IMG/VR virus record: IMGVR_UViG_3300033076_000313
Location: 1-62,369 of that record
Direction: 5' to 3' (one strand)
Length of the DNA: 62,369 bases
DNA from: a virus
Lineage: Duplodnaviria > Caudoviricetes
Shown here: piece by piece, positions 1-62,369 of the stretch
How the letters are laid out: each line of letters begins with the position of its first letter
How positions within the stretch are numbered: position 1 is the first letter of the stretch
Notes under the pieces: generated by a model
The model's database searches: none
The model's input: the letters and a program-made list of their open reading frames with translations, nothing else
What the model was told of the DNA's origin: nothing
Position numbers and translations under genes: made by a program

Positions 1-210
1 AAGCCTGAGAAGTTTGCCGTCAAGAAAGACGGTGGCGTCCGCGCTAAATCAGTACACGATACCCGTGAAGAAGCAGAGGCAGCACTGCCTGCCAAGGGGT
101 ATCACATCGAGCACCGGCCGGGCGAGCGCACACGTTGCGAATCGTTCTGCCAAGTGTCTGGCTTTTGCAAACAGCATCAAGCCTATCTTTCAACCAAGGA
201 GAAATCATGA
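1..210 (+). CDS. 3' end of a Cas4-like/PD-(D/E)XK phage exonuclease (partial)
   Basis: Frame 1 is open from the window edge to TGA at 208-210: ...HRPGERTRCESFCQVSGFCKQHQAYLSTKEKS*. The C-terminal three-Cys cluster is typical of Fe-S Cas4-like phage nucleases. It lies in an operon with ERF/SSB, and its stop overlaps the next ATG (ATGA). Confidence 0.55.
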   Translation, partial: KPEKFAVKKDGGVRAKSVHDTREEAEAALPAKGYHIEHRPGERTRCESFCQVSGFCKQHQAYLSTKEKS

Positions 211-1151
211 TCGTCTTAACCATCCTACTGTCCTTCATTGGTGCAGTTGCCTATGCTTATGCAGCATATCGAAATAAAGCCGAAGACTACGCTCGCTGGC
301 GTAATGCTGTTGACCGCTATGGCGAAGAGAATGCCTTGCGCGCTGGCTATGACAAAGTTGCCCAGCCACCTTTTGAGCTAAAGAAGCCACTCTTCATCGC
401 TACTACTGTATCGGCTGCCGTCTCCGTGCTTGGCTGCATCACTGTGGTACCAGCAGGTCACATTGGCGTGGTCGTCACATTCGGTGAAGTGCACCAAGAA
501 ACATTGTCTGAAGGTCCACATTTGGTGAACCCATTCTCCAGCATCAAAGAGGTTGATGTGCGTTTGATTACAGCGCAACTCAAAGGCTCCAGCGCTGGCA
601 CCAAAGACCTGCAACAAGTGCACACCGACATCGTGTTGAACTACCGATTGGACGGCGCAAAGGTTGGCCACATCTACAAAGAGTTTGGCTTGAACTTGGA
701 AGACCGCATCGTGTTGCCAGCCCTGAACGAATCGTTCAAGTCTGTGACAGCACACTACTCCAGCGAAGAGCTCATCACCAAGCGCGACGAAGTGTCAGCC
801 AAGATCAAAGAAGAGATTGGCATGAAGCTGGCCAAGTACAACGTGTCTGTTGGCGACATCTCTCTGGTGAACTTTGGCTTCAGCGCAGAGTACCAAAAGG
901 CCATTGAAGCTAAGGTAATTGCAACGCAAAGCAAACTGCAAGCCGAGCAAGACCTAGCCCGTATCGAAGTGGAAGCCAAGCAAGCCGTAGCCAAAGCTGA
1001 AGGCCGCGCAAAGGCAATCCAGATCGAAACCGCAGCGATCAACAGCCAAGGCGGCGCATCCTATGTGCAGCTCAAGGCCATTGAGAAATGGGACGGCAAG
1101 CTCCCAACAACACAAGCCGGTGGCGCAACACCATTCATCAACCTCAAATAA
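207..1151 (+). CDS. SPFH/prohibitin (band 7) family membrane protein
   Basis: AGGAG RBS before ATG 207, N-terminal TM segments, VVPAGHIGVVVTFG and EGPHLVNPF, coiled-coil AIEAKVIA..AEGRAKAI, C-terminal KWDGKLP. Confidence 0.9.
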   Translation: MIVLTILLSFIGAVAYAYAAYRNKAEDYARWRNAVDRYGEENALRAGYDKVAQPPFELKKPLFIATTVSAAVSVLGCITVVPAGHIGVVVTFGEVHQETLSEGPHLVNPFSSIKEVDVRLITAQLKGSSAGTKDLQQVHTDIVLNYRLDGAKVGHIYKEFGLNLEDRIVLPALNESFKSVTAHYSSEELITKRDEVSAKIKEEIGMKLAKYNVSVGDISLVNFGFSAEYQKAIEAKVIATQSKLQAEQDLARIEVEAKQAVAKAEGRAKAIQIETAAINSQGGASYVQLKAIEKWDGKLPTTQAGGATPFINLK

Positions 1152-1160
1152 GGAAAACTC

Positions 1161-1379
1161 ATGTCAACAACTCGCATTTACATCGTCGGCTCTAGCGACC
1201 CTGTATTCCCCATCCGTCTGGTCAAAGCCAGCATCCGTCAACAAGCTTTGTCTCACGTTGCGCAGTCACTGTTCACCGTGCGCGTAGCCAGCCAAGACGA
1301 TCTCGTCAATGCCTTGGGCAAAGGCATCAAGATCGAGAATGCCCGTGACGCAGATCAAACAGAAATCCCAATGGAGTAA
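1161..1379 (+). CDS. hypothetical protein
   Basis: AAGGA RBS; in operon. Confidence 0.75.
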   Translation: MSTTRIYIVGSSDPVFPIRLVKASIRQQALSHVAQSLFTVRVASQDDLVNALGKGIKIENARDADQTEIPME

Positions 1380-1382
1380 AAC

Positions 1383-1550
1383 ATGGAAGACCTCATCGCA
1401 CCCGGCCTCATTCTTTGGGTTGTTTTGGCGTGGCTCACCCATGTGATCGCCTGCATCAAGACAGCATCTTGGGCGCTGCTCATCATCGGCAGCATCGTAT
1501 TTCCAATCGCTTGGGTTCACGGCACTGGCTTGTGGATCGGATTGTTCTAA
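1383..1550 (+). CDS. small membrane protein (55 aa; not in ORF track)
   Basis: GGAG RBS; MEDLIAPGLILWVVLAWLTHVIACIKTASWALLIIGSIVFPIAWVHGTGLWIGLF*; fills the gap between neighbouring genes. Confidence 0.75.
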   Translation: MEDLIAPGLILWVVLAWLTHVIACIKTASWALLIIGSIVFPIAWVHGTGLWIGLF

Positions 1551-1559
1551 GGATCAACC

Positions 1560-1913
1560 ATGAGCAACATCAAACAACAAACACTGAAGCGCGCACTGAC
1601 CATGCTGGATGCAATCGGTGCAACATACGCCGTCATCGAAGAAAACGGCACAAAGCACGGCACCCTTGAGGTGTCAGACAAGAAAGCCAAAGCAGTACGC
1701 AAGTACAAGCATGGCGAGCTCAGCAGTTATGTCAAATCTTTCCTTGAGAACGTGAAGGTTGGACAAGTTGTTGAAGTGCCTGTTGGCGTCTATTCAATCG
1801 AAGACCTCCGAAGCTCCGTCGTATCTTGGGCCTGCTACTACTGGGGCAAAGGCACCATCACCACAGCATCAAACAAAGAAAAACAAATCGTAGAAGCTCT
1901 ACGTCTCTCATAA
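1560..1913 (+). CDS. hypothetical protein
   Basis: AAGGA RBS; operon context. Confidence 0.75.
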   Translation: MSNIKQQTLKRALTMLDAIGATYAVIEENGTKHGTLEVSDKKAKAVRKYKHGELSSYVKSFLENVKVGQVVEVPVGVYSIEDLRSSVVSWACYYWGKGTITTASNKEKQIVEALRLS

Positions 1914-1922
1914 GGAACCATC

Positions 1923-2225
1923 ATGAACTACAAACTTGAAATCGAATCAGTAGACTTTGAATTTATCAAGGCAGCGCTCAAGCTCCGCACTCACGCAATC
2001 TTGGAAGACTTGGATATGCAAGTTAACGCGCAAATCATTCAGGCATCAACGCCAATTTCAGCAGAGGCATTCGGCCCATGCTCATTTGAATCTGCTCCAG
2101 TGAAAGCTGAAGGCCAGCCCGTCTCTTACACCGTCAACGTCGAGAAAAAGAAAAAGCCTCACTGGACTCAAACGCCCCGTGGAAAAAAGATAATGGCAGC
2201 CCGTAAACGCAAAGGCACAAAATGA
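1923..2225 (+). CDS. hypothetical protein with basic C-terminus
   Basis: AAGGA RBS; ATGA overlap with erf. Confidence 0.7.
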   Translation: MNYKLEIESVDFEFIKAALKLRTHAILEDLDMQVNAQIIQASTPISAEAFGPCSFESAPVKAEGQPVSYTVNVEKKKKPHWTQTPRGKKIMAARKRKGTK

Positions 2226-2938
2226 CAGTCCACTCAAAACTCATGGCGGCTCGCATCCAGCTGCAAGACACGCCTCTGAAAAAGACAGGCCACAACAAGT
2301 TTGCTGGCTACCACTACTTTGAATTGGGCGACTTCTTGCCCACCATCCAGAAAATCTTCCATGATCTGAACCTGTGCGGCGTTGTGTCCTATGAGCAAGA
2401 CATCGCCAAGCTGTGCATCACAGACATGGAAGACAACTCTGTCATCGTCATCACATCGCCAATGTCTACGGCCGCATTGAAGGGCTGCCACGAGGTCCAG
2501 AATCTGGGCGCAGTGCAGACTTACATTCGCCGTTACCTCTGGGTCACAGCCCTTGAGATCGTTGAGAACGACGTGCTTGATGCCACTACTGGTTCTGTTG
2601 AGCCTGCCAAGGCAAAGCCTGCACCAGCTCCAAAGCCAGCAGCCAAGCCCGCACCTGAGCCAACAGGCGCAGCGCCAGCAAAGATGGAAGGCCGTGAAGG
2701 CGAATGGCAATTGAAGGTCTCAGCCAAACCTGACACCGACATCGCCGTGTGGGCCGGTCTGGTTGACGACGCTACCACCATCATGCTGGAAGTCGTTAAA
2801 AACAAAGACGATGTGATGAACATCTTCAAAGCCAACCGCAACATCTATGACACGCTGAAGATCGAAGCCGAAGCCACATACAAAGTGGTGATGGACAAGT
2901 TCACAGCAGCAAAGAAATCTTTTGAAGGAACCGAATAA
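2222..2938 (+). CDS. erf: ERF-family single-strand annealing recombinase
   Basis: N-terminal KKTGHNKFAGYHYFELGDFLP and ERF signature-like QNLGAVQTYIRRYLW, followed by a Pro/Ala linker. Confidence 0.85.
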   Translation: MTVHSKLMAARIQLQDTPLKKTGHNKFAGYHYFELGDFLPTIQKIFHDLNLCGVVSYEQDIAKLCITDMEDNSVIVITSPMSTAALKGCHEVQNLGAVQTYIRRYLWVTALEIVENDVLDATTGSVEPAKAKPAPAPKPAAKPAPEPTGAAPAKMEGREGEWQLKVSAKPDTDIAVWAGLVDDATTIMLEVVKNKDDVMNIFKANRNIYDTLKIEAEATYKVVMDKFTAAKKSFEGTE

Positions 2939-3237
2939 TGGCAACGCAATACCCCAACAGCGGCAAGCTGTCCACCAACAAGTACAAAGAGGCCGGCGAT
3001 AAAAAGCCAGACATGCACGGTGAAATCACCATGACGCGCACAGCTCTGAAAGGTTTGCTGGAAGAGACTGACGCAGACGACGTGGTCATCAAGCTGTCGG
3101 CTTGGCACATGGAAGGCAGCTACGGCCCATGGATGCGCCTCGCTTGGAACAACTACAAGCCAAAGCCACAAGAGCAGCAGGCTCCACAGCAGCGTGCACA
3201 AGAGCCCGACGGCATGGATGATGACATTCCCTTCTGA
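2938..3237 (+). CDS. single-stranded DNA-binding protein-like
   Basis: Follows erf; Q/P linker and acidic tail MDDDIPF typical of SSBs. Confidence 0.7.
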   Translation: MATQYPNSGKLSTNKYKEAGDKKPDMHGEITMTRTALKGLLEETDADDVVIKLSAWHMEGSYGPWMRLAWNNYKPKPQEQQAPQQRAQEPDGMDDDIPF

Positions 3238-3239
3238 CC

Positions 3240-3662
3240 ATGGAAACCATCCAGTTTGAAGGGCGCAAGATCGCCATGAAACAGGACAGGACGGGGTATG
3301 TGCTTACCCTGTCCGTGCACCCCGACGAGATACCCGAGATGCTCGTGCGTGATTTCGTTGGGGCGCGTTACCAAGTCGTCATGGTTCGACTGAGTGACGA
3401 CGGTAAAGCCATGGTTCGTGAGCAAGAGTACCCGTCAAAAGACCTTGTTCGTTTGGCTGGTGTCATGTGCCGCGATCCCCTGTTCCACGCCTTCTTGGCA
3501 GAGACAGGCCAGATATTTGAAGAGAGCGAAGCAACAGCAATCGAGTGGTTGCGTGAAGAGATTGGCATCCAGTCTCGCGCTGAGCTAAAGACAAACCAAA
3601 CCGCAGCCTCGCGCTTCCGGTTTATCCATCAGGAGTTCCAAGCATGGAAAGCAACACGTTGA
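3240..3662 (+). CDS. hypothetical protein
   Basis: Contiguous ORF; IGIQSRAELKTNQTAA motif resembles conserved phage hypothetical proteins. Confidence 0.75.
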   Translation: METIQFEGRKIAMKQDRTGYVLTLSVHPDEIPEMLVRDFVGARYQVVMVRLSDDGKAMVREQEYPSKDLVRLAGVMCRDPLFHAFLAETGQIFEESEATAIEWLREEIGIQSRAELKTNQTAASRFRFIHQEFQAWKATR

Positions 3663-3964
3663 TCCCGTACTCAGTACACCTGAGACGAGACATCCATGCC
3701 AAAGTAAAGGCAGCAGCTGGTGAACGCAAGGCCGCTGGTCTAGTGCGCGATGCCATCACATCATTCATTGAGGGTGGTGCACTGTACGACAACGGCTACA
3801 AGGCTGGTTTGATTGACGCCATCACAGCCATCAGCAACGACGATGCAGCCAACAACATTGCATATAAAGGCAAAACCGTGGCAGTCGGCTTAGTGGGCAA
3901 GCTGCAAGACATGATCCCTCAACAACCGAAAGCAAAGCATGGCAACAAAAAGACAAGTCGCTGA
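3644..3964 (+). CDS. putative ribbon-helix-helix-like DNA-binding protein
   Basis: N-terminal PYSVHLRRDIHAKVK...GLVRDAITSFI resembles an RHH pattern. Confidence 0.45.
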   Translation: MESNTLIPYSVHLRRDIHAKVKAAAGERKAAGLVRDAITSFIEGGALYDNGYKAGLIDAITAISNDDAANNIAYKGKTVAVGLVGKLQDMIPQQPKAKHGNKKTSR

Positions 3965-4127
3965 AGGTATAGACCTTCTCAAGCCAAAGACAAAGCCCAT
4001 GCCGGTTGACGACCTGACCGCACAGGACTTGATGGCCATGGCATTTGCTCTGGCCGGTTCATCAGTGAAAGAAGCCTACGACATGGCAGACGCCATGGTT
4101 ACAGAAAGCAGGAAACGCTATGACTAA
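3939..4127 (+). CDS. hypothetical protein
   Basis: Overlapping operon gene; ends AYDMADAMV. Confidence 0.65.
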   Translation: MATKRQVAEGIDLLKPKTKPMPVDDLTAQDLMAMAFALAGSSVKEAYDMADAMVTESRKRYD

Positions 4128-4335
4128 TCCACGCGACGAAGACTTGTTGATTGCAGACTTGGACCAAGAGAACCGTTTGATGCGCGCGCGTAACGAACGG
4201 CTTGAACAAGAGCTGGCACAGTCAAGAAACAAAACAATCGAAGAGGTGGCTAGGGCGATTGAACAGTTCACCTTTGCCTTTGGTGTTGACACTGTTGATA
4301 GCTTTGCCTCGTTTGTACGCGGCCTGAAAGACTGA
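4120..4335 (+). CDS. hypothetical coiled-coil protein
   Basis: AGGA RBS; ENRLMRARNERLEQEL. Confidence 0.7.
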   Translation: MTNPRDEDLLIADLDQENRLMRARNERLEQELAQSRNKTIEEVARAIEQFTFAFGVDTVDSFASFVRGLKD

Positions 4336-4336
4336 C

Positions 4337-4771
4337 GTGTACAAGGACAAACGCTACGGCAGGATTCAAAAAAATGGAGACACTATTCCGTATGGCACCC
4401 TTGCAAACGCCAGCAAGGAACTACGCATGGCGTACTACCATTTTGGGTATAGAAATGATGACGACATGCCGCCTATCCGGCAGCCGCCTCCTGATTTTGA
4501 CGAGCCGTACATTTGTCCAGAAGAAGATCTTTTCAAAAAAGAACTAGCTCAAATAATCAATGATGTTTTGAACACCATTCCAATAAGGGAAGCAAACATA
4601 CTGCGCCTAAGACATGGGCTTTCATCAAATCGCGAAATGTCGTTTAAAGAAATTGGCGAAGTATTCGATGTAGATGGAGCTTGGATTCGACAGATCGAAG
4701 CAAGAGCAATGAGAAGACTTAAACACCCGTATCGCTATGAGGTGCTTACTGCATTATTTGAACCAATCTAA
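4337..4771 (+). CDS. sigma-70 region 4 (HTH) domain protein
   Basis: C-terminal LNTIPIREANILRLRHGL...MSFKEIGEVFDVDGAWIRQIEARAMRRLKHP closely follows RpoD region 4; regions 2/3 are absent. Confidence 0.8.
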   Translation: MYKDKRYGRIQKNGDTIPYGTLANASKELRMAYYHFGYRNDDDMPPIRQPPPDFDEPYICPEEDLFKKELAQIINDVLNTIPIREANILRLRHGLSSNREMSFKEIGEVFDVDGAWIRQIEARAMRRLKHPYRYEVLTALFEPI

Positions 4772-4780
4772 AGAACAAAC

Positions 4781-5041
4781 ATGAACAACAAGCCAACACC
4801 CAAAGAACGCTATCACCTGAGCCGCGTTAAAGAGTTGCCCTGCTCCATCTGCGATGCGCCCGGACCCAGTGACGCCCACCACATAAAGCAGCACAGGCAG
4901 TACACCTGTGTAGCTCTATGCAAAGACTGCCATCAAGGTTCTATCAACGGCTGGCACGGCCAAAAGCGCATGTGGAACCTAGCCAAGATGGACGAGATGG
5001 ACGCCCTCAATGTCACACTCAAGCGACTGATTGAAGGCTAA
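4781..5041 (+). CDS. small Zn-binding HNH-like (Ref/DUF968-like) nuclease
   Basis: PCSIC...DAHH...VALCKDCH motif. Confidence 0.65.
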   Translation: MNNKPTPKERYHLSRVKELPCSICDAPGPSDAHHIKQHRQYTCVALCKDCHQGSINGWHGQKRMWNLAKMDEMDALNVTLKRLIEG

Positions 5042-5056
5042 TACTTTCTTCTAGGC

Positions 5057-5077
5057 GAACCCGAACGGTTCGGGTTC
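5057..5077. repeat. 21-bp palindrome GAACCCGAAC-G-GTTCGGGTTC, copy 1
   Basis: Perfect 10-1-10 inverted repeat between convergent operons; identical copy at 31802-31822, variants at 44851 and 53863. Confidence 0.9.
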
Positions 5078-5079
5078 CC

Positions 5080-8000
5080 TTAGATTTTCCCCAGCTGGCG
5101 CAGTGCTTTCACATCCACGCCTTTGAGCATCTCGTTCTCAGCCTCACGCAGCATCTTGAGCTGCTCGCGCTTTTCGTCGGCCGGCATGTTGGAGTTACTG
5201 ATCTGTGTGACAGCCTTGCGGATGTTGGACAGCTTCTCACCAATCGCGTTGACAGACTTCTGTAAGCCAAGGCGAGACAGGTTTTCTTCCTTGGCCAAGA
5301 ACCCTTCGATCTCGTATGGGCTGCGAGTCTTCAGGTCGTTCATGGTGTTGGCGGCCTTGTCAACCTCTTCCTTGAGTGTGTAGAAGTCTTTCTTCAAGGC
5401 GGACTCATACGACTTGGTCATGAAACCGCTCATGCCGGGCAACGCAGCAATTGCATCTCGCTCGCTCAGTGATGGGCGTGGAGAGTTTGGATCGCTGTGC
5501 AGCATCGGGTTGGTCGCGTACAACACCAGACCACCAACAGAACCAAACATGCCACGAATGATGTGGTCGATGGCAATTGGTGATGCCATGCCTGTGCTGC
5601 CAAGAATCTTGGCCATCTCAGATGTGCTGTCTGTGAACTGACGCTCGGTCTCCAACTTCTGCTGGTACGTGCCGATCAGCGGACGGCCTTGGAAGAAGTC
5701 GTAGTTGATGCCGACTTCCACCAATGGCTTGATGGCTTGAGGCACAACCGTCGGGCTCAGCAAGGCAGAACCCAGCGCGGCATTCATGGAGTCGCGGAAC
5801 TTGCGGCCATCCTCATACCCTTTGTCGGTCATCAACAAGTACATATGCTCAGTGATGATCTTGGGCATGGTGAACAGGTCAGCACGCAACGGAATACTGA
5901 AGCCTCCAGTGCCGGGCACCATCAACAGACGGTCACGCTGGGTAGCAGGCTTCTTCAGATAGTCGTCATCATCGCCGTTCATCATGGCATAGAGCAACGA
6001 AAGCACCATGACCGAGGCCGTGGTAGCAGCCAGAGTTTTGAACGCTTCCTGACGCTCTGTAGGCGAGATGCCTCGGCCTGTAATTGTTTTGTAAGCCACG
6101 TTCTGGGCGGCAAGGTACGCACTGAAGAACGGGATCATTTGTCCAGCCAGAGCCAGCGACTTGCTACTTCCCTTGCGACGGATGTTGAACACCTCAAACG
6201 ACTTCTCCATCGCCTCAGCCTCGCTCAAGCCTTGGGCAATCGAAGCCTCATAGACAGCCTGACGCACAGCATTGTCAGCAGACATGGCGATATGGTTTAG
6301 GCTGTGCTTGATTTTGCCAAGCACGCCGGGAGGAGCTTTCAAGCCTGCATAGATTTCAGTATCCATGCGCACCATGGCAGCAGTGAAGTCACGCACACCA
6401 ACAGCGCCAACGTTCTTGAGAATGTCATGCGTCTTACTAGCTCCGCGAAGCGTTTGCACAAACTCTTTAACTGCCAGCACAGGAATGCGCAGGGCAAACT
6501 GTGGCTTCAGGCCAGAAGAGAACATGGCAGCAAACGAGTCCTGCGGCACCTGAGCAACAGAGAACATTGGGTACATCACCACGGATTGACGCAGCATGTT
6601 GGCGATGCTTGATGCCCACTTCCACGAAGGAATCACAACAGCTTCAAGCCCTTTGAAGGCGTCCATGAACATGGGGTCTTCCATGCTGAAGAACTCTTCT
6701 TTGCCATCACGCCACACACGCACGACGTTGGGTGCGCCCCCACGATCTTTGTCAGACACTCTTACGGCAGCACCGACCTCAACAGCTGTATCGGCCATGG
6801 CCAATGCTGAACGATTGCTTACAGCGCGACCAATGGAATACTGCAACCAACGAACTTGGTTGTCGAAGATGTCGTTCACTGGACGATCTGAGCCTTTAAG
6901 GCGATGCTCACGCGCTTGAATTTGCAAGCCGCGAATGTATTCTTTGGGGCCCTTGTTTTTCTCAAGCTGATCTTCACGGTAGAACGGGACATAGTCAGCA
7001 TTGGCCAACATTTCTTCCGCGTCTTCCTTGCTCCACACGCCGGTCTTCACAAGGGTGTCAACAGCCTCCGCACGGATTTTGTTCCATGTATCAACCAGAT
7101 CATTGAGCTCTGGGTGAATCTTGAACAACTCCATGGCCGGGCCAATCATGGCCTTTTGCTCATCAGAAACGTATTTCTTTTGATCTTGCAAGCGATTTGC
7201 TTTTTCGTACAAAGCATTTGACGCAACAGGATCAGAGTCACGCTTTGAATCCGCATCAGCTCTGATGTCTGCAATCTCTTGCTCAAGCTCAGAATTGAAT
7301 CGAAGGATGGAGCGCAGACGCTTGGCTTCAAACGCCGTGTGTGCGACCAGTTCCGCCTTCTGCTTGGTCAAGCCATTCTTGCTGGCAAGTTCATCCAACT
7401 GCTTGGACAGCTTGATGATGTTGTCTTCTTTGTCAACACCTTCCCACTTGTACAGCTTTTCATTCCAACGAAGACCGCCCTTCTGCAAGAACAACGCAGC
7501 CAAAGCATCCTTGTGATTTGTCTGGCTCAAGCTTGTATTCAACAACAAGCCGAGTCTTTCGGCATTGGTTTTACCCATTTCTTTCAAGCCGCGCATGATG
7601 CGATTGTTCAATGCAGCATCGCTTGAAAACACCTTTGTCTCCAGCCAATCAAGCCAATGTGTAGTAGCTTGACGAGCGGCTTCAGCCGTAGCTTTTGGAT
7701 TGTCGCGCGCGTTGTTCCACAGCTTATTGAGATTTTGAAGATGGTTTGGATCGGCCTCTTGATTGCCACGGCCAATCTGGCTCAAGATGTCCATTGACTG
7801 GACGCCAGCGCCAGTTGGTGTTGGCTCTTGTTCCTTCTTACCAAATGGCATCTTGACTGACTCTTCACGCAGCGTCTTCTTGCCAACCGTATAGCCGTGC
7901 TTTTTGGCTTCCGACTTAATGTCTGCGACTGGAACTTCAAGACCGCGTTCTGTTACCTCGGCCAATTGCTCAAGGGCAGATTGATATTGCGTGTCGATCT

Positions 8001-11000
8001 TCAGCAAACGACGGAACAGGCCAACCAACTTGGAGAATGCAGAGACATTCTTTTCGACCTCAACAGTCTTCAGATAGTCTTGGAAGATCATCTCTGTCAG
8101 GCCGTATGAGATCAGTTCGCTTACGTTCTGCAATTGTGGATTCGTGCGTCCAGATGCAGCCCATCTTGCATGGTTTGTCAAGAATGGATGCTTCTTACCG
8201 TTCTTGATGTCATGATTGACTTGACGGCGAATCTTCACCAGCAACGGAGTCAGCTCTTTGTAAAGCTGAGATTGATCGGCATATCCGCTTCTAACCAGAG
8301 TGCCCAACATCCAAGTCTGCGGCTGTGTCGCAGCATGCAACATCTCGTGCATGATGGTCTTGTAGTTTGAGCCAGAGTTCAGATGGCCATCTTTGGTTTT
8401 TGCATTCGCGCCATTGATCTCGACGTGAACGTGATATTTCCCACCTTTGATGCTTGCTGTGGCTGTGCCACCGGCATTGCGAGTTGTACGTGGCAAGACC
8501 TTGAAGGTCATTGGAATGCCAGAGTCTGTCATCGCTTTGATGCGAGCAGCAATCTTTTCAGCAATGTACTTGGCGACGCTGTTTGGTGCGTTATCAATCA
8601 ACCATTGGTTGGCTTGATTGATGTCCATGCCGGTGATTTCTTTTTCAACCTGCACGTCGTTCTTTGCGATGTCAAAAGCCTTTTGCTCTTCAGGCTCTTC
8701 AGCTGGCTTGTTGAACAGGTCTTCAGGTTCGGTAGGCTTCTCTTGCAGCGTCTTGAATACGTCTTCAAGAGGTAGCTGAGTCTTGTTGCCAAACATGTCT
8801 TGTTCAGCATTTGCCTGAGCAGCAGCTGTATCTGCCAGCTTGCCAAGCAACTCGCCCATGCGTTTACCAGAACGGCCGTTTTCAGCAAACATATCCAGCA
8901 CGGCGCGCGTGTTGGGGTCCATGCCGATGTCGCCTTGGTTGACGTAGTCTTTCAGCTTGATGCCTTGACGACGAGCGTTCACAGCCAGCTCGGCAGCGTC
9001 AATGATGTTCTGACGAATGTCGTACTGACCAGCGCCATCAAGCGCAGCAGCCTTCGATGCAGAACGTGCCAGAGCTTGCAAGATCAACTTGGCTTCTGGG
9101 TCTGCTGCCTGTGCGTACAGGTCGATCAAAGATGGGCTGCCATAAGCACGGTGGAAGATCGCATTGTTCAGGCGGTCAACGGCTTTGCTGTTTGGCATGC
9201 CGTTCTTGTCCATCAACTCGCCTTGCTCTTCTTTTGGCATGGCGCGCACAAACTGGATCAAAGAGTTCTTGTCGAACGATCCGTCGTCTTTGAAGTTGAT
9301 GCCATTGATGTCGAAACGGTTGCTGTCGTTGGCAGCCGTCTCAACAGGGTTCATGCGCAAGCCACCAGATACATTGGAAACATCGCCAATGTCAGGCGTC
9401 ACAAACGATTTAGGCATGACGCGGACAAGAACAGGATTCTCCATGTTCAAGATCGCACCTTGGTCAATGCCATGCTGTGTATCCATCTCCAAAGCATTGC
9501 GATAACCACCAGCTGTGTTTGCGCCGTAAGCTGCCTGTAAGCCAGCAATACGCCCGTTACCTGCCACGGCACGAATGCCCTGTTGGTTCATGTCGGCATA
9601 CGACTTGTTTGTCAGGCCATCTGCGCTATGCGATGTCATCAAGTCGCCAGCATCAACCACGGCATACTGAACTGGAATCTTACGGCCGTCTGACGCGGTG
9701 ACGACTTCCGTCTTGCCCATCTGGTTTTCTGGGATGCGGACATCGCTCATCACAACTGGAGCGCCATTGGCGAAATCGCTCGATGTCTTCAGGCGGTCAT
9801 AGTCAGGCTTGGCGCTGATGCCTTGCATTTGCTGGATGGATGCGGGCGTCGCACGATCACGGTTCTGCAAACGAGCAAACACGTCATGCGCGTCAGCAGA
9901 CAGACCCTTCTCATAGTCTTTGAGAGCGTCTTCAAATTCTTTGGCAACCTTCACTGGCTCGCCAGCAGGAGTCTCTTCTTTTGGAGGTGTACCCTCTTGT
10001 CCAACTGGCTCAGCAGGCGCAACTGGAGGAGCGGCTGGTGGCGTTACAGCTGGGACGTTTGCTTGTCCAGTAGGAGTCACTGGACCGGGCAGGATTTGTT
10101 CTGGAGCGCGACCTTGCACAGCGCCAACAGTAGCACCCATAGCACCAGCACCCAATGCAGCCAATGCGCCAGCACGGCCAACGCCTTCTGTAAGACTTTG
10201 GTCAGGATTGAACTGACGAGCAGCGACGTTCTGAGCGAACTGGCCGCCACCTTCTTCCACCATTTCACCGGGGATTTCTTTAAGTGCGCCAAGGCCAGCA
10301 CCAATAATGCGACCTGCATTGCCACGTTCACCGGCCAGTGCGCGTTCCATGGCTTGAGCGCCGGGCAGCTTGTTGGCCAACACAGAGATGGCAGCACCAG
10401 ACAAACCGGCCATGCGAGCGGCATTGATAGCTTGATCTGCGGCCTCTTCAGGTTTGGCACCCTTGGCCACCAAGTCGTCATAGATTTGCTGGTATGCACC
10501 AACGCCAACGTCTGCACCCTGTTGAACAGCTGCCGTACCAATAGAAGCAGCAGCGCCACGCGAGATGGCAGATTCTGACGCTTTCTTTACAGCCTCTCCT
10601 AAAGCACGCTCAGCGGCTTCTTTTGCGGCCACGGTGGTAGCAGACTTGGCAGCAATTTGCATTGCCTTCACTTCGGCAGCGGCCTCTGGTCCAACACCGG
10701 GGATCAGTGCAGCAAGGATAGATGGCAATGAGGCAGGAACCTGCTCAGCCAAGAACGAACCCAACTGGGCAGGATCAGTCAAAGACTCTGCAAGCTGGGT
10801 CTTGAGCGCGCCCCACTGGCCGCCTTCTTTCTCAGCCTGTTGTACCTTGGCTTGGGTTGCAGCTTCGCGTTGCTTCAGGCCGGCAGACTTGTGCTCCTGC
10901 GCCCACTCTTGCATGCCCTTGCCAATTCCTTGCAGGCCGGTGGTGCCAAAGTCTTGGTTCTTGATTGCGCCTGTGGCCAAACCAACCAGCTGACCGGGAA

Positions 11001-11196
11001 ACTGCAAGAGCTGACCAGTGCCAGACACCAAGCCTGCGCCGATGTCAGATACGTGCTCACCAAGAGAGATGTCTTTCTTGGTGAACTTCTCAAAGTTTGC
11101 TTGAGCGTATGCAAGAACCTCTTTTTCCGATGCGCCTTCTGGAGCTGTTACTTCAAATGTTTGACCATCTGGTGACGTTACTTCATAGGTCGGCAT
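5080..11196 (-). CDS. large polyvalent internal virion/ejection protein (ddrB-like ParB domain, HExxH metallopeptidase-like motif, LPD38-like C-terminus)
   Basis: 2038 aa; last gene of the virion module. YAVVDAGDLMTSH...GNGRIAGLQAAY (ParB-like), TIMHEMLHAATQ (HExxH), C-terminal NYDFFQGRPL..SPIAIDHIIRG resembling LPD38. Confidence 0.7.
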   Translation of the reverse strand: MPTYEVTSPDGQTFEVTAPEGASEKEVLAYAQANFEKFTKKDISLGEHVSDIGAGLVSGTGQLLQFPGQLVGLATGAIKNQDFGTTGLQGIGKGMQEWAQEHKSAGLKQREAATQAKVQQAEKEGGQWGALKTQLAESLTDPAQLGSFLAEQVPASLPSILAALIPGVGPEAAAEVKAMQIAAKSATTVAAKEAAERALGEAVKKASESAISRGAAASIGTAAVQQGADVGVGAYQQIYDDLVAKGAKPEEAADQAINAARMAGLSGAAISVLANKLPGAQAMERALAGERGNAGRIIGAGLGALKEIPGEMVEEGGGQFAQNVAARQFNPDQSLTEGVGRAGALAALGAGAMGATVGAVQGRAPEQILPGPVTPTGQANVPAVTPPAAPPVAPAEPVGQEGTPPKEETPAGEPVKVAKEFEDALKDYEKGLSADAHDVFARLQNRDRATPASIQQMQGISAKPDYDRLKTSSDFANGAPVVMSDVRIPENQMGKTEVVTASDGRKIPVQYAVVDAGDLMTSHSADGLTNKSYADMNQQGIRAVAGNGRIAGLQAAYGANTAGGYRNALEMDTQHGIDQGAILNMENPVLVRVMPKSFVTPDIGDVSNVSGGLRMNPVETAANDSNRFDINGINFKDDGSFDKNSLIQFVRAMPKEEQGELMDKNGMPNSKAVDRLNNAIFHRAYGSPSLIDLYAQAADPEAKLILQALARSASKAAALDGAGQYDIRQNIIDAAELAVNARRQGIKLKDYVNQGDIGMDPNTRAVLDMFAENGRSGKRMGELLGKLADTAAAQANAEQDMFGNKTQLPLEDVFKTLQEKPTEPEDLFNKPAEEPEEQKAFDIAKNDVQVEKEITGMDINQANQWLIDNAPNSVAKYIAEKIAARIKAMTDSGIPMTFKVLPRTTRNAGGTATASIKGGKYHVHVEINGANAKTKDGHLNSGSNYKTIMHEMLHAATQPQTWMLGTLVRSGYADQSQLYKELTPLLVKIRRQVNHDIKNGKKHPFLTNHARWAASGRTNPQLQNVSELISYGLTEMIFQDYLKTVEVEKNVSAFSKLVGLFRRLLKIDTQYQSALEQLAEVTERGLEVPVADIKSEAKKHGYTVGKKTLREESVKMPFGKKEQEPTPTGAGVQSMDILSQIGRGNQEADPNHLQNLNKLWNNARDNPKATAEAARQATTHWLDWLETKVFSSDAALNNRIMRGLKEMGKTNAERLGLLLNTSLSQTNHKDALAALFLQKGGLRWNEKLYKWEGVDKEDNIIKLSKQLDELASKNGLTKQKAELVAHTAFEAKRLRSILRFNSELEQEIADIRADADSKRDSDPVASNALYEKANRLQDQKKYVSDEQKAMIGPAMELFKIHPELNDLVDTWNKIRAEAVDTLVKTGVWSKEDAEEMLANADYVPFYREDQLEKNKGPKEYIRGLQIQAREHRLKGSDRPVNDIFDNQVRWLQYSIGRAVSNRSALAMADTAVEVGAAVRVSDKDRGGAPNVVRVWRDGKEEFFSMEDPMFMDAFKGLEAVVIPSWKWASSIANMLRQSVVMYPMFSVAQVPQDSFAAMFSSGLKPQFALRIPVLAVKEFVQTLRGASKTHDILKNVGAVGVRDFTAAMVRMDTEIYAGLKAPPGVLGKIKHSLNHIAMSADNAVRQAVYEASIAQGLSEAEAMEKSFEVFNIRRKGSSKSLALAGQMIPFFSAYLAAQNVAYKTITGRGISPTERQEAFKTLAATTASVMVLSLLYAMMNGDDDDYLKKPATQRDRLLMVPGTGGFSIPLRADLFTMPKIITEHMYLLMTDKGYEDGRKFRDSMNAALGSALLSPTVVPQAIKPLVEVGINYDFFQGRPLIGTYQQKLETERQFTDSTSEMAKILGSTGMASPIAIDHIIRGMFGSVGGLVLYATNPMLHSDPNSPRPSLSERDAIAALPGMSGFMTKSYESALKKDFYTLKEEVDKAANTMNDLKTRSPYEIEGFLAKEENLSRLGLQKSVNAIGEKLSNIRKAVTQISNSNMPADEKREQLKMLREAENEMLKGVDVKALRQLGKI

Positions 11197-11208
11197 TAAG
11201 GGCTCCTG

Positions 11209-13167
11209 TTACTTTGGCTTCGTTGGCGTTATTGACCAGCCTGCATTATCGCTTGTTGATGCGCCTCCGCCAAGAGCTTCAAATGGATCAGCCTCTGGAC
11301 CATACGCGCCTTTATACGCATTCACATAGCCTTTGCTGCGGCGCAGAATGTCAGAGATCAACAACTGTTTCTTGGCCGCGCGCTGTGCATCAGTCAATGT
11401 CAAGTTTTTGGGATCGGTAGAAAGCTCTTTCTCGGCAGCAATTTCGGCATTCTTGCTGATGTTTGCAAGCATGTCTGTATAACGCTGTTGCTCTCGACCC
11501 AAGCGGGCAGCTTGTTTTTCTTCCAACGCCGCAGCGCCAGACTGTTTCAAACGCTCATTAGTTTGACCGGCCAGCTCTTTGCGCAACTGGATCATGGCGT
11601 CTTGGTAGTCCTTAGAAGAACCGATCTTGGCCAAGCCAAGGCGACCAGACAACAATGCGTTCTCTTCAGCGGTACGTTGAGCATTTGCCTGAGCCAGTGA
11701 TTGCAGACCTTGACTTGCGCCTGCGCCAATGTTGGCAGCAGCATAAGGAGATGTTCCACCCATCATGCCCAAGCCAGCCTGCAAGATGGCCATGGCCTTG
11801 TCTTGTTCGCGCTGCTTTTCCAAGTTGGCTTCACGACGGGCAAACAGTTCTTCAAACTTGGCGTATGGGCTTGCTGGAGTTTGAGATGTAGTTGCTGCCG
11901 CATTTCCCTGAGAAGCTGGCTTATAAGCAGACAACATCTTGTCAATGCTCAAATTGTCAGCTGCATCAATTGCGTCTTGCGAAGCTTCCTCTTTTTGCAC
12001 GCCGCCATACAAACGAGGATCGTTTTGCATGGTTGGATGACCACGTTGAATGTTAGCCAATGGGGTTGCCTTGGCATTGCGAGCAGCCAATGCAGCAGCA
12101 ACTTTCTCTTTGGCCTGCGCCATGCCGGGCATGTCTTCACCGGCAGTCAGGCCCTTTTCGTAGCTCATTGCGTCTGCAAGATAGTCTTTGGCTGCACGGC
12201 CCGCGCGCATAACCTTTTCACCAAGCAGTTCGCGTTTTACATCGTCATACTCAAATTCACCACTGTATGGATTGAAACCGCCAGCCTCAAAGTGCTTCAC
12301 CTCGCCACCTTGGGCAAGACCTTGCACGTAGTTTCGTGTTTCCTTTGGCAGTTTGGACATATCAGCGCCAGCCATCAACCATTTGTCAACGTTGCCGGGG
12401 CCCCAGTTGTAGGCCATAGCAGCCAGTTTGGGGTCTTTGTACTTGCGCTCCAGTTGAGCCAAGAACTTGACGCCGCCTTCAATGTTTTGCTCAGGGTCAA
12501 ACGCATCCTTGACGCCCAAAGACTTGGCGGTGGCAGGCATCAACTGCATCACGCCTTGTGCACCAGCAGAAGAAACAGCATGGGCACGATCCTTCATGCC
12601 ACCAGTTTCCTTGTGCATGACGTGCTTCAACAGGCGCTCATCAACACCGTGGGCCTTATTCTTCTCCAAAGCCAAAGCTTCAAACTCGCCACCTTTGGGG
12701 CTGACGCGCACGGCTTGGTACGAGTCTTTGCCTTCCTTCTCGACGGCATAAGGAGCAGCGTTGGCCATGACTTGCTGATACTCATCCATGGCATCTTCCA
12801 TGGCAGACATACGCTCAGCTTCTTGACGATCCTCATCTGTGTCGTCTTCTTCGTCATACATGCCGCCATCAGCAAACGCCACAATACCACCGCCAGCCAT
12901 TGCTTGAGGCAGGTTGGTTGGCAAAGATGGGACGCCTTGCTCAACTTGCTGAGCTTCAGACATGATCTGCTGAGCCACGCTTGGATGAGGCATGGCGTTC
13001 TGAGCAGCCTTGGCCGCCTGAAGCAGCTTGGCATCTTTCACCTTTTCCTGCAACAGAGGCACGCCAATGTAAGACGGGATCACACCATCTTGGATTGACT
13101 GTTGAAGCTGAGGAATCGACAGCTCTTGTGCCAGACGAGCGCGATTGGACATGCTGGTGATTGACAT
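11209..13167 (-). CDS. internal virion protein with soluble lytic transglycosylase (SLT) domain
   Basis: HKETGG..AVSSAGAQGVMQLMPATA..DPEQNIEGGVKFL..AYNWGPGNV..PKETRNYV, the canonical SLT motifs. Confidence 0.9.
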   Translation of the reverse strand: MSITSMSNRARLAQELSIPQLQQSIQDGVIPSYIGVPLLQEKVKDAKLLQAAKAAQNAMPHPSVAQQIMSEAQQVEQGVPSLPTNLPQAMAGGGIVAFADGGMYDEEDDTDEDRQEAERMSAMEDAMDEYQQVMANAAPYAVEKEGKDSYQAVRVSPKGGEFEALALEKNKAHGVDERLLKHVMHKETGGMKDRAHAVSSAGAQGVMQLMPATAKSLGVKDAFDPEQNIEGGVKFLAQLERKYKDPKLAAMAYNWGPGNVDKWLMAGADMSKLPKETRNYVQGLAQGGEVKHFEAGGFNPYSGEFEYDDVKRELLGEKVMRAGRAAKDYLADAMSYEKGLTAGEDMPGMAQAKEKVAAALAARNAKATPLANIQRGHPTMQNDPRLYGGVQKEEASQDAIDAADNLSIDKMLSAYKPASQGNAAATTSQTPASPYAKFEELFARREANLEKQREQDKAMAILQAGLGMMGGTSPYAAANIGAGASQGLQSLAQANAQRTAEENALLSGRLGLAKIGSSKDYQDAMIQLRKELAGQTNERLKQSGAAALEEKQAARLGREQQRYTDMLANISKNAEIAAEKELSTDPKNLTLTDAQRAAKKQLLISDILRRSKGYVNAYKGAYGPEADPFEALGGGASTSDNAGWSITPTKPK

Positions 13168-13179
13168 GATGTGCCTTAC

Positions 13180-15057
13180 TTATTTCATTGCGTTGTACAG
13201 ACCAAGAGCTTCCAGACCGCCTGAGCCGCCACGCTTCTTGATGTCTTTGGTAGAGCCGCCTGCGCGCGCCATCAGCTTGGATGCGCCGATAGCAGCCGTG
13301 CCAGCGCCAGCCAGCTGAGAAGTGAGCGACGGAGCGGCTTGATATGTCTGTGTCGATGTCGTTTGCAGTGGCAGGCCGCGCAACATAGCGTTCATGTTGG
13401 ACAGCTGCTGCATTGCCCACTGTTGCTGTGTAGCGTAATCTTGAATCTGCTGGTTGACCTTTTGTTGTTCCAGCTGTTGTTGCTGTGTGCCCAGCTGGTT
13501 CTGCAAGCCAATAGTTCCAACCCTTTGGTTGTATTGGTTCTGACCCAAAGTGCCAAGCTGATTTGCTGCATTCAAGCCTGTGCTCAGACCTTGCAGACCG
13601 TAGTTTGCGCCGAACTGACGAGATGCTTCGGCAGCTTGATCGGCAGACAAACCATACTGAGCTTGCAGCTGGGCGGCAGTCATGTTCTGGCCATAGCCAT
13701 ATTGACGTGACTGTTCTGCGGCTTGTTGCGCTTGCAACGCTGCTGCTTGATTGAGCTGCTGTGCTTGCAGATTTTGACCAGCACCCAAGCTTTGAACTCC
13801 AAGTTGCGCCTGCAAGTTTTGCTGACCAGTAGTGAGTCCGGCTTGTTGATTTGCCAAAGCTGCTTGAAGAGCTTGAGCAGAGTTGAGGCCCATGGCTTGC
13901 AGCTGAGCGGCTTGGTTTTGCACGTTTGCTTGCTGTTGGTTGCTCAAATTGGACAAAGCAGTTTGCAATCCGGTTTGAGTTCCAAGCTGCTGGATACCCA
14001 AATTGGCAGCCAAGTTTTGCTGGCCAACAGTAAGACCTGCTTGCTGGTTTGCCTGCTGAGCTTGCAAACGAGCTTGCTGTTCTTGATTGAACTGTTGTTG
14101 AGCTTGCTGGTAAGCGGCTTGTTGGCCTGTTGCCTGAATGTCACTCAGTCGCGTTCCAAGATTGCGCTGACGTTCAGCTTCAACCAATGCTGCACGAGAA
14201 CCGCCAAACGCGCCTTGCCCAACGGCTTGAGCTGCATTTTGCTGAGCCTGAATATCAGATGCACGACGCGCTTCGCGCTGTTGAACATCAACAACGTTCT
14301 GCATGTATGGAGACATATAGTCTTGCGCTTTACCGGGTTGAGCAAAACTTTCTGTGCTCACCTGTTGCGCTGGACCCATTTGATAGTTCTGCAAATTGGG
14401 TGCGTACCCAGTCTGCGCCGCCTGCATTTGAGCGGCTTCGTTTCCTGTTGCGCTTACATTTTGCGGACCTTGCATTTGGAATGTCTGCAAGTTCTGAGCG
14501 GATACGATGGGCGCACCAAATTGACCAGACTGGTATTGATCTGGGGCTTGATATTGGTTTGCAAAACGAGCTGGGTTGTATTGCGCAGCAAGAGCACCAA
14601 GACCAGCTAGGGTTGCCATGTCTGTTGCAGTTTGGTTTTGAGGCGAAACACCCATAGTTGCCGCGCTGCCAAATGCTCGCTCTTGCAATGGCTGCCAACC
14701 AGCAAAATACTTGTCTACGTTATAGCCTGTTTGCTTGCCATAGTTTGGGTTGTCAATCGTCTCACCTTTGTCATTGGTGATCGTTTTATTCATGTCATAC
14801 GTTCCGCCAAACGCTTGGAACGGACGCATGCCAGTAATTTCTGTGGATGTCTGGCCAGTCGTAGGATCGGTTTTTTGTTTGGTGTTAAACAGCTGTTGCT
14901 GCGTAGCGCCAAGCATTGTCTCTACATAAGGACGTGCGTATTCAGGAATGTTTGACGTTTGTGTCGTCGAAGTGGATGGTCCACCACCGCCACCGCCACC
15001 TGAGTCAAGATGTAGCGTGGGTACAAAAAAGCGGATGAGCTGGGCCAATTTAAACAT
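13180..15057 (-). CDS. Q/A/G-rich DNA ejection (pilot-like) protein
   Basis: Poly-Gly near the N-terminus, YMSPYMQNVVD and GAFGGSR motifs, Gln-rich internal repeats; position among ejection genes. Confidence 0.7.
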   Translation of the reverse strand: MFKLAQLIRFFVPTLHLDSGGGGGGGPSTSTTQTSNIPEYARPYVETMLGATQQQLFNTKQKTDPTTGQTSTEITGMRPFQAFGGTYDMNKTITNDKGETIDNPNYGKQTGYNVDKYFAGWQPLQERAFGSAATMGVSPQNQTATDMATLAGLGALAAQYNPARFANQYQAPDQYQSGQFGAPIVSAQNLQTFQMQGPQNVSATGNEAAQMQAAQTGYAPNLQNYQMGPAQQVSTESFAQPGKAQDYMSPYMQNVVDVQQREARRASDIQAQQNAAQAVGQGAFGGSRAALVEAERQRNLGTRLSDIQATGQQAAYQQAQQQFNQEQQARLQAQQANQQAGLTVGQQNLAANLGIQQLGTQTGLQTALSNLSNQQQANVQNQAAQLQAMGLNSAQALQAALANQQAGLTTGQQNLQAQLGVQSLGAGQNLQAQQLNQAAALQAQQAAEQSRQYGYGQNMTAAQLQAQYGLSADQAAEASRQFGANYGLQGLSTGLNAANQLGTLGQNQYNQRVGTIGLQNQLGTQQQQLEQQKVNQQIQDYATQQQWAMQQLSNMNAMLRGLPLQTTSTQTYQAAPSLTSQLAGAGTAAIGASKLMARAGGSTKDIKKRGGSGGLEALGLYNAMK

Positions 15058-15496
15058 CTAAGTGCTCCTTGCGGTAATCATCAAACCGCTCGTGAAAAAC
15101 TGCCTTCCACATATCTGGAAGAATTTCTTTTGCCTTTTCAGGACCAACGCAGACATGCACGGCGTAAGCCATTATGTTACCTGCGGCATAGCGTAGGCTA
15201 TGTGCGATCTCAATTCCGTGAGGGTCTTTGTCTCGCTCAAACTTGTTGGCGGTTTGGTACGCAGACACCACAGTCAACCACATCGGCATAACCTGCACCT
15301 GAATGCTGCGGTAGAAAGGGTTGGCAGGCAGGTATACCAAGCAGATCAAAAACGCATTGTTGATGTCGTCTTCTGTGGCTTCTTTGTCTTTATCAACAAG
15401 GTCATCCCACAGGTGTGCCAAATCCACGAACATGCGATACATGTTCAACGCATCTTCGTTACCCCCGAACCACTCTAATTTGCCACACTTGTTCAT
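15050..15496 (-). CDS. hypothetical protein with DDxxD (isoprenoid synthase-like) motif
   Basis: AHLWDDLVDKD in an all-helical-looking 148-aa protein overlapping both neighbours. Confidence 0.6.
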   Translation of the reverse strand: MNKCGKLEWFGGNEDALNMYRMFVDLAHLWDDLVDKDKEATEDDINNAFLICLVYLPANPFYRSIQVQVMPMWLTVVSAYQTANKFERDKDPHGIEIAHSLRYAAGNIMAYAVHVCVGPEKAKEILPDMWKAVFHERFDDYRKEHLDV

Positions 15497-16860
15497 GCAG
15501 GCATCGCCTTAGATGGATTCACCTGTGGAGCTTGACGCTTTTTACCTGTGCGTTGTTTGCGGATGCGGTCCATCATTGCGTAGAGCTGCTTCGCTCCAGC
15601 GTCCGACGAGCCGTTACCAAGATGAGAAACAACATCAGCAGGAACCACAAACTCGCCATCAGCCAAACGGGCCGGTTGCTTGGAGCCAATCTGCGCAGGG
15701 ATAGAGTCGGACATACCATCGCCGGGGCCTTTCAACATTTGGCCGCCATCTGAATAATGGCCCAAACTGGTAATACCACCGCCAGCCATGCCGCGAGGTT
15801 CACCAGTAAAAGAATCAACGCCTGAATCAGATGAGTCTGTCACCACGTTTCGGGAGATGGGCGTTTGCCATGGTGTCGCATAAGCACCTTGATGAATGTC
15901 AGCTTGTGGAAAGCCTGTGTTCTGACCAACGGAATTGGCATTAGACATCTGCTCAACCACGCCACCACCTGCCGCCATTCCATAGGTATAACGCTGAGGC
16001 ATGTAGTATGGATTTGGTTGTTGAGGTTCATACGGCTTGTAGTCCTCAGACATACGGTATTTACTCAATGGGCCGTTGTACTTTTCAGCGCCGGGCACAG
16101 GTTTAGGGCTTGTGTCAGCCATAGAGCCAAGAGCTGCTGCACCATATTTGAGAGCATCTTTTGTAGACAAATTGCCAATGCCTGACTGACCTTGCATAAA
16201 GCCAGAATTACCAGCGGAAGAAATACGATTTGCATACGACGCGTTATCGCCTGCCGCAGCGATTCGATCTGCGTTTGACATGGCGTTTTGAGGACCAAAT
16301 CCACCAACGGCTTCTGGTGTAGGTGTAAGAGTTGGAGCTCCAGTACCTGCATTTAATGTTTGACTTGGAGGAGCCTGCAACGTGTAATCAGGAGTAACAG
16401 GAGCTGGCGCAGTTGGCGTTACAGGAGCTGTTGGTGCAGCAGGAGGAGTTGTTGCGGCTGCCGGAGTTGCTTCGGCCCCAGTTGGAGCTGCTGCTGCAAA
16501 TCCACTAGCTAGACCTGCGCCACCATACGCGCCCAAACCAGCTTTAATGCCTTCCATAATGCTGCCGGTGCGAGCTGTTTGCAAGCCTCCAACACCAAGA
16601 CCAATTTCACCAGCGGTCAAAGCGCCAGCACCAAGACCACCAGTGGCGTACATCAATCCAGCGCCGAGCAATGTTGGCATCATGCGGTCAAGAAAACCAG
16701 CCTCAACCAAGCCGGTATGAGGGTTAACCGTCAACGAGCCACCATGAGCTTTAGCCAAAGCTTGCAAGCCAGCAACCTCACGGCCTGACATGTGAACAAG
16801 TTGATTGTCTGGACCGCGACCTTTGGCGGCCATGTGTTGGGCAATTGCGTGCAAGCTCAT
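15493..16860 (-). CDS. Gly/Ala/Pro-rich internal virion protein
   Basis: GRGPDNQLVHM..TVNPHTGLVEA N-terminus, hydrophobic Gly-rich segments, C-terminal GPGDGMSDSIPA..RLADGEFVVPADVV. Confidence 0.7.
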   Translation of the reverse strand: MSLHAIAQHMAAKGRGPDNQLVHMSGREVAGLQALAKAHGGSLTVNPHTGLVEAGFLDRMMPTLLGAGLMYATGGLGAGALTAGEIGLGVGGLQTARTGSIMEGIKAGLGAYGGAGLASGFAAAAPTGAEATPAAATTPPAAPTAPVTPTAPAPVTPDYTLQAPPSQTLNAGTGAPTLTPTPEAVGGFGPQNAMSNADRIAAAGDNASYANRISSAGNSGFMQGQSGIGNLSTKDALKYGAAALGSMADTSPKPVPGAEKYNGPLSKYRMSEDYKPYEPQQPNPYYMPQRYTYGMAAGGGVVEQMSNANSVGQNTGFPQADIHQGAYATPWQTPISRNVVTDSSDSGVDSFTGEPRGMAGGGITSLGHYSDGGQMLKGPGDGMSDSIPAQIGSKQPARLADGEFVVPADVVSHLGNGSSDAGAKQLYAMMDRIRKQRTGKKRQAPQVNPSKAMPA

Positions 16861-16894
16861 AAAAGCCTCGCTGGAAAGGGGTTGGTGAAGTCTA

Positions 16895-17548
16895 TCATGT
16901 CAAGACAGAAGAGACAAATGAAAGTGTGGCCACCACCGACGGGATGGCAGGCATAACAAAAGGGGAGACTTGCGCTGGCGCTGCGTCAAAAGTGACGGCG
17001 GTGTTGTCTACAGCTGCCCACATCTCGACGGTGTCGGTTGCCGCAAGCTGCACAAAGAAGTTGCAAGCGGCGATCACGTAGCCGTCAATACCACCATGCT
17101 TAGCGGTTACATCAAACTTACTGCCGGTACCTGCTACATCCACTCCGTTTACGCGCAACCAAATCCAAGCCGAATGAATCTGGGTGTCGGTGTTCTTTAA
17201 CTGCACACTGAATTGGTAGTTGTAAATGCCTGCTTGGGCAACGTGGATACCATCCGTGCCATCGTTGGTCGTACCGTTCAAAAAATCGTTTTGGTCGAAC
17301 GTAACCTGTGTTGCGGTGTTGGCAGTGAATGAAACGTCCGTTGTGCGCTGAATCGCAGCATACACGGTGTTGATGTACTTCCCACCTTCAGGGGCGAGCA
17401 CGGCGGCCAGCCCGTTATTGAGCTGGTTGAAATACAAACGCAAAATGTTTGTGAGGTCATCCCCATAGCGTTGGCTGTACTCGACCGGAGCCGCAGGTAG
17501 GCGCGGCGGCGAAACGGTTTGAAGTTGGTTGCGTACAGTGGTAGCCAT
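16895..17548 (-). CDS. tail-associated protein with C1q-like beta-sandwich
   Basis: RLPAAPVEY..LRLYFNQL N-terminus; GIHVAQAGIYNYQFSVQL..IWLRVNG pattern. Confidence 0.6.
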   Translation of the reverse strand: MATTVRNQLQTVSPPRLPAAPVEYSQRYGDDLTNILRLYFNQLNNGLAAVLAPEGGKYINTVYAAIQRTTDVSFTANTATQVTFDQNDFLNGTTNDGTDGIHVAQAGIYNYQFSVQLKNTDTQIHSAWIWLRVNGVDVAGTGSKFDVTAKHGGIDGYVIAACNFFVQLAATDTVEMWAAVDNTAVTFDAAPAQVSPFVMPAIPSVVATLSFVSSVLT

Positions 17549-19509
17549 CAGCGTCGTCCATCTGGGCGCACATCAAGGCGTGGGGCACCGAGTTGCCATG
17601 CTACACCGAGGTCGTTTGAGCCAACACGGAAAGCCATTTGACGACCGCGCACACGCACATAGACGTACTGCGTGAACTGCTGCACGTTGTAGGCGCGTTG
17701 GTTTGTGTAGTTGTTTGTGCTCACCACATCTGGGCTGTCTGACGAACCGTAGTTTGCACCGGGGTTTTGGCGCGGGCGCACGGTGAATGTCACTGTAGGC
17801 GCTGCACTGTCGGAGCCATCAAATGTCACGTCTGGGATGATCCGTGTAACCAGACCAAAATTATGACCATCCCCAATATCAAAATCGGAAGACTGGCAGT
17901 AAGCGTCAATAGCACTAGCAGGAGTAGTGGTTCCATCGTCGTTCCCTGTTTCTTGGTAAACAAGCTGCCCGTTGTATGGTGTAGCCATCGGCTGATCGCG
18001 CAAGGGCGAGTCCAACCAAGATGTGCGAGCCATCGTACCGTAGTACCAAGTGCGCTCAAGGTAGTTGTACACCACGTACTTGTCGATTGTGTTGCTGTTG
18101 GCTGAGCAGTAGAACCACCACACCTCGTTGTAGCCTTCGTTCGTGCCAGCAAAGAACTGATACGACTGGAGCATGTTGATGTCGTCGTAGATGTACTGGC
18201 GCAATGTGCACGGCAAAGTCTCCACGCGGCCTGAGTACATATAGAACTTGTCAGCACCCATCCAGTAGGTGACGTTGTTGGCCGTGGCCACCACATTCGG
18301 GCCAGCAATAGAAATGTTCTCACCCATGATCTGGAAGCCCCAGACGTACGGGGGGCCAAGGTACTGCATGGAGTACACGGCCGAGTTTGTGAACACCAAA
18401 ATTTCTTGGCGGGTCTGCTGTGCAGTGATGATCTCAGAGCCGTTACTCAGTCGGTAATCGCCTGCTTGGTTTGTAACGGCGGGAGTCCACGTGTTGTACT
18501 CTTCTTGCGCAGACCAGCGGATCAGCAAAGGGTCTTGTGTTGCACTAAACAACGCGCCAGACGGATCATTGGTGCCAAAGGCGATTACAAAGCGTGAAGA
18601 GTCGGACACCATGACCAAGTTGGCAACCGATGGCGACGTACTATCCATCGTTGCGCCATTGACGGTGGTGCCTGCTTTCATGATGACGCCACGGTCAAAA
18701 ATGTTTGGGTTGGCGTTCACCGACCAGTAGTACAACGCACCGCCGCGTGGGTTGAAGATCAAATCTTCGCCGTAGTTTGATTCGCTCCAAAGACGCAACT
18801 GCTGACCAACACCGCCAGTCGAGGCCGCCTGACCCCAACCGGTGCTCGTACCCCCAACGTTAGCGCCGCCCCATCCACCAGCACCCCAACCTGCTGCCAC
18901 TGTGTAGATGTCAAGCCCAGTTGTGATCTGGTACGCAAAGTCAGCGGTGCCTGTTGGCCCGGCGCTGCTTGTTGCTGGTGACGATGCCACAAAGCTGTAC
19001 TGGCTTGTGCTGATATAGGTGACTTGATGCTCACCATTAATGGCCGCTGCTGGCATACCGCCGATAGCTCCACCAACGTAAGTGATCGTCACAAAGTCGC
19101 CTGTTTGAGCGCCGTGGTTTGCATCGGTGACCGTCACAACATTTGAGCCAGCGGTGACAGTGAACGCGCTTGTTACGCCTGTTGCTGTGTCACGGATCGG
19201 CGTTACATCGTAATACTGGCCCCCCGGCCCGTTCTGAATGTAGTATTTGAGGTTGGTGCCGAGCGCCAAATAGTTGCGGCCTGCAAGCGAGTTCCAGTTC
19301 CACATTGAACGGCACACGCCCCAGTAGTTGCCAACAGTAGGGGTCAGTGTTGCATTGCAGGTGCCGGAGTCTTGAACCCAGCCACCGATCTTTTCAGGAT
19401 AGCCCGAGCGCCAGCGAACTTTGTCGCACTCAAACCACCCGCCTTCGTTGGCAAGTGTTGTGGATTCTCGGTTGACGCCGGGTCTAAATTGCAGTTTTTG
19501 GAGGGGCAT
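17548..19509 (-). CDS. tail tubular/head-stabilisation protein (P22 gp10-like)
   Basis: 653 aa, beta-rich; PEKIGGW N-terminus, LIRWS, NEVWWFY, C-terminal VRVRGRQMAFRV..WQLG..PDGRR. Confidence 0.75.
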   Translation of the reverse strand: MPLQKLQFRPGVNRESTTLANEGGWFECDKVRWRSGYPEKIGGWVQDSGTCNATLTPTVGNYWGVCRSMWNWNSLAGRNYLALGTNLKYYIQNGPGGQYYDVTPIRDTATGVTSAFTVTAGSNVVTVTDANHGAQTGDFVTITYVGGAIGGMPAAAINGEHQVTYISTSQYSFVASSPATSSAGPTGTADFAYQITTGLDIYTVAAGWGAGGWGGANVGGTSTGWGQAASTGGVGQQLRLWSESNYGEDLIFNPRGGALYYWSVNANPNIFDRGVIMKAGTTVNGATMDSTSPSVANLVMVSDSSRFVIAFGTNDPSGALFSATQDPLLIRWSAQEEYNTWTPAVTNQAGDYRLSNGSEIITAQQTRQEILVFTNSAVYSMQYLGPPYVWGFQIMGENISIAGPNVVATANNVTYWMGADKFYMYSGRVETLPCTLRQYIYDDINMLQSYQFFAGTNEGYNEVWWFYCSANSNTIDKYVVYNYLERTWYYGTMARTSWLDSPLRDQPMATPYNGQLVYQETGNDDGTTTPASAIDAYCQSSDFDIGDGHNFGLVTRIIPDVTFDGSDSAAPTVTFTVRPRQNPGANYGSSDSPDVVSTNNYTNQRAYNVQQFTQYVYVRVRGRQMAFRVGSNDLGVAWQLGAPRLDVRPDGRR

Positions 19510-19524
19510 GGCGGGATTTTCCCA

Positions 19525-20124
19525 TTAAGCACCAAGCACGGCAAGGGCTTCGTTGATGTGTTTGATGCGGTCGTCAAGGCCGACTGTGCCGCCGTTGATG
19601 ACCTTGGTGAGCTTAACCCAGTCACCAGCCTCGGCCAACTCGTTGCACTTGTGCGTTGACCAGAACCAGCCAGCAGTCAAAGCGGCGTATTCAGGTGTTG
19701 CCACAACCGTTGGGTCAGCCCACAAGTCCACACCCAGAGCTTTTCCAGCTTGGTAGTAAGCGCTAGAGCCAGTGAGCTGAATGCAACCACGACCACAAAA
19801 ACGAGCCCCATCACCGCTAGACTCATCACGATTGCCCATGCGATTAGCGTAGACTTTATTGGCGAGCGCTTTCTCATTTCGAGCATAGGGTTGCGCACTT
19901 TCTAAGGTGGGGAAGCGTTTGGGCCAGACTTTCATCAAGCGCTCAGCGGAGTAGCTCAAACCTTCTTTGAGGAGTTTGAAGTTGCCTGACTCATGTTGGC
20001 ACTGGCCAATGAATGCAGCCTGCTGACGAGGTGTGACGATTTGAAAGCGCGTGAATGTGTCATTCAGCGGCTTTACCCACTCTGGGCCAATGTGCAGGCG
20101 TTGGAGTTGCTCAGCGTTTACCAT
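19525..20124 (-). CDS. endolysin, glycoside hydrolase family 19
   Basis: AAFIGQCQHESG, ANKVYANRMGN, GRGCIQLTG, AGWFW, TKVINGG..GLDDR. Confidence 0.92.
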   Translation of the reverse strand: MVNAEQLQRLHIGPEWVKPLNDTFTRFQIVTPRQQAAFIGQCQHESGNFKLLKEGLSYSAERLMKVWPKRFPTLESAQPYARNEKALANKVYANRMGNRDESSGDGARFCGRGCIQLTGSSAYYQAGKALGVDLWADPTVVATPEYAALTAGWFWSTHKCNELAEAGDWVKLTKVINGGTVGLDDRIKHINEALAVLGA

Positions 20125-20533
20125 CTAAGGTCTCCCTCACTTGGTTGTAGCGGTCGATGCAGGAGTTGAGCTCGATGATGGCTCTGTCGCCTTCAGCGAC
20201 GAGCTTGATAAGGTCTTCAACAGTCTGTCCGTCAAGTTCGGCTCGCGCTTGACCATCGTTGGTGGTAGCGGTGGCACATCCACCCTTGGAGGTGATGGGG
20301 ACGTACAGCCTTGGGCGAGAAGACAGAATCCCAGAAAGCTTATTTTCAAACTCTTGCTTGGTGTTGGCATCTTTGGCATCTTGCTCATCCTTTTGCTTTG
20401 TCATCTCTTGGTTGAGACGGGCAATCTCCAGACTGTCCTCCGTCTCCTTTTCCACATAACCTGCATGGTGTCCGTACCCGTATACGCCAGCAAGCGCAAG
20501 GATAAGTCCAATACTCACGTACAGGTTCTTCAT
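20111..20533 (-). CDS. Rz: i-spanin (Rz-like)
   Basis: N-terminal TM, coiled coil, RLYVP..ARAELDGQ..EGDRAIIELNSC; adjacent to the endolysin. Confidence 0.8.
   Translation of the reverse strand: MKNLYVSIGLILALAGVYGYGHHAGYVEKETEDSLEIARLNQEMTKQKDEQDAKDANTKQEFENKLSGILSSRPRLYVPITSKGGCATATTNDGQARAELDGQTVEDLIKLVAEGDRAIIELNSCIDRYNQVRETLDGKR
20137..20388 (-). CDS. Rz1: o-spanin lipoprotein (Rz1-like), embedded in Rz in another frame
   Basis: Signal peptide KSLKISFLGFCLLAQG|C followed by Pro-rich TSPSPPRVDVPPLPP; fully inside Rz. The start may be a later ATG (20379 or 20370). Confidence 0.75.
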   Translation of the reverse strand: MSKMPKMPTPSKSLKISFLGFCLLAQGCTSPSPPRVDVPPLPPTMVKREPNLTDRLLKTLSSSSLKATEPSSSSTPASTATTK

Positions 20534-21042
20534 GTGTGTTCCTTGGCTGCGGCTCGCTCATTTGCGATGTCCTCACGGTGCGGGTCAAGGTAATCGGCCG
20601 GAGTCTCGGGTGGCGGGCCGGGTCGCCATGTCTCATCCAGCTCAGGATTCTTGAAGCCGTTGAAATCAAAACCAAACAAGCCCGAGGAAGCCGTAGGCGC
20701 GGGGCTGATACTAGGCGCTACGGCTTGGGGCTGTGGGGATGGAGGCACCTGTTTAGAAGCCATGCTCTCCGAGATGGACTGCACACCCTTCTTGGACATC
20801 ACGCCACCAATGCCGCCAACGATCAACAGCACAATGTCGTTCAACATCTTGGCAAACGCTTGATCCATCGGAGCCATAGTTTTTATGGGTTGCGTCACGT
20901 AGGCCAAGCTGTACAACATGAACGCAACGATGCCAGCCAAGACCAGCGTGACAATCACAACGACAAAGCCCCAGATGCGGACTTCAAACTCTTCAGCGGT
21001 TAGCAGGGGCCGAGGCTGTTTCGGGTGCTTGTTGAACAGCAT
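20530..21042 (-). CDS. holin-like membrane protein (2 TM)
   Basis: Two hydrophobic segments (IWGFVVVIVTLVLAGIVAFMLYSL; IVLLIVGGIGGVM); located in the lysis cassette. Confidence 0.55.
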   Translation of the reverse strand: MLFNKHPKQPRPLLTAEEFEVRIWGFVVVIVTLVLAGIVAFMLYSLAYVTQPIKTMAPMDQAFAKMLNDIVLLIVGGIGGVMSKKGVQSISESMASKQVPPSPQPQAVAPSISPAPTASSGLFGFDFNGFKNPELDETWRPGPPPETPADYLDPHREDIANERAAAKEHT

Positions 21043-21217
21043 TTTGTTTCTCCAAGATAGGTGCTACGAGATAGTCTGGACAGTCTTGTGTGAACAGACA
21101 CTTTGGACGCTGGCATCGTGCTTCGTTCCAATTTGCTGGGTCTTGGCAATGATAGCGGTATCGCTCCTCACAACCCATCAGGGCTAGAAGCAGGCTTAGC
21201 AGGACTAGGCTTCGCAT
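20993..21217 (-). CDS. small Cys-rich lipoprotein
   Basis: MRSLVLLSLLLALMG|C lipobox; four further Cys; AAGGAG RBS. Confidence 0.75.
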   Translation of the reverse strand: MRSLVLLSLLLALMGCEERYRYHCQDPANWNEARCQRPKCLFTQDCPDYLVAPILEKQNAVQQAPETASAPANR

Positions 21218-21497
21218 AGCTCTCCTTTAAATCTTGGCGCAGCTTTTTCATCTGTTGCATCTCGTACTGTACATCAGACTTCATCTTAGCCGTCTCCACA
21301 AGAACTAGCAGCGAAAGCGGCAGGGCTAGGAAGAGAACGATAGAAAGGATGACAACAGCAACCACAAACCACCGGGTGTCTTCACGAGCCATCCGAGCGA
21401 TAGCAGCGTGCCCCACATCCACATTACTGCCACCAGCACCGTTACTCCCGTAATTGCCCGGTCGATTCTGTGTCTGCGCAGAAGGTCTTGTTGCCAT
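21168..21497 (-). CDS. single-TM coiled-coil protein
   Basis: WFVVAVVILSIVLFLALPLSLLVLV followed by a coiled coil; overlaps both neighbours; start uncertain. Confidence 0.55.
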   Translation of the reverse strand: MATRPSAQTQNRPGNYGSNGAGGSNVDVGHAAIARMAREDTRWFVVAVVILSIVLFLALPLSLLVLVETAKMKSDVQYEMQQMKKLRQDLKESYAKPSPAKPASSPDGL

Positions 21498-22144
21498 GCT
21501 GAATCTCGTTCTTTTTTGACTTTCAACAACCGTGCGTATTCTTGCTCTTCAAGAATCTGGTCGTACATCTTGAGAAAGTTCTCGTACATGGCACCAAGGC
21601 CCAAGTCCTGCGGTGTCCCCCAAACCATCGCGTGATTGAGCTGGTTAGATAGCTGGCGCATTTGCCACTCTAGTTCAATTCGATCAATCGCACTATCGGC
21701 AACCTTCTCTGTCGTTAGAGACTGGTGCTCAAGCTCCCGGCAGTGCATTTTCAGTTGGCGTATCGCCTCGAAATAGACCTTCAAATTTTCGCAGATTTCA
21801 TGAACCTGACGCGCTTGGAACTCCTCGTAACTCAGCTCTGGTTCTGGTTGCTTTTTTGTTTTTTTAGAACTTTTTGTGGTGTCAGCGACATTGATGTCGT
21901 TGAGTTGTTTTGTAGGTGTGATTTGCGTAGGTTTTGCAGGAGTTTGTGTGCCTCCCAGTAGACCTTTAATCCAACCCCAAAGTCCCGTAACTTCCTTGTA
22001 GATAGCTTGAGCATTTTTTACGCCGCCTTCAACAGTTGACTTGAACTTGTCGATCTCAGCCTTCCCCTCTTTGAGCATTTGGCAGCCGGTGCTGATTGCA
22101 GCAACAGCGCTTTGGGCCATGAGAAGAAGGCTGATTGGGTCCAC
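21326..22144 (-). CDS. membrane-anchored coiled-coil protein
   Basis: MDPISLLLMAQSAV N-terminus; C-terminal hydrophobic segments. Confidence 0.7.
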   Translation of the reverse strand: MDPISLLLMAQSAVAAISTGCQMLKEGKAEIDKFKSTVEGGVKNAQAIYKEVTGLWGWIKGLLGGTQTPAKPTQITPTKQLNDINVADTTKSSKKTKKQPEPELSYEEFQARQVHEICENLKVYFEAIRQLKMHCRELEHQSLTTEKVADSAIDRIELEWQMRQLSNQLNHAMVWGTPQDLGLGAMYENFLKMYDQILEEQEYARLLKVKKERDSAWQQDLLRRHRIDRAITGVTVLVAVMWMWGTLLSLGWLVKTPGGLWLLLSSFLSFSS

Positions 22145-22146
22145 AT

Positions 22147-23076
22147 TCAGTACGCCCCGTAAATTGTTCCGTTGTTGACAACGTTAACAAAAGCAGAAGT
22201 TGTAGAAATCGCACGCCCCGCTGCACCACCAGCATAAGTAGCGCCGCTAGATGAGATACCTGTGCCACCAGCGGCACCCCAACCCCCGCCACCGCCACCA
22301 GCGCTGTATATCGGGGAGCCGGTAACGCCAGAAACGGAGCCATTTGCACCAGCAACACCCGGGCCACCACCAGCGCCCCCAGTCACAGTTACTGCATCGC
22401 TTGGGCCTGTTGAAGCGTAAATACCTGCGGAACCGCCGCCCCCGCCACCAGTACCGTACTGATAGGCGGTGGTGCTTGAGGGGTAAACCCCTACGTTTGC
22501 AGTTCCGCCTGTTCCGTTGAGCACAGTACCGCCACCGCCACCCGTTCCGGGAGCAAAAGCAGAACCATTAGTGCCTGTTGTATTCCACGAACTTGCACCG
22601 CCATAACTGTTACTTGCGCCAGAACCTTGACCGCCACCGCCAGCCACAGCGTTTCCTGAGCCTCCGCCGCCACCCCCACCGCCGCCAGCAATAGTTCCGT
22701 TATTTGTGACGAACACGGTTACACCGGCAACCAAAGGGGCCAAGCTAATAGCGGAAAAGCCGTCGCCCCCAATCGAAGCGGAGCCGCCGTTGCCGCCAGA
22801 GCCAGCGATCACACCGTTGTTGGTGATGACAATCAAATCCCCAGCCGTAAAAGCGGCTAGCTCCAAACCGTATTTGTACGAACTCTGCCAATACCCCCAG
22901 CGCACCGCTCCACTATCAACAGTTATGTAGTAAATGCGGCTTCCTGCACGCGCACTAGAAAACCCAGAAAAACTGCTCGGCGTGATTGTGTTGCTTGCAC
23001 CCGTGGAAGTCCCTGTCAGTGTCAGACTTCCATAGAAGGCAAGATTTCTGGCGGATGCGGCAAGTGCGATAGTCAT
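22147..23076 (-). CDS. glycine-rich receptor-binding/adhesin-like tail protein
   Basis: Likely start MTIALAAS at 23076 (TAATG overlap with upstream gene). NNGVIAGSGGNGG, GGGGGGGGG and GGGGGWGAAGG resemble T-even gp38-type Gly-rich adhesins. Confidence 0.7.
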   Translation of the reverse strand: MTIALAASARNLAFYGSLTLTGTSTGASNTITPSSFSGFSSARAGSRIYYITVDSGAVRWGYWQSSYKYGLELAAFTAGDLIVITNNGVIAGSGGNGGSASIGGDGFSAISLAPLVAGVTVFVTNNGTIAGGGGGGGGGSGNAVAGGGGQGSGASNSYGGASSWNTTGTNGSAFAPGTGGGGGTVLNGTGGTANVGVYPSSTTAYQYGTGGGGGGSAGIYASTGPSDAVTVTGGAGGGPGVAGANGSVSGVTGSPIYSAGGGGGGWGAAGGTGISSSGATYAGGAAGRAISTTSAFVNVVNNGTIYGAY

Positions 23077-24137
23077 TATGCGAGTCCTGCGCCGATGATG
23101 TAGCAAGTCGAAGCATCGACAAAAATAACAGTGGCCACGCCGCGTGCGGCTAAGCTGCGGGTGCCTGTGCCCACCGCCGCCCAATACATCGACAAACCTG
23201 AGCCTTGCGTAATGTTGATGCTGCTTGCAGTGTTGTTGATGATGGTGAACGCATCGTTTGCTGCAAACGTGGCCGAAGGCACTGTGATATTGCTTGTTGC
23301 AATCAGTAGGCACCCTCGATCAGAAACAGCCGCCGTACCACTTGTGCTGCCAGTAAAAAACGAACGGAAACGATCAGCGAATGCTGTGGTGGCAATTGCG
23401 GTTGTAGCGTCTTTCGCTGATTGTGTTGTGGAGGTTGTCGCGTTTGTTGCGTTTGTTGCGTTTGTAACTGCTGTCGAGCCAATTTGCCCAACGATGTCGG
23501 AGGCACTGGCCGTACTAACTGCCGAAGTGCCTGCGCCTTTGAGCAGCGCACCTGAGGTAAAAGTTGTTGCACCCGTACCACCATTGCCAACGGGAAGCGT
23601 TCCTGTAACACCCGTAGTAAGAGGCAGCCCTGTAGCGTTTGTCAAAGTGCCAGACGATGGTGTACCAAGCGCTGGAGTTGTCAGTGTCGGGCTGGCCAAC
23701 GTGGCTGAGATAAGGTGTGTGTTTTGCTGCGCAAAGTTTGTACCGTCGCTCCAAATTGTCATCGTCTTACCCGCAGGGATGGCCACGCCTGTGCCAGCCG
23801 CAGTGGTGTTACCCAACACAGTCGAGTTGTAGATTGTTGCGGTGTAACTGGATGCGTTGTAAATGACGTATTGTTTTGGTGATGGAGGAGCATATACCGC
23901 GAAGTTCGCTCCTGTGGTTGTCGTCAAGGCGATTGACGCATACCGCGCCTCATCTGTCGAACCGTAATTTGCGGTAAGGGCTTGGCTTGATGCGATGACC
24001 GAGACCGATGTATACCCTGCAATTGCGGACTCCAGCACTGTCGAAAGATTGGAGTTGGTTGTAACACCCCACACGCCTGCTTGGTCGCCGGTGCCAATGA
24101 GTTCAATGCGAAGATCGGGAGAGTATGTAGATGCCAT
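23076..24137 (-). CDS. tail fibre protein
   Basis: MASTYSPDLRIELIGTGDQAGVWG N-terminus, LTTPALGTPSSGTLTNATGLP, TLPVGNGGTGATT. Confidence 0.8.
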   Translation of the reverse strand: MASTYSPDLRIELIGTGDQAGVWGVTTNSNLSTVLESAIAGYTSVSVIASSQALTANYGSTDEARYASIALTTTTGANFAVYAPPSPKQYVIYNASSYTATIYNSTVLGNTTAAGTGVAIPAGKTMTIWSDGTNFAQQNTHLISATLASPTLTTPALGTPSSGTLTNATGLPLTTGVTGTLPVGNGGTGATTFTSGALLKGAGTSAVSTASASDIVGQIGSTAVTNATNATNATTSTTQSAKDATTAIATTAFADRFRSFFTGSTSGTAAVSDRGCLLIATSNITVPSATFAANDAFTIINNTASSINITQGSGLSMYWAAVGTGTRSLAARGVATVIFVDASTCYIIGAGLA

Positions 24138-24181
24138 TTTCTGTCCTTAGTTACTGGGTATTATGATAGAAGCCACAGTTT

Positions 24182-24478
24182 TTAGGTAGCCCATTGCGCT
24201 AAAGGTTTGTCTGGCCAAACAGGCTCCGCTACAGGCGCTAACAAAATTTTTCGCACCACCGCTCGATACGCGTCAAACTCAGCCTTGTTGAGCAACGTTT
24301 CTGCAACGTCGGGAAGTTGCGACCAATCGGTGTCAACAAGTAACTGCTTGGCTTGTTGCTTTGCTACCTCGGGCATTTTTGCCTGTTGTTGGGCATTAAA
24401 CGCCGCGTTAGCTTCGTGCAACTCTTGAATTTCCTCGGGTGTCATTTCCATGTACACGCCGTCTACACATTTCAACAT
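24182..24478 (-). CDS. tail fibre assembly chaperone
   Basis: LLVDTDWSQLPD..YRAVVRKI..PVWPDKP; immediately downstream of the long fibre gene; start taken at MLKCVDG. Confidence 0.75.
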   Translation of the reverse strand: MLKCVDGVYMEMTPEEIQELHEANAAFNAQQQAKMPEVAKQQAKQLLVDTDWSQLPDVAETLLNKAEFDAYRAVVRKILLAPVAEPVWPDKPLAQWAT

Positions 24479-24488
24479 TTTTATCCCT

Positions 24489-27400
24489 TTACTGGAAGCT
24501 GTATACAGCCACGTCACACGTTTGAGCCCAACCGCCAGTATTATCTATGACGATTCGGTTAAACGCTGCGCTAAACGCACCGCGCAGTTCACCAAACCAG
24601 TACGTGCCGCCGTTCATGCCACGATAGAAAACGGTCAAATCGTTTGAACTTGAGCCGCCGACATAAATATCCATTTCTATCGTCGATTTCAACGGGCTTG
24701 TGGTGCTGTATGGAATCACTGGGCTTTGCGAAAACATGCCCGAGAAAATAGCTGTCGCAAACGAATTAGCTTGGTAAACGCTGTTTGACGGCACAGTACC
24801 TGTCGTGACGCTGTAATAGTAGCTGCCGCCACCCCGTGCATCGCTAAAAGTTGCGTTCGCAGAATCTTTGAATGTGACGCGCACATAGTTTGTCGATGTA
24901 GTTGCAGTCGAGTTGGTGTAGTTGCTGATAACGACTCTGAAATGCTTGTACGCAGTACCGTCAAGGGTGACCGTTGTCGAGTAAGTGTTAGCCGCAGTGA
25001 CGGCAATTTTTGTTGCGTTATGTACTGTTGCAGTTGCAGCATTTCCAGTAATACCAATACCCCAAGTACCAGAAGCACCGGAGCCGGTAAGGGAGGGGCT
25101 GTACGAGGTGTAGTTGCTTGCGTTTAAAACAATGTTGTTGTTTACATACGCATTTGATGGTGTAACAGCAAAAGCCGCTCCTGTCGCTGTAACGTTTCCG
25201 TTTGGATGAATCCCAATAGTATCAGCGCCGCCGATACCGGACGAACCTTGATAATAGCTAATACCGTAGCTAGTAGCATTGCCAAAATACCAAATTGGGT
25301 TACGGACGCCAGCGGACCAAGTTGCGTTGGCAAATCCGTTATTACCGCCCGACGTGACAAGCCCAGAAAAAGTTCCTGTTGTTGCGCTTAATGCGCCTGT
25401 AATGTTTACCCCAGTTGTAGACGAGGCTTGGTTCGAGCTTGCCGCCCAAACAAGTGTTCCACTTGGCGCAGTCGTTGAATACGAAGGCGCGTTATATAAC
25501 GTGGAACCGCCGGTGCCACCATACGTAATATCCACCAAGGCCCAAACAGTCGTCTTTACATATATGCTGACGTTATTGCTCGCGTCTTTATACACAAGCA
25601 AATCTTGGTTGCCGATGTTGCCACCTACATACCCTTGAACCGGAATGGAGCCTCCACGAGAGAATACTGATAGATTGATAGACGCCGCACCTTGGCTACC
25701 ACCTGCTGGTCCGTCATGACCGCCGATGTTGCCGCGAATAAACACGCTACCGTTGTTTGTGCTAATGAACGCAACTAGGTAATAGCGTGTGGTGGAATCA
25801 GAGCTTTGGTCAACGTACAGCTCATAACGCGGCGCTGCGTAACTACCGTAGTTAGCCGCATTAAGCACCTGATACCCGTTTTGTGTGATTGCACCTGTGG
25901 CAGAAAGCGTGCCTGTAACTGCTGCACCGTTTTCATCCGCCGTAAGGCTGGTCACCCAAGAAACGCCAGTGCCTGCGGCAGCCGTGCGCCACTCATGACG
26001 GCCATTACCAAGATGCTGGATGTACGCAAACTTTTTCTTGGCTGGATCGTCTTCGACCCACGAACCGCTAAACAATGCGTTGGTGGTGAAGTTAAGGCCG
26101 TTGCCGTCCGAACCTAGGCGTGCTTGCGCTGTGACGCCGGATGTCACAAGCGCCCACTTTAACCATGTGGATGCTGTCAGTGTTGAGGATGCTTCTGGGT
26201 TACAAGCGCCAAACACTTGCAAGTTGCGCGTATCACCAAACAACTTCATCATTGAGCGACCATTTACATAGTCATAGACCTCAAAGTTTTTGTAGGTGCC
26301 TGCGGTCCCGCCCCAATTGAGGCCAAGTAACGCGAAGCTGCCTCCGTCAGCATCTGCTGCGGTAAAGTAAATACGTGCGTTTGTACTTTGAAAAGTCCCA
26401 GCAATGGTCGTGCCAGTCAACGTTCCAGTCAACGTACCGCCAGTCAACGGCAAATACGTTCCGCTAAGAGATGGGATGTCGGACGCTTGAATCGCGGACA
26501 TCGTTACGTTGGTGCCGTCACCACGCAAATACTGCCCTGCTGTTGTCGCGCCAGCAAGGGCGTTCATCGCTGCTTGTGCCGAAGCCTGCCCTGTACCGCC
26601 GTTAGCAAGGGGTAACGTGCCACTCACATGCGTAGCCAAACCGATCTTGCCCCATGAAGGAGCCGAACTGACACCTCCAGAGATGAGTGCATTGCCTACC
26701 GCGACGTCGGCCAGTTTGGCCAACGAAGTGGTTGTGTTCGCATACAGCAGATCACCCACGGCGTATGACGCAAACCCTGTGCCGCCGTAAGTCGGGCCAA
26801 TGGTGCTTGCGTTCCAAGTTCCAGCAGCCAGCGTACCAACGCCAGTGATGCCGGTATAACTGCCAGACAACCGTGCTGTGCCGAGCGTACCGCTAGAAAT
26901 GTTGGAAGCGTTGGTTGTGTCTGTGGTGGCCGATGCGGCCAAGCCTGTGATGTCAGACGCGGCGGGTTGTTGCCATACGGGAGCAGCAGAGCCTGTGCCC
27001 GTACCTGTTTGTCCCAAGAATTTCTTGGTTGTGGTTGTGTTGCCGGACAGAACAGTCAGTGTGTTTGTCGATGGCGAATACAGCATGTCGCCAACTGCGT
27101 ATGCGTTCTGTCCTGTACCACCGTTGGTTGCTGGTAAAGAGCCAGACACTGCGCCTGATTGGTCAAGGGCTACACCATTCCACTCAACGTTTGTGCCGGA
27201 GCCATTGACAACCAAGGACTTGTATGCGGAACCAACAGGAAGCTTTGACCATGTATTGGTAGCGGAGCCGTACAGCAAATCACCTGTGGCCACCGTAGCC
27301 GTACCTGTACCGCCCAGCGTGGCTGGAACGGTGGTCAACGACAGGGTATTTCCGCTCAACTGCAAAGGCGAGTTAACCACGTATTGAGGGACAGAACTGA

Positions 27401-28682
27401 ACTGGCTAAACGTGATGTTTGTGGTGCCAAAAGTAATCACGCCTACAGTCGTGCAGGTGTACGACTCGAACGCCGCAGTGTCCCCCTCCTGAACGAAGAA
27501 ATACGCTCCTTCGTCGAGTGCGTTAGGATTGTTCACTCCATACGTGTTTGCATCCGAAGCACGTGTCAGCACCCAGTTTGTAGAGCCTGAACCGATGTTG
27601 GTGACGACATACACGCCGTTTTGTGTTTGGTTGGTTTGGTCCATGACCAGCACGCGGTCATTTACGGCCATAGTTATGCCGTCCAAAACCAAAGCGGTCT
27701 GCGTCCCGGCGTTTGTCAGTGTGGCTCCAACACCTGCGGTTCCGTTGTTGTACGTGGCGTTAAGGTTGCCAATTGCTTCCACGCGCACTGCGGGGTGCAC
27801 GGTCAAGCCAGCGGATGCTGCGTTATCCACATACGCTTTAGTCACAAACTCATTTGTCGCGGGAGACGTCATCGACGAAGTGGTTGTAACAGGCGCAGTA
27901 AAAGTGCCACCCTGCGCGTTCACGTCGCCTGTCACGTTGATGCTGGCCGTTGTGGTCAGTTCTTTTGTGAGCTTGTCAAAGCGTGCGGCTTCGTCAGCAG
28001 GCGTTACACCGCCAGTGAAGAAAATCAAGTCGTCAGTACCACTACCGACAAACATCTCACCGCCGTCACCATACAGGTACATCGAGCCCGCAGTGAAGAT
28101 CGGCCAAGTCAAGGACGAGAAGTTTGAGCTGTTGATGCCCATGTCCATGAAGTTGGCTGAATCAGAAACCGTGTTGTCACGGTAGACGATCATGTCAGCG
28201 GAGGCTTCTGCACCATCGTTCAAGTTGCGTGCATAAAGCTGCGCAAACGAATCCACATTGCCGTACATCTCGCCAAGCGCGGCGGAGAATGTTGTGTACC
28301 CAGTGACGCCATTACCAACAACCGTGATCGGGCCGCCGTCAATCAAGACGTTGCCAGACGCTTCTTCGTAGATAGCTTTCTTGGCTGGGTATGTGATAAA
28401 CAGGTCTTTTGGACCGGAAGCAAAAGAAATCTTGTTTGTGGTAGCCGCGCTGTTGTCAAGGACCGTGTCGCGCACCAGCGTCCCGCCAGCCGCCGTCGTG
28501 TACTGGCCGATACCAACTTCCCAATCACCTGTGGCTTGGTCGTAGCAACAGTAATAGGTGAAGTTGTTTGCACCGATCACAGAGAATGAGTCGTATCCAG
28601 ACGAAGAGCCGCCAAGAACAAAATCAGCCGTGCCTGTTGTAGCTGTGGTTTCTTTTACGCGGTCTTTTAAAACAATAGCCAT
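24489..28682 (-). CDS. long tail fibre protein (1397 aa)
   Basis: LKDRVKETTATTGT N-terminus, TKAYVD..DRVLVMDQTNQTQNGVYVV..LTRASDA domain, three GGTG..GD(L/M)LY repeats, VLNAxNY repeats. Confidence 0.85.
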   Translation of the reverse strand: MAIVLKDRVKETTATTGTADFVLGGSSSGYDSFSVIGANNFTYYCCYDQATGDWEVGIGQYTTAAGGTLVRDTVLDNSAATTNKISFASGPKDLFITYPAKKAIYEEASGNVLIDGGPITVVGNGVTGYTTFSAALGEMYGNVDSFAQLYARNLNDGAEASADMIVYRDNTVSDSANFMDMGINSSNFSSLTWPIFTAGSMYLYGDGGEMFVGSGTDDLIFFTGGVTPADEAARFDKLTKELTTTASINVTGDVNAQGGTFTAPVTTTSSMTSPATNEFVTKAYVDNAASAGLTVHPAVRVEAIGNLNATYNNGTAGVGATLTNAGTQTALVLDGITMAVNDRVLVMDQTNQTQNGVYVVTNIGSGSTNWVLTRASDANTYGVNNPNALDEGAYFFVQEGDTAAFESYTCTTVGVITFGTTNITFSQFSSVPQYVVNSPLQLSGNTLSLTTVPATLGGTGTATVATGDLLYGSATNTWSKLPVGSAYKSLVVNGSGTNVEWNGVALDQSGAVSGSLPATNGGTGQNAYAVGDMLYSPSTNTLTVLSGNTTTTKKFLGQTGTGTGSAAPVWQQPAASDITGLAASATTDTTNASNISSGTLGTARLSGSYTGITGVGTLAAGTWNASTIGPTYGGTGFASYAVGDLLYANTTTSLAKLADVAVGNALISGGVSSAPSWGKIGLATHVSGTLPLANGGTGQASAQAAMNALAGATTAGQYLRGDGTNVTMSAIQASDIPSLSGTYLPLTGGTLTGTLTGTTIAGTFQSTNARIYFTAADADGGSFALLGLNWGGTAGTYKNFEVYDYVNGRSMMKLFGDTRNLQVFGACNPEASSTLTASTWLKWALVTSGVTAQARLGSDGNGLNFTTNALFSGSWVEDDPAKKKFAYIQHLGNGRHEWRTAAAGTGVSWVTSLTADENGAAVTGTLSATGAITQNGYQVLNAANYGSYAAPRYELYVDQSSDSTTRYYLVAFISTNNGSVFIRGNIGGHDGPAGGSQGAASINLSVFSRGGSIPVQGYVGGNIGNQDLLVYKDASNNVSIYVKTTVWALVDITYGGTGGSTLYNAPSYSTTAPSGTLVWAASSNQASSTTGVNITGALSATTGTFSGLVTSGGNNGFANATWSAGVRNPIWYFGNATSYGISYYQGSSGIGGADTIGIHPNGNVTATGAAFAVTPSNAYVNNNIVLNASNYTSYSPSLTGSGASGTWGIGITGNAATATVHNATKIAVTAANTYSTTVTLDGTAYKHFRVVISNYTNSTATTSTNYVRVTFKDSANATFSDARGGGSYYYSVTTGTVPSNSVYQANSFATAIFSGMFSQSPVIPYSTTSPLKSTIEMDIYVGGSSSNDLTVFYRGMNGGTYWFGELRGAFSAAFNRIVIDNTGGWAQTCDVAVYSFQ

Positions 28683-28691
28683 CTCATGCCT

Positions 28692-29615
28692 TTATACGTT
28701 GTCTGTACCGATGACGGTCCATGTTCCTGATTGCGCGTCATATACCACGCTCCAACCCGGCGTTTGCGCATTGTTGATTGTCGCCCAAGTTCCGTCTTGC
28801 GCGTCATTGATCGTACTCCAACTTGCTGCTTGTGCTGTACTAACGCCGCTCCAATTGGCTGTTTGTTCGTCGTCAATAAGCTCCCAAAGGAACCTAGCAA
28901 CAATTTGGTCCGCCGCTGCCGCGCTGCCCTGCATGGTAGCGAAAAACACCGCCGATGCCAAGAACTGTACCGTTACCACCGCACTGTCTAACACCGCTGC
29001 ATGGAACACAGAAGGTGCGACACTTGCACTATCGGCGGCAGTCGCTGACGCCGCGAAATTAACGGAAAATGAAGCTGTTGCGCTGGATGTATCTGCCCCT
29101 GTAGCTGCGGCTACAAATGAAGCAAGGAACTCCACCAACGCACTTGACGTTGCGGTTCCTGTCACACTTTCTGCAAGCGCACAAGAGTACGCCAAATTCC
29201 CCACCATCGTGTCTGTAACGGTGCCTGTTTCTGCTATCGCGCCAACGAAGACGGCAAGGGCAGAAACTATGTCCGCGCCTGCTGCCGTCTCCGCGATCAC
29301 CCCGAGCAAATCCGCTTGCGCAGCAACAGTCTCAGAAGCTGCACCACCTTCATCAATCGCACAGGCGAAGTCGATCAGCGCAGAAACAGTTTCAGATGTT
29401 GTTGAACTGTCAGAAATTGCTGCCGAGAAAACGGACGCTGCGACCGCTACCACGTCGGTAACGGTGCTTGTTTCGGTTAGGTATGGGGTAAAGATTGCGA
29501 CCGCCACAGGCGCGGTATCACTTGCCAGTAAGCCGTCAACTATCTCAGCTAAGTAAGCTGCTTGAGAAGTGGCTACAGCAAGCGGAACAACGGCAAGTGG
29601 GGTGAACCCAAGCAC
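28692..29615 (-). CDS. Ala-rich virion structural protein
   Basis: MLGFTPLAVVPLA start; C-terminal W-x-x-I/V repeats; AGGGAGG RBS. Confidence 0.7.
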   Translation of the reverse strand: MLGFTPLAVVPLAVATSQAAYLAEIVDGLLASDTAPVAVAIFTPYLTETSTVTDVVAVAASVFSAAISDSSTTSETVSALIDFACAIDEGGAASETVAAQADLLGVIAETAAGADIVSALAVFVGAIAETGTVTDTMVGNLAYSCALAESVTGTATSSALVEFLASFVAAATGADTSSATASFSVNFAASATAADSASVAPSVFHAAVLDSAVVTVQFLASAVFFATMQGSAAAADQIVARFLWELIDDEQTANWSGVSTAQAASWSTINDAQDGTWATINNAQTPGWSVVYDAQSGTWTVIGTDNV

Positions 29616-29633
29616 AGGGAACCTCCCTGTGTA

Positions 29634-30209
29634 TTAGGCTGCGTCGAGGCTGAATGTGTATGTCACGTTCAATGTGTCGCCTGACACTACAACGCGGTCG
29701 CCGGGCGATTGGAAATCCGCCTCAGAGAACAACACACCAGAAGTGCCGCTAGACACTGTGCACACAAACGCGCCAGCAACTGTGCCGCCAGAACCACTGA
29801 TCGTAAAGCTTACGGCAGAAGCAGTGGCAATCACAGAAGGATCAGCGGAAGTGGCAGAGCCAAAAGACATGGCTTTACGTGCGCCAGAATAGTCGGTGTA
29901 CTCAGTCCAACCAGCGTGCGATGCCAAAGTGTCTGTTGCGGCGTAAGCCGTACCAGACCCGGGGCCTGTGACCAAACCCATGTAGAACGCAGCGGTGTAA
30001 GAGCTGCCTTTGAAATACTGGGTGTTCATGTTCTGCAAACCCTCGTTCACAACGAGGTTGTGCGTGCTTTCTTCCCACTTCAGATTGCCGTCTTTATCAA
30101 AGCACTGAAAGTGAAACACACCACCGCCAGCAACGCGGTCGTCAGATTTTGTTGCGGCAACCAAGCCAGCATTGAATTGTTCAGCAGAGTTTGCTTTTTC
30201 GGAAAACAT
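29634..30209 (-). CDS. virion structural protein
   Basis: DKDGNLKWEE..NLVVNEG..GDTLNVTYT, a conserved phage tail-associated pattern. Confidence 0.75.
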   Translation of the reverse strand: MFSEKANSAEQFNAGLVAATKSDDRVAGGGVFHFQCFDKDGNLKWEESTHNLVVNEGLQNMNTQYFKGSSYTAAFYMGLVTGPGSGTAYAATDTLASHAGWTEYTDYSGARKAMSFGSATSADPSVIATASAVSFTISGSGGTVAGAFVCTVSSGTSGVLFSEADFQSPGDRVVVSGDTLNVTYTFSLDAA

Positions 30210-30218
30210 GTGAGCTCC

Positions 30219-30659
30219 TTATGCGATACGAATGATTGCAGATGTGCTTGTTACCGCAGGGAACTGCACAGTGAAAGTTGATGTTGAAGTCTTGTCGCCG
30301 CCAAAATCCAGCACGCAAACAGTGACCGTTGAAGCTCCAAGATCACGATAGATCAAAGCTCCGCGCGCGGTAAACGCAGCATTCCAAGTCACATTTGCAA
30401 AAGACAAATATGCTGTTGCATTTCCTGTTTGGTCGCCAATGGTCGGCACCTGTGAAATTGTTAGCTCTTCACCGCCGGCTGTGTAGCCTGTTGCAACAAC
30501 TTCACCAGCTGATGTGTATGTGCTTGTCTCTGGACCAAGCGATGCGGCCCCAGTGTACAGAGCAATCTTAAACGGCGCTGCTCCGGGCATTGAAAAGTCA
30601 ATGTCACCAGATGCCAAAGCCACCTTAAACGCATTTGTTGCGCCTTGTTGAAGTGCCAT
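30219..30659 (-). CDS. virion structural protein
   Basis: FKIALYT..GYTAGG..ARGALIY..VLDFGGDKT..AIIRIA. Confidence 0.75.
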   Translation of the reverse strand: MALQQGATNAFKVALASGDIDFSMPGAAPFKIALYTGAASLGPETSTYTSAGEVVATGYTAGGEELTISQVPTIGDQTGNATAYLSFANVTWNAAFTARGALIYRDLGASTVTVCVLDFGGDKTSTSTFTVQFPAVTSTSAIIRIA

Positions 30660-30660
30660 C

Positions 30661-31362
30661 TTATATCACCTGTTGACGGTATTGACCAGAACGATAAGCG
30701 TCTTGACGCTCCATACCATCGCCCAAGCGTTTTGCCATTCCAAGAGCTTCGTTGTACTTGGTGTTGTACAACGTCACCATATCCTGCTCGCCCTTCATGA
30801 ACGTGTAAGCTTCAACAAGAGAGCCGTACAACAACACAGAATCAAAGTTGTCGCCCAACCAAGAATGACCATCCAACGAGTCCACGATGGACGTTGGGTA
30901 GTAGTAATAGTGGAGCTCGACTGTGTACGCAGCATCTGGTGTTGGGCCAAGAATAAACGACAGCTCGTTTGTGATCGTCTCACCAGAGGTGGTTGGACCG
31001 AAAAGCGCGTAGTATTTTGGGATGGCGGTATCCGTTGGCGTTGGGTACGCCTGACGGATGAAGTTCACGTCTTTGTTCAACAGGTACTCGTATGCTCCTG
31101 TGCCATCTACAACAGCCAGAGAGTAGGCCGCCAAGAAGTCATTGGGGCATGACAGGTACTTGTTGTTGAGCGTCGTGATACCTGTGACGTTCTTTCGCAG
31201 CGAAGGGAACTGCACCGTGTTAAACACGCGCTGCTCCGCTTGCTTAATGAACGTGTCAATCTGCGTCTTTGTAGACACAGCCGTTCCACTAGCAAGGTAA
31301 GTCTCAGGAAACTGGTTTTCCGTGTAAGACTGAATCGCTGCGTAAAGTTCGTCGTAGGTCAT
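30661..31362 (-). CDS. head-tail adaptor (tail tubular A-like)
   Basis: MTYDELYAAIQSYTEN..FIKQAEQR..GPTPD..LLYGSLVEAYTFMK. Confidence 0.75.
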   Translation of the reverse strand: MTYDELYAAIQSYTENQFPETYLASGTAVSTKTQIDTFIKQAEQRVFNTVQFPSLRKNVTGITTLNNKYLSCPNDFLAAYSLAVVDGTGAYEYLLNKDVNFIRQAYPTPTDTAIPKYYALFGPTTSGETITNELSFILGPTPDAAYTVELHYYYYPTSIVDSLDGHSWLGDNFDSVLLYGSLVEAYTFMKGEQDMVTLYNTKYNEALGMAKRLGDGMERQDAYRSGQYRQQVI

Positions 31363-31364
31363 GC

Positions 31365-31595
31365 TTATGCCATTGGTCCACGGGCATACAAGCCCTTGGT
31401 TGCAGCACCAGTGCCGCGAATCTTGATGCCAGATGTCTTGGCAGGCTCGTCACCAGCAGACTTGCTGATGTTGCCAACGCTCACATCGTATTGGTCAAGC
31501 TTGCTTTTGTTTGGCTTAGCTGCCAAAGCTTGCAAGCCTTCTTTTGCACGGCCAGCATAGGCCATTGCAGGTTTGTTGTTTTTCTTGGTAGCCAT
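31365..31595 (-). CDS. small basic protein
   Basis: KIRGTGAATKGLYARGPMA C-terminus; contiguous with neighbours. Confidence 0.7.
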   Translation of the reverse strand: MATKKNNKPAMAYAGRAKEGLQALAAKPNKSKLDQYDVSVGNISKSAGDEPAKTSGIKIRGTGAATKGLYARGPMA

Positions 31596-31786
31596 TATTT
31601 GCTCCGTTTCTGGTTGGCAACTTTAGCCAAGCCACGACCCAACTTCATCATTTCTTCATTGGTCTTGCCGCCGCCTTTGCCAGCTTTACCGCCTTGAATG
31701 CCAACTGTGGGGCCGCTGTCGCCCAAGTTTTTGCCCTCGGTCTTACCCTTTTTGGCAACGCCGTCTGCTGCTTTTTTAAACGCCAT
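31595..31786 (-). CDS. small basic protein (ADG..KGKT motif)
   Basis: AGGAG RBS; KAADGVAKKGKTEG. Confidence 0.7.
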   Translation of the reverse strand: MAFKKAADGVAKKGKTEGKNLGDSGPTVGIQGGKAGKGGGKTNEEMMKLGRGLAKVANQKRSK

Positions 31787-31801
31787 GATTAGCTCCTATG
31801 G

Positions 31802-31822
31802 GAACCCGAACGGTTCGGGTTC
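31802..31822. repeat. 21-bp palindrome, copy 2
   Basis: Identical to 5057-5077; intergenic. Confidence 0.9.
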
Positions 31823-31826
31823 GATT

Positions 31827-32255
31827 TCAAGTTACGGTTACGCTTACTGTACCAACTTCTACAGCCAAAGCCAAGTAGTTTGGTGTCATAAGCTCATCAA
31901 AAAAGCTGGCTCCACCAACTGGATTCCAACCCCATTGTATGTCGCGGCTGCCCTCTGATGGGTAGCCTTCACCTTGAGGCGTTGGGCCGCCCGTCAGGTT
32001 CAATTGCAGCCCAGTTGTACCGGAAGCCGTATAGCTGGTATCAGGACGTGGCTCGCGCACCGCCTGCGGATCGTTCACAGGGTACATACCGATTTGCAGC
32101 TGCGGCTGGTCTTCTTCCCAACACTCAGGGCAAACCTTGATGCTCACCTGTCTTGTCTTGATCGTAAGCTTGCGCAGCTCCTTCAGCTTGTAGCGCTGAC
32201 CGCATCGGTCACATTCCGCAATGCTGTACTTGCCGCTGGCAAAACGATTAGGCAT
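31827..32255 (-). CDS. Zn-ribbon virion-associated protein
   Basis: ECDRCG...VCPECWE..QPQL..DPQAVREPRPD. Confidence 0.7.
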   Translation of the reverse strand: MPNRFASGKYSIAECDRCGQRYKLKELRKLTIKTRQVSIKVCPECWEEDQPQLQIGMYPVNDPQAVREPRPDTSYTASGTTGLQLNLTGGPTPQGEGYPSEGSRDIQWGWNPVGGASFFDELMTPNYLALAVEVGTVSVTVT

Positions 32256-33168
32256 AGAACATGTTCCTTGGCACGTAGCGATCTGAAGCCTTATCGCGGT
32301 CTTCTGTCGATGCCAACAACCACTGCTCTTCGTACTCAGACTTCAGCCATGGCATACGAGCTTCAGCACCGGGCAGCTTTTGAGACAGATAGAAGGCAAG
32401 GCCAGCAACCATGCAATTCAGCAAACGGAACGGGATGTCTTGGATGTTCACGCCTCCACCTGCATCTTGGATGCGACGCATGCGGTAATACACAAAGGTG
32501 TACTGGTTACCGGGCGCGCTAGGTGTAGGGTAAACGTTAATAGACGACAGGTTTGCCACAGAGATTGCGGCACCTGACAAATGAGCTGCTGCTGTGGTGT
32601 TGTTCTGACCACGGAAGCAATTCAACAACTGATTGCCGGACACGTTTTGATATGCAATGGTCTCAGCGCCAATGTTGATGAAGCCAGCTGTTGCAAGCTG
32701 ACTTGCATCTGACACAGTGATTGTTGTGTCTGTGCTGGTGATGTCGCCGCTCAAAGTTGCTGTAGTCGCATTGACCAAGCCTGTTTGACGGTTCACCCAC
32801 ACTTGCACTGGGCGGCCGGTAGCATTCTTGTTTGGAATGCTCATGTACGTTGGCTCAGAGATGCGGCTAACGGTAACGTCGCTTTGTGTCTCGCCAGACC
32901 CTGTACGGGTAACGGTGTCCAACAGGTCAATCGTGTCGGATGGGATTGCGTACATAGCTTGGCCAGTGTTCATCACGATCTGACCTTGCTCAATCGTCCA
33001 CAAGTTAATGCCACGGTTGGCCCACTCAATCGTCAAAAGGTTCAACGAACGACGGGCTGTGCGCATCTCATATCCGGTGCGCAGCTCTTGACCGCAACGC
33101 TCAAACGCGTCTTCAATCAGCTCGGACAAGTCCAAGTTAAATACTGTTTTCCCGGATGTTGTTGCCAT
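32248..33168 (-). CDS. head completion/adaptor-like protein
   Basis: LIEDAFERCG..RSLNLLTIEWANRGINLW..IPNKNATGRP..VAGLAFYLS. Confidence 0.7.
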   Translation of the reverse strand: MATTSGKTVFNLDLSELIEDAFERCGQELRTGYEMRTARRSLNLLTIEWANRGINLWTIEQGQIVMNTGQAMYAIPSDTIDLLDTVTRTGSGETQSDVTVSRISEPTYMSIPNKNATGRPVQVWVNRQTGLVNATTATLSGDITSTDTTITVSDASQLATAGFINIGAETIAYQNVSGNQLLNCFRGQNNTTAAAHLSGAAISVANLSSINVYPTPSAPGNQYTFVYYRMRRIQDAGGGVNIQDIPFRLLNCMVAGLAFYLSQKLPGAEARMPWLKSEYEEQWLLASTEDRDKASDRYVPRNMFYA

Positions 33169-33423
33169 TTAACACTTCCATCGCGCCAGAGACGCTGCTT
33201 TACGAGTAGGCTTACCCTTCTCGTCCTTCATTGGGCCGGGCATCCCGGACATACGAGCACAGAACGACTTCTTGCGCGCGCCACCTTGTGGTTGTGGGGC
33301 TTTCAAGTTGCTGCCTGTAGCTGCATTGTATTTGGCACGGCCTTTGGCTGTTAAGCCTGCACCCTTAGATACTGGTAACTTTTCGCCACGACCAACAGAC
33401 AAAGAGGGGGTCTTCTTAGCCAT
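33169..33423 (-). CDS. small basic conserved phage protein
   Basis: GLTAKGR..LKAP..RKKSFCARM..SLARWKC, a widespread phage family. Confidence 0.8.
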   Translation of the reverse strand: MAKKTPSLSVGRGEKLPVSKGAGLTAKGRAKYNAATGSNLKAPQPQGGARKKSFCARMSGMPGPMKDEKGKPTRKAASLARWKC

Positions 33424-33425
33424 GA

Positions 33426-33683
33426 TTAGCCTTTTGCTGCACGCATGTTGTCAATCAGGTTGGGGTAAGAACGGCCAGCCTTTTTAGCTGCCGCCTTTGC
33501 AGAAGCCTTCTTTGCAGAGCTCAGCTTCTTTGGTGCACCCAATTTGCTTGGCCGTGGCTTTGACCACACCTCTCCGCCTTTGGCGTACTCAGTAAAGTCA
33601 GTGTCATCACGGCGAGCCTTACGCACGCCGGTAGGCATTTTGCTGGGGGCAATTGCGCCCATACCACGGCTCGGACGCATCAC
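33426..33683 (-). CDS. small basic protein
   Basis: YAKGGEV; AGRSYPNLIDNM. Confidence 0.75.
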   Translation of the reverse strand: MMRPSRGMGAIAPSKMPTGVRKARRDDTDFTEYAKGGEVWSKPRPSKLGAPKKLSSAKKASAKAAAKKAGRSYPNLIDNMRAAKG

Positions 33684-33892
33684 AGCACCTTGCCGCGAGT
33701 CTTGCCTTTAACAGCACAGCCGTCAGCGCGTTTGCTGGCGCTAGAGACCTTGCCACCACCTGCCATCTTCTCAGGATATGTTTGAGCCTTCTTGTAGGCT
33801 TTGCTGGCCTTGGCGCGCGCCTTTGCATCTGCCACATCTTGTGGAGACACGTTGCTCATATCTTGATCTGGGGAAAATTCGATGTCTGCCAT
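33680..33892 (-). CDS. small basic protein
   Basis: MAGGGKVSSASKRADGCAVKGKTRG. Confidence 0.75.
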   Translation of the reverse strand: MADIEFSPDQDMSNVSPQDVADAKARAKASKAYKKAQTYPEKMAGGGKVSSASKRADGCAVKGKTRGKVL

Positions 33893-33894
33893 GA

Positions 33895-34407
33895 TTACAC
33901 CATCCGTCCTTTTGTTTTGCCTTTAGAGGCGATACCGTCTGCACGGCGAGAAGCCGAACTCACAGAGCCACCCTTTGCCATCTTGGGCAACAGCGTGTTC
34001 TTGTCCAAGTTGCTGGTGTTAATCACACCGCGACCTGTTGGCTTGTTGACTTGACGACGACCTTCGTTGCCATAGTTTTCGTTACGGGCCATGCTGGTTG
34101 CAACAGCGTTTTTCTTACGCTCTGCAACATCTTCAGCAAACGTGCGACCATTGACGCGAGGCTCTGTCTTTTTGTCAGTCGCCAAGTCCGATGTGTACTT
34201 CTTGCCATTCCACTCAAACACTTTGTCACCAGACTTACGAGCTGCTGCAAAAGCTTCTTTGAATGTACGAGTTTTTGTTTCAGGCTCTTTTGTGGCCTCA
34301 GCCATGCCTGCATTGCTGTCGTTCTCCGGTGTGCCAGCAAACGATGCCACTTCTTCATCTGTCATGCCACCTTCATCGAAGCGACGCACTTTGCGTTTTG
34401 TTGCCAT
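33895..34407 (-). CDS. small virion-associated protein
   Basis: FDEGG, TFKEAFAAARKSGDKVFEWNGKKYT, MAKGGSVSSASRRADGIASKGKTKG. Confidence 0.75.
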   Translation of the reverse strand: MATKRKVRRFDEGGMTDEEVASFAGTPENDSNAGMAEATKEPETKTRTFKEAFAAARKSGDKVFEWNGKKYTSDLATDKKTEPRVNGRTFAEDVAERKKNAVATSMARNENYGNEGRRQVNKPTGRGVINTSNLDKNTLLPKMAKGGSVSSASRRADGIASKGKTKGRMV

Positions 34408-34416
34408 GATCTTTCC

Positions 34417-34836
34417 TTATTTCTTGGCTTTGCCGCCACCACACATTTTGACCATAGTACCTTTGGTCTTGCCTTTTTTCTCAATGCCGCCGCCACGAGC
34501 CAGCTTGGTCAAGTCTGTTTTCTTGCCTTCATGAGATTGCTTGTCGTGCATTTTGAAAGCCTTCTTCACGATGGCTTTGTCCTGTTTGATGTCTGCTTTG
34601 TCCATAGTTTTACCGCCTTTGGAAAATAACGACTGATCGCCGTGATTGGTTTTGGTTTCGTTGACAGATTGTCGCGCAGGTTGGGCTGTTGCGCCACCTT
34701 TTTTGAATTTCATGCCAACACTGGCTTCGCTGAAATCCTTGGCCACCTTAGACGGGATGCCAACTTTCTTGGCAAATGCTGGGTTGTGCGCCGCAGCGTC
34801 CATCAGTTTCTTTTGTGCTTCACTCTTTGCCGGCAT
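34417..34836 (-). CDS. small basic protein
   Basis: Start taken at MPAKSEAQKKLMDAAAHNP (GGAG RBS); several Phi-x-x-GG motifs. Confidence 0.7.
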   Translation of the reverse strand: MPAKSEAQKKLMDAAAHNPAFAKKVGIPSKVAKDFSEASVGMKFKKGGATAQPARQSVNETKTNHGDQSLFSKGGKTMDKADIKQDKAIVKKAFKMHDKQSHEGKKTDLTKLARGGGIEKKGKTKGTMVKMCGGGKAKK

Positions 34837-35092
34837 GTTTAGACTCCATAAGCCTGTCCAATTTTTCATCCAAGCGATCAAGCCGGTCCAAGACCCGGTT
34901 AATGTCTGCGTGGACTTCGACTTTTGTGACGTACTCTTTTGCGACTTCTTCGCGGGTACGGTTGACAAGGATGGTGACTCTGGCGAGCTCATCTTTTGTT
35001 TCTTTGAGTTCGGCATCTTTTGCCCTCACGATAAACCCCAGCAAAGCCATGATGATGGTAAGCGCTGCGCTCCACAATGTTGAAATGTCCAT
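34820..35092 (-). CDS. N-terminal TM coiled-coil protein
   Basis: LWSAALTIIMALLGFIV followed by TREEVAKEYVTK..LDRLDEKLDRL. Confidence 0.75.
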   Translation of the reverse strand: MDISTLWSAALTIIMALLGFIVRAKDAELKETKDELARVTILVNRTREEVAKEYVTKVEVHADINRVLDRLDRLDEKLDRLMESKHAGKE

Positions 35093-35817
35093 TACTGACC
35101 CACCCCATAGTGTTCAATTAACGGCTTGAGAACCTCTTCACCAAAATGGCTGGCAAACTCTTCCGTGCCGACATGCGGTAGATTGATGTCCGTGTCCAGA
35201 TGCACAGTAAATCCTTCTTCAGCCGCACGGTTACAAAAGGTGTAATCTTCTCCGTAATACTCACCGTCTTGGATTTGGAAGTCGAAGATGGCATGTTCGT
35301 CTCGCTCCAGTACATTGTTGTAACAACGCCACTCTGGGTGCCTGTCACGCAATGTTTCAAGCACATGGCGACGAATCAGCATGAACCCCGTACCGATGCG
35401 CTTGACGCGCAGCATGCCGTCAGCAAACTCAAGCTTGCCGTCATCGGTAAAGTGGAGGTCAGTGAAGAATTTCTTGTCTTTGGAGCGACGTGGGTACGCT
35501 CCAGCTGTGATGTCCTTGTCTCCGCTCAGAGCCAATAGACGCATTACATCATCAGCGGTGATGATAACGTCGGCATCCACGAAGAGAAGGTCTGTGGCGT
35601 CCGAAGCAAGGAAGTCGGCAACCAACATATTGCGCGCCTTGGTGATAAGCGAGCAACCGGAAACTTGAGTCAAGTACAGCGTCACCCCGGCCTGTGCAGT
35701 TTGAGCTGCAAGGTTGGCCAGAGCAAACGCCGACTTGATATTCAGCTTGCCATCGTAGGCTGGAATAGCCACCATCAGGCGACGCCCAGCTACGCTGAAA
35801 GACTTTTCATCAGCCAT
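35092..35817 (-). CDS. GT-A fold glycosyltransferase-like protein
   Basis: VAIPAY, ITKARN, LLFVDADV (DxD), GTGFMLI, GEDYTFC, LPHVG. Confidence 0.85.
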   Translation of the reverse strand: MADEKSFSVAGRRLMVAIPAYDGKLNIKSAFALANLAAQTAQAGVTLYLTQVSGCSLITKARNMLVADFLASDATDLLFVDADVIITADDVMRLLALSGDKDITAGAYPRRSKDKKFFTDLHFTDDGKLEFADGMLRVKRIGTGFMLIRRHVLETLRDRHPEWRCYNNVLERDEHAIFDFQIQDGEYYGEDYTFCNRAAEEGFTVHLDTDINLPHVGTEEFASHFGEEVLKPLIEHYGVGQ

Positions 35818-36091
35818 AAAACACTACAGCTGTTGTTGATGCAGCGCACACAGCAGAGACGTTTGTGTTGCACTTGATGCCTTCTCCGGGGAAAAGGATG
35901 TGCACACTACCGGCCGTAGCTGGAGCTGTGAAAGAAAACTTTGCAGTGCCCGCAGTGCCATCATTTAAAACAACTGTGCCACCACTTGGATAGCTGATTG
36001 TTACGGCTTTGATGCGAGTTGGACCAGCAAAGATTGTGGTTGTTCCGTTTGCCGCCGCAGAGGATGACAAAACGTCAGTTTGCATACCCAT
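35810..36091 (-). CDS. small virion protein
   Basis: AGGAG RBS; Thr/Ala-rich beta protein ending FPGEGI..VFYG. Confidence 0.7.
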   Translation of the reverse strand: MGMQTDVLSSSAAANGTTTIFAGPTRIKAVTISYPSGGTVVLNDGTAGTAKFSFTAPATAGSVHILFPGEGIKCNTNVSAVCAASTTAVVFYG

Positions 36092-36105
36092 ATCAATCTC
36101 CTTTT

Positions 36106-36124
36106 AAAAAGGGGCCGAAGCCCC
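36106..36124 (-). terminator. Rho-independent terminator
   Basis: GGGGC-TTCG-GCCCC-TTTTT on the minus strand. Confidence 0.8.
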
Positions 36125-36133
36125 AAAGATCAA

Positions 36134-36391
36134 TTAGGCAGATGCAATAGCTGTGCCGGCTGGAGAAATCCAGTTTGTACCATCACCAACAGCGATACAT
36201 GGAGCGCCAGCCAAACCGTTAGACACGTAGATGATTTTGCCGGCTGGCTTTGTAGACAAAGCGTTAGCAGAGGTCACTGTGTATGTTGGGAGAGTTGCAA
36301 AGCCTGTGACGTTACCAGTTACGTTGCCAGTTAAGTTACCAGTAAAGCCATTATCAGAATTAACTGGGCCGGAAAAAGAAGTTTGTGCCAT
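36134..36391 (-). CDS. head fibre/decoration-like small protein
   Basis: Start MAQTSFSGPVNSDNGF (GAGG RBS); TGN(L/V) repeats; GDGTNW. Confidence 0.7.
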   Translation of the reverse strand: MAQTSFSGPVNSDNGFTGNLTGNVTGNVTGFATLPTYTVTSANALSTKPAGKIIYVSNGLAGAPCIAVGDGTNWISPAGTAIASA

Positions 36392-36399
36392 GATGATTT

Positions 36400-36475
36400 C
36401 CTCACATGCGAGTTGATGAGCGCCCGTCTGCATGTCGTCTGCTAGGCCAGTCTGACGCTCGGAAGGTTCCTAGAT
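36400..36475 (-). ncRNA. structured RNA element downstream of the capsid gene (probably Mu-gpT-DE-like motif)
   Basis: Stem GAGCGTC/GGCGCTC (36454-60/36418-24), CTAGG/CCTAG pairing (36469-73/36442-46), ACATGC/GCATGT pairing (36430-35/36404-09) next to the RBS. Position downstream of a Mu gpT-like capsid gene matches the described Mu-gpT-DE motif context. Confidence 0.55.
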
Positions 36476-36501
36476 GGGTTGAATATACACCCAAAATGGG
36501 C

Positions 36502-36529
36502 AAAAGAAAAGGGGCCGAAGCCCCTTCTC
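36502..36529 (-). terminator. Rho-independent terminator after the major capsid gene
   Basis: AGAAGGGGC-TTCG-GCCCCTTTTCTTTT on the minus strand. Confidence 0.88.
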
Positions 36530-36544
36530 TCACAGGTTCTAAGA

Positions 36545-37456
36545 TTAGTTAGAACCAGAGCTGCCGAACATACCCAGAGGGTCAGACCAGCCGAACGAAT
36601 AACGCTCGCGAGACTTGTAACGAACGTTACCAGTGTCGAAGTCGCCGTCCATGCTAGTAGACAAGGGCGTGCGCACGAAGTGCTTCATACCGTTAGGCAC
36701 GTCTGTGGTCAAGAACCAAGCGTTTGTGTCAGTCAACCAGTGGTTGATTGCATAGCCTTCAGGGATAGAACCATTGTTCTTCAATGCGTTGATGTCGTTG
36801 TCAGCTGTACCGACGCGGAGGTTGGTTTCCAACAAACGTGTTGCAACGAATTGCAAGTTTGTAGGAACGATCAACTTCTTGGGCTTAGCAGCGATCAACA
36901 GGCCACGTTCGTCTGTCCACTGGCTGATTTGAATAACGGCGGCTTCCAAAGAAGTCTCGTTCAAGTCAGCTTGAGTAGCAGGGGTGTTGCTGTTAACGCC
37001 ACCGGACACCAAGGGGTGAGCAGTAGAGAACAAAGGCACGCCGTCACCACCGTTGTAACCAGCTGTGAAACCGTTGTTCAAAACAGCGGCAGCTTTCACT
37101 TGCTTGGTGTAAGCCATGGCGCGAGCCAAAGACTTGGTGTAACGAGCAGACAAGCTGTCATACAAGTTATCTTCCACAGCTTCTTCAGTGATGGAGAAGC
37201 CGAGAGCGATAGTCTCGTGTGTGTAGCGTGTAGACCATGCTTCTTGAGCGTTGTCATACGAAATGGCTTGGCCTTCGTTCTTGACAGGAGCAGCAGAGAA
37301 ACCAGACAGTTTCACTTCTTCTTCAAAGCTACGCTCAGAAGTTTCAGTTTCGTAGATTTCTTTGTGCTCTTCGCCGTAGCGAGCATATTCCATGCCGAAC
37401 AAAGCGTTCAAGCCGGGGAGCAGTTCTTTAAGTAACTGTGCGCGTGAAATAGCCAT
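36545..37456 (-). CDS. major capsid protein (Mu gpT-like family)
   Basis: MAISRAQLLKELLPGLNALFG..DGVPLFSTAHP..PKKLIVP..DFDTGNVRYKSRERYSFGWSDP; strong codon bias; followed by a terminator. Confidence 0.92.
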   Translation of the reverse strand: MAISRAQLLKELLPGLNALFGMEYARYGEEHKEIYETETSERSFEEEVKLSGFSAAPVKNEGQAISYDNAQEAWSTRYTHETIALGFSITEEAVEDNLYDSLSARYTKSLARAMAYTKQVKAAAVLNNGFTAGYNGGDGVPLFSTAHPLVSGGVNSNTPATQADLNETSLEAAVIQISQWTDERGLLIAAKPKKLIVPTNLQFVATRLLETNLRVGTADNDINALKNNGSIPEGYAINHWLTDTNAWFLTTDVPNGMKHFVRTPLSTSMDGDFDTGNVRYKSRERYSFGWSDPLGMFGSSGSN

Positions 37457-37466
37457 GTTTTACTCC

Positions 37467-38072
37467 TTAAACACCAGTGGTGTTGTTGTACTGGTGGGTG
37501 TTGATTTTCACCAACACTTCGCGGTAATAAGTGGTGCCAGAGATGACTTGAGCAGACTCAGGGACCACGTCGATAACGCGCAAAGGAATGGTGGCTGTTG
37601 TACCAGCGCCGGTAACAGTAGCGCCAACGGCAGAGTCGCCAGTGGTAGTGCTACCAGTGTTTTGAACCAAAGCAATGTTTTGGCCAACCAAAGTGCTGCG
37701 AGCACCAACGGTACCAGACACCACAGTAGTTGTACCAGCGGTCACGAGGGCCACTTTGAACAAAGCTTGTTGGTCGTCAACCACGTAAGCAACAGCGTTA
37801 GACGCAGCAGCTGGGTAGTATTGACCTTGCACGGTTTGACCGTTTGAGTTGACGTACTGGCAACCAACCAACACACCGCAAGGTGTAGCAGCATTGGTGC
37901 TAGTGTCGGCAACCAAGTAGCCGCCGCTGATCTTCACGGTGTCACCGTTGAAAATGGCAGTAGCGTAACCGGCAGCGATAGGGATTTGACGAATGGCGCC
38001 AGCATAAGGCTTGCCGTCAAGTGAATTGACAGCTTTTAAGCCGTATGGGGCCGAAACAGTGGGATAAGCCAT
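37467..38072 (-). CDS. capsid decoration/minor capsid protein
   Basis: APYGLKAV..AIFNGDTVK; directly upstream of the capsid gene. Confidence 0.7.
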   Translation of the reverse strand: MAYPTVSAPYGLKAVNSLDGKPYAGAIRQIPIAAGYATAIFNGDTVKISGGYLVADTSTNAATPCGVLVGCQYVNSNGQTVQGQYYPAAASNAVAYVVDDQQALFKVALVTAGTTTVVSGTVGARSTLVGQNIALVQNTGSTTTGDSAVGATVTGAGTTATIPLRVIDVVPESAQVISGTTYYREVLVKINTHQYNNTTGV

Positions 38073-38087
38073 GTTAGAACTCCGAGT

Positions 38088-38546
38088 TTAAGAACCAGAA
38101 CCGAAAGAGACCTTGGATTTCTTTTCCGAGAAAAGGGGCATCCGCGAATCGCTCTCACGTAAAAAGTTGTGATCCACCGATTCCATCTGGGTCTTGTTCA
38201 TGTTCGCATAGTACGCGGCACGCTGTTCCAAGAACTCTGATGGGATGCGGCAAAGCATCAACCCGCCAACTTCAATGTTGCCTTTAAAGCGACCTTCAGT
38301 AGTGGCATGTAGCATCATCTCAGGATAATCTTCTGCCTTGCAGGGTTCATATCCTTCGCGCAGCTTGGAAGAAATGTTACCGGGGTCTTCAAGTCCGTTT
38401 GTACTCAAACGAATCCAACGATGTGTCCAGCCGGGACGGTTGTCAGGGCTAGGAAGCGTCTCTGGTGGTCTCCATGCTTCTGGGCGGGTGAAGACGGCGC
38501 GAGTATCTGTTTCGCGGGATTTGCGTGTTTGTGTGTTTTCAGACAT
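38088..38546 (-). CDS. conserved head-module protein
   Basis: WRPPETLP..HRWIR..KLREGYE..VGGLMLCRIP. Confidence 0.75.
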   Translation of the reverse strand: MSENTQTRKSRETDTRAVFTRPEAWRPPETLPSPDNRPGWTHRWIRLSTNGLEDPGNISSKLREGYEPCKAEDYPEMMLHATTEGRFKGNIEVGGLMLCRIPSEFLEQRAAYYANMNKTQMESVDHNFLRESDSRMPLFSEKKSKVSFGSGS

Positions 38547-39486
38547 TTTGGGTCCCCAATTTTTTCATTTCAAGTGCATAAGCTTCAGGCGTCAGACCTA
38601 ACTTGCGGGCTAGGCTTACTTGTCGTGGGCTCAGCTTGATCTTTGTTGAAGCTGTGCTACGAACTGCTGGCGCGACTACGGTACGTGGTTTGGAGCGTAC
38701 TGGATCAGCCTTTGAAACGACTTCTTCCTCTTGTGCTTCCTCGAAATTTTCGGGAAAGCGTTTGCGCATCGTCTTGTCCAATGTCGCGTAATACTCGTCA
38801 GAACCAATCTCGACACCTTGGCGTTTGAGTTTTTCGTGTAAACCCAAAGCTGAAGCTGTCATCTCCTCGTCTTTGCCAAACCAGCTGTTGCGTTCTTGCC
38901 ACGCAAGCGCCTTGTTGTCAGGGCGTGGAGCAGACTGAACCTGCTCATGTGGAGTTTGTACCTCAAAACTCTCCTCTTGTAAAGGAGTAGGTTTGAAATT
39001 CTTTGCCTGCATCACGCGCAAGTTTGCTTCTTGCATGCGTTGCTGGGCTTCGATTACCTTGTCGGTGTCACCTTCTTCATAGGCTTTTTTGTAGTCTTGC
39101 TTGGCCATCTCAAGCGACATTTCAGCCGATGTTTTCAGTGTCTCGACATACTCTTTTTCGCCGTGAGACAACATCTGTTTGATGCGCTTATTCTCTTCGG
39201 CAACGCGTTTGGCAAAGGCAATAGCTTCTTGCTGGTCACGAAGTGCGCGCTCTTTCTCGCGGCGCTCGTCGTGATACACCTTCTTCATCTGCTTGAGTTT
39301 TTCTTTAACCTCGCCGCTGTAGGCTTCAAGTTCATCAGCATCTAGCTTTTGAACAATTTCCTTGGGCATAGGTTCTTTGTTGCGATCTTCAGGAGGGGTG
39401 TCGTCCTCAATCTCGATCTCAACTTCAGTTCCTGCATCAAGGTCAATTTCAACCTTGGTGTCTTCTTGATCTTTGTTTGGGTCCAT
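38539..39486 (-). CDS. capsid scaffolding protein
   Basis: Acidic coiled coil; WQERNSWFG; C-terminal KLSPRQVSLARKLGLTPEAYA. Confidence 0.75.
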   Translation of the reverse strand: MDPNKDQEDTKVEIDLDAGTEVEIEIEDDTPPEDRNKEPMPKEIVQKLDADELEAYSGEVKEKLKQMKKVYHDERREKERALRDQQEAIAFAKRVAEENKRIKQMLSHGEKEYVETLKTSAEMSLEMAKQDYKKAYEEGDTDKVIEAQQRMQEANLRVMQAKNFKPTPLQEESFEVQTPHEQVQSAPRPDNKALAWQERNSWFGKDEEMTASALGLHEKLKRQGVEIGSDEYYATLDKTMRKRFPENFEEAQEEEVVSKADPVRSKPRTVVAPAVRSTASTKIKLSPRQVSLARKLGLTPEAYALEMKKLGTQNV

Positions 39487-39498
39487 GCTGATCTCCTT

Positions 39499-39912
39499 TT
39501 AACCTGCTCGTGTAATACCGCGTGGGTCTTGAACGACAGCTTCAACCGAGTCATCGTTGATGATGCGGAATTCGCGGCCGTGAATCTTCAGACGGGTGCC
39601 TGAATTTGGTCGAACGATGACGAAGTCACCTTCTTTACAACGAGGTCCACTGGGGAAACGTGCTGGGTCTTTGTAGGCATCTGGCCCAAGTTTGACGACA
39701 AACAACACTGGTGTGAGCATTTCCTCTCGCCAAATGTCGCCTGCTGACTTAACAATACCGATGTCGCTGTCCGCATACTCTTGCATCGCTTCTGGCACGA
39801 CTGTAAGCAGCATGTAACCCTGCGGGTCTGGTAGTTGTTTTGCTTTTTCGTCCTTATCCTTGTTGAGAATGCCGGACAGGTCAACCGCTTGAAGGTTGAA
39901 TTGATTAGTCAT
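39499..39912 (-). CDS. GroES-like co-chaperonin
   Basis: VVKLGPDAYKD..CKEGDFVI..GREFRIINDDSVEAVV. Confidence 0.8.
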   Translation of the reverse strand: MTNQFNLQAVDLSGILNKDKDEKAKQLPDPQGYMLLTVVPEAMQEYADSDIGIVKSAGDIWREEMLTPVLFVVKLGPDAYKDPARFPSGPRCKEGDFVIVRPNSGTRLKIHGREFRIINDDSVEAVVQDPRGITRAG

Positions 39913-40093
39913 CTGAGTTTTCCATGTTTTGCATGAGGTCTTTTATCAAATCCCTTGCTTCAAGTAGACCTTGAATCTTGCCGCAAGTTCCTTTGTACTC
40001 TTCAAAACTGGCGGCCCGGCCTAAGCTGAGCCCGTCTCGAAGGTACGAAGCCTTTTCTTCTAGTTGGTGAACTAGATGTTCGAAAGCTGTCAT
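39905..40093 (-). CDS. hypothetical protein
   Basis: Conserved small gene after the portal (EYKGTCGKIQGL). Confidence 0.7.
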   Translation of the reverse strand: MTAFEHLVHQLEEKASYLRDGLSLGRAASFEEYKGTCGKIQGLLEARDLIKDLMQNMENSDD

Positions 40094-42582
40094 TCAACAC
40101 CTTTTGTCGGTTGTTTCATAAGGTTTTGCACAAACTCAGAGCGGTGCTTTGCAGCTTCCGATCCGATACGTGCGCCTTCCATGCGCTCTTTTGCAGCGAT
40201 AGAGGCTTTGTCGTTCTCCACTTTAGCACCGATTTGTGCACCGGCGATGCGCTCTTGAGATGCAATGCGCTCGCGTTCGATGTCCAACTGGTCTGCCTTT
40301 GCGGCTGCTTCGATCTTTTGTTTCTCTTGCTTGAGCTGAAGTTCTTGAGCCTTGAGCTGCAACTCTTGCTGTTGCATTTGAACAATAGGGTCTTGGGCTT
40401 GTTGCTGAGCTTGTTGCTGAGCGACTTGAGCTTGGTTTGTTTGCAACAGCTGTTGAGCGGCTTGGGCCAACAATGGAGACAGACGCGCTTCCACTTCTGG
40501 GTCCATGTGGTTCTCTTCGCCAGACTCGTCGTACTGAGCAGGCAAAGACATGCCCAACTGTTTTTCCATTTGCTTGCGGTATTCAAAGCCCAAGTGCTCA
40601 TTGATGTGAGCCATGGCCGCTGCTTGAATCTGCTTGGCATTTGGGTTGTTCTGCAACAACTGAGCAATGTGTGGATCTTGCATGGCGGCCATGTGCACAG
40701 TGATATGCGCTTGGTGGTCTTGATACAAGAATGCCTTTACCGGCTTGCCCATCAGGATGTTTTGGTTCTCGCTGATTGGATCGGTTGGCTTTTGGTCCTC
40801 TTCCATTGGGATGAGCTTGTTGGCGTTTTTGATGCCAAGCACATCCAACATTTGACGATGCAGCAACGGCATGTTGTACATCTGAGGAGCGGACTGGGCC
40901 AGTTGCAACACGGCTTGGTACTGAACGATCTTCTGGGCCATGGTGGCCGCATTTGGATCGCTGACAGGGATCACGTCCACGTTGTCATAGTCTGACTTCT
41001 TGGCGCGACGGCTGCCTTCTGTGGGGTCGTAGTCGTAATCTTCAGGCGTGTAGTCGGCAATGATGACCTTCAACAGCTTGAGTTCTTGCTTCATCGAATA
41101 GTGGATGCGCGCCTGCACAGCAGACATCACTTTCAATGTGCGCTCAAGGATGGCCAGTGTCGTACCAACTGGGCTGTTTGCAGACATGTCGCTGATCTGC
41201 ATGTCAGCAACGTTTGCAAAGCGGCGGCCGTCTTCAACGATCTGGTTCAGCAGGGCCAACAGCGTTTGGCTTGGCTCCTTGTATGGCAAGGTCATCAAGT
41301 TGTCTTTGATGGTGCCGCTTGGAACGTCAACGTCACGGAACTCGCCGGGAGCGATTGGCGTGTCGTCGCCTTTAACGCGCATGCCACGGGCTTTGAAGCC
41401 ACCGGGTAAGTTACTCAGCGTGCCAGCATCCACCAATTGACGGATAAGCGATGTGCCAGACTTGGCAAACGCACCAACCAAATGGATCAAGCCGAAGCAG
41501 TAGAAGCCAAAGCCGGGGATGTAGCCGTAGTGCACAAAGTGCTGGCGCTTTTGATATGTCTCGTCGTCTGGTTCCCAGTTGCGACGGATGGCCAAAACCT
41601 TTTGGCTTTGCTTGTCAACGGTAACGATGTAAGGAATGGCAATGCCTGTTGGCTCGCCGTTTTCGTCCTTGTGTTCGTAGCCCTTGAGGTCAAGGTCAAC
41701 GCAGATTTCCAAAATCTTGAAGCGGTCATCCGTTGTTGCACGGAAGCCCATTTTCTCGGCAATTTTCTTTTCGACTTCGTCCAGCGCGCCGTCTGGCTCA
41801 CCCAGATCAACGTCACGCCAGAACCCGGCCACTTGCAATTGACGAACTTGGTTCTCTGTCTTGCGCATCACATGGGTGATACGTGGTGACGACTCCAAGT
41901 CTGAGGCGCCATAGGGCACAACCAAGTCTTCTGCGGGCACAAAGATAGACGTTTGACGGTCCATCTGTGGGTCAAAGTAGACTTTCTTGAAAGCGTTACC
42001 AGACAAGCCCAAGCCCCACAACATGCGCTCATGCTCAGGACGGTACTCAGTCATCACGTCTGTGAGCTGATAGTTCATGTCCTCTTGCACGCGCAAAGCG
42101 GCAGCTTTTTTCTCTGGCGTTTCTTTACCGATGATCTGCGTTTTGACTGGTCCGGCCGCAGGAAATGTAGCCTGCATTGTCTCAGCTTGGAACTTGACCA
42201 AAGCCTCAGACATCAATGGGTGATACACGCCGCACGCGCCTTCCCATGGCTCAGATCGCTCTTCGATCTTCATGCCCAACAGCTCAAGGCCGTCAACGTA
42301 TGTTTGCAACCAGTCTTTGCGGGATGCAACGTCTTCTTCATAGTCGGCAATCAAGTCTGACGCCAGTTGTGTCAGCTCTTTCTCGTCGATGTATTCGGCA
42401 AGGTTTGCGTCAAAGTCTTCGGCAGTTTCTTGTGCTGGTTCGAGTTCAATCTCAAGACCGTCCATGGCGATGCGCACGGCTTCTGGGTCTTCAATTTCAA
42501 TTTCGATACCGGGTGTTGCGGAGGCTGCCGCCAACTGTTCTAGGCCCTGTGGAGCTTCGTACAAACCTTTGTCCATTGCCAT
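40090..42582 (-). CDS. portal protein
   Basis: Follows terL; SRKDW..PWEGACGVYHP..FKKVYFD..GFYCFGLIH..QLVDAGTLSNLPGGFK; Q-rich C-terminal barrel as in P22-type portals. Confidence 0.9.
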   Translation of the reverse strand: MAMDKGLYEAPQGLEQLAAASATPGIEIEIEDPEAVRIAMDGLEIELEPAQETAEDFDANLAEYIDEKELTQLASDLIADYEEDVASRKDWLQTYVDGLELLGMKIEERSEPWEGACGVYHPLMSEALVKFQAETMQATFPAAGPVKTQIIGKETPEKKAAALRVQEDMNYQLTDVMTEYRPEHERMLWGLGLSGNAFKKVYFDPQMDRQTSIFVPAEDLVVPYGASDLESSPRITHVMRKTENQVRQLQVAGFWRDVDLGEPDGALDEVEKKIAEKMGFRATTDDRFKILEICVDLDLKGYEHKDENGEPTGIAIPYIVTVDKQSQKVLAIRRNWEPDDETYQKRQHFVHYGYIPGFGFYCFGLIHLVGAFAKSGTSLIRQLVDAGTLSNLPGGFKARGMRVKGDDTPIAPGEFRDVDVPSGTIKDNLMTLPYKEPSQTLLALLNQIVEDGRRFANVADMQISDMSANSPVGTTLAILERTLKVMSAVQARIHYSMKQELKLLKVIIADYTPEDYDYDPTEGSRRAKKSDYDNVDVIPVSDPNAATMAQKIVQYQAVLQLAQSAPQMYNMPLLHRQMLDVLGIKNANKLIPMEEDQKPTDPISENQNILMGKPVKAFLYQDHQAHITVHMAAMQDPHIAQLLQNNPNAKQIQAAAMAHINEHLGFEYRKQMEKQLGMSLPAQYDESGEENHMDPEVEARLSPLLAQAAQQLLQTNQAQVAQQQAQQQAQDPIVQMQQQELQLKAQELQLKQEKQKIEAAAKADQLDIERERIASQERIAGAQIGAKVENDKASIAAKERMEGARIGSEAAKHRSEFVQNLMKQPTKGVE

Positions 42583-42593
42583 ATTTTTTCCTA

Positions 42594-44141
42594 TCAATAG
42601 TAGGCACGAGCACGTCGGAAGCTCGTGAGATCGTCGCGTTCGTCAGATTCTAGTCTTAAAAAACCGCCCTGTCTAAACCTTGTTACAGCCATCACGGCCG
42701 TATCCACCAAGTCATCGTGGGCTGCGTTTGGAAAAGCTGCCATCTGCTCGATCATTTCCTGTGCCCAGCGAGTCTCTGGCGCCCACACTTTGCCGGCCTG
42801 AAAAATTGGCGCGATCACGTTCAAACGGGCGATCTTGTCGTTTGATTGACCAGCCTTTCCGCGAGTTGGTGTGTAGCCACGGATGAACATTCCACCCTGT
42901 TTATTTAGTTCTTGGATCAGTGGTGCGCCAGACGCCTTGGCTTCAATGATGCAGTCGTCAGGCTGGTACTCTTCATAATGTGATCGAACTTTCTCCTTTA
43001 ACTCTGGGAATTCCATACGTTTTTGGAACGCATCAAGCAGGATGATGTTGGGTTCGTTCTTGTCATCATTCAAATAGAACACACCCCACGTCGAACAGGC
43101 CGAAAAGTCAGACCGTTCGTTCTTGGTGAACGCCGTGTCCCACGCTTGGATGATGAAATCACATGGAGGCGGCTCGTCTTTCTTCCACACTTGCCACCAG
43201 TCACGCTTCACAATCGCGCCTTCTTCACCAGTTGGGGCCTGTTGGTACTGGGCATTCCACTTTGACGGTGGCAATTCCTCACGCAGCGCCATCAAGAGGT
43301 CCAAAGACCAGAACTCTGGCCACAATGGGTTGCCAGATGGCATGATTGCCGGCAACTCCACCACGTCCCACTCGTCTTCTTTGCCCCGTTCAGCCGCATC
43401 TTTCAAGGCTCGGCCAATCAAGTCACGTTCCGACCAACGGGTTGCGATGATAATGATCGCGCCGCCCGGTTGTAGACGTTGTCGAGGGCCAGATGTGTAC
43501 CATTCGTAAGACCTGTCGTACACAGATGGGTCGTGAGCCGCCAAAGCAGCCTCTTGTTCGGTGTGCGGGTCGTCAATAATCACGATGTCAGCGCCACGGC
43601 CGGTCATCGTACCGCCCACACCAATCGCAAAATACTCTCCATTGTGGTTTGTAGACCATCGGCCCGCAGCTTTCGAGTCTTGACGCAGCGCAACGTCAGG
43701 AAACACCTCGGCATACTGCTCAGACATCACCAAGTTACGCACTTTTCGACCAAAACCCACAGCCAGTTCGCCGGTGTTTGACGCTTGCATTACTTTTTTG
43801 TTGGGAAATTTCCCCAAAAACCACGACGGAAAGAGGTACGACCCAAATTCCGATTTCGTATGACGAGGTGGGAGTGATATAGCTAAACGTTTGATTTTGC
43901 CGGCAGCCACGTCTTCAAACTTTTTGGCCAGCAACGCATGGTGACGGCCATGGATGAAGCCCGGCCACATCTTGTGCACATACGCCATAAAGCTTTCTTG
44001 GCATTTCTCACGCTCCAGCGCCTTGCGATAGTTCTCCACATCGGCCAAAAGCTGTTCTTGTTCGCTAGGAGCCATGGTCGCCAGCAACTTATCGAGCTCG
44101 GACAACTCATGCGGAGCCGAAATTTTTTTATTTTTGGTCAT
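42594..44141 (-). CDS. terL: terminase large subunit
   Basis: Walker A-like PPRHTKS, Walker B IIIDDP, ATRW coupling motif, AQYQQAP, WDTA, IEAKASG, HDDLVD. Start taken at MTKNKK. Confidence 0.93.
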   Translation of the reverse strand: MTKNKKISAPHELSELDKLLATMAPSEQEQLLADVENYRKALEREKCQESFMAYVHKMWPGFIHGRHHALLAKKFEDVAAGKIKRLAISLPPRHTKSEFGSYLFPSWFLGKFPNKKVMQASNTGELAVGFGRKVRNLVMSEQYAEVFPDVALRQDSKAAGRWSTNHNGEYFAIGVGGTMTGRGADIVIIDDPHTEQEAALAAHDPSVYDRSYEWYTSGPRQRLQPGGAIIIIATRWSERDLIGRALKDAAERGKEDEWDVVELPAIMPSGNPLWPEFWSLDLLMALREELPPSKWNAQYQQAPTGEEGAIVKRDWWQVWKKDEPPPCDFIIQAWDTAFTKNERSDFSACSTWGVFYLNDDKNEPNIILLDAFQKRMEFPELKEKVRSHYEEYQPDDCIIEAKASGAPLIQELNKQGGMFIRGYTPTRGKAGQSNDKIARLNVIAPIFQAGKVWAPETRWAQEMIEQMAAFPNAAHDDLVDTAVMAVTRFRQGGFLRLESDERDDLTSFRRARAYY

Positions 44142-44331
44142 TTCTGGTGTTCCACTGGTCGATTGCAGCTTGATGCCATTCCCCGTTATCTGGATACTCA
44201 CGACGAGTTTCTCCGGCGGAAGCTCCACAGCTGTTGCACGAGGCTACTCCCCACCTGTATGTACTTCCATCGTCAAAGGATAGCCCGGCGGACTTGCCAC
44301 AAAATGGACATGGCTTGATTTCTTGGGTCAT
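44128..44331 (-). CDS. Lar-family restriction-alleviation-like Zn finger protein
   Basis: IKPCPFCG...CNSCGA...AIDQWNTR. Confidence 0.75.
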   Translation of the reverse strand: MTQEIKPCPFCGKSAGLSFDDGSTYRWGVASCNSCGASAGETRREYPDNGEWHQAAIDQWNTRNDQK

Positions 44332-44516
44332 TTCCCGCAAGGCCCTATTGCCATAGCAAAGCAAGCATCATCTTTGGATAGCCCCGCGATAAATTGAAGC
44401 TCGTTCAACTCATCAAAGGTATACGGCCGGCCATACGTCCCATCTTCGTTTCTTTTGAAACGCATGATGAATTCGCCAATTACGAGATCGTAAATTTCTG
44501 GCTGTTCCATAGTCAC
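44328..44516 (-). CDS. hypothetical protein
   Basis: Overlaps both neighbours. Confidence 0.55.
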   Translation of the reverse strand: MTMEQPEIYDLVIGEFIMRFKRNEDGTYGRPYTFDELNELQFIAGLSKDDACFAMAIGPCGK

Positions 44517-44812
44517 TCCAGATTTCTAAAGTTGATGTACACCGGCCGAACTGTCCTGCCGCGCTTATCTATCTTCTTGAACACACCCAAATCCACGAGC
44601 CGATCTACCAATCTCATGGTGTTACCCAATCCCATCTTCCCACGCTGGTTCGCAATATCACGAAGACTTGGACTAAAACCAAACTTCTTCCACCACTCAT
44701 CAACAATCAAAAACACCTCTCTCTGCGCCGGCGTCATTTCCATCTCCATGCACTGCTGTTCACTCAAATCCCGCTTCTTGGCCGTCATCTTCCTGTTCAT
44801 CAAAATCTTCAT
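44513..44812 (-). CDS. LexA-type winged-HTH DNA-binding protein (no peptidase domain)
   Basis: MTPAQREVFLIVDEWWKKFGFSPSLRDIA...VDRLVDLGV resembles the LexA N-terminal domain (LT.RQ..GMPPT.AEIA). Confidence 0.7.
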   Translation of the reverse strand: MKILMNRKMTAKKRDLSEQQCMEMEMTPAQREVFLIVDEWWKKFGFSPSLRDIANQRGKMGLGNTMRLVDRLVDLGVFKKIDKRGRTVRPVYINFRNLE

Positions 44813-44840
44813 ACGCTATCTCGATTTTTTTTGGCCACAT

Positions 44841-45644
44841 TTACTCATTCGAACCCGAACCGTTCTGGTTCTCCCCCTCTATTGGTTTGTATTTTTTATG
44901 TTGGGGTACCCCTTTTTTCTTAGAAACATTGACGGGGGGTGTTTCTGGATCAGCATCTACTGAAGGTGGCGCTGGATTTGATGGGGGTAGGGGGGTCGAT
45001 TCTTGGGGTGGTTGTTCGTGTGGAATAGTATGTATGTTAGTAAGGGACTCCAAAGGCCCATTAGGGGTGGTGGGGGTCGCGGCTGGGGCTCGCAGCTCAT
45101 CGACAAGGGATAGGGCCTCGATTTCGGTTGCGTTCACGTCTTGGGCTTCGGCTTTCATCATGTCGCGTAGTTGCTGCATGACTCGCGCGCGTGCTGCCTC
45201 GCTTGACGTGATTGTCGTTACCTCTTTCCGCTCAGTGAATGCAGCCACCTCGGTGACCGTGCCCAATACCTTGGCAGCTTGCACCACTTGCGAATGATTA
45301 GCTTCAGGGTCAATGATTACCGAAACAAGGGATTCGATAACTAAAGCACGCAAAGCCGCTGGGGTTTGGTATTTCTGAGCCTCTAGGGCCTTGGAATAAG
45401 CGTCAGCGACTTGGGTTATGTCAGGGCGCTTCCTCAGCTTGCTGGCTTCTATCGCTTGGGTCTTGGGTTTGCCCTTGCTGTTATATGCTTTGCGGTAGGC
45501 TTCCGCGCCCTTGTCGCCCTTTGCTAGATTTAGGGCAAATGCTTTCTGTTTGGGCGTGAGCTCAGCGTTAACAGCTGGCCCCATGATGTCAATGAATGGG
45601 GTTTGTTCTAGTCCTTGCTGGATTTGTTTTCGGGTTAGTTTCAT
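44841..45644 (-). CDS. terS: terminase small subunit
   Basis: LTPKQKAFALNLAKG..AEAYRKAY HTH; upstream of terL; start MKLTRKQ. Confidence 0.75.
   Translation of the reverse strand: MKLTRKQIQQGLEQTPFIDIMGPAVNAELTPKQKAFALNLAKGDKGAEAYRKAYNSKGKPKTQAIEASKLRKRPDITQVADAYSKALEAQKYQTPAALRALVIESLVSVIIDPEANHSQVVQAAKVLGTVTEVAAFTERKEVTTITSSEAARARVMQQLRDMMKAEAQDVNATEIEALSLVDELRAPAATPTTPNGPLESLTNIHTIPHEQPPQESTPLPPSNPAPPSVDADPETPPVNVSKKKGVPQHKKYKPIEGENQNGSGSNE
44851..44871. repeat. 21-bp palindrome variant GAACCCGAAC-C-GTTCTGGTTC, copy 3
   Basis: One mismatch; at the 3' end of terS, 39 bp upstream of the LexA-like gene. Confidence 0.8.
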
Positions 45645-45651
45645 GGGCGCG

Positions 45652-45680
45652 ATTATAGGAACAAAAGAAAAAAAGCACAA
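45652..45680 (-). promoter_or_regulatory. sigma70-type promoter for terS (probably leaderless)
   Basis: TTGTGC-N17-TATAAT-N7-ATG; no Shine-Dalgarno sequence. Confidence 0.65.
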
Positions 45681-46115
45681 AAGTAGAAACAAGACAAGGG
45701 AAGCAGGGCAAAAGGGGTAATGGTCTCTTATGTCTTCCCCTATAGGATCAGCACATAAACCGTTCGCTTCGCTTGGCCCGCGATTAACTCAGAACAAGCC
45801 GCCGCGATATACACCACCGCACACCAACACCACGCCGCGCACTGGCAGCAGGGAAACAAGACAAGGGACAAGCCGACACCGTGGATAGTGTCAGCCCCTA
45901 CAGTAAGAGCACACCTTGCACCGTTACCCGCCGCGACCGCGCACCGTACCCCCTGGCCGTAAGCTTAGCGTCAGCTTCTACCGTTGCACCGATAGCCAGC
46001 GACTATCAACACCGCGCACCACATAGAAAAATACAACCAAAAAAGTTGTTTTTGTAAGTATCGCGTCAGTTTACGTGCACATACTTGCACGCAATTAAAC
46101 AAAGGAGCTCACACC

Positions 46116-46346
46116 ATGAACACCGCCCGCAAAATCTATCGCATCACCCGCGCAGCAATCATGCGCGAATTGTCCCGCCGCTGGGGTTTTCAGACTATCG
46201 GCACGGGCGCATTTTTACGCATGGAAAGCGCCACACACTACACCATGACCAGAGCCGAGGCCCAGCAGTGGGCCAGCTGCTACCCCTCAGCCGTAATCGT
46301 CAGCCGTGGCGAGATTGTCGCCAGCTTCGCACCGTTCACCGAATAA
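46116..46346 (+). CDS. hypothetical early protein
   Basis: AGGAGC-N7-ATG. Confidence 0.7.
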   Translation: MNTARKIYRITRAAIMRELSRRWGFQTIGTGAFLRMESATHYTMTRAEAQQWASCYPSAVIVSRGEIVASFAPFTE

Positions 46347-46360
46347 CAGGAGCCGCAACC

Positions 46361-47071
46361 ATGAACACCAGCACCGCACACAACGCCGCCACCCACCGCG
46401 CCAAGTTGGACGAACTCAAAGCCAAACACGCCGCCGAAATCGACAAGGCAAACCGAGAGCTAGAATTTTGGGAAGGCTTGCAGGACATGCCCAACTTGTC
46501 GCCGTGGCTTTTTTATGGCTCACTGTATGGCGTGCAGCACGTATCAGCAACACTGCCAGAGACGGGCAAGGGCTACAAACAAACAGACCCCGCAGCCGTG
46601 CCCGCCTTGCTTGACTGGATAGAAGCCCACGCGCTACCCGTGCACAAGTGGCACAAAGGGCCCCGCCAGTACGTATACAACGGGCCAGCACTGCCAGCGA
46701 CTGCCGACTATCAGGGAAGCACCAGCGAGAACGAAGGCAAAGCGCCCGCAAAATTCCGCATTGACTACAGCACCATCATGCGCCGCGCCGTGCTGGGTTT
46801 TTACATCACCCACCAGACCAGCGGGCAAGTGGTGCGCGTATCCGTGGAACTGCCCACCGTGCCGCAGCACTGCCAGCCCGTAGGCATCCCAAGCCATTAC
46901 GACCGCGACAAGCTGGAAGGCTACAAAAAAGCACCAGCACGAACGAAAGACGGACGCGAAGCCGTGACCGCGCAAACATTACGCCACAGCGTAGACCGCC
47001 AAAGCGCCGACACCGAGACGCTCTACACCGCCGAGCAAATCCGCGAAGCCTTGAACATCACCACCAACTAA
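46361..47071 (+). CDS. hypothetical early protein
   Basis: AGGAGC-N7-ATG; start MNTSTAH. Confidence 0.75.
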   Translation: MNTSTAHNAATHRAKLDELKAKHAAEIDKANRELEFWEGLQDMPNLSPWLFYGSLYGVQHVSATLPETGKGYKQTDPAAVPALLDWIEAHALPVHKWHKGPRQYVYNGPALPATADYQGSTSENEGKAPAKFRIDYSTIMRRAVLGFYITHQTSGQVVRVSVELPTVPQHCQPVGIPSHYDRDKLEGYKKAPARTKDGREAVTAQTLRHSVDRQSADTETLYTAEQIREALNITTN

Positions 47072-47083
47072 GGAGCCCAAACC

Positions 47084-47440
47084 ATGAACGCAAACACAGA
47101 CCGCCCCGCCATTCTCGACGCATTGAACGCCAACGGATACACCGAAGCCGCGCAAGCCGCAGACCTTGCCGCCACCGTGGACGCACTCGCAGACACTAAA
47201 GCCAAAATTGCAGCACTACAGGCCCGCGAGGATGAACTAAAAGCCGTTATTGCAGCCGCAGGGCTTGACGTTATAGAAGGCAGCACCCACCGCGCAGCCG
47301 TAAGCATCACGGCCCGCACCGCGATTGACTGGAAGGCCATAGCCGAGCACCTCAAACCGAGCCGCCAACTAATCACCGCCCACACAACCACGGGCACCCC
47401 TCATGCCGTGGTGAGAATCAGCGCCAAAAAGACTAGCTAA
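47084..47440 (+). CDS. hypothetical early protein (coiled coil, IDWKAIA)
   Basis: AGGAGC-N7-ATG. Confidence 0.75.
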   Translation: MNANTDRPAILDALNANGYTEAAQAADLAATVDALADTKAKIAALQAREDELKAVIAAAGLDVIEGSTHRAAVSITARTAIDWKAIAEHLKPSRQLITAHTTTGTPHAVVRISAKKTS

Positions 47441-47452
47441 GGAGCCGCCACC

Positions 47453-47599
47453 ATGAAAAAAGCCGCCGCATTCATTTTGGGAATTTTTCAATTTCGTTCA
47501 AACATTACCGCGCATTTTGACGACCTAGCGCAGTCCGAAGCCTACGACCACGGGCGAGAGCTGGCCCACCGCCTAACAATGCGCCATTTTGAACAATAA
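47453..47599 (+). CDS. small hypothetical protein (48 aa)
   Basis: AGGAGC-N7-ATG; MKKAAAFILG...AYDHGRELAHRLTMRHFEQ*. Confidence 0.65.
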   Translation: MKKAAAFILGIFQFRSNITAHFDDLAQSEAYDHGRELAHRLTMRHFEQ

Positions 47600-47613
47600 C
47601 AGGAGCCGCCATC

Positions 47614-47868
47614 ATGCAAGCATTAAGCGACAACTACCACGCCGCCGCACTGGCCCGCCACCAAGCAGAGATAGACGCACAGGACGAACGCGACAGCGAA
47701 GAGCCGACAACGTGCCAGAACTCCGAAGCGGGCAATTATGGCCACGAATGCGGTGACCCCGCAGAATGGAGAGGCCAAGACGTGGACGGATATACCGCCG
47801 ACTTTTGCGACTTTTGCAAAAAGTACGGGCACGAGGCCCGCTTATTTTCACGCTGGACAAAACTGTAA
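47614..47868 (+). CDS. hypothetical Cys-containing protein
   Basis: AGGAGC-N7-ATG; C..C..CxxC. Confidence 0.7.
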   Translation: MQALSDNYHAAALARHQAEIDAQDERDSEEPTTCQNSEAGNYGHECGDPAEWRGQDVDGYTADFCDFCKKYGHEARLFSRWTKL

Positions 47869-47880
47869 GGAGCCCACGCC

Positions 47881-48522
47881 ATGGGATGGACAGAATTTAG
47901 AGATTACCCCGAACTGAGCCGCGCCGAGATTATCCGCCGCGAACTCAGCCAAGCACCCACCGCAGAAAACCCCCGCGCTTGGGGCTTTGAATACATCACA
48001 GAACGAGGCTCCACCGTGTACGCGATAGGCTGGCATGACGCACCAGACCAGCCGCGCCGCTATTTTGGTTTGGTTTGTCTCACCAGCCGCCACCGCTCCC
48101 CGCACTTTGGCCGCGCATTCAGTTACAAAGACATGACCGAGGACATGGGCCCCTATAAGTACGAAGCACCGAAAAAAATGCTGGACTTACTCGACCAGCT
48201 GGCACCAAACCCGACAGGGTACGCCAAAGGCTGGCGCGAAGCCTGCCGCGAACACCTAGCAAGGAAGAAAACAAAGAAGCACCAAGCAGGCGACAAGGTG
48301 AAATTATGGGGCCACGTTTACACGTTACAAGCACCAGCAGGGCCGCGCCGTGGCTGGCACGTAAGGCAAGACGAGACGGGCCAAGCCTACCGCATGAACG
48401 CCCACCAACTCAGCAAGGCCCAACACGTAGAAAACCAAGAGCCACCGCCAGTATTTTCTAAAGAAGTCACGCCCGAACAATTCATGCGCGACCACTTCCA
48501 AATAATCCACGTCACAGGCTAA
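47881..48522 (+). CDS. conserved phage/MGE hypothetical protein
   Basis: MGWT..FSYKDMTEDMGP..WREAC motif; AGGAGC-N7-ATG. Confidence 0.75.
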   Translation: MGWTEFRDYPELSRAEIIRRELSQAPTAENPRAWGFEYITERGSTVYAIGWHDAPDQPRRYFGLVCLTSRHRSPHFGRAFSYKDMTEDMGPYKYEAPKKMLDLLDQLAPNPTGYAKGWREACREHLARKKTKKHQAGDKVKLWGHVYTLQAPAGPRRGWHVRQDETGQAYRMNAHQLSKAQHVENQEPPPVFSKEVTPEQFMRDHFQIIHVTG

Positions 48523-48525
48523 ACA

Positions 48526-49203
48526 ATGCGAACGCTAATCATTAAAGAATCAAGCAACAAGAAAACGGGCCCCATCCCGACCACGTACGCCGAGCGCAAG
48601 ACGTGCCCGCCCAGCTGTGCGCATTACCGCTCGAGCTGCTACGCTGAAGGCTATCACACGGCCCTAGCTTGGAACCGTGCCGAGACAGGCGCAACCGTGG
48701 CAGAACTTGCCGACTTTATCCGAGCACTCCCAGCGGGCCAGCTCTGGCGCCATGCCGTGGCGGGCGACTTATGGGGAGAAGGTGAAACCGTAGACGCTGC
48801 CGCGCTGGGTGAAATTGTCGCAGCCAACACGGGCCGCCGTGGGTTTACATACACCCACAAAAAGAGCCCCGAGGCCATCCGCTGGGTGCGCGAGGCCAAC
48901 CGCTGGGGCTTTACCGTGAACCTCAGCGCGGACGATGCAGGCGAAGCCGACAAACTCGCAGCCCTTAACGCTGGGCCCGTGGTTTGTATCGTGCCCGAAG
49001 ATACACCCAACAACACCACCACGCCCGAAGGCCGACCAATCACGATATGCCCCGCGCAAACCGTGCAATATATGACCTGTGCAACGTGCCAGCTATGCCA
49101 GAAGGCCGACCGCCGCGCCATTATCGGTTTCCGTGCCCACGGTATGCGAGCAAAAGCAGCCGAAGCCAAAGCCCGCCGCGTAATCCCAATTTTGAAAGCC
49201 TAA
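48526..49203 (+). CDS. Cys-rich conserved phage protein (putative metal/Fe-S binding)
   Basis: SNKKTGPIP..TCPPSC..CYA..WRHAVAGD..GFTYTH..NLSAD..CPAQ..CATCQLC..GFRAHG. Confidence 0.75.
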   Translation: MRTLIIKESSNKKTGPIPTTYAERKTCPPSCAHYRSSCYAEGYHTALAWNRAETGATVAELADFIRALPAGQLWRHAVAGDLWGEGETVDAAALGEIVAANTGRRGFTYTHKKSPEAIRWVREANRWGFTVNLSADDAGEADKLAALNAGPVVCIVPEDTPNNTTTPEGRPITICPAQTVQYMTCATCQLCQKADRRAIIGFRAHGMRAKAAEAKARRVIPILKA

Positions 49204-49445
49204 ACCATGCAAACAACCCGCGAACAATACAACACGCAAAGAGCACGAGCCCAACAAACCGCGAATTTTTACGGCCACCCGCTTGATTTAGTGATTGTCA
49301 GAGAAAGAGGCTACCCCGACAGGGTTTCAATAATTGGAAACGCAATAAACCGAGCGACCGCCGAAAGTTGGAAAAATGAAAAAACAAGAGTCCGCACAAT
49401 TTGCAAGATATACCCACAAACACAGAAAGCCTAAACCATGCAAAC
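49194..49445 (+). repeat. 21-bp direct repeats GAAAGCCTAAACCATGCAAAC flanking one gene
   Basis: Identical at 49194-49214 and 49425-49445. Confidence 0.85.
49207..49434 (+). CDS. hypothetical protein
   Basis: ORF precisely bounded by the 21-bp repeats. Confidence 0.6.
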   Translation: MQTTREQYNTQRARAQQTANFYGHPLDLVIVRERGYPDRVSIIGNAINRATAESWKNEKTRVRTICKIYPQTQKA

Positions 49446-49692
49446 CAAACACCAACAACAACGCCCACGCCTACGCATCGCCAGCACAAGCCCGCAGCGC
49501 CTCTATTTTGTGGAAATAACGCGCTACCAGAACCCAAGCCAGCGCACCTACTACGCCACCCCACGCGAGGCCGCTGAAGCCTACGCCGAAGCCGTGGACG
49601 CAATCGCGTTTTATGAGGACGTGGCACAGGTCAGACAGGGTCAGCAGCTGGGCCGCGCCCGCACGATAACCCAACGTTTCACCAACTTATGA
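49438..49692 (+). CDS. hypothetical protein
   Basis: Contiguous ORF. Confidence 0.6.
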   Translation: MQTKHQQQRPRLRIASTSPQRLYFVEITRYQNPSQRTYYATPREAAEAYAEAVDAIAFYEDVAQVRQGQQLGRARTITQRFTNL

Positions 49693-49699
49693 GGGCCTT

Positions 49700-49969
49700 A
49701 TGTTCGACTTAATAACGTGCCCCCACTGTGAATATGTCGCCCACATTGGCAGCTTAATTGGGCCGACTACCGACGACTGCCCGCGCTGCGGTAAACGTGC
49801 GCTATACAACGTGCCCCAGTTACTGAGAGAGGCCGAGCAACTGAGAGAGGCGCTCTACATGGCACTGCCCTTTGTGGAAGACCACGAAGGGAACCCAGCA
49901 TATAAACCCCAAGCCGTGGCCCAAGCCGTGGCCCGTATCCGCAAAGCACTAGGAGAACCCAAACCATGA
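49700..49969 (+). CDS. Zn-ribbon hypothetical protein
   Basis: CPHC...CPRC; GAGG RBS. Confidence 0.65.
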   Translation: MFDLITCPHCEYVAHIGSLIGPTTDDCPRCGKRALYNVPQLLREAEQLREALYMALPFVEDHEGNPAYKPQAVAQAVARIRKALGEPKP

Positions 49970-50145
49970 AACACACCGAAGCCGACTACATCCGCGCAGG
50001 CTACGACTACGAACGCGCCGCACCACAACGCGCCGCAGGAGTGGCCGAGCGCATCCGCAGCATGATGGAAAAAGAACACCACACCGACAAACCAGAGGCC
50101 CGCCGCTTAATTGAGCAAGGCCGAACAGAAGCCCGTAAAAACTGA
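49966..50145 (+). CDS. hypothetical protein (59 aa)
   Basis: AGGAG RBS; MKHTEADYIRAGYDYE... Confidence 0.65.
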   Translation: MKHTEADYIRAGYDYERAAPQRAAGVAERIRSMMEKEHHTDKPEARRLIEQGRTEARKN

Positions 50146-50157
50146 GAGAGGCCCAAC

Positions 50158-50406
50158 ATGAAACACAGCGAACGATTTGCCCTTGACCACTTCTTGACAG
50201 AGTACCCGCGCAATCTGTCTTTTGATGAAGTGATTGACATGATATTAGACGACGACAACGAAGACGTGGGCCTTGTTGAAATGATTAACGACTTACGCCA
50301 GCACTTTGAGTGCGTGGTGGATGGCATGAAGTGGGGCATTGAACTGGCCCGGCTGACCGAAGAAGACAGCGAAGCAGAACGCGCAACACATACCCAAACC
50401 AACTGA
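50158..50406 (+). CDS. hypothetical acidic protein
   Basis: GAGG RBS within the repeated junction. Confidence 0.7.
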   Translation: MKHSERFALDHFLTEYPRNLSFDEVIDMILDDDNEDVGLVEMINDLRQHFECVVDGMKWGIELARLTEEDSEAERATHTQTN

Positions 50407-50418
50407 GAGAGGCCGAAC

Positions 50419-50616
50419 ATGACAACATTTATCGAAATCCAAGACAGAAGCCGCATGGTTTACACCGTGAACGCTTCACACATTTTAAAAATGTATTACT
50501 GCTCATACCAAGGCGACACATGGACGCGAGTGATTCTCACGACTGGTGGCGGCATGATTGACAGCCCATTGACCATAGACCAGATACTGGCCCGCATTAA
50601 ATCAGCAACTAAGTGA
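50419..50616 (+). CDS. hypothetical protein
   Basis: GAGG RBS within the repeated junction. Confidence 0.65.
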   Translation: MTTFIEIQDRSRMVYTVNASHILKMYYCSYQGDTWTRVILTTGGGMIDSPLTIDQILARIKSATK

Positions 50617-50624
50617 GGCGCAAC

Positions 50625-50798
50625 ATGAAAAAATTTAAAGTGACCGCAGTATCGCGTACCTATTTTGAAATTGAAATCGAGGCAGAAGATGAAAACCAAG
50701 CATGGCAACTCGCCAATGAGGCCGATGGCGGTCAATTCACAGCCCTCCAAGGCGACGATGGAGACTGGGAAATCTATGACGTTAAACCAACTGAGTGA
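50625..50798 (+). CDS. small acidic protein
   Basis: MKKFKVTAVSRTYFEIEIEAEDENQAWQLA. Confidence 0.65.
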   Translation: MKKFKVTAVSRTYFEIEIEAEDENQAWQLANEADGGQFTALQGDDGDWEIYDVKPTE

Positions 50799-50806
50799 GG
50801 CGCATA

Positions 50807-51284
50807 ATGTGGCCGTTTCCACCACCAACAGGCCCGATACCATGGACACCAAAGCAAATAAAAGAGTACGCGAAGCAGCAGAGAGAGAAAGAGCCCGAGG
50901 CGCCGATGTGAGTTACGGCTGGCCAACTTCCCGTTGTTTCCCGCGCACGTTTAATGAGGCGTTTAAAGACGCGCCAGAAAACGCAGAGTGGTGGTATCCA
51001 CCTGAGCAAAGAACCAGAGACAAGATATTTTTCTGGCTTAGTGTGGCGCTTTGGACTGGGCTTGCCATCTACTTATGGAAAACAAAGTGACCAACATCTT
51101 TGCCGTATATCTCACTGAGGATGAAGACGGAACCGTGTACGCCAAGGCCGAGATTGTGGGCAAACCCACCACGGCCATGGACATAGGCATCGAAATTATG
51201 ACGGGCCTAAAGATGCTGGAGCAAGACAACGCTGGACGGTTTAAGGTGCAGCGTTTTGCCCAGTTTTCAGACAGCACCCATTGA
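50807..51284 (+). CDS. three coupled small ORFs (50807-50911 MWPFPPPTGP..., 50908-51090 C-terminal TM protein, 51087-51284)
   Basis: GAGG RBS before 50807; successive GTGA start/stop overlaps. Confidence 0.5.
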
Positions 51285-52097
51285 CTTAACAAGGGACTGG
51301 CTGAACTTAAAGAGGCCGAGACGTTTGAGCGCGTCATCGGCATCTTCTCCAACTGTATCGCTCATCCAATACGGCCAACCAATTTCACTGGCCACCCGCT
51401 CCCCAGTCTTGCTCTCGTCGTTGTCAGCCACAACGAATCCAGAACTTAGAGAGGCCGCGACTTTCGCCATATTGCCCGCACTGAAACAGACATGAATGGT
51501 GTATCGCCGCTTCATGTTCTTGAGTGCCTTACGAATAGCTAAGCCCGTGGCATAGCCCTCGCACAGAATGTTCGGCCCCTTGTTGTCGAAGATGAAGGTG
51601 GCCCCGCTTGTACGCTGACCAAACAAAAACTTCTTGATGCCGGCCTCGTCAATCATCTGGCAACCAACCAAGTGACCATCGACGCGCATGGGAATCACCA
51701 TTGTCTTGGTTCCATCCTTGGCCCAGACGTTGACCATCTCATCTTCATATCCCTTTGCTTTGAGATACTGATGCTGGCCGAACTGGCACTGCTTGAGAAT
51801 CCAAGCCGCCTTGCCTGCTGCTTCACGTTGTTGCCTGCGCTTCTTGTCTTCAGCCGCCTGCACGTCACGCATTAGCTTGGCACGGTCAAAACTGTTTGGC
51901 TTATCCGAGCGCCACACTTCAACTTCCAAATTGGTGGCCCAGTTTTGAACAAAACCGTGGTCACCCATGTACTTCACTGCACCGTTGCGCTTATGTGGGT
52001 GGTCAACTGTTGGATACCTGCGCCACACTCCAAGCGGAGGCAGATGGTCAATCAAGATGTCGTTGAGTTTGCAATAGGTTAAGAAGTCCATGCTCAT
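51267..52097 (-). CDS. Toprim-domain primase-like protein
   Basis: ILCEGYATG and VVADND Toprim motifs; GEDADD; next to the helicase. Confidence 0.8.
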   Translation of the reverse strand: MSMDFLTYCKLNDILIDHLPPLGVWRRYPTVDHPHKRNGAVKYMGDHGFVQNWATNLEVEVWRSDKPNSFDRAKLMRDVQAAEDKKRRQQREAAGKAAWILKQCQFGQHQYLKAKGYEDEMVNVWAKDGTKTMVIPMRVDGHLVGCQMIDEAGIKKFLFGQRTSGATFIFDNKGPNILCEGYATGLAIRKALKNMKRRYTIHVCFSAGNMAKVAASLSSGFVVADNDESKTGERVASEIGWPYWMSDTVGEDADDALKRLGLFKFSQSLVKSMGAV

Positions 52098-52330
52098 GCT
52101 TCACCTCTTGCTCGGATTGCAGCGGCGGTCTGATTCAAATAAATCAAATCTCTGACGTTTGTCGCTTTTTCTGCCAGTTCGTCAAACACTTTTGCACACG
52201 CCTCACGCTCTTTAGCTGCCACCAGTTTGGCAAAGTGTTCTAGTTCTTCCGTGAAGAATGGCCAATATTGAGCGTGTTCATAGTTGCCGACAACCAATTT
52301 AGCCATCTCAATGATTTCATCTTGTGTCAT
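52094..52330 (-). CDS. hypothetical protein
   Basis: FAKLVAAKEREACAK..AAAIRARGE, a common phage accessory family. Confidence 0.7.
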   Translation of the reverse strand: MTQDEIIEMAKLVVGNYEHAQYWPFFTEELEHFAKLVAAKEREACAKVFDELAEKATNVRDLIYLNQTAAAIRARGEA

Positions 52331-53820
52331 TTGACCATCCCCTTTTGTTTGCCCTTCAAGTACCGAATCATGGCCGCTTTTGCTGCCTTCTCAAACTTCA
52401 CATCCGGTGGCATCGGTGTTGTGTGCAGCCCCTTGGGCCATACGCCAAACTGGTTCTTGTACGCAGCCAGCGCGCGCTTCTCTGACCAGCCGCCATACTT
52501 GATCTTGAACTGACACATAGACCAGAAGTCCTGTTTGTTTTCCCGCGACATGGCCCCTTTGAGCTCTTCCATTTCGCCAGCAACCTCAGCCACCTTGCTG
52601 CGCCGCTCTCGGGTGTGGCCACAATGCAGGCAAGTATCTGAACCAGATGGCCAGAGACAACCACATGAAGGACACTTGGCTTCTTTCTTCTCGCTCTCTG
52701 TCTTCTCAGGCTTGGACTTTTCCTTGCCATCGTCGAGCTCATGGACGCCGTGCTCATACACCGCATCCCATTCGTCACGGAACCGAAGGTAGTTACCGCT
52801 GTGGTCAAGCCAAACTGCGAATGGCTTTTCCTCTGGTGCATGAGGCATACCACGCATGACGCGACCCATCTGCTGGATGTGGCTGGACAAAGACTTTGAG
52901 AAAGGCCGAGCCGATACCCCGATCATCACGTCAGGAACGTCAAAACCTTTGGTGAGAATGTCGGTAGCGATCAAGCCATGTATCTCTGTGTCAGGCTTGC
53001 TGAAGTCTTCAATCACATCCTTCTTGAACTCGTCATCATCCTTGTAGCTGATGCTGATGAAGTTGTAGCCCTGCTCTGCGAACTTCTTTGACAAGTCTGC
53101 GCCGTGCTCCACACCAGAGCAGAACACAATAGTCTTGCGAGGCCGACCATAAATCTCATGTGTCTTCTTAACCCACTCAGCAACGATGTCGCCAGTGATC
53201 TGCATACCGCGTGAGGTTGAATCTTTCTGTGACCATTCGCCGGCCACCTTGGTTGCGCCAGTCATGTCAATCTCTTTGGCAACGAACACACGCAAAGGAA
53301 CCAGAACCTTTTGATCGACCAGCTCTCGCGTGGTGATGGTGCTGATGACGGACTCGTACACATTGCCCAAGCCCTTGGTGAATGGCGTGGCAGACAAGCC
53401 AATAACACGCACGTCAGGGTTGTTCTTGATGAACTCGATTGTCTGTGCCCGAGTCTGGTGACACTCGTCCACGATCAACAAGTTGAGACCGGGAAATGAG
53501 CCGCGCTTTTCAATGGTTTGAGCAGAGCAAATCTGGATGTTTTCGTAGGGCCGATACCGCCAGTGGCCTGACTGCATGACGCCATGGGGAATCTTGTACT
53601 TCTCCAAACGCTGGCTGGTCTGGTCACACAAGATGATGCGATCAAGCAGCATGGCCGCTTTGTTGCCCTTGGTTTTGGTGGCTTCAAGCAGAGCGATTGC
53701 CATCTCTGTTTTGCCAGCGCCCGTAGGGGCATAAAGAATCATAGACCGATTGCCTGCTGCAAACCCTTTGCGTAAGGCTTCTAGGGTATCGGCCTGATAC
53801 CCACGTAGGTTAAGTGCCAT
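52327..53820 (-). CDS. SF2 DExH-box helicase with C-terminal Zn finger
   Basis: LRGYQ, APTGAGKT, DECH, GLSATP, LTKGFDVP, QQMGRVMR, CPSC..CLHC. Confidence 0.92.
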   Translation of the reverse strand: MALNLRGYQADTLEALRKGFAAGNRSMILYAPTGAGKTEMAIALLEATKTKGNKAAMLLDRIILCDQTSQRLEKYKIPHGVMQSGHWRYRPYENIQICSAQTIEKRGSFPGLNLLIVDECHQTRAQTIEFIKNNPDVRVIGLSATPFTKGLGNVYESVISTITTRELVDQKVLVPLRVFVAKEIDMTGATKVAGEWSQKDSTSRGMQITGDIVAEWVKKTHEIYGRPRKTIVFCSGVEHGADLSKKFAEQGYNFISISYKDDDEFKKDVIEDFSKPDTEIHGLIATDILTKGFDVPDVMIGVSARPFSKSLSSHIQQMGRVMRGMPHAPEEKPFAVWLDHSGNYLRFRDEWDAVYEHGVHELDDGKEKSKPEKTESEKKEAKCPSCGCLWPSGSDTCLHCGHTRERRSKVAEVAGEMEELKGAMSRENKQDFWSMCQFKIKYGGWSEKRALAAYKNQFGVWPKGLHTTPMPPDVKFEKAAKAAMIRYLKGKQKGMVK

Positions 53821-53862
53821 TTACTTCTCCACTGCCAGCACACAACGCCTGCTGGCTTAGGC

Positions 53863-53883
53863 GAACCAGAACCGTTCTGGTTC
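53863..53883. repeat. 21-bp palindrome variant GAACCAGAAC-C-GTTCTGGTTC, copy 4
   Basis: Perfect palindrome with a symmetric C>A/G>T change; upstream of the helicase. Confidence 0.85.
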
Positions 53884-54080
53884 TACTTCTTGTCCAACTC
53901 ATCAATACATCGGCGCAGATACACCGACAGATCAAGAGCTTCTTCGTAAGCGTGTTGCAACCAAGCACGGTACAGCAATGGGTTTTGCTCCACCGAAATA
54001 CCGTACTTGTTCATGCCAAACGCCTGACGACGTGCGATGTCTTCACATACACGCTTCTCAGTGCCGCTTGCTTCAACCAT
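53883..54080 (-). CDS. small all-alpha NTP-pyrophosphatase-like protein
   Basis: RQAFGMNKYG..WLQHAYEEALDLSVYL (EExxD). Confidence 0.6.
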   Translation of the reverse strand: MVEASGTEKRVCEDIARRQAFGMNKYGISVEQNPLLYRAWLQHAYEEALDLSVYLRRCIDELDKK

Positions 54081-54246
54081 GACTGGCCTCCGCCATGCTT
54101 ACCTCAACCCAGCGCATGATGCTCTCGTCATAGATCATGGGAGGCATCACTGGGTGGTGGATTACAACATCGTTGGCTGACGTTAAGGTTACTGTTGTCC
54201 GTTCGTCATATCCAAACGGGAACTCGGTTACATACTGTGGTGTCAT
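54073..54246 (-). CDS. hypothetical protein (57 aa)
   Basis: AGAAAGAAG upstream; fills the gap with overlaps on both sides. Confidence 0.5.
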   Translation of the reverse strand: MTPQYVTEFPFGYDERTTVTLTSANDVVIHHPVMPPMIYDESIMRWVEVSMAEASHG

Positions 54247-54458
54247 GCTTCTTTCTCCAAAGGGACATCACGCCACTCACCAAGCTTTGGCGATGGCAAT
54301 GTGTTTCCATCTTTGTCTGTGATGTGAACTGCCAACGTGATGTCGCCAGCCTCCCACCATTGCTGGAGAACACGCTGCTTGAAAGGCTCCTTAAAGCTCT
54401 CTCCGTTTTTGACGTAGCAATCACGCTCAATAAAGCGCAGTTTGTTTGTTGGTTTCAT
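54243..54458 (-). CDS. hypothetical protein
   Basis: MKPTNKLRFIER..LQQWWE..GEWRDVPLE. Confidence 0.7.
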   Translation of the reverse strand: MKPTNKLRFIERDCYVKNGESFKEPFKQRVLQQWWEAGDITLAVHITDKDGNTLPSPKLGEWRDVPLEKEA

Positions 54459-55267
54459 GGTTGCAACTTCAGTTTCTTAACGTACATGGCGCACTGTTTC
54501 TTCAACTGTGCACACTCGGATTGGAACTGGTCACGGCTTTGCTTCACTGCGGCCAACTCAATCTTCAGGATGCGAACCTCTTCGCGCAGACTTTCGATTG
54601 TCTCAGCAGCCATGGCTTTCTCTTCCTCTGTGCCTTCCATTGCGGCCACAGCAAGGCGGTCAGCGAGACGTTCGTTGTCAGCCATCAGCTCAGTCACCAT
54701 CTCCATGTGCTCATGGTCAACTTCTTCAACTGGGTCGGCTGCAACTGGCTCAGGTTCTGGCTTCTCCTTCTTCTTAGGCACGCGCTTTTCTGCAATCGTG
54801 CCGTCTGCCATCTTGAATTTGCGAACGGCAGGTGCATCATCACCACGCAGCTTGGCCACGAAACGATCTGACACACCGCACTGACGGGCGATCTCAGCAT
54901 TGCTCCATGTGGACAACTCAAAGTCAGCAAGGGCGCGCATCACAGACTTCACTTTGTCTGCGTTGGTTCGACGCATACCGTGCTTGCTATTTGCGCCAAG
55001 CGAATGCAGCCACGCATCACGGCTGGTTCCTTCGCGCACATCAGCAAGGATGGAGCCCAAGTTAAGTTTCTTGGTGGCAAAGTAACGGTGGAAACCATCG
55101 GCCAGCCAGTAGCTCACGCCATCAAAGAACGTCAATATCGCTGGGAACTCGACGCCCTCATCCATGTGCTCGGCATACTCGTTAATCAAGGCTTGGTTGA
55201 TCTCATCGCGTGACTGCGTATCGCCGTCGATACGAATCACGTCAATGCCAAGTAACTTACGCTCCAT
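54455..55267 (-). CDS. ParB N-terminal-like domain + HTH protein
   Basis: TQSR..YWLADGFHRYFA (ParB/Srx GxxR-like), ANSKHG, WSNAEIARQCGVSDRFVAKLR HTH, C-terminal coiled coil. Start taken at MERKLL (GGGAG RBS). Confidence 0.75.
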   Translation of the reverse strand: MERKLLGIDVIRIDGDTQSRDEINQALINEYAEHMDEGVEFPAILTFFDGVSYWLADGFHRYFATKKLNLGSILADVREGTSRDAWLHSLGANSKHGMRRTNADKVKSVMRALADFELSTWSNAEIARQCGVSDRFVAKLRGDDAPAVRKFKMADGTIAEKRVPKKKEKPEPEPVAADPVEEVDHEHMEMVTELMADNERLADRLAVAAMEGTEEEKAMAAETIESLREEVRILKIELAAVKQSRDQFQSECAQLKKQCAMYVKKLKLQP

Positions 55268-55682
55268 TGTGGGTCTCCCGTTGTGTCCATCCAATTAAAA
55301 AATACCGCCATTTGGTTTGAATGTTTGGCGTGTTGTATGTCTTACCGTTCCAATGGACTTCTTTGCCCTTGGCCTTCATGTAAGCCTCAAAAACCTGTCG
55401 TGCTTTTGTCATTACTTTTTTCCTGTTAATAGCGCCCGATCAAGGGCTCTGACGGTGGCTTTGAGCTGGGCTACCTGTGCCTCTAGCTCTGCCAACCTAC
55501 GTTCAAGCTGCTCCCTGCTGGGCTTCTCCGCCCTGTACGGGGCTGTCACTCCGATTGGTTTCCTGTTGTTCATCTTTGTGTTCCTGCTTCTTCTTACCCC
55601 AGATCAAGTCGTAGTTTGAACTGAACTTGTTGTGGTCTGTAGGCCGTTGGCTGTCGCCTTTACCGCCATCACCGTGCGTCAT
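55257..55682 (-). CDS. three small coupled ORFs (55503-55682 MTHGDGGKGDSQRP..., 55412-55573 ..LAELEAQVAQ.., 55257-55412)
   Basis: Translated by hand; start/stop overlaps. Confidence 0.5.
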
Positions 55683-55987
55683 GCAACCTCCTTCACAAAC
55701 ACGCCGTCTGCGTTGAGATAGCCCTTGCGATCTTTGATCTCGTTGTAGGCAACCTTCAAGCATGAAACCAAGTCGATGTCTGCTATGACGCAACCCATGA
55801 TGAGCGTCACCAAGATGTCGCCGTATGCGTCGATCATGCCTTCGCGATCATCAGATTTGATGGCGTCAAACAATTCCATCAATTCTTCGTTTGTCTTACG
55901 GGCCTGTGCAAGTGGCGTGCTGTTCTGCACAATTCCACGGGCCTCACCCCAGCGGATCACATCTAGTTCTAGTTCACGGTAGCTCAT
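55679..55987 (-). CDS. MazG-like nucleotide pyrophosphohydrolase
   Basis: WGEARGI..KTNEELMEL..DAYGDILVTL..AYNEIKDRKG..GVFVKE. Confidence 0.85.
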   Translation of the reverse strand: MSYRELELDVIRWGEARGIVQNSTPLAQARKTNEELMELFDAIKSDDREGMIDAYGDILVTLIMGCVIADIDLVSCLKVAYNEIKDRKGYLNADGVFVKEVA

Positions 55988-56295
55988 GTTCGTTTCGCTT
56001 TCTGTTTCAAGTTGTTAATCAATTCGTCAGTGACCTCTTTCATGGTCATGTTCTGCTGTGCTTTGGTCAGAATTGGAACCTTGATTGGCTTTGGACTTCG
56101 GTGGATGTAGGACGGAACCTTTGTCACGCCTTCAATAGTGCCGTGGTTTGGTACTGTTTCCCTCCTCTTCTCGACGTACTTCGACAGTGTCTGTCCTGCT
56201 TTCTTTTGCTTGGCTTCGTTCTTCAAGCTGGTCAAAAGTTCAGGATGATACGTCTTGACATAGTCAGGATGGAATGCGTTGATGACTTGCTTCAC
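55984..56295 (-). CDS. hypothetical protein
   Basis: GTG start; INAFHPDY. Confidence 0.65.
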   Translation of the reverse strand: MKQVINAFHPDYVKTYHPELLTSLKNEAKQKKAGQTLSKYVEKRRETVPNHGTIEGVTKVPSYIHRSPKPIKVPILTKAQQNMTMKEVTDELINNLKQKAKRT

Positions 56296-56388
56296 TCTGT
56301 AGTCTCCAAGTAGTAAATAAAACCGATGAGAATGGCAACCGTAGCGCTCACGCCAACTGCCATCAATAAAACCATAAGGGCGATATTT

Positions 56389-56574
56389 TCAAGCATCGCC
56401 ACCCCTGTTTACACGGCACTGCAAAGCCCAGCCCCAAACCAATCCCCAGATCACCCAGACCCAGCGATCTGCATACGGCCAAAACTCAGGGTCTCGGTTC
56501 CAATTGATGAGCCCAAACAAAACATACACCGCACACAGCATGAGCGGATATGCGATAAGGTCAATGTATTTCAT
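56389..56574 (-). CDS. small membrane protein
   Basis: AAGGAG RBS; two hydrophobic segments. Confidence 0.65.
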   Translation of the reverse strand: MKYIDLIAYPLMLCAVYVLFGLINWNRDPEFWPYADRWVWVIWGLVWGWALQCRVNRGGDA

Positions 56575-56577
56575 GTC

Positions 56578-57096
56578 TTACTCCTTTGATGTGATGCCGT
56601 GGGCGGCTTCGATGGCGGCGCGTGCAAACATACGCAGGTCTTCTGCATCGCACAGTTGCCCATACTCTTGTCGGTGAAGATCAGCGAGTTTGTCTAGGTC
56701 TTCATCCGTCAGCGGCTTGCGCTGTTGTTGAGTGGTGTAGAGAGGCTGCACCTTTTCTTCTCCAAGCCATTCCACAGCCTCTGCAACCAGCTTCTTATCA
56801 TCAGACAGGCTCCATTGCTTCCAAGTTTTTGATGACAACCAGCGCCAAGCCACAGGTTCCTGCTCTGGCTGTGCCACCTGCGCCTCAAGTTCAGCAATGC
56901 GCATCGCTTGGTTGTATGTCTTTTCTTGCAGGTCTTGGCATATTGCGTCTAGGTCGGGTTGCTCTGGCTGTGCCAAGGCTTCTTTGATAGCGGTGATGGC
57001 TTTACGAATAGCAGAACCAGGCAAGTTGTAACCTTCATTCTGTGTTTTTTCCAACGCCTCAAGCGCCAGCTTCAATGCTTCTGTTTTCTTATCCAT
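56578..57096 (-). CDS. mosaic array paralogue F
   Basis: MDKKTEALKLALEALE...AITAIKEALAQPEQ...AAHGITSKE. Confidence 0.75.
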   Translation of the reverse strand: MDKKTEALKLALEALEKTQNEGYNLPGSAIRKAITAIKEALAQPEQPDLDAICQDLQEKTYNQAMRIAELEAQVAQPEQEPVAWRWLSSKTWKQWSLSDDKKLVAEAVEWLGEEKVQPLYTTQQQRKPLTDEDLDKLADLHRQEYGQLCDAEDLRMFARAAIEAAHGITSKE

Positions 57097-57436
57097 TGTT
57101 CTTCTCCTTGAGTTTGGCTTCAACTTTGCGCATTGCTAGTTCAGGTACAGTTTCCCAACAGTTGGCACGTTCCTCATTCGTCAGTCCAACCCATGTGCGC
57201 TGTGGTGGGGTGGTGTTTTCTTGCGCTATAACAAGTCGCTTCTCTCCAAATCCCCAAGGCTCTTTGCGCCAATCTTTTTCCACAGGCTCCTGCTCTGGCT
57301 CTTTGGGCTGTGCCAAGGCTTCTTCGATGGCGGTGATGGCTTCACGAATAGCAGAACCAGGCAAGTTGTAACCTTCATTCTGTGTTTTTTCCAACGCCTC
57401 AAGCGCCAGCTTCAATGCTTCTGTTTTCTTATCCAT
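57089..57436 (-). CDS. mosaic array paralogue E
   Basis: MDKKTEALKLALEALE...WVGLTNEE...EAKLKEKNNG. Confidence 0.75.
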   Translation of the reverse strand: MDKKTEALKLALEALEKTQNEGYNLPGSAIREAITAIEEALAQPKEPEQEPVEKDWRKEPWGFGEKRLVIAQENTTPPQRTWVGLTNEERANCWETVPELAMRKVEAKLKEKNNG

Positions 57437-57827
57437 TGTTCTTCTCCTTGAGTTTGGCTTCGATGGCTTCAATTACTTTGCGAAAAGCTTGATTTCGGTA
57501 GACCATGTTTGTTTGTATATCCTTGACCTCCTCAGGCGTCAGTCCAACCCATGTCATGTCACTGCGTGACGGGCGCTGTGGTATTTCGTCTTGACCCCAT
57601 ATTCCACAACTTATGCAACGCATTTGACCAACTTTCATTGTGCCAGTCCTAAACCATTCATGTTTGTGTGAAACTTTTACAGGCTCCTGTTCTGGCTGTG
57701 CCAAGGCTTCTTTGATAGCGGTGATGGCGTTCTCATGCAAAAACGCTGGATAGCCTTCAAAGCCATCTTTCCAAAGTCCTTCCAACGCCTCAAGCGCCAG
57801 CTTCAGCGCCTCTGTTTTCTTATCCAT
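57429..57827 (-). CDS. mosaic array paralogue D
   Basis: MDKKTEALKLALEALE...HKHEW..CISC..WVGLTPEE...EAKLKEKNNG. Confidence 0.75.
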   Translation of the reverse strand: MDKKTEALKLALEALEGLWKDGFEGYPAFLHENAITAIKEALAQPEQEPVKVSHKHEWFRTGTMKVGQMRCISCGIWGQDEIPQRPSRSDMTWVGLTPEEVKDIQTNMVYRNQAFRKVIEAIEAKLKEKNNG

Positions 57828-58335
57828 TGTTCTTCTCCTTGAGTTTGGCTTCGGCCCATCGCACCGCCTTTCGCATCGTCTTGCTGTCGCAAGGACAGTA
57901 AGGATTGTTGACGCTGAACGTCTGGTCACGGCCCTTCTCAATCTCCTCCTCCGTCAGTCCCACCCACGGCTTGCGCTTATGTGACTCCGTCACGGGTGGG
58001 GGGGCGGTGAGCAGGCCAACAATCTGCTCTGCCAACGCTTTTCGTGCTGCGTTGTGCGTATATCGGTAGTCGTAGTTGATGTGAACGTAAACGAATTCAC
58101 CACCAAGGCGAATGTCAACGCCACCGAGAAAGTCGTAACCAACCTCAATGCCTTCTGCGACCTTTTCAAATTGCACAGGTGGCAACGCCATAGGCTCCTG
58201 CTCTGGCTGTGCCAAGGCATTTAAACCTTGTTCAATTACTTCTGTGCGCTTTTCTTGTAGCTCTGGACTGTGAAATGTTCCAACAGCCAATAGCTCAAGC
58301 GCCAGCTTCAGCGCCTCTGTTTTCTTGTCAGTCAT
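57820..58335 (-). CDS. mosaic array paralogue C
   Basis: MTDKKTEALKLALELL...ALAQPEQEP...WVGLTEEE...EAKLKEKNNG. Confidence 0.75.
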   Translation of the reverse strand: MTDKKTEALKLALELLAVGTFHSPELQEKRTEVIEQGLNALAQPEQEPMALPPVQFEKVAEGIEVGYDFLGGVDIRLGGEFVYVHINYDYRYTHNAARKALAEQIVGLLTAPPPVTESHKRKPWVGLTEEEIEKGRDQTFSVNNPYCPCDSKTMRKAVRWAEAKLKEKNNG

Positions 58336-58633
58336 CTTTTTCCCCACATTCGCAATGTTCCATCCCACAATCAATGCAAACGCTGTCATCACAGATTGGC
58401 TCCTGCGGCTGTGACGGTTGAGCCAAAGGACACTCTAGGTCAAATCCACCGCAATCATTGCAATGAGGTTGCTGTGCTGGATGCTCAGCACCCGGGGATT
58501 CCTCGGCCAGTGCTTCGCGGATGGCGGTGATGGCGTTCTCATGCAAAACCGCTGGATAGCCTTCAAAACCATCTTTCCAAAGTCCTTCCAACGCCTCAAG
58601 CGCCAGCTTCAAAGCCTCTGTTTGTTTTGTCAT
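58328..58633 (-). CDS. mosaic array paralogue B (Cys-rich tail)
   Basis: MTKQTEALKLALEALE...CNDC..CIDC..CEC. Confidence 0.75.
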   Translation of the reverse strand: MTKQTEALKLALEALEGLWKDGFEGYPAVLHENAITAIREALAEESPGAEHPAQQPHCNDCGGFDLECPLAQPSQPQEPICDDSVCIDCGMEHCECGEKDD

Positions 58634-58636
58634 GTC

Positions 58637-59218
58637 TTACTCCTTGATGCCGTGGGCGGCTTGCCATGCTTTCCAAAGGTCTGCCGTCATAGGACTGAGA
58701 ACGACCCACTCACCTGTGTCCGAATTGCACGTCTGGGCGCAGTCATACCCTTGTGCACCAGCCCACTTGATGAACTCTTTGAACTGCGGCTTGCGCTGTT
58801 GTTGGTCAGTAGATGATTGATCCATCATTACTGTTCGTGCCAATGCTTCGCATGTTGGACAGGGTTGTGGTTTCTCATACAAAGCAATCGCGCCTTCGTC
58901 TGTTTCGGCGCAATCTGTCCAGCCAAAAGGCTCAGGTTTGAAATAACCGAATGGCTCCTGCTTATGTGTCTCCGTCACGGCTGACTGTGCCACTTGAGCC
59001 TCAAGCTCCTCAATGCGCTGCGCTTGCTTCTGAATCGTCAATGTCATCTCGTTGATTGCTTCGTCGGCGTAATCTGGGTGGAACTGGTTGACTGTCTTTG
59101 GCTGTGCCAAGGCTTCTTTGATAGCGGTGATGGCTTCACGTTGAAACTCTGAATTTGTTTCCAACACATACATTTCCAACGCCTCAAGCGCCAGCTTCAA
59201 TGCTTCACGTTCTTTCAT
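58637..59218 (-). CDS. mosaic array paralogue A
   Basis: MKEREALKLALEALE...AITAIKEALAQP...AAHGIKE. Confidence 0.75.
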   Translation of the reverse strand: MKEREALKLALEALEMYVLETNSEFQREAITAIKEALAQPKTVNQFHPDYADEAINEMTLTIQKQAQRIEELEAQVAQSAVTETHKQEPFGYFKPEPFGWTDCAETDEGAIALYEKPQPCPTCEALARTVMMDQSSTDQQQRKPQFKEFIKWAGAQGYDCAQTCNSDTGEWVVLSPMTADLWKAWQAAHGIKE

Positions 59219-59601
59219 GCCATTCCCAGTTCTTGTTCCATGCGTTGATAAATCTTGACTGCATCGTCCACCACGTCGATTGGCGTCATGCCGATCAACT
59301 CTTCTGATGCAATCAGGCCGGCGTAGATTGAGCCGCGATCTACGGGCGTGATGGCAGGCTTGTTCTTCAGGTCATCAAGGGCATTGATTGAACCTTGGAT
59401 GATGCGAAACCGCACATCGGTATCTGAAGTGCCCATGTGGGCAGCGCAGGCACTTGCTACGAACATGAGCACTGAGCCGTATGCCAGAAGCTTGTCTTTG
59501 TTTTCACCGATCAAGGCGTGAATCTGTGCGTTGACAAGTTCTGATGCCCACTTGGCCCGCATCTGTGCGCGCAAGACTGGGTGAATGGTTTTTCTTTTCA
59601 T
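59215..59601 (-). CDS. hypothetical protein
   Basis: Start MKRKTIHP (GGAG RBS). Confidence 0.7.
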   Translation of the reverse strand: MKRKTIHPVLRAQMRAKWASELVNAQIHALIGENKDKLLAYGSVLMFVASACAAHMGTSDTDVRFRIIQGSINALDDLKNKPAITPVDRGSIYAGLIASEELIGMTPIDVVDDAVKIYQRMEQELGMA

Positions 59602-59876
59602 GATTTCACTCCGCAAACAATTTCCATGTAAGCCACATAGACCTGATCGGCCGTGTGGAATGTGCGCTTGTCATCTGGTAGGTAGTAAAAGCTCTTGGGG
59701 TTACCAAACAAACGACCTTGCTTGTAGGGCGTGATGGTCACCTTGTTCACGCCAGTGCTGTGGTTGACGCGGTGCAGGTAGTGTTCTTTGTCGCCAGAGA
59801 TGTGTAAGACCAGTTGCATAGGCAGTGCACAGAACTCTTCAAAGGTGTACTCTGGTCTAAGGCAGTCTGGTTTCAT
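59598..59876 (-). CDS. hypothetical protein
   Basis: ATGA overlaps with neighbours. Confidence 0.65.
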   Translation of the reverse strand: MKPDCLRPEYTFEEFCALPMQLVLHISGDKEHYLHRVNHSTGVNKVTITPYKQGRLFGNPKSFYYLPDDKRTFHTADQVYVAYMEIVCGVKS

Positions 59877-60076
59877 CCTGCCACCCATACGGCCTTTCCG
59901 CCTGTTGGTTCAAAGTCTTCAAACTTCAAGCGAACATACTGTTGACCTTCCACTCCGGCAGATTGGACATAGCCTTGGATGCCAAAGTCTTTAAGCTCTG
60001 TCACCACTACCATGCAGCCGCCAAACATTTCTTTCAACGGGTTCACTTGTACGATGTCATGCACTTCGATATTCAT
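59873..60076 (-). CDS. small SH3-like hypothetical protein
   Basis: DIVQVNP..FGGCMVVVTE..GIQGYV..TGGKAVW. Confidence 0.7.
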   Translation of the reverse strand: MNIEVHDIVQVNPLKEMFGGCMVVVTELKDFGIQGYVQSAGVEGQQYVRLKFEDFEPTGGKAVWVAG

Positions 60077-60468
60077 GCTGCCACCTTGACCATGCGCACA
60101 TCGGTGATGCCGCCAAAAATAATATCAATCTGGCTCATGCCGGAAAGGTCTTTGTCAAAGATTTCGAGCTTGAAGTTGTTTTCATCAAACCACTTGAGCC
60201 ACTGGTACAGCTGCTCTTCCGCGCGCTCTCCACGACCAAGCACAGCAACACAAGGATGCTTGTGGTACGCATCTTCTGGCGTCCACACATCGCCGTTTTT
60301 GTCGGTGCGGTTCCACTCTTTGTCGTGCCACTCATAATCTGGATACTTGCCATCGGCCAAAATGCCGACGCACTCACGGCCAAATCCGCATTCGCCCTCA
60401 AGCGTAAGCACACATTGGTTCTTGTGCGCCCACATAATCATCCAGTTGGTTTTCTCTTCACGTGTCAT
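60073..60468 (-). CDS. hypothetical protein
   Basis: GGAG RBS; LEGECGFGRECVGI..AYHKHPCVAVLG. Confidence 0.75.
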   Translation of the reverse strand: MTREEKTNWMIMWAHKNQCVLTLEGECGFGRECVGILADGKYPDYEWHDKEWNRTDKNGDVWTPEDAYHKHPCVAVLGRGERAEEQLYQWLKWFDENNFKLEIFDKDLSGMSQIDIIFGGITDVRMVKVAA

Positions 60469-60559
60469 GTTTATCTCCGGCTGGTTGGAGAACGGATGAT
60501 ACAGCAAGTTGCACATATCTACACATTAGTGCAATGAATTATTTCTATGTGCAAGGAAG

Positions 60560-61173
60560 TGTCGATAGGAAAAACAAATCGCAAAAACGAAAAGCCAAAG
60601 GTTCCCCAAGGGTGAATAGCCAAGGTATTCATCCCTGCCCATAGGGCACATACGTGGTGTCCTACTAGCAAACCCATAAGGCAGCGATTCGTCGATAGGA
60701 GGCTTGTCTTTCACCGCTCGTCCTCTTATCTTGCCCAGTCCCTCGCTGACAGGCTGGACGGCTGTTATCTGGGGGTGTGGCCAGTGCCGGTGTTTCCTTC
60801 CGCGCCACCCATGCAGGTGCAGTGCTATCGTGCGGAGTACGGCTACTGTAGAAGAGAGATGCACTTGATGATGGTGGCTGGGCTGGATACCAGCTCGGTA
60901 GAGGCAATGCCCATCTCTACCGCTTGAGGGCTTACGATCCCATTACGCATTTGTCACCTGCTGCTATCTGTGTCGGTCAAAGCGGCTGCATACCGCGCCA
61001 AACATTTCATTTTTCAGAACCAGCAAGAAGTGTGTCTATCCACACCGCACCATCATCAAGTACACAAACAAAAAAGCCGCTTACTACTGCCCTCGGTAGG
61101 AACCCTAGAGTAAAAACCAAGGGCGAGAGCATGAGTAAACGGCTTCAGTCTTTGTCGCTTCCTACGGCAACGG
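60560..61173 (-). ncRNA. candidate structured non-coding RNA region (three sub-domains)
   Basis: No credible ORF; many complementary segments including a 14-bp perfect long-range stem and loop-loop pairings; sigma70 promoter immediately upstream. Confidence 0.55.
61070..61145 (-). terminator. terminator-like closing stem with U-tract
   Basis: AAGCCGTTTACT/AGTAAGCGGCTT stem followed by TTTTGTTT on the minus strand. Confidence 0.55.
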
Positions 61174-61178
61174 TTTGG

Positions 61179-61206
61179 ATTATACACACATTTCAATGTG
61201 TTGCAA
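61179..61206 (-). promoter_or_regulatory. sigma70-type promoter
   Basis: TTGCAA-N16-TATAAT; predicted +1 near 61172, where the first hairpin begins. Confidence 0.65.
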
Positions 61207-61274
61207 CACGTTTCATACCGTACTTTTACTCACCCTATCCGGCTAGGGTGACAAAAGCGACACGGTGTCGTATT

Positions 61275-61362
61275 TGGCGGATGGTGTTGGGATCGAACCA
61301 ACGCGCCCCTTGCGGGACGACAGGTTAGCAACCTGCTGCCTTAACCTCTCGGCCAACCATCC
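61275..61362 (-). tRNA. tRNA-Ser(GCT)
   Basis: GGATGGT acceptor stem, anticodon loop TTGCTAA, long variable arm, GGTTCGATCCC, encoded CCA. Confidence 0.92.
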
Positions 61363-61363
61363 T

Positions 61364-61437
61364 TGGCATCCCGACAGGGAATCGAACCCCAGATAACGGA
61401 CTTGGAAACCGTTGTGTTACCACTACACCATCGAGAA
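61364..61437 (-). tRNA. tRNA-Trp(CCA), atypical
   Basis: D arm GTGT-AGTGGTA-ACAC, loop TTCCAAG, TTCGATT T loop, G73, CCA; several mismatches and wobbles. Confidence 0.75.
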
Positions 61438-61442
61438 ACAAC

Positions 61443-61530
61443 TGGCGGAAGAGGTGAGATTCGAACTCACGGAGCCTTTCGACTCGACAGTTTTCAAGAC
61501 TGCTGCATTAAACCGCTCTGCCACTCTTCC
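61443..61530 (-). tRNA. tRNA-Ser(TGA)
   Basis: GGAAGAG acceptor, loop CTTGAAA, long variable arm, GTTCGAATC, CCA. Confidence 0.93.
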
Positions 61531-61610
61531 AAATTTGGCCGGTGACGATTATCCGGCTCGTATGTTGATGCGCTTCCACCCCAATGGGGATGCTCGCCTA
61601 CGACGAATCT

Positions 61611-61686
61611 TGGTGCCGACTCTCAGATTCGAACTGAGGCTCTCCCGCTTACAAGGCGGGTGCAGTGACCACTTTGCTAAGTCGGC
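61611..61686 (-). tRNA. tRNA-Thr(TGT)
   Basis: GCCGACT/AGTCGGC acceptor, CCCGC-CTTGTAA-GCGGG, GTTCGAATC, ACCA. Confidence 0.9.
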
Positions 61687-62065
61687 GTTTATATTCTTTG
61701 TTGTGCGCACTTTTTGCCGCCACGCACAGTGAGCATTTGCAATACCTGTACTCGGTTAATGTTCCATGTTTTGGAACCCTGACAGCTTTGCGATGCTCAT
61801 GGTTTTTGACTTTGTTTTCATGACCAGTCAAGATTTGAAGGTTGTCCAAACTGTCGTTTGTTTTGTCTTCGTCTTTGTGATCAACCTCCTCCTCGTCCGT
61901 CAAGTACCTTCCAATCTTCACTGCCATCAAGTACCTAGCGTAACTTGTGACAGTCCTGTCTTTGTTGCTGTTGTAAAGAACAACATACTTCCTGCCGTCT
62001 TTGCTTTCCTGCAAATAACCACGGCGCCAGTCAGTAGAGTAAGGTGCGGACAATTCGTATCTCAT
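61649..62065 (-). CDS. free-standing HNH homing endonuclease
   Basis: YARYLM..EEVDHKDEDKTNDSLDNLQILT..EN (HNH_3-type) and a C-terminal HG..Y..CKC..C motif; located in the tRNA cluster. Confidence 0.85.
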   Translation of the reverse strand: MRYELSAPYSTDWRRGYLQESKDGRKYVVLYNSNKDRTVTSYARYLMAVKIGRYLTDEEEVDHKDEDKTNDSLDNLQILTGHENKVKNHEHRKAVRVPKHGTLTEYRYCKCSLCVAAKSAHNKEYKRRLSKVVTAPAL

Positions 62066-62083
62066 GCACGAATTATACACGAC

Positions 62084-62110
62084 TTGCTCTACCAACTGAG
62101 CTACAAGGGC
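62084..62110 (-). pseudogene. orphan 5' half of a tRNA
   Basis: GCCCTTG-TA-GCTC-AGTTGGTA-GAGC-A directly after the tRNA-Asn CCA; no matching CAAGGGC 3' acceptor strand downstream. Confidence 0.75.
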
Positions 62111-62185
62111 TGGCTGCCAAGGCTGGGATCGAACCAGCGACCAACAGATTAACAGTCTGCTGCACTACCGCTGTGCTACTTGGCA
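62111..62185 (-). tRNA. tRNA-Asn(GTT)
   Basis: TGCCAAG acceptor, GCAGA-CTGTTAA-TCTGT, GGTTCGATCC, GCCA. Confidence 0.93.
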
Positions 62186-62205
62186 AAAACTTTGGGGAGG
62201 GGTCT

Positions 62206-62292
62206 TGGTGGGGATGGCTGGATTCGAACCAACTCAACGTAGAAGTAACAGATTTACAGTCTGCCGTGCCTCACCAACTGCACCGCATCCCC
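62206..62292 (-). tRNA. tRNA-Tyr(GTA)
   Basis: GGGGATG acceptor, GCAGA-CTGTAAA-TCTGT, long variable arm, GGTTCGAATCC, ACCA. Confidence 0.9.
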
Positions 62293-62369
62293 GTTGCAGG
62301 GATGGATCAATATCGCCAATTACTGGACGACGTTGACGTTGATGATGAATTACTGGTCTGGGTGACAGG

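What the first reader, a model, noticed from the sequence alone, without database searches (positions are those of the whole stretch)
60560..60845. Dense, doubly pseudoknotted non-coding domain upstream of the replication operon
Seen: nested complementary segments TCCGC/GCGGA (60799-803/60832-36); CGGC/GCCG enclosing CTGG/CCAG, whose loop (60773-77) can pair with 60806-10; GTCCAG/CTGGGC (60754-59/60733-38), whose loop CAGCGA pairs with TCGCTG at 60682-87; GATA-GAGG/CCTC-TATC (60722-30/60694-702); and hairpins at 60610-35 and 60636-48. A 10-bp direct repeat GTCGATAGGA occurs at 60561 and 60691. There is no ORF with an RBS or phage-like codon use. Established: large structured phage ncRNAs (GOLLD, ROOL) often sit beside tRNA genes. 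Inference: an undescribed large ncRNA or ribozyme, or a primer RNA/origin for a genome that shows a helicase and Toprim protein but no polymerase or classical initiator in this window.
Basis: partly seen in the sequence, partly recalled or inferred. Interest (0 to 1): 0.75.

Follow-up and report, generated by a model that had tools for sequence, protein, structure and literature searches.

The report
New large structured phage RNA family
The flagged stretch is the conserved core of a roughly 600-base folded RNA gene, one of a large family in uncultured water-borne phages that matches no catalogued RNA family and whose job is still unknown.

Summary
Window 60584-61206, minus strand, is a single-copy RNA gene.

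- **5' domain:** the loop of a stem-loop pairs with a 7-nt bulge in a terminator-like hairpin. This pairing is perfect in 117 of 117 distinct relatives, using 28 different 7-mers.
- **Core:** nine helices plus a pseudoknot. In 32 cores, 81.8% of cells are paired against 33-48% in slid controls, and 49 of 58 pairs show compensatory changes.
- **Family size:** profiles built here hit 152 (5' domain) and 106 (core) of the 376 loci fetched.
- **No known relative:** no Rfam 15 model matches.
- **Not coding:** ORF 60526-60864 is not conserved.

The other pseudoknot and one hairpin are not. tRNA adjacency is not a family trait.

Function is inferred only. The core ends in a Shine-Dalgarno-like run and a start-like codon and sits at the head of early and replication genes. 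I favour a cis-acting early-operon leader (0.4) over a trans-acting ornate RNA (0.35). Primer, origin and ribozyme readings remain untested.

The parts
61179..61206 (-). Promoter P1: TTGCAA, 16 nt, TATAAT (10 of 12 matches). It ends 2-8 nt before the first conserved RNA base.
   Evidence: scan; sequence. A comparable site at the same distance is found in 54 of 117 relatives, against 8 of 117 shuffled controls.
61066..61176 (-). 5' domain ('head'): SL1 plus a long hairpin with a G+C-rich base and a U-run.
   Evidence: The A5 profile hits 61176-61069 at E = 1.8e-27. MFE z = -4.81, with 0 of 200 shuffles as good. In 49 sequences 92.6% of cells are paired, against 34-50% in slid controls.
61154..61171 (-). 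SL1: stem GUUGC/GCGAC with the 8-nt loop CGUAGGAA.
   Evidence: 98% of cells are paired in 49 sequences.
61159..61165 (-). 5' strand of the head pseudoknot: GUAGGAA, in the SL1 loop.
   Evidence: It is perfectly complementary to 61096-61102. The same arrangement holds in 117 of 117 distinct modules, with 28 distinct 7-mers.
61076..61143 (-). Long hairpin (GCCGUUUAC...GUAAGCGGC) with internal loops and a 3'-side bulge.
61096..61102 (-). 3' strand of the head pseudoknot: bulge UUCCUAC.
   Evidence: In the 7-bp helix, 5 of 7 pairs show changes on both sides.
61066..61075 (-). U-run (UUUUUUGUUU) directly after the hairpin. Together they resemble an intrinsic terminator.
   Evidence: All 117 relatives have at least 5 T in the 9 nt after the hairpin, and 99 of them have at least 7.
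60864..61060 (-). Optional inserted domain, closed by the 13-bp stem CUUGAUGAUGGUG/CACCAUCAUCAAG.
   Evidence: In most relatives the core starts about 20 nt after the hairpin. L113 carries an insert with like ends. A metagenome contig joins 60842 to 61070 (table 5).
60584..60846 (-). Core ('class A body'): helices H1-H9 plus pseudoknot PK1. This is the finding itself.
   Evidence: The A4 profile hits 60844-60591 at E = 3.4e-61.
60799..60836 (-). H1 (60832-36 / 60799-803) enclosing H2 (60816-19 / 60806-09, loop UGCAUG).
   Evidence: H1 has 3 of 5 pairs compensatory, H2 has 3 of 4.
60759..60789 (-). H3 (60786-89 / 60759-62) enclosing H4 (60781-84 / 60769-72). The H4 loop carries the near-invariant ACACCCC.
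   Evidence: 4 of 4 pairs compensatory in both H3 and H4.
60682..60758 (-). H5 (60754-58 / 60734-38), PK1 (60743-48 with 60682-87) and H6 (60722-30 / 60694-702).
   Evidence: H5 has 5 of 5, PK1 6 of 6 and H6 9 of 9 pairs compensatory.
60610..60681 (-). H7 (60680-81 / 60673-74), H8 (60661-70 / 60636-45) and H9 (60626-34 / 60610-18).
   Evidence: H7 has 2 of 2 and H8 8 of 9 pairs compensatory. H9 varies in length.
60596..60607 (-). Shine-Dalgarno-like GGGG (60604-07) and start-like UUG (60596-98). Relatives have GG(G/A)G, then 5-7 nt, then AUG.
   Evidence: a start-like codon is present in 65 of 70 modules. It opens an ORF of at least 50 codons in 14 of them and a mini-ORF in 51.
60538..60565 (-). 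Promoter-like site P2 (TCGACA, 16 nt, AATAAT) in front of ORF 60073-60516.
   Evidence: A TTGACA directly after the core appears in about 12 relatives, read by eye from the rows printed.
60526..60864 (-). 112-codon ORF that overlaps the core. It is not a gene.
   Evidence: only the window has an open frame across the core. The 31 relatives show 4-10 frame changes each, and there is no codon periodicity (0.308 / 0.288 / 0.304). No Pfam hit.

Best explanation
SHOWN: Window 60584-61206 (minus strand) is a single-copy gene for a large, two-domain structured RNA. It belongs to a family with no curated relative.

SHOWN from sequence and covariation:
- A sigma-70-type promoter starts transcription just before a 5' stem-loop.
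- The loop of that stem-loop pairs with a bulge in the following long hairpin. The hairpin has a G+C-rich base and a U-run, so it looks like an intrinsic terminator braced by a pseudoknot.
- About 20 nt further on in most relatives lies a roughly 260-nt core of nine helices plus one pseudoknot. In the window a 197-nt optional domain comes first.
- The core has invariant unpaired stretches: ACGAUAG, GGAAACAC, ACACCCC, GGUG, ACAAG and GGGCAGGG.
- The core ends in CACCC-UUGGGG-N5-UUG, which is a Shine-Dalgarno-like run followed by a start-like codon.

INFERRED: It acts as RNA at the head of the early region, mainly in cis.
- The 5' domain caps the 5' end and sets what share of polymerases read on, acting as an attenuator.
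- The folded core sits on the first ribosome-loading site of the read-through transcript. In this way it gates expression of whatever early or replication gene follows, in the manner of a riboswitch or a protein-binding leader.

I put 'real structured RNA family, minus strand' at about 0.97. I put the cis-leader mechanism at about 0.4.
For: The family is real.
- A core motif finds 16 viral and 28 metagenome contigs, giving 31 distinct cores.
- Profiles built here hit 152 (head) and 106 (core) of the 376 loci fetched, never twice in one locus.

The structure is supported by covariation.
- A3: 25 cores, 90.3% paired against 34-46% slid, 36 of 54 pairs compensatory.
- A4: 32 more diverse cores, 81.8% against 33-48% slid, 49 of 58 pairs compensatory.
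- A5: 49 heads, 92.6% against 34-50% slid.
- The head loop-bulge pairing is perfect in 117 of 117 modules.
- G-U pairs are kept on this strand, for example UG in 25 of 25 sequences. That fixes the strand.

Evidence for the cis reading.
- A start-like codon lies 4-12 nt after the GG(G/A)G run in 65 of 70 modules. It opens a real-looking ORF in 14, fused to several different proteins.
- In the printed rows of two relatives (L279, L326) it is the only AUG I see ahead of the conserved protein motif, read by eye.
- Downstream genes are co-oriented in most loci and are early or replication genes. Of 118 modules, 23 loci carry an FEQFWKAYP-type protein, 13 a ParB-like protein, 8 an SF2-type helicase and 16 an HNH protein.
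- In the window the ParB-like gene, helicase and primase follow 5-9 kb downstream.
- A promoter lies at a fixed distance upstream, and the U-run is present in 117 of 117 modules.
Against: - No transcript ends, levels or strand could be measured. The runs that were laid are contigs only.
- Downstream genes are not one family. The commonest neighbour family is found in 24 of 118 loci.
- In 51 of 70 modules the start-like codon opens only a 2-43-codon ORF. About 12 of these run straight into a new TTGACA promoter, by eye from the rows.
- In the window the next gene has its own promoter-like site.
- In some relatives (L190, L266, L337 and class B member L185) the RNA is followed by a terminator-like hairpin, read by eye from the sequence. 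Only minus-strand ORFs are listed next. A pure leader would have nothing to regulate there.
- The same 5' domain precedes at least five unrelated-looking bodies. That fits a trans-acting modular RNA better than a leader.
- No covarying partner that would sequester the Shine-Dalgarno-like run was found.
- The core alone gives an MFE z-score of +1.01.
Confidence: 0.4

Rival explanations
1. A trans-acting 'ornate' RNA. The transcript is a self-contained RNA particle that works on its own during early infection, in the way GOLLD and ROOL are thought to. It could be a ribozyme, an RNA-only assembly, a decoy, or a sponge for a protein or small molecule. On this reading the 5' domain is a constant handle and the body is an exchangeable working part. 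The ribosome-site-like 3' end would be structural or secondary.
For: - It has its own promoter and occurs once per locus.
- Stand-alone copies are followed by a terminator-like hairpin (read by eye), with only minus-strand ORFs listed next.
- Separate promoters for the next gene are common (and rows).
- The head is constant while at least five different bodies of 250-450 nt follow it, and an optional inserted domain occurs, as in large ribozymes and in GOLLD.
- There is no conserved neighbouring protein: at most 24 of 118 loci share a neighbour family.
- Unpaired stretches are invariant.
- The size and complexity are otherwise seen in trans-acting RNAs. That comparison is recalled, not tested.
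Against: - A start-like codon at a fixed distance from a Shine-Dalgarno-like run is kept in 65 of 70 modules and serves as a gene start in 14.
- There is a terminator-like hairpin between the promoter and the body.
- Most copies are co-oriented with early genes and lie directly upstream of them.
- No partner, ligand or activity is known.
Confidence: 0.35
2. A replication primer or origin RNA. The transcript, or transcription through this region, would prime or activate DNA synthesis for a phage that encodes a helicase and a primase but no polymerase. This would resemble the ColE1 RNA II or T4 R-loop origins. The loop-bulge pair would act as a specificity or control element.
For: - No polymerase was found among 29 ORFs scanned, and the ParB-like gene, helicase and Toprim primase lie downstream.
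- In 13 of 118 loci the ParB-like gene follows the element, and in 23 a replisome-organiser-like gene does. 'Replisome-organiser-like' is my reading of its N-terminal motif, from recall.
- There is a strong promoter followed by a structured RNA.
Against: - The element also lies next to capsid and terminase/portal genes (L152, L221).
- No AT-rich unwinding element, iterons or skew switch were seen.
- A primer does not need a 3' ribosome-site-like motif.
- Nothing was tested directly.
Confidence: 0.08
3. A self-processing RNA. The core would be a ribozyme or an intron-like element that cleaves or splices the read-through transcript, for example to free the 5' domain or to create the 5' end of the early mRNA.
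For: - The fold is multi-helix and pseudoknotted, with invariant unpaired nucleotides.
- An HNH endonuclease gene lies directly after the variant bodies in 16 of 118 loci.
Against: - No Rfam ribozyme or intron model matches, even at E up to 10 or E up to 1.
- By my reading from memory, the helix order does not fit the topology of group I introns, HDV-like ribozymes, glmS or RNase P.
- There are no flanking exons.
Confidence: 0.05
4. The stretch encodes the 112-residue protein of ORF 60526-60864, and the base pairing is incidental.
For: In the window an open frame with a GTG start spans the core.
Against: - The frame is interrupted in the relatives. There are 4-10 frame changes against each of 31 aligned sequences.
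- Variation is equal at the three codon positions.
- There is no Pfam hit.
- ORFs over the RNA in relatives start and end at different places.
- Compensatory base-pair changes are seen throughout.
Confidence: 0.01

Closest known systems
GOLLD and ROOL RNAs (Rfam families; cryo-EM paper PMC12286853, of which I saw only the search listing and abstract)
   Same: - Large, ornate and phage-borne.
- Modular, with variable parts.
- Found in lake and other environmental metagenomes.
- No protein partner is known and the function is unknown.
- Sometimes found beside tRNA genes, as in the window.
   Different: - No match to any Rfam model, even at E up to 10 or up to 1.
- tRNAs flank the element in only 3 of 23 loci (plus the window).
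- This family has its own promoter, a terminator-like 5' domain and a ribosome-site-like 3' end, and it sits at the head of early genes.
Riboswitch-type or protein-binding mRNA leaders with a terminator or a sequestered ribosome site
   Same: - It lies directly after a promoter.
- It contains a terminator-like hairpin.
- It ends in a Shine-Dalgarno-like run plus a start codon.
- It has conserved unpaired nucleotides, as a binding pocket would.
   Different: - The terminator precedes the large fold instead of following it.
- No single regulated gene family is attached to it.
- Many copies are followed by a mini-ORF and a fresh promoter.
- At about 260 nt plus a 110-nt head, it is larger than known aptamers. 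That size comparison is recalled.
phi29 packaging RNA (pRNA), recalled rather than tested
   Same: - A phage RNA made from a strong early promoter.
- A hairpin loop and a bulge loop are complementary, and they covary between relatives while the sequences drift.
   Different: - The Rfam scans listed no pRNA hit.
- Here the pair is 7 bp and can form within one molecule.
- The hosting phages are unrelated to phi29.
- There is no evidence of multimers or of a role in packaging.
Phage RNA-based early control elements: HK022 put RNAs, the lambda PR'-tR' short transcript, the P4 CI RNA and the P1/P7 c4 RNA (all recalled)
   Same: - Promoter-proximal structured RNA at the start of early or late operons.
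- A short terminated transcript.
- In P1/P7 and P4, complementary segments within one transcript covary and set specificity.
   Different: - No sequence or model match was listed in the scans. I did not check which of these RNAs have an Rfam model.
- Those elements are 70-200 nt and have no 260-nt pseudoknotted body.
- No antiterminator or immunity function has been shown here.

Membership tests
Any Rfam 15 family (4227 models, which should include GOLLD, ROOL, RNase P, tmRNA, group I/II introns, riboswitches, pRNA and C4; family names recalled) | A covariance-model match at the gathering score, or at least a recurrent weak match. | tested here: not met
   - The whole window at gathering score gives only 6 tRNAs.
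- 60400-61300 at E up to 10 gives 4 unrelated weak hits, E 1.9-6.3.
- 13 relatives' loci at E up to 10 give nothing on the element.
- 12 loci with other bodies at E up to 1 give nothing on the element.
GOLLD / ROOL | Frequent adjacency to tRNA genes. This feature is recalled. | tested here: not met
   tRNAs are present in 2 of 22 relatives' loci scanned, plus the window. One more case, L297, appears.
Intrinsic (Rho-independent) terminator, for the hairpin of the 5' domain | A G+C-rich stem directly followed by a U-run. | tested here: met
   - GUAAGCGGC followed by UUUUUUGUUU at 61084-61066.
- At least 5 T in the next 9 nt in 117 of 117 relatives.
- The simple scan did not list it, because its loop limit is 8 nt.
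- Termination itself cannot be tested here.
Cis-regulatory leader / riboswitch | Lies in the 5' UTR, with the ribosome site or terminator of the regulated gene forming part of the element. | tested here: inconclusive
   A Shine-Dalgarno-like run plus start-like codon is present in 65 of 70 modules, but it opens a long ORF in only 14. The other 51 have mini-ORFs.
Cis-regulatory leader / riboswitch | Consistent association with one gene family or pathway. | tested here: not met
   The commonest downstream family is found in 24 of 118 loci. The next are found in 23, 16 and 13 loci.
tmRNA | A tRNA-like acceptor domain plus a tag reading frame. | tested here: not met
   ARAGORN finds no tmRNA in the window or in 26 relatives' loci. 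The mini-ORF peptides are not conserved.
Protein-coding gene (ORF 60526-60864) | A conserved open frame, in-frame indels and third-position variation. | tested here: not met
   frames broken, 4-10 frame changes per relative, no periodicity; no Pfam hit.
Structured RNA in general | Base pairs kept through compensatory changes, above slid and shuffled controls. | tested here: met
   In each, 0 of 500 shuffles reach the observed percentage paired or the observed covariation score.

The most novel reading that the evidence does not exclude
This is the founding example of a new class of giant modular phage RNAs. A constant, pseudoknot-braced 5' head is joined to interchangeable bodies of 250-450 nt. 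On this reading the RNA acts in trans as a self-contained RNA machine early in infection. It could be a ribozyme, an RNA-only assembly built through the loop-bulge contact (as in pRNA, or the GOLLD/ROOL cages), or a sponge for a host signal or protein. It would not be a mere leader.
Probability: 0.3. Interest if true: 0.9.

Novelty: categorically new. Interest (0 to 1): 0.8.

Why it matters
Complex-folded bacterial and phage RNAs longer than about 350 nt are rare. Each known class (RNase P, tmRNA, self-splicing introns, OLE, GOLLD, ROOL, guide-RNA scaffolds) has turned out to be biochemically remarkable, or is still a long-standing puzzle.

This family stands out in several ways:
- It is abundant: more than 150 loci were fetched here, from viral, lake, wastewater and sediment assemblies.
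- Its secondary structure is unusually well supported.
- It has a modular build: one head with several bodies.
- It sits at a defined place, at the head of early and replication genes.
- In a public phage record (MW202484.1) it is annotated as a 'hypothetical protein'.

The family gives RNA biologists a tractable new object. Compensatory mutants, reporter fusions at the conserved start codon, termination assays and cryo-EM are all straightforward. It also gives phage annotators a model that would remove a recurrent false gene call.

If the RNA gates early or replication genes, it would be a new kind of phage developmental switch. If it acts in trans, it would be a new ornate RNA.

Tried and rejected
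- **Similarity to cultured phages.** blastn of 60400-61300 against 50,697 phage records found no match. A relative's module hit one uncultured record only.
- **Homologues of the neighbouring 147-residue protein.** Five loci were found, and none carries the RNA.
- **TerL relatives.** In 5 whole records, blastn found only the hairpin base. By eye, G001 and G002 carry the head with a different body. The head profile hit G001 (L095) but listed no hit for G002 (L096).
- **First MAFFT alignment.** The alignment of four loci failed because the bodies differ.
- **Loose motif.** The 16-base motif gave mostly chance hits, which I filtered with nhmmer.
- **GC skew as a sign of an origin.** It is monotonic and uninformative.
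- **RNA evidence.**
  - The four runs laid (two metatranscriptomes, and two 'RNA-Seq' runs that are probably DNA) are contigs only.
  - They hold relatives' copies of 60570-60854 and 61026-61196.
  - They show neither transcription, nor ends, nor strand.
  - The lack of cover over the insert and the flanks is no finding.
- **Partner for the 3' tail.** The mutual-information scan gave one correlated column, which is explained by one clade. By eye, candidate pairings with CCGUAC, the SL1 loop and the H4 loop were inconsistent.
- **Pseudoknot GGUG (60712-15) with CACC (60611-14), proposed by RNAalifold.** It competes with H9, and all partners are invariant or covary together. I left it open.
- **Hypervariability of the head 7-mer as a sign of specificity selection.** Another helix of the head (4 of 4 pairs) covaries as freely, so I make no such claim.
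- **Resemblance to RNase P, SRP, group I, HDV or cobalamin motifs.** I considered these from memory only, and none fits the helix order or the Rfam scans.
- **Prior description in print.**
  - Three searches found no description.
  - Fremin et al. 2023 (PMC10690425; I saw the outline and passages) list 8,495 unnamed candidates from IMG/VR, with a mean length of 67 nt. These may include fragments of this RNA.
  - The preprint 10.64898/2026.09.15.751765 (passages seen) does not mention phages.
Full report
**What the window is**

The window is a whole IMG/VR virus record of 62,369 bp, rated 99% complete. Its large terminase is about 50% identical to those of Pelagibacter phage HTVC027P, phage DSL-LC04 and some cyanophages. 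Portal, capsid, tail and lysis functions fill most of the genome.

Around the finding, everything lies on the minus strand. In order:
- six tRNA genes at 62292-61275, with an HNH endonuclease ORF among them;
- a 758-nt gap without a credible gene (60517-61274);
- small ORFs, then a tandem family of paralogues (59218-56578);
- a ParB-like gene (55294-54455), an SF2 helicase (53820-52327) and a Toprim primase (52097-51267).

No polymerase appeared among the 29 ORFs scanned.

**Checking the observation**

- The single sequence alone does not show this for the core. Its minimum free energy is no better than that of shuffles (z = +1.01).
- The whole gap gives z = -3.5 on the minus strand and -1.2 on the plus strand.
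- The 5' part alone gives z = -4.81.

The decisive evidence is comparative.

**Finding relatives**

- Similarity searches with the DNA found nothing in cultured phages.
- They also found nothing next to homologues of the neighbouring protein.
- In whole genomes of terminase relatives, blastn picked up only a 20-35-nt piece at 61063-61097.
- Reading those loci showed a promoter, a long hairpin ending in AAGCGGCUUUUUU, and then a few hundred non-coding bases.
- One locus (L097) was visibly homologous to 60570-60850, with compensatory changes.
- A motif taken from that pair found 16 viral contigs, 28 metagenome contigs and no species-representative genome. That gave 31 distinct cores.
- Profiles built from my alignments hit 152 (5' domain) and 106 (core) of the 376 loci held, and never twice in one locus. 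In the window they hit once each, at 61176-61069 and 60844-60591.

**The core (60846-60584)**

Alignments of 25 and of 32 more diverse cores support these helices:
- H1 enclosing H2;
- H3 enclosing H4;
- H5, whose loop forms pseudoknot PK1 with 60682-87 across hairpin H6;
- H7, H8 and H9.

The counts are as follows.

| Alignment | Sequences | Cells paired | Slid controls | Pairs with changes on both sides |
|---|---|---|---|---|
| A3 | 25 | 90.3% | 34-46% | 36 of 54 |
| A4 | 32 | 81.8% | 33-48% | 49 of 58 |

- In both alignments, 0 of 500 shuffles reach the observed values.
- PK1 has 6 of 6 compensatory pairs.
- G-U pairs conserved on this strand fix the strand of the RNA.
  - The pairing of the H4 loop with 60806-10 clashes with H2, which covaries.
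  - The small hairpin at 60636-48 is replaced by H8.
- Unpaired ACGAUAG, GGAAACAC, ACACCCC, GGUG, ACAAG and GGGCAGGG are nearly invariant. Part of that invariance is forced by the motifs I searched with.

**Not a gene**

- The 112-codon ORF over the core is open only in the window.
- Each of the 31 aligned relatives differs from it by 4-10 frame changes.
- Variation is flat over codon positions.
- ORFs called over the RNA in relatives have different limits.
- The one public phage record that holds the element, MW202484.1, annotates a 'hypothetical protein' across it.

**The 5' domain (61176-61066)**

- Every class-A core, and many other loci, are preceded by the same 105-130-nt element directly after a promoter (TTGCAA-16-TATAAT in the window).
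- A comparable promoter site at the same distance is found in 54 of 117 relatives, against 8 of 117 shuffles.
- The element is a 5-bp stem-loop (SL1) followed by a long hairpin. The hairpin has a G+C-rich base and is followed by a U-run. All 117 relatives have at least 5 T in the next 9 nt.
- Seven of the eight SL1 loop bases (GUAGGAA) are complementary to a bulge (UUCCUAC) about 20 nt from the 3' end of the hairpin.
- In 117 of 117 distinct modules, a perfect match of at least 7 nt joins the SL1 region and the 3' half of the hairpin. In 116 it sits at this same place. In the remaining one (L360) the script's best match lay elsewhere, but the pair at the usual place is also there by eye.
- The pairing uses 28 different 7-mers.
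- On a 49-sequence alignment, 92.6% of cells pair against 34-50% slid.
- So the 'terminator' is part of a pseudoknotted fold.

**Variation on the theme**

- In the window, a 197-nt hairpin domain closed by a 13-bp stem separates head and core.
- Most relatives lack it: their core starts about 20 nt after the hairpin.
- L113 has an insert with like ends.
- A metagenome contig joins 60842 to 61070.

Of the 114 distinct heads with at least 150 nt of downstream sequence:

| What follows the head | Modules |
|---|---|
| Full class-A core | 33 |
| Partial class-A core | 33 |
| Other long non-coding bodies | 48 |

- The 48 other bodies fall into clusters of 12, 8, 8, 7 and smaller.
- None of these bodies matches Rfam either.
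- The family is therefore a constant head joined to several bodies.

**The 3' end and its context**

- The core ends CACCC-UUGG(G/A)G-A-NN-CUAUG.
- Of 70 distinct modules, 65 have a start-like codon 4-12 nt after the G-run (mostly AUG, with some GUG, UUG and AUU).
- In 14 it opens an ORF of at least 50 codons, fused to several different proteins.
- In 51 it opens an ORF of 2-43 codons.
- By eye from the rows, about a dozen of these end in the TGA of a TTGACA box that directly follows.
- The window has UUG (60598-96), a 17-codon ORF and a promoter-like site P2.
- Of 118 modules, downstream neighbour families include the tandem paralogue family seen in the window (24 loci), an FEQFWKAYP-type protein (23), an HNH protein (16) and a ParB-like protein (13), with the helicase in 8.
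- Some copies lie beside capsid or terminase genes.
- A few are followed by a terminator-like hairpin (by eye), with only minus-strand ORFs listed next.
- tRNAs flank the element in 3 of 23 loci.

**What it is and how it may work**

Shown: this is a real, minus-strand, non-coding, multi-domain structured RNA family with its own promoter. It is single-copy, widespread in uncultured phages, and without a curated relative.

Two MAG contigs labelled Betaproteobacteria hold the head. That is only a hint at the host.

Inferred: function. Three features suggest a leader that meters read-through and gates the first ribosome-loading site of the early region. I give this reading 0.4. The features are:
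- the position directly after a strong promoter;
- the terminator-like head;
- the ribosome-site-like tail, which serves as a true gene start in several lineages.

Four features point the other way, to an RNA that acts on its own, as GOLLD and ROOL are assumed to. I give that reading 0.35. The features are:
- the stand-alone copies;
- the promoters that follow the element;
- the exchangeable bodies and the optional domain;
- the absence of one regulated gene family.

The primer/origin reading (0.08) and the ribozyme reading (0.05) have no positive support, but they could not be tested here. Transcription itself could not be shown, because the only runs available were contigs.

**Novelty**

- No Rfam 15 model matches at any threshold tried.
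- Three full-text searches found no description.
- A 2023 screen of IMG/VR lists thousands of short unnamed candidates that could overlap parts of this RNA.
- I rate this a new RNA class. Whether its mechanism is new remains open.

Noticed in passing
window 61275-62292 (minus strand): An array of six tRNA genes (Ser-GCU, Trp, Ser-UGA, Thr, Asn, Tyr). A 148-residue HNH endonuclease ORF (61649-62095) lies between tRNA-Thr and tRNA-Asn. L245 has a similar array of seven tRNAs upstream of its module.
   Followed up: partly
window 56578-59218 (minus strand): Five or six tandem paralogous genes. They share an N-terminal MDKKTEALKLALEALE motif and a C-terminal WVGLT..EAKLKEKNNG motif. The same family is the commonest neighbour of the RNA module in relatives (24 of 118 loci). 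It has no Pfam or PHROG match.
   Followed up: partly
L095 3105-3525, L096 3150-3500, L113/L185/L245, and the clusters: The same 5' head is followed by other long non-coding bodies of 300-450 nt. These are classes B and C, plus clusters of 12, 8, 8 and 7 modules. None matches Rfam. They are probably further structured RNA classes.
   Followed up: partly
window 60864-61060 (minus strand): An optional 197-nt inserted hairpin domain, closed by a perfect 13-bp stem. Most relatives lack it. L113 has a 125-nt version with homologous ends.
   Followed up: partly
window 60561-60570 and 60691-60700: The 10-nt direct repeat GTCGATAGGA is real: 2 hits against 0.05 expected. One copy lies in the 3' strand of H6. 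The other overlaps the -35 box of the downstream promoter-like site. It is partly kept in the closest relatives, and its meaning is unknown.
   Followed up: partly
L376 (MW202484.1) 2921-3287: A public record of an uncultured podovirus annotates a 'hypothetical protein' CDS (2947-3306) across the RNA module. This is probably a false gene call. That phage also carries a cro-like regulator upstream.
   Followed up: partly
window 61231-61270 (minus strand): Two small hairpins lie directly after tRNA-Ser and before promoter P1. One was listed as terminator-like (61270-61258). It is probably the end of the tRNA transcription unit.
   Followed up: no
window 5080-11196 and 24489-28682 (minus strand): Two giant ORFs of 2038 and 1397 residues. 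They have only PHROG matches of unknown function.
   Followed up: no
L374 and L375 (genome contigs): The only two species-representative genome contigs that hold the head motif are both metagenome-assembled Betaproteobacteria, one of them labelled Dechloromonas. This hints at the host group. I did not check whether the contigs are prophages or mis-binned phage DNA.
   Followed up: no
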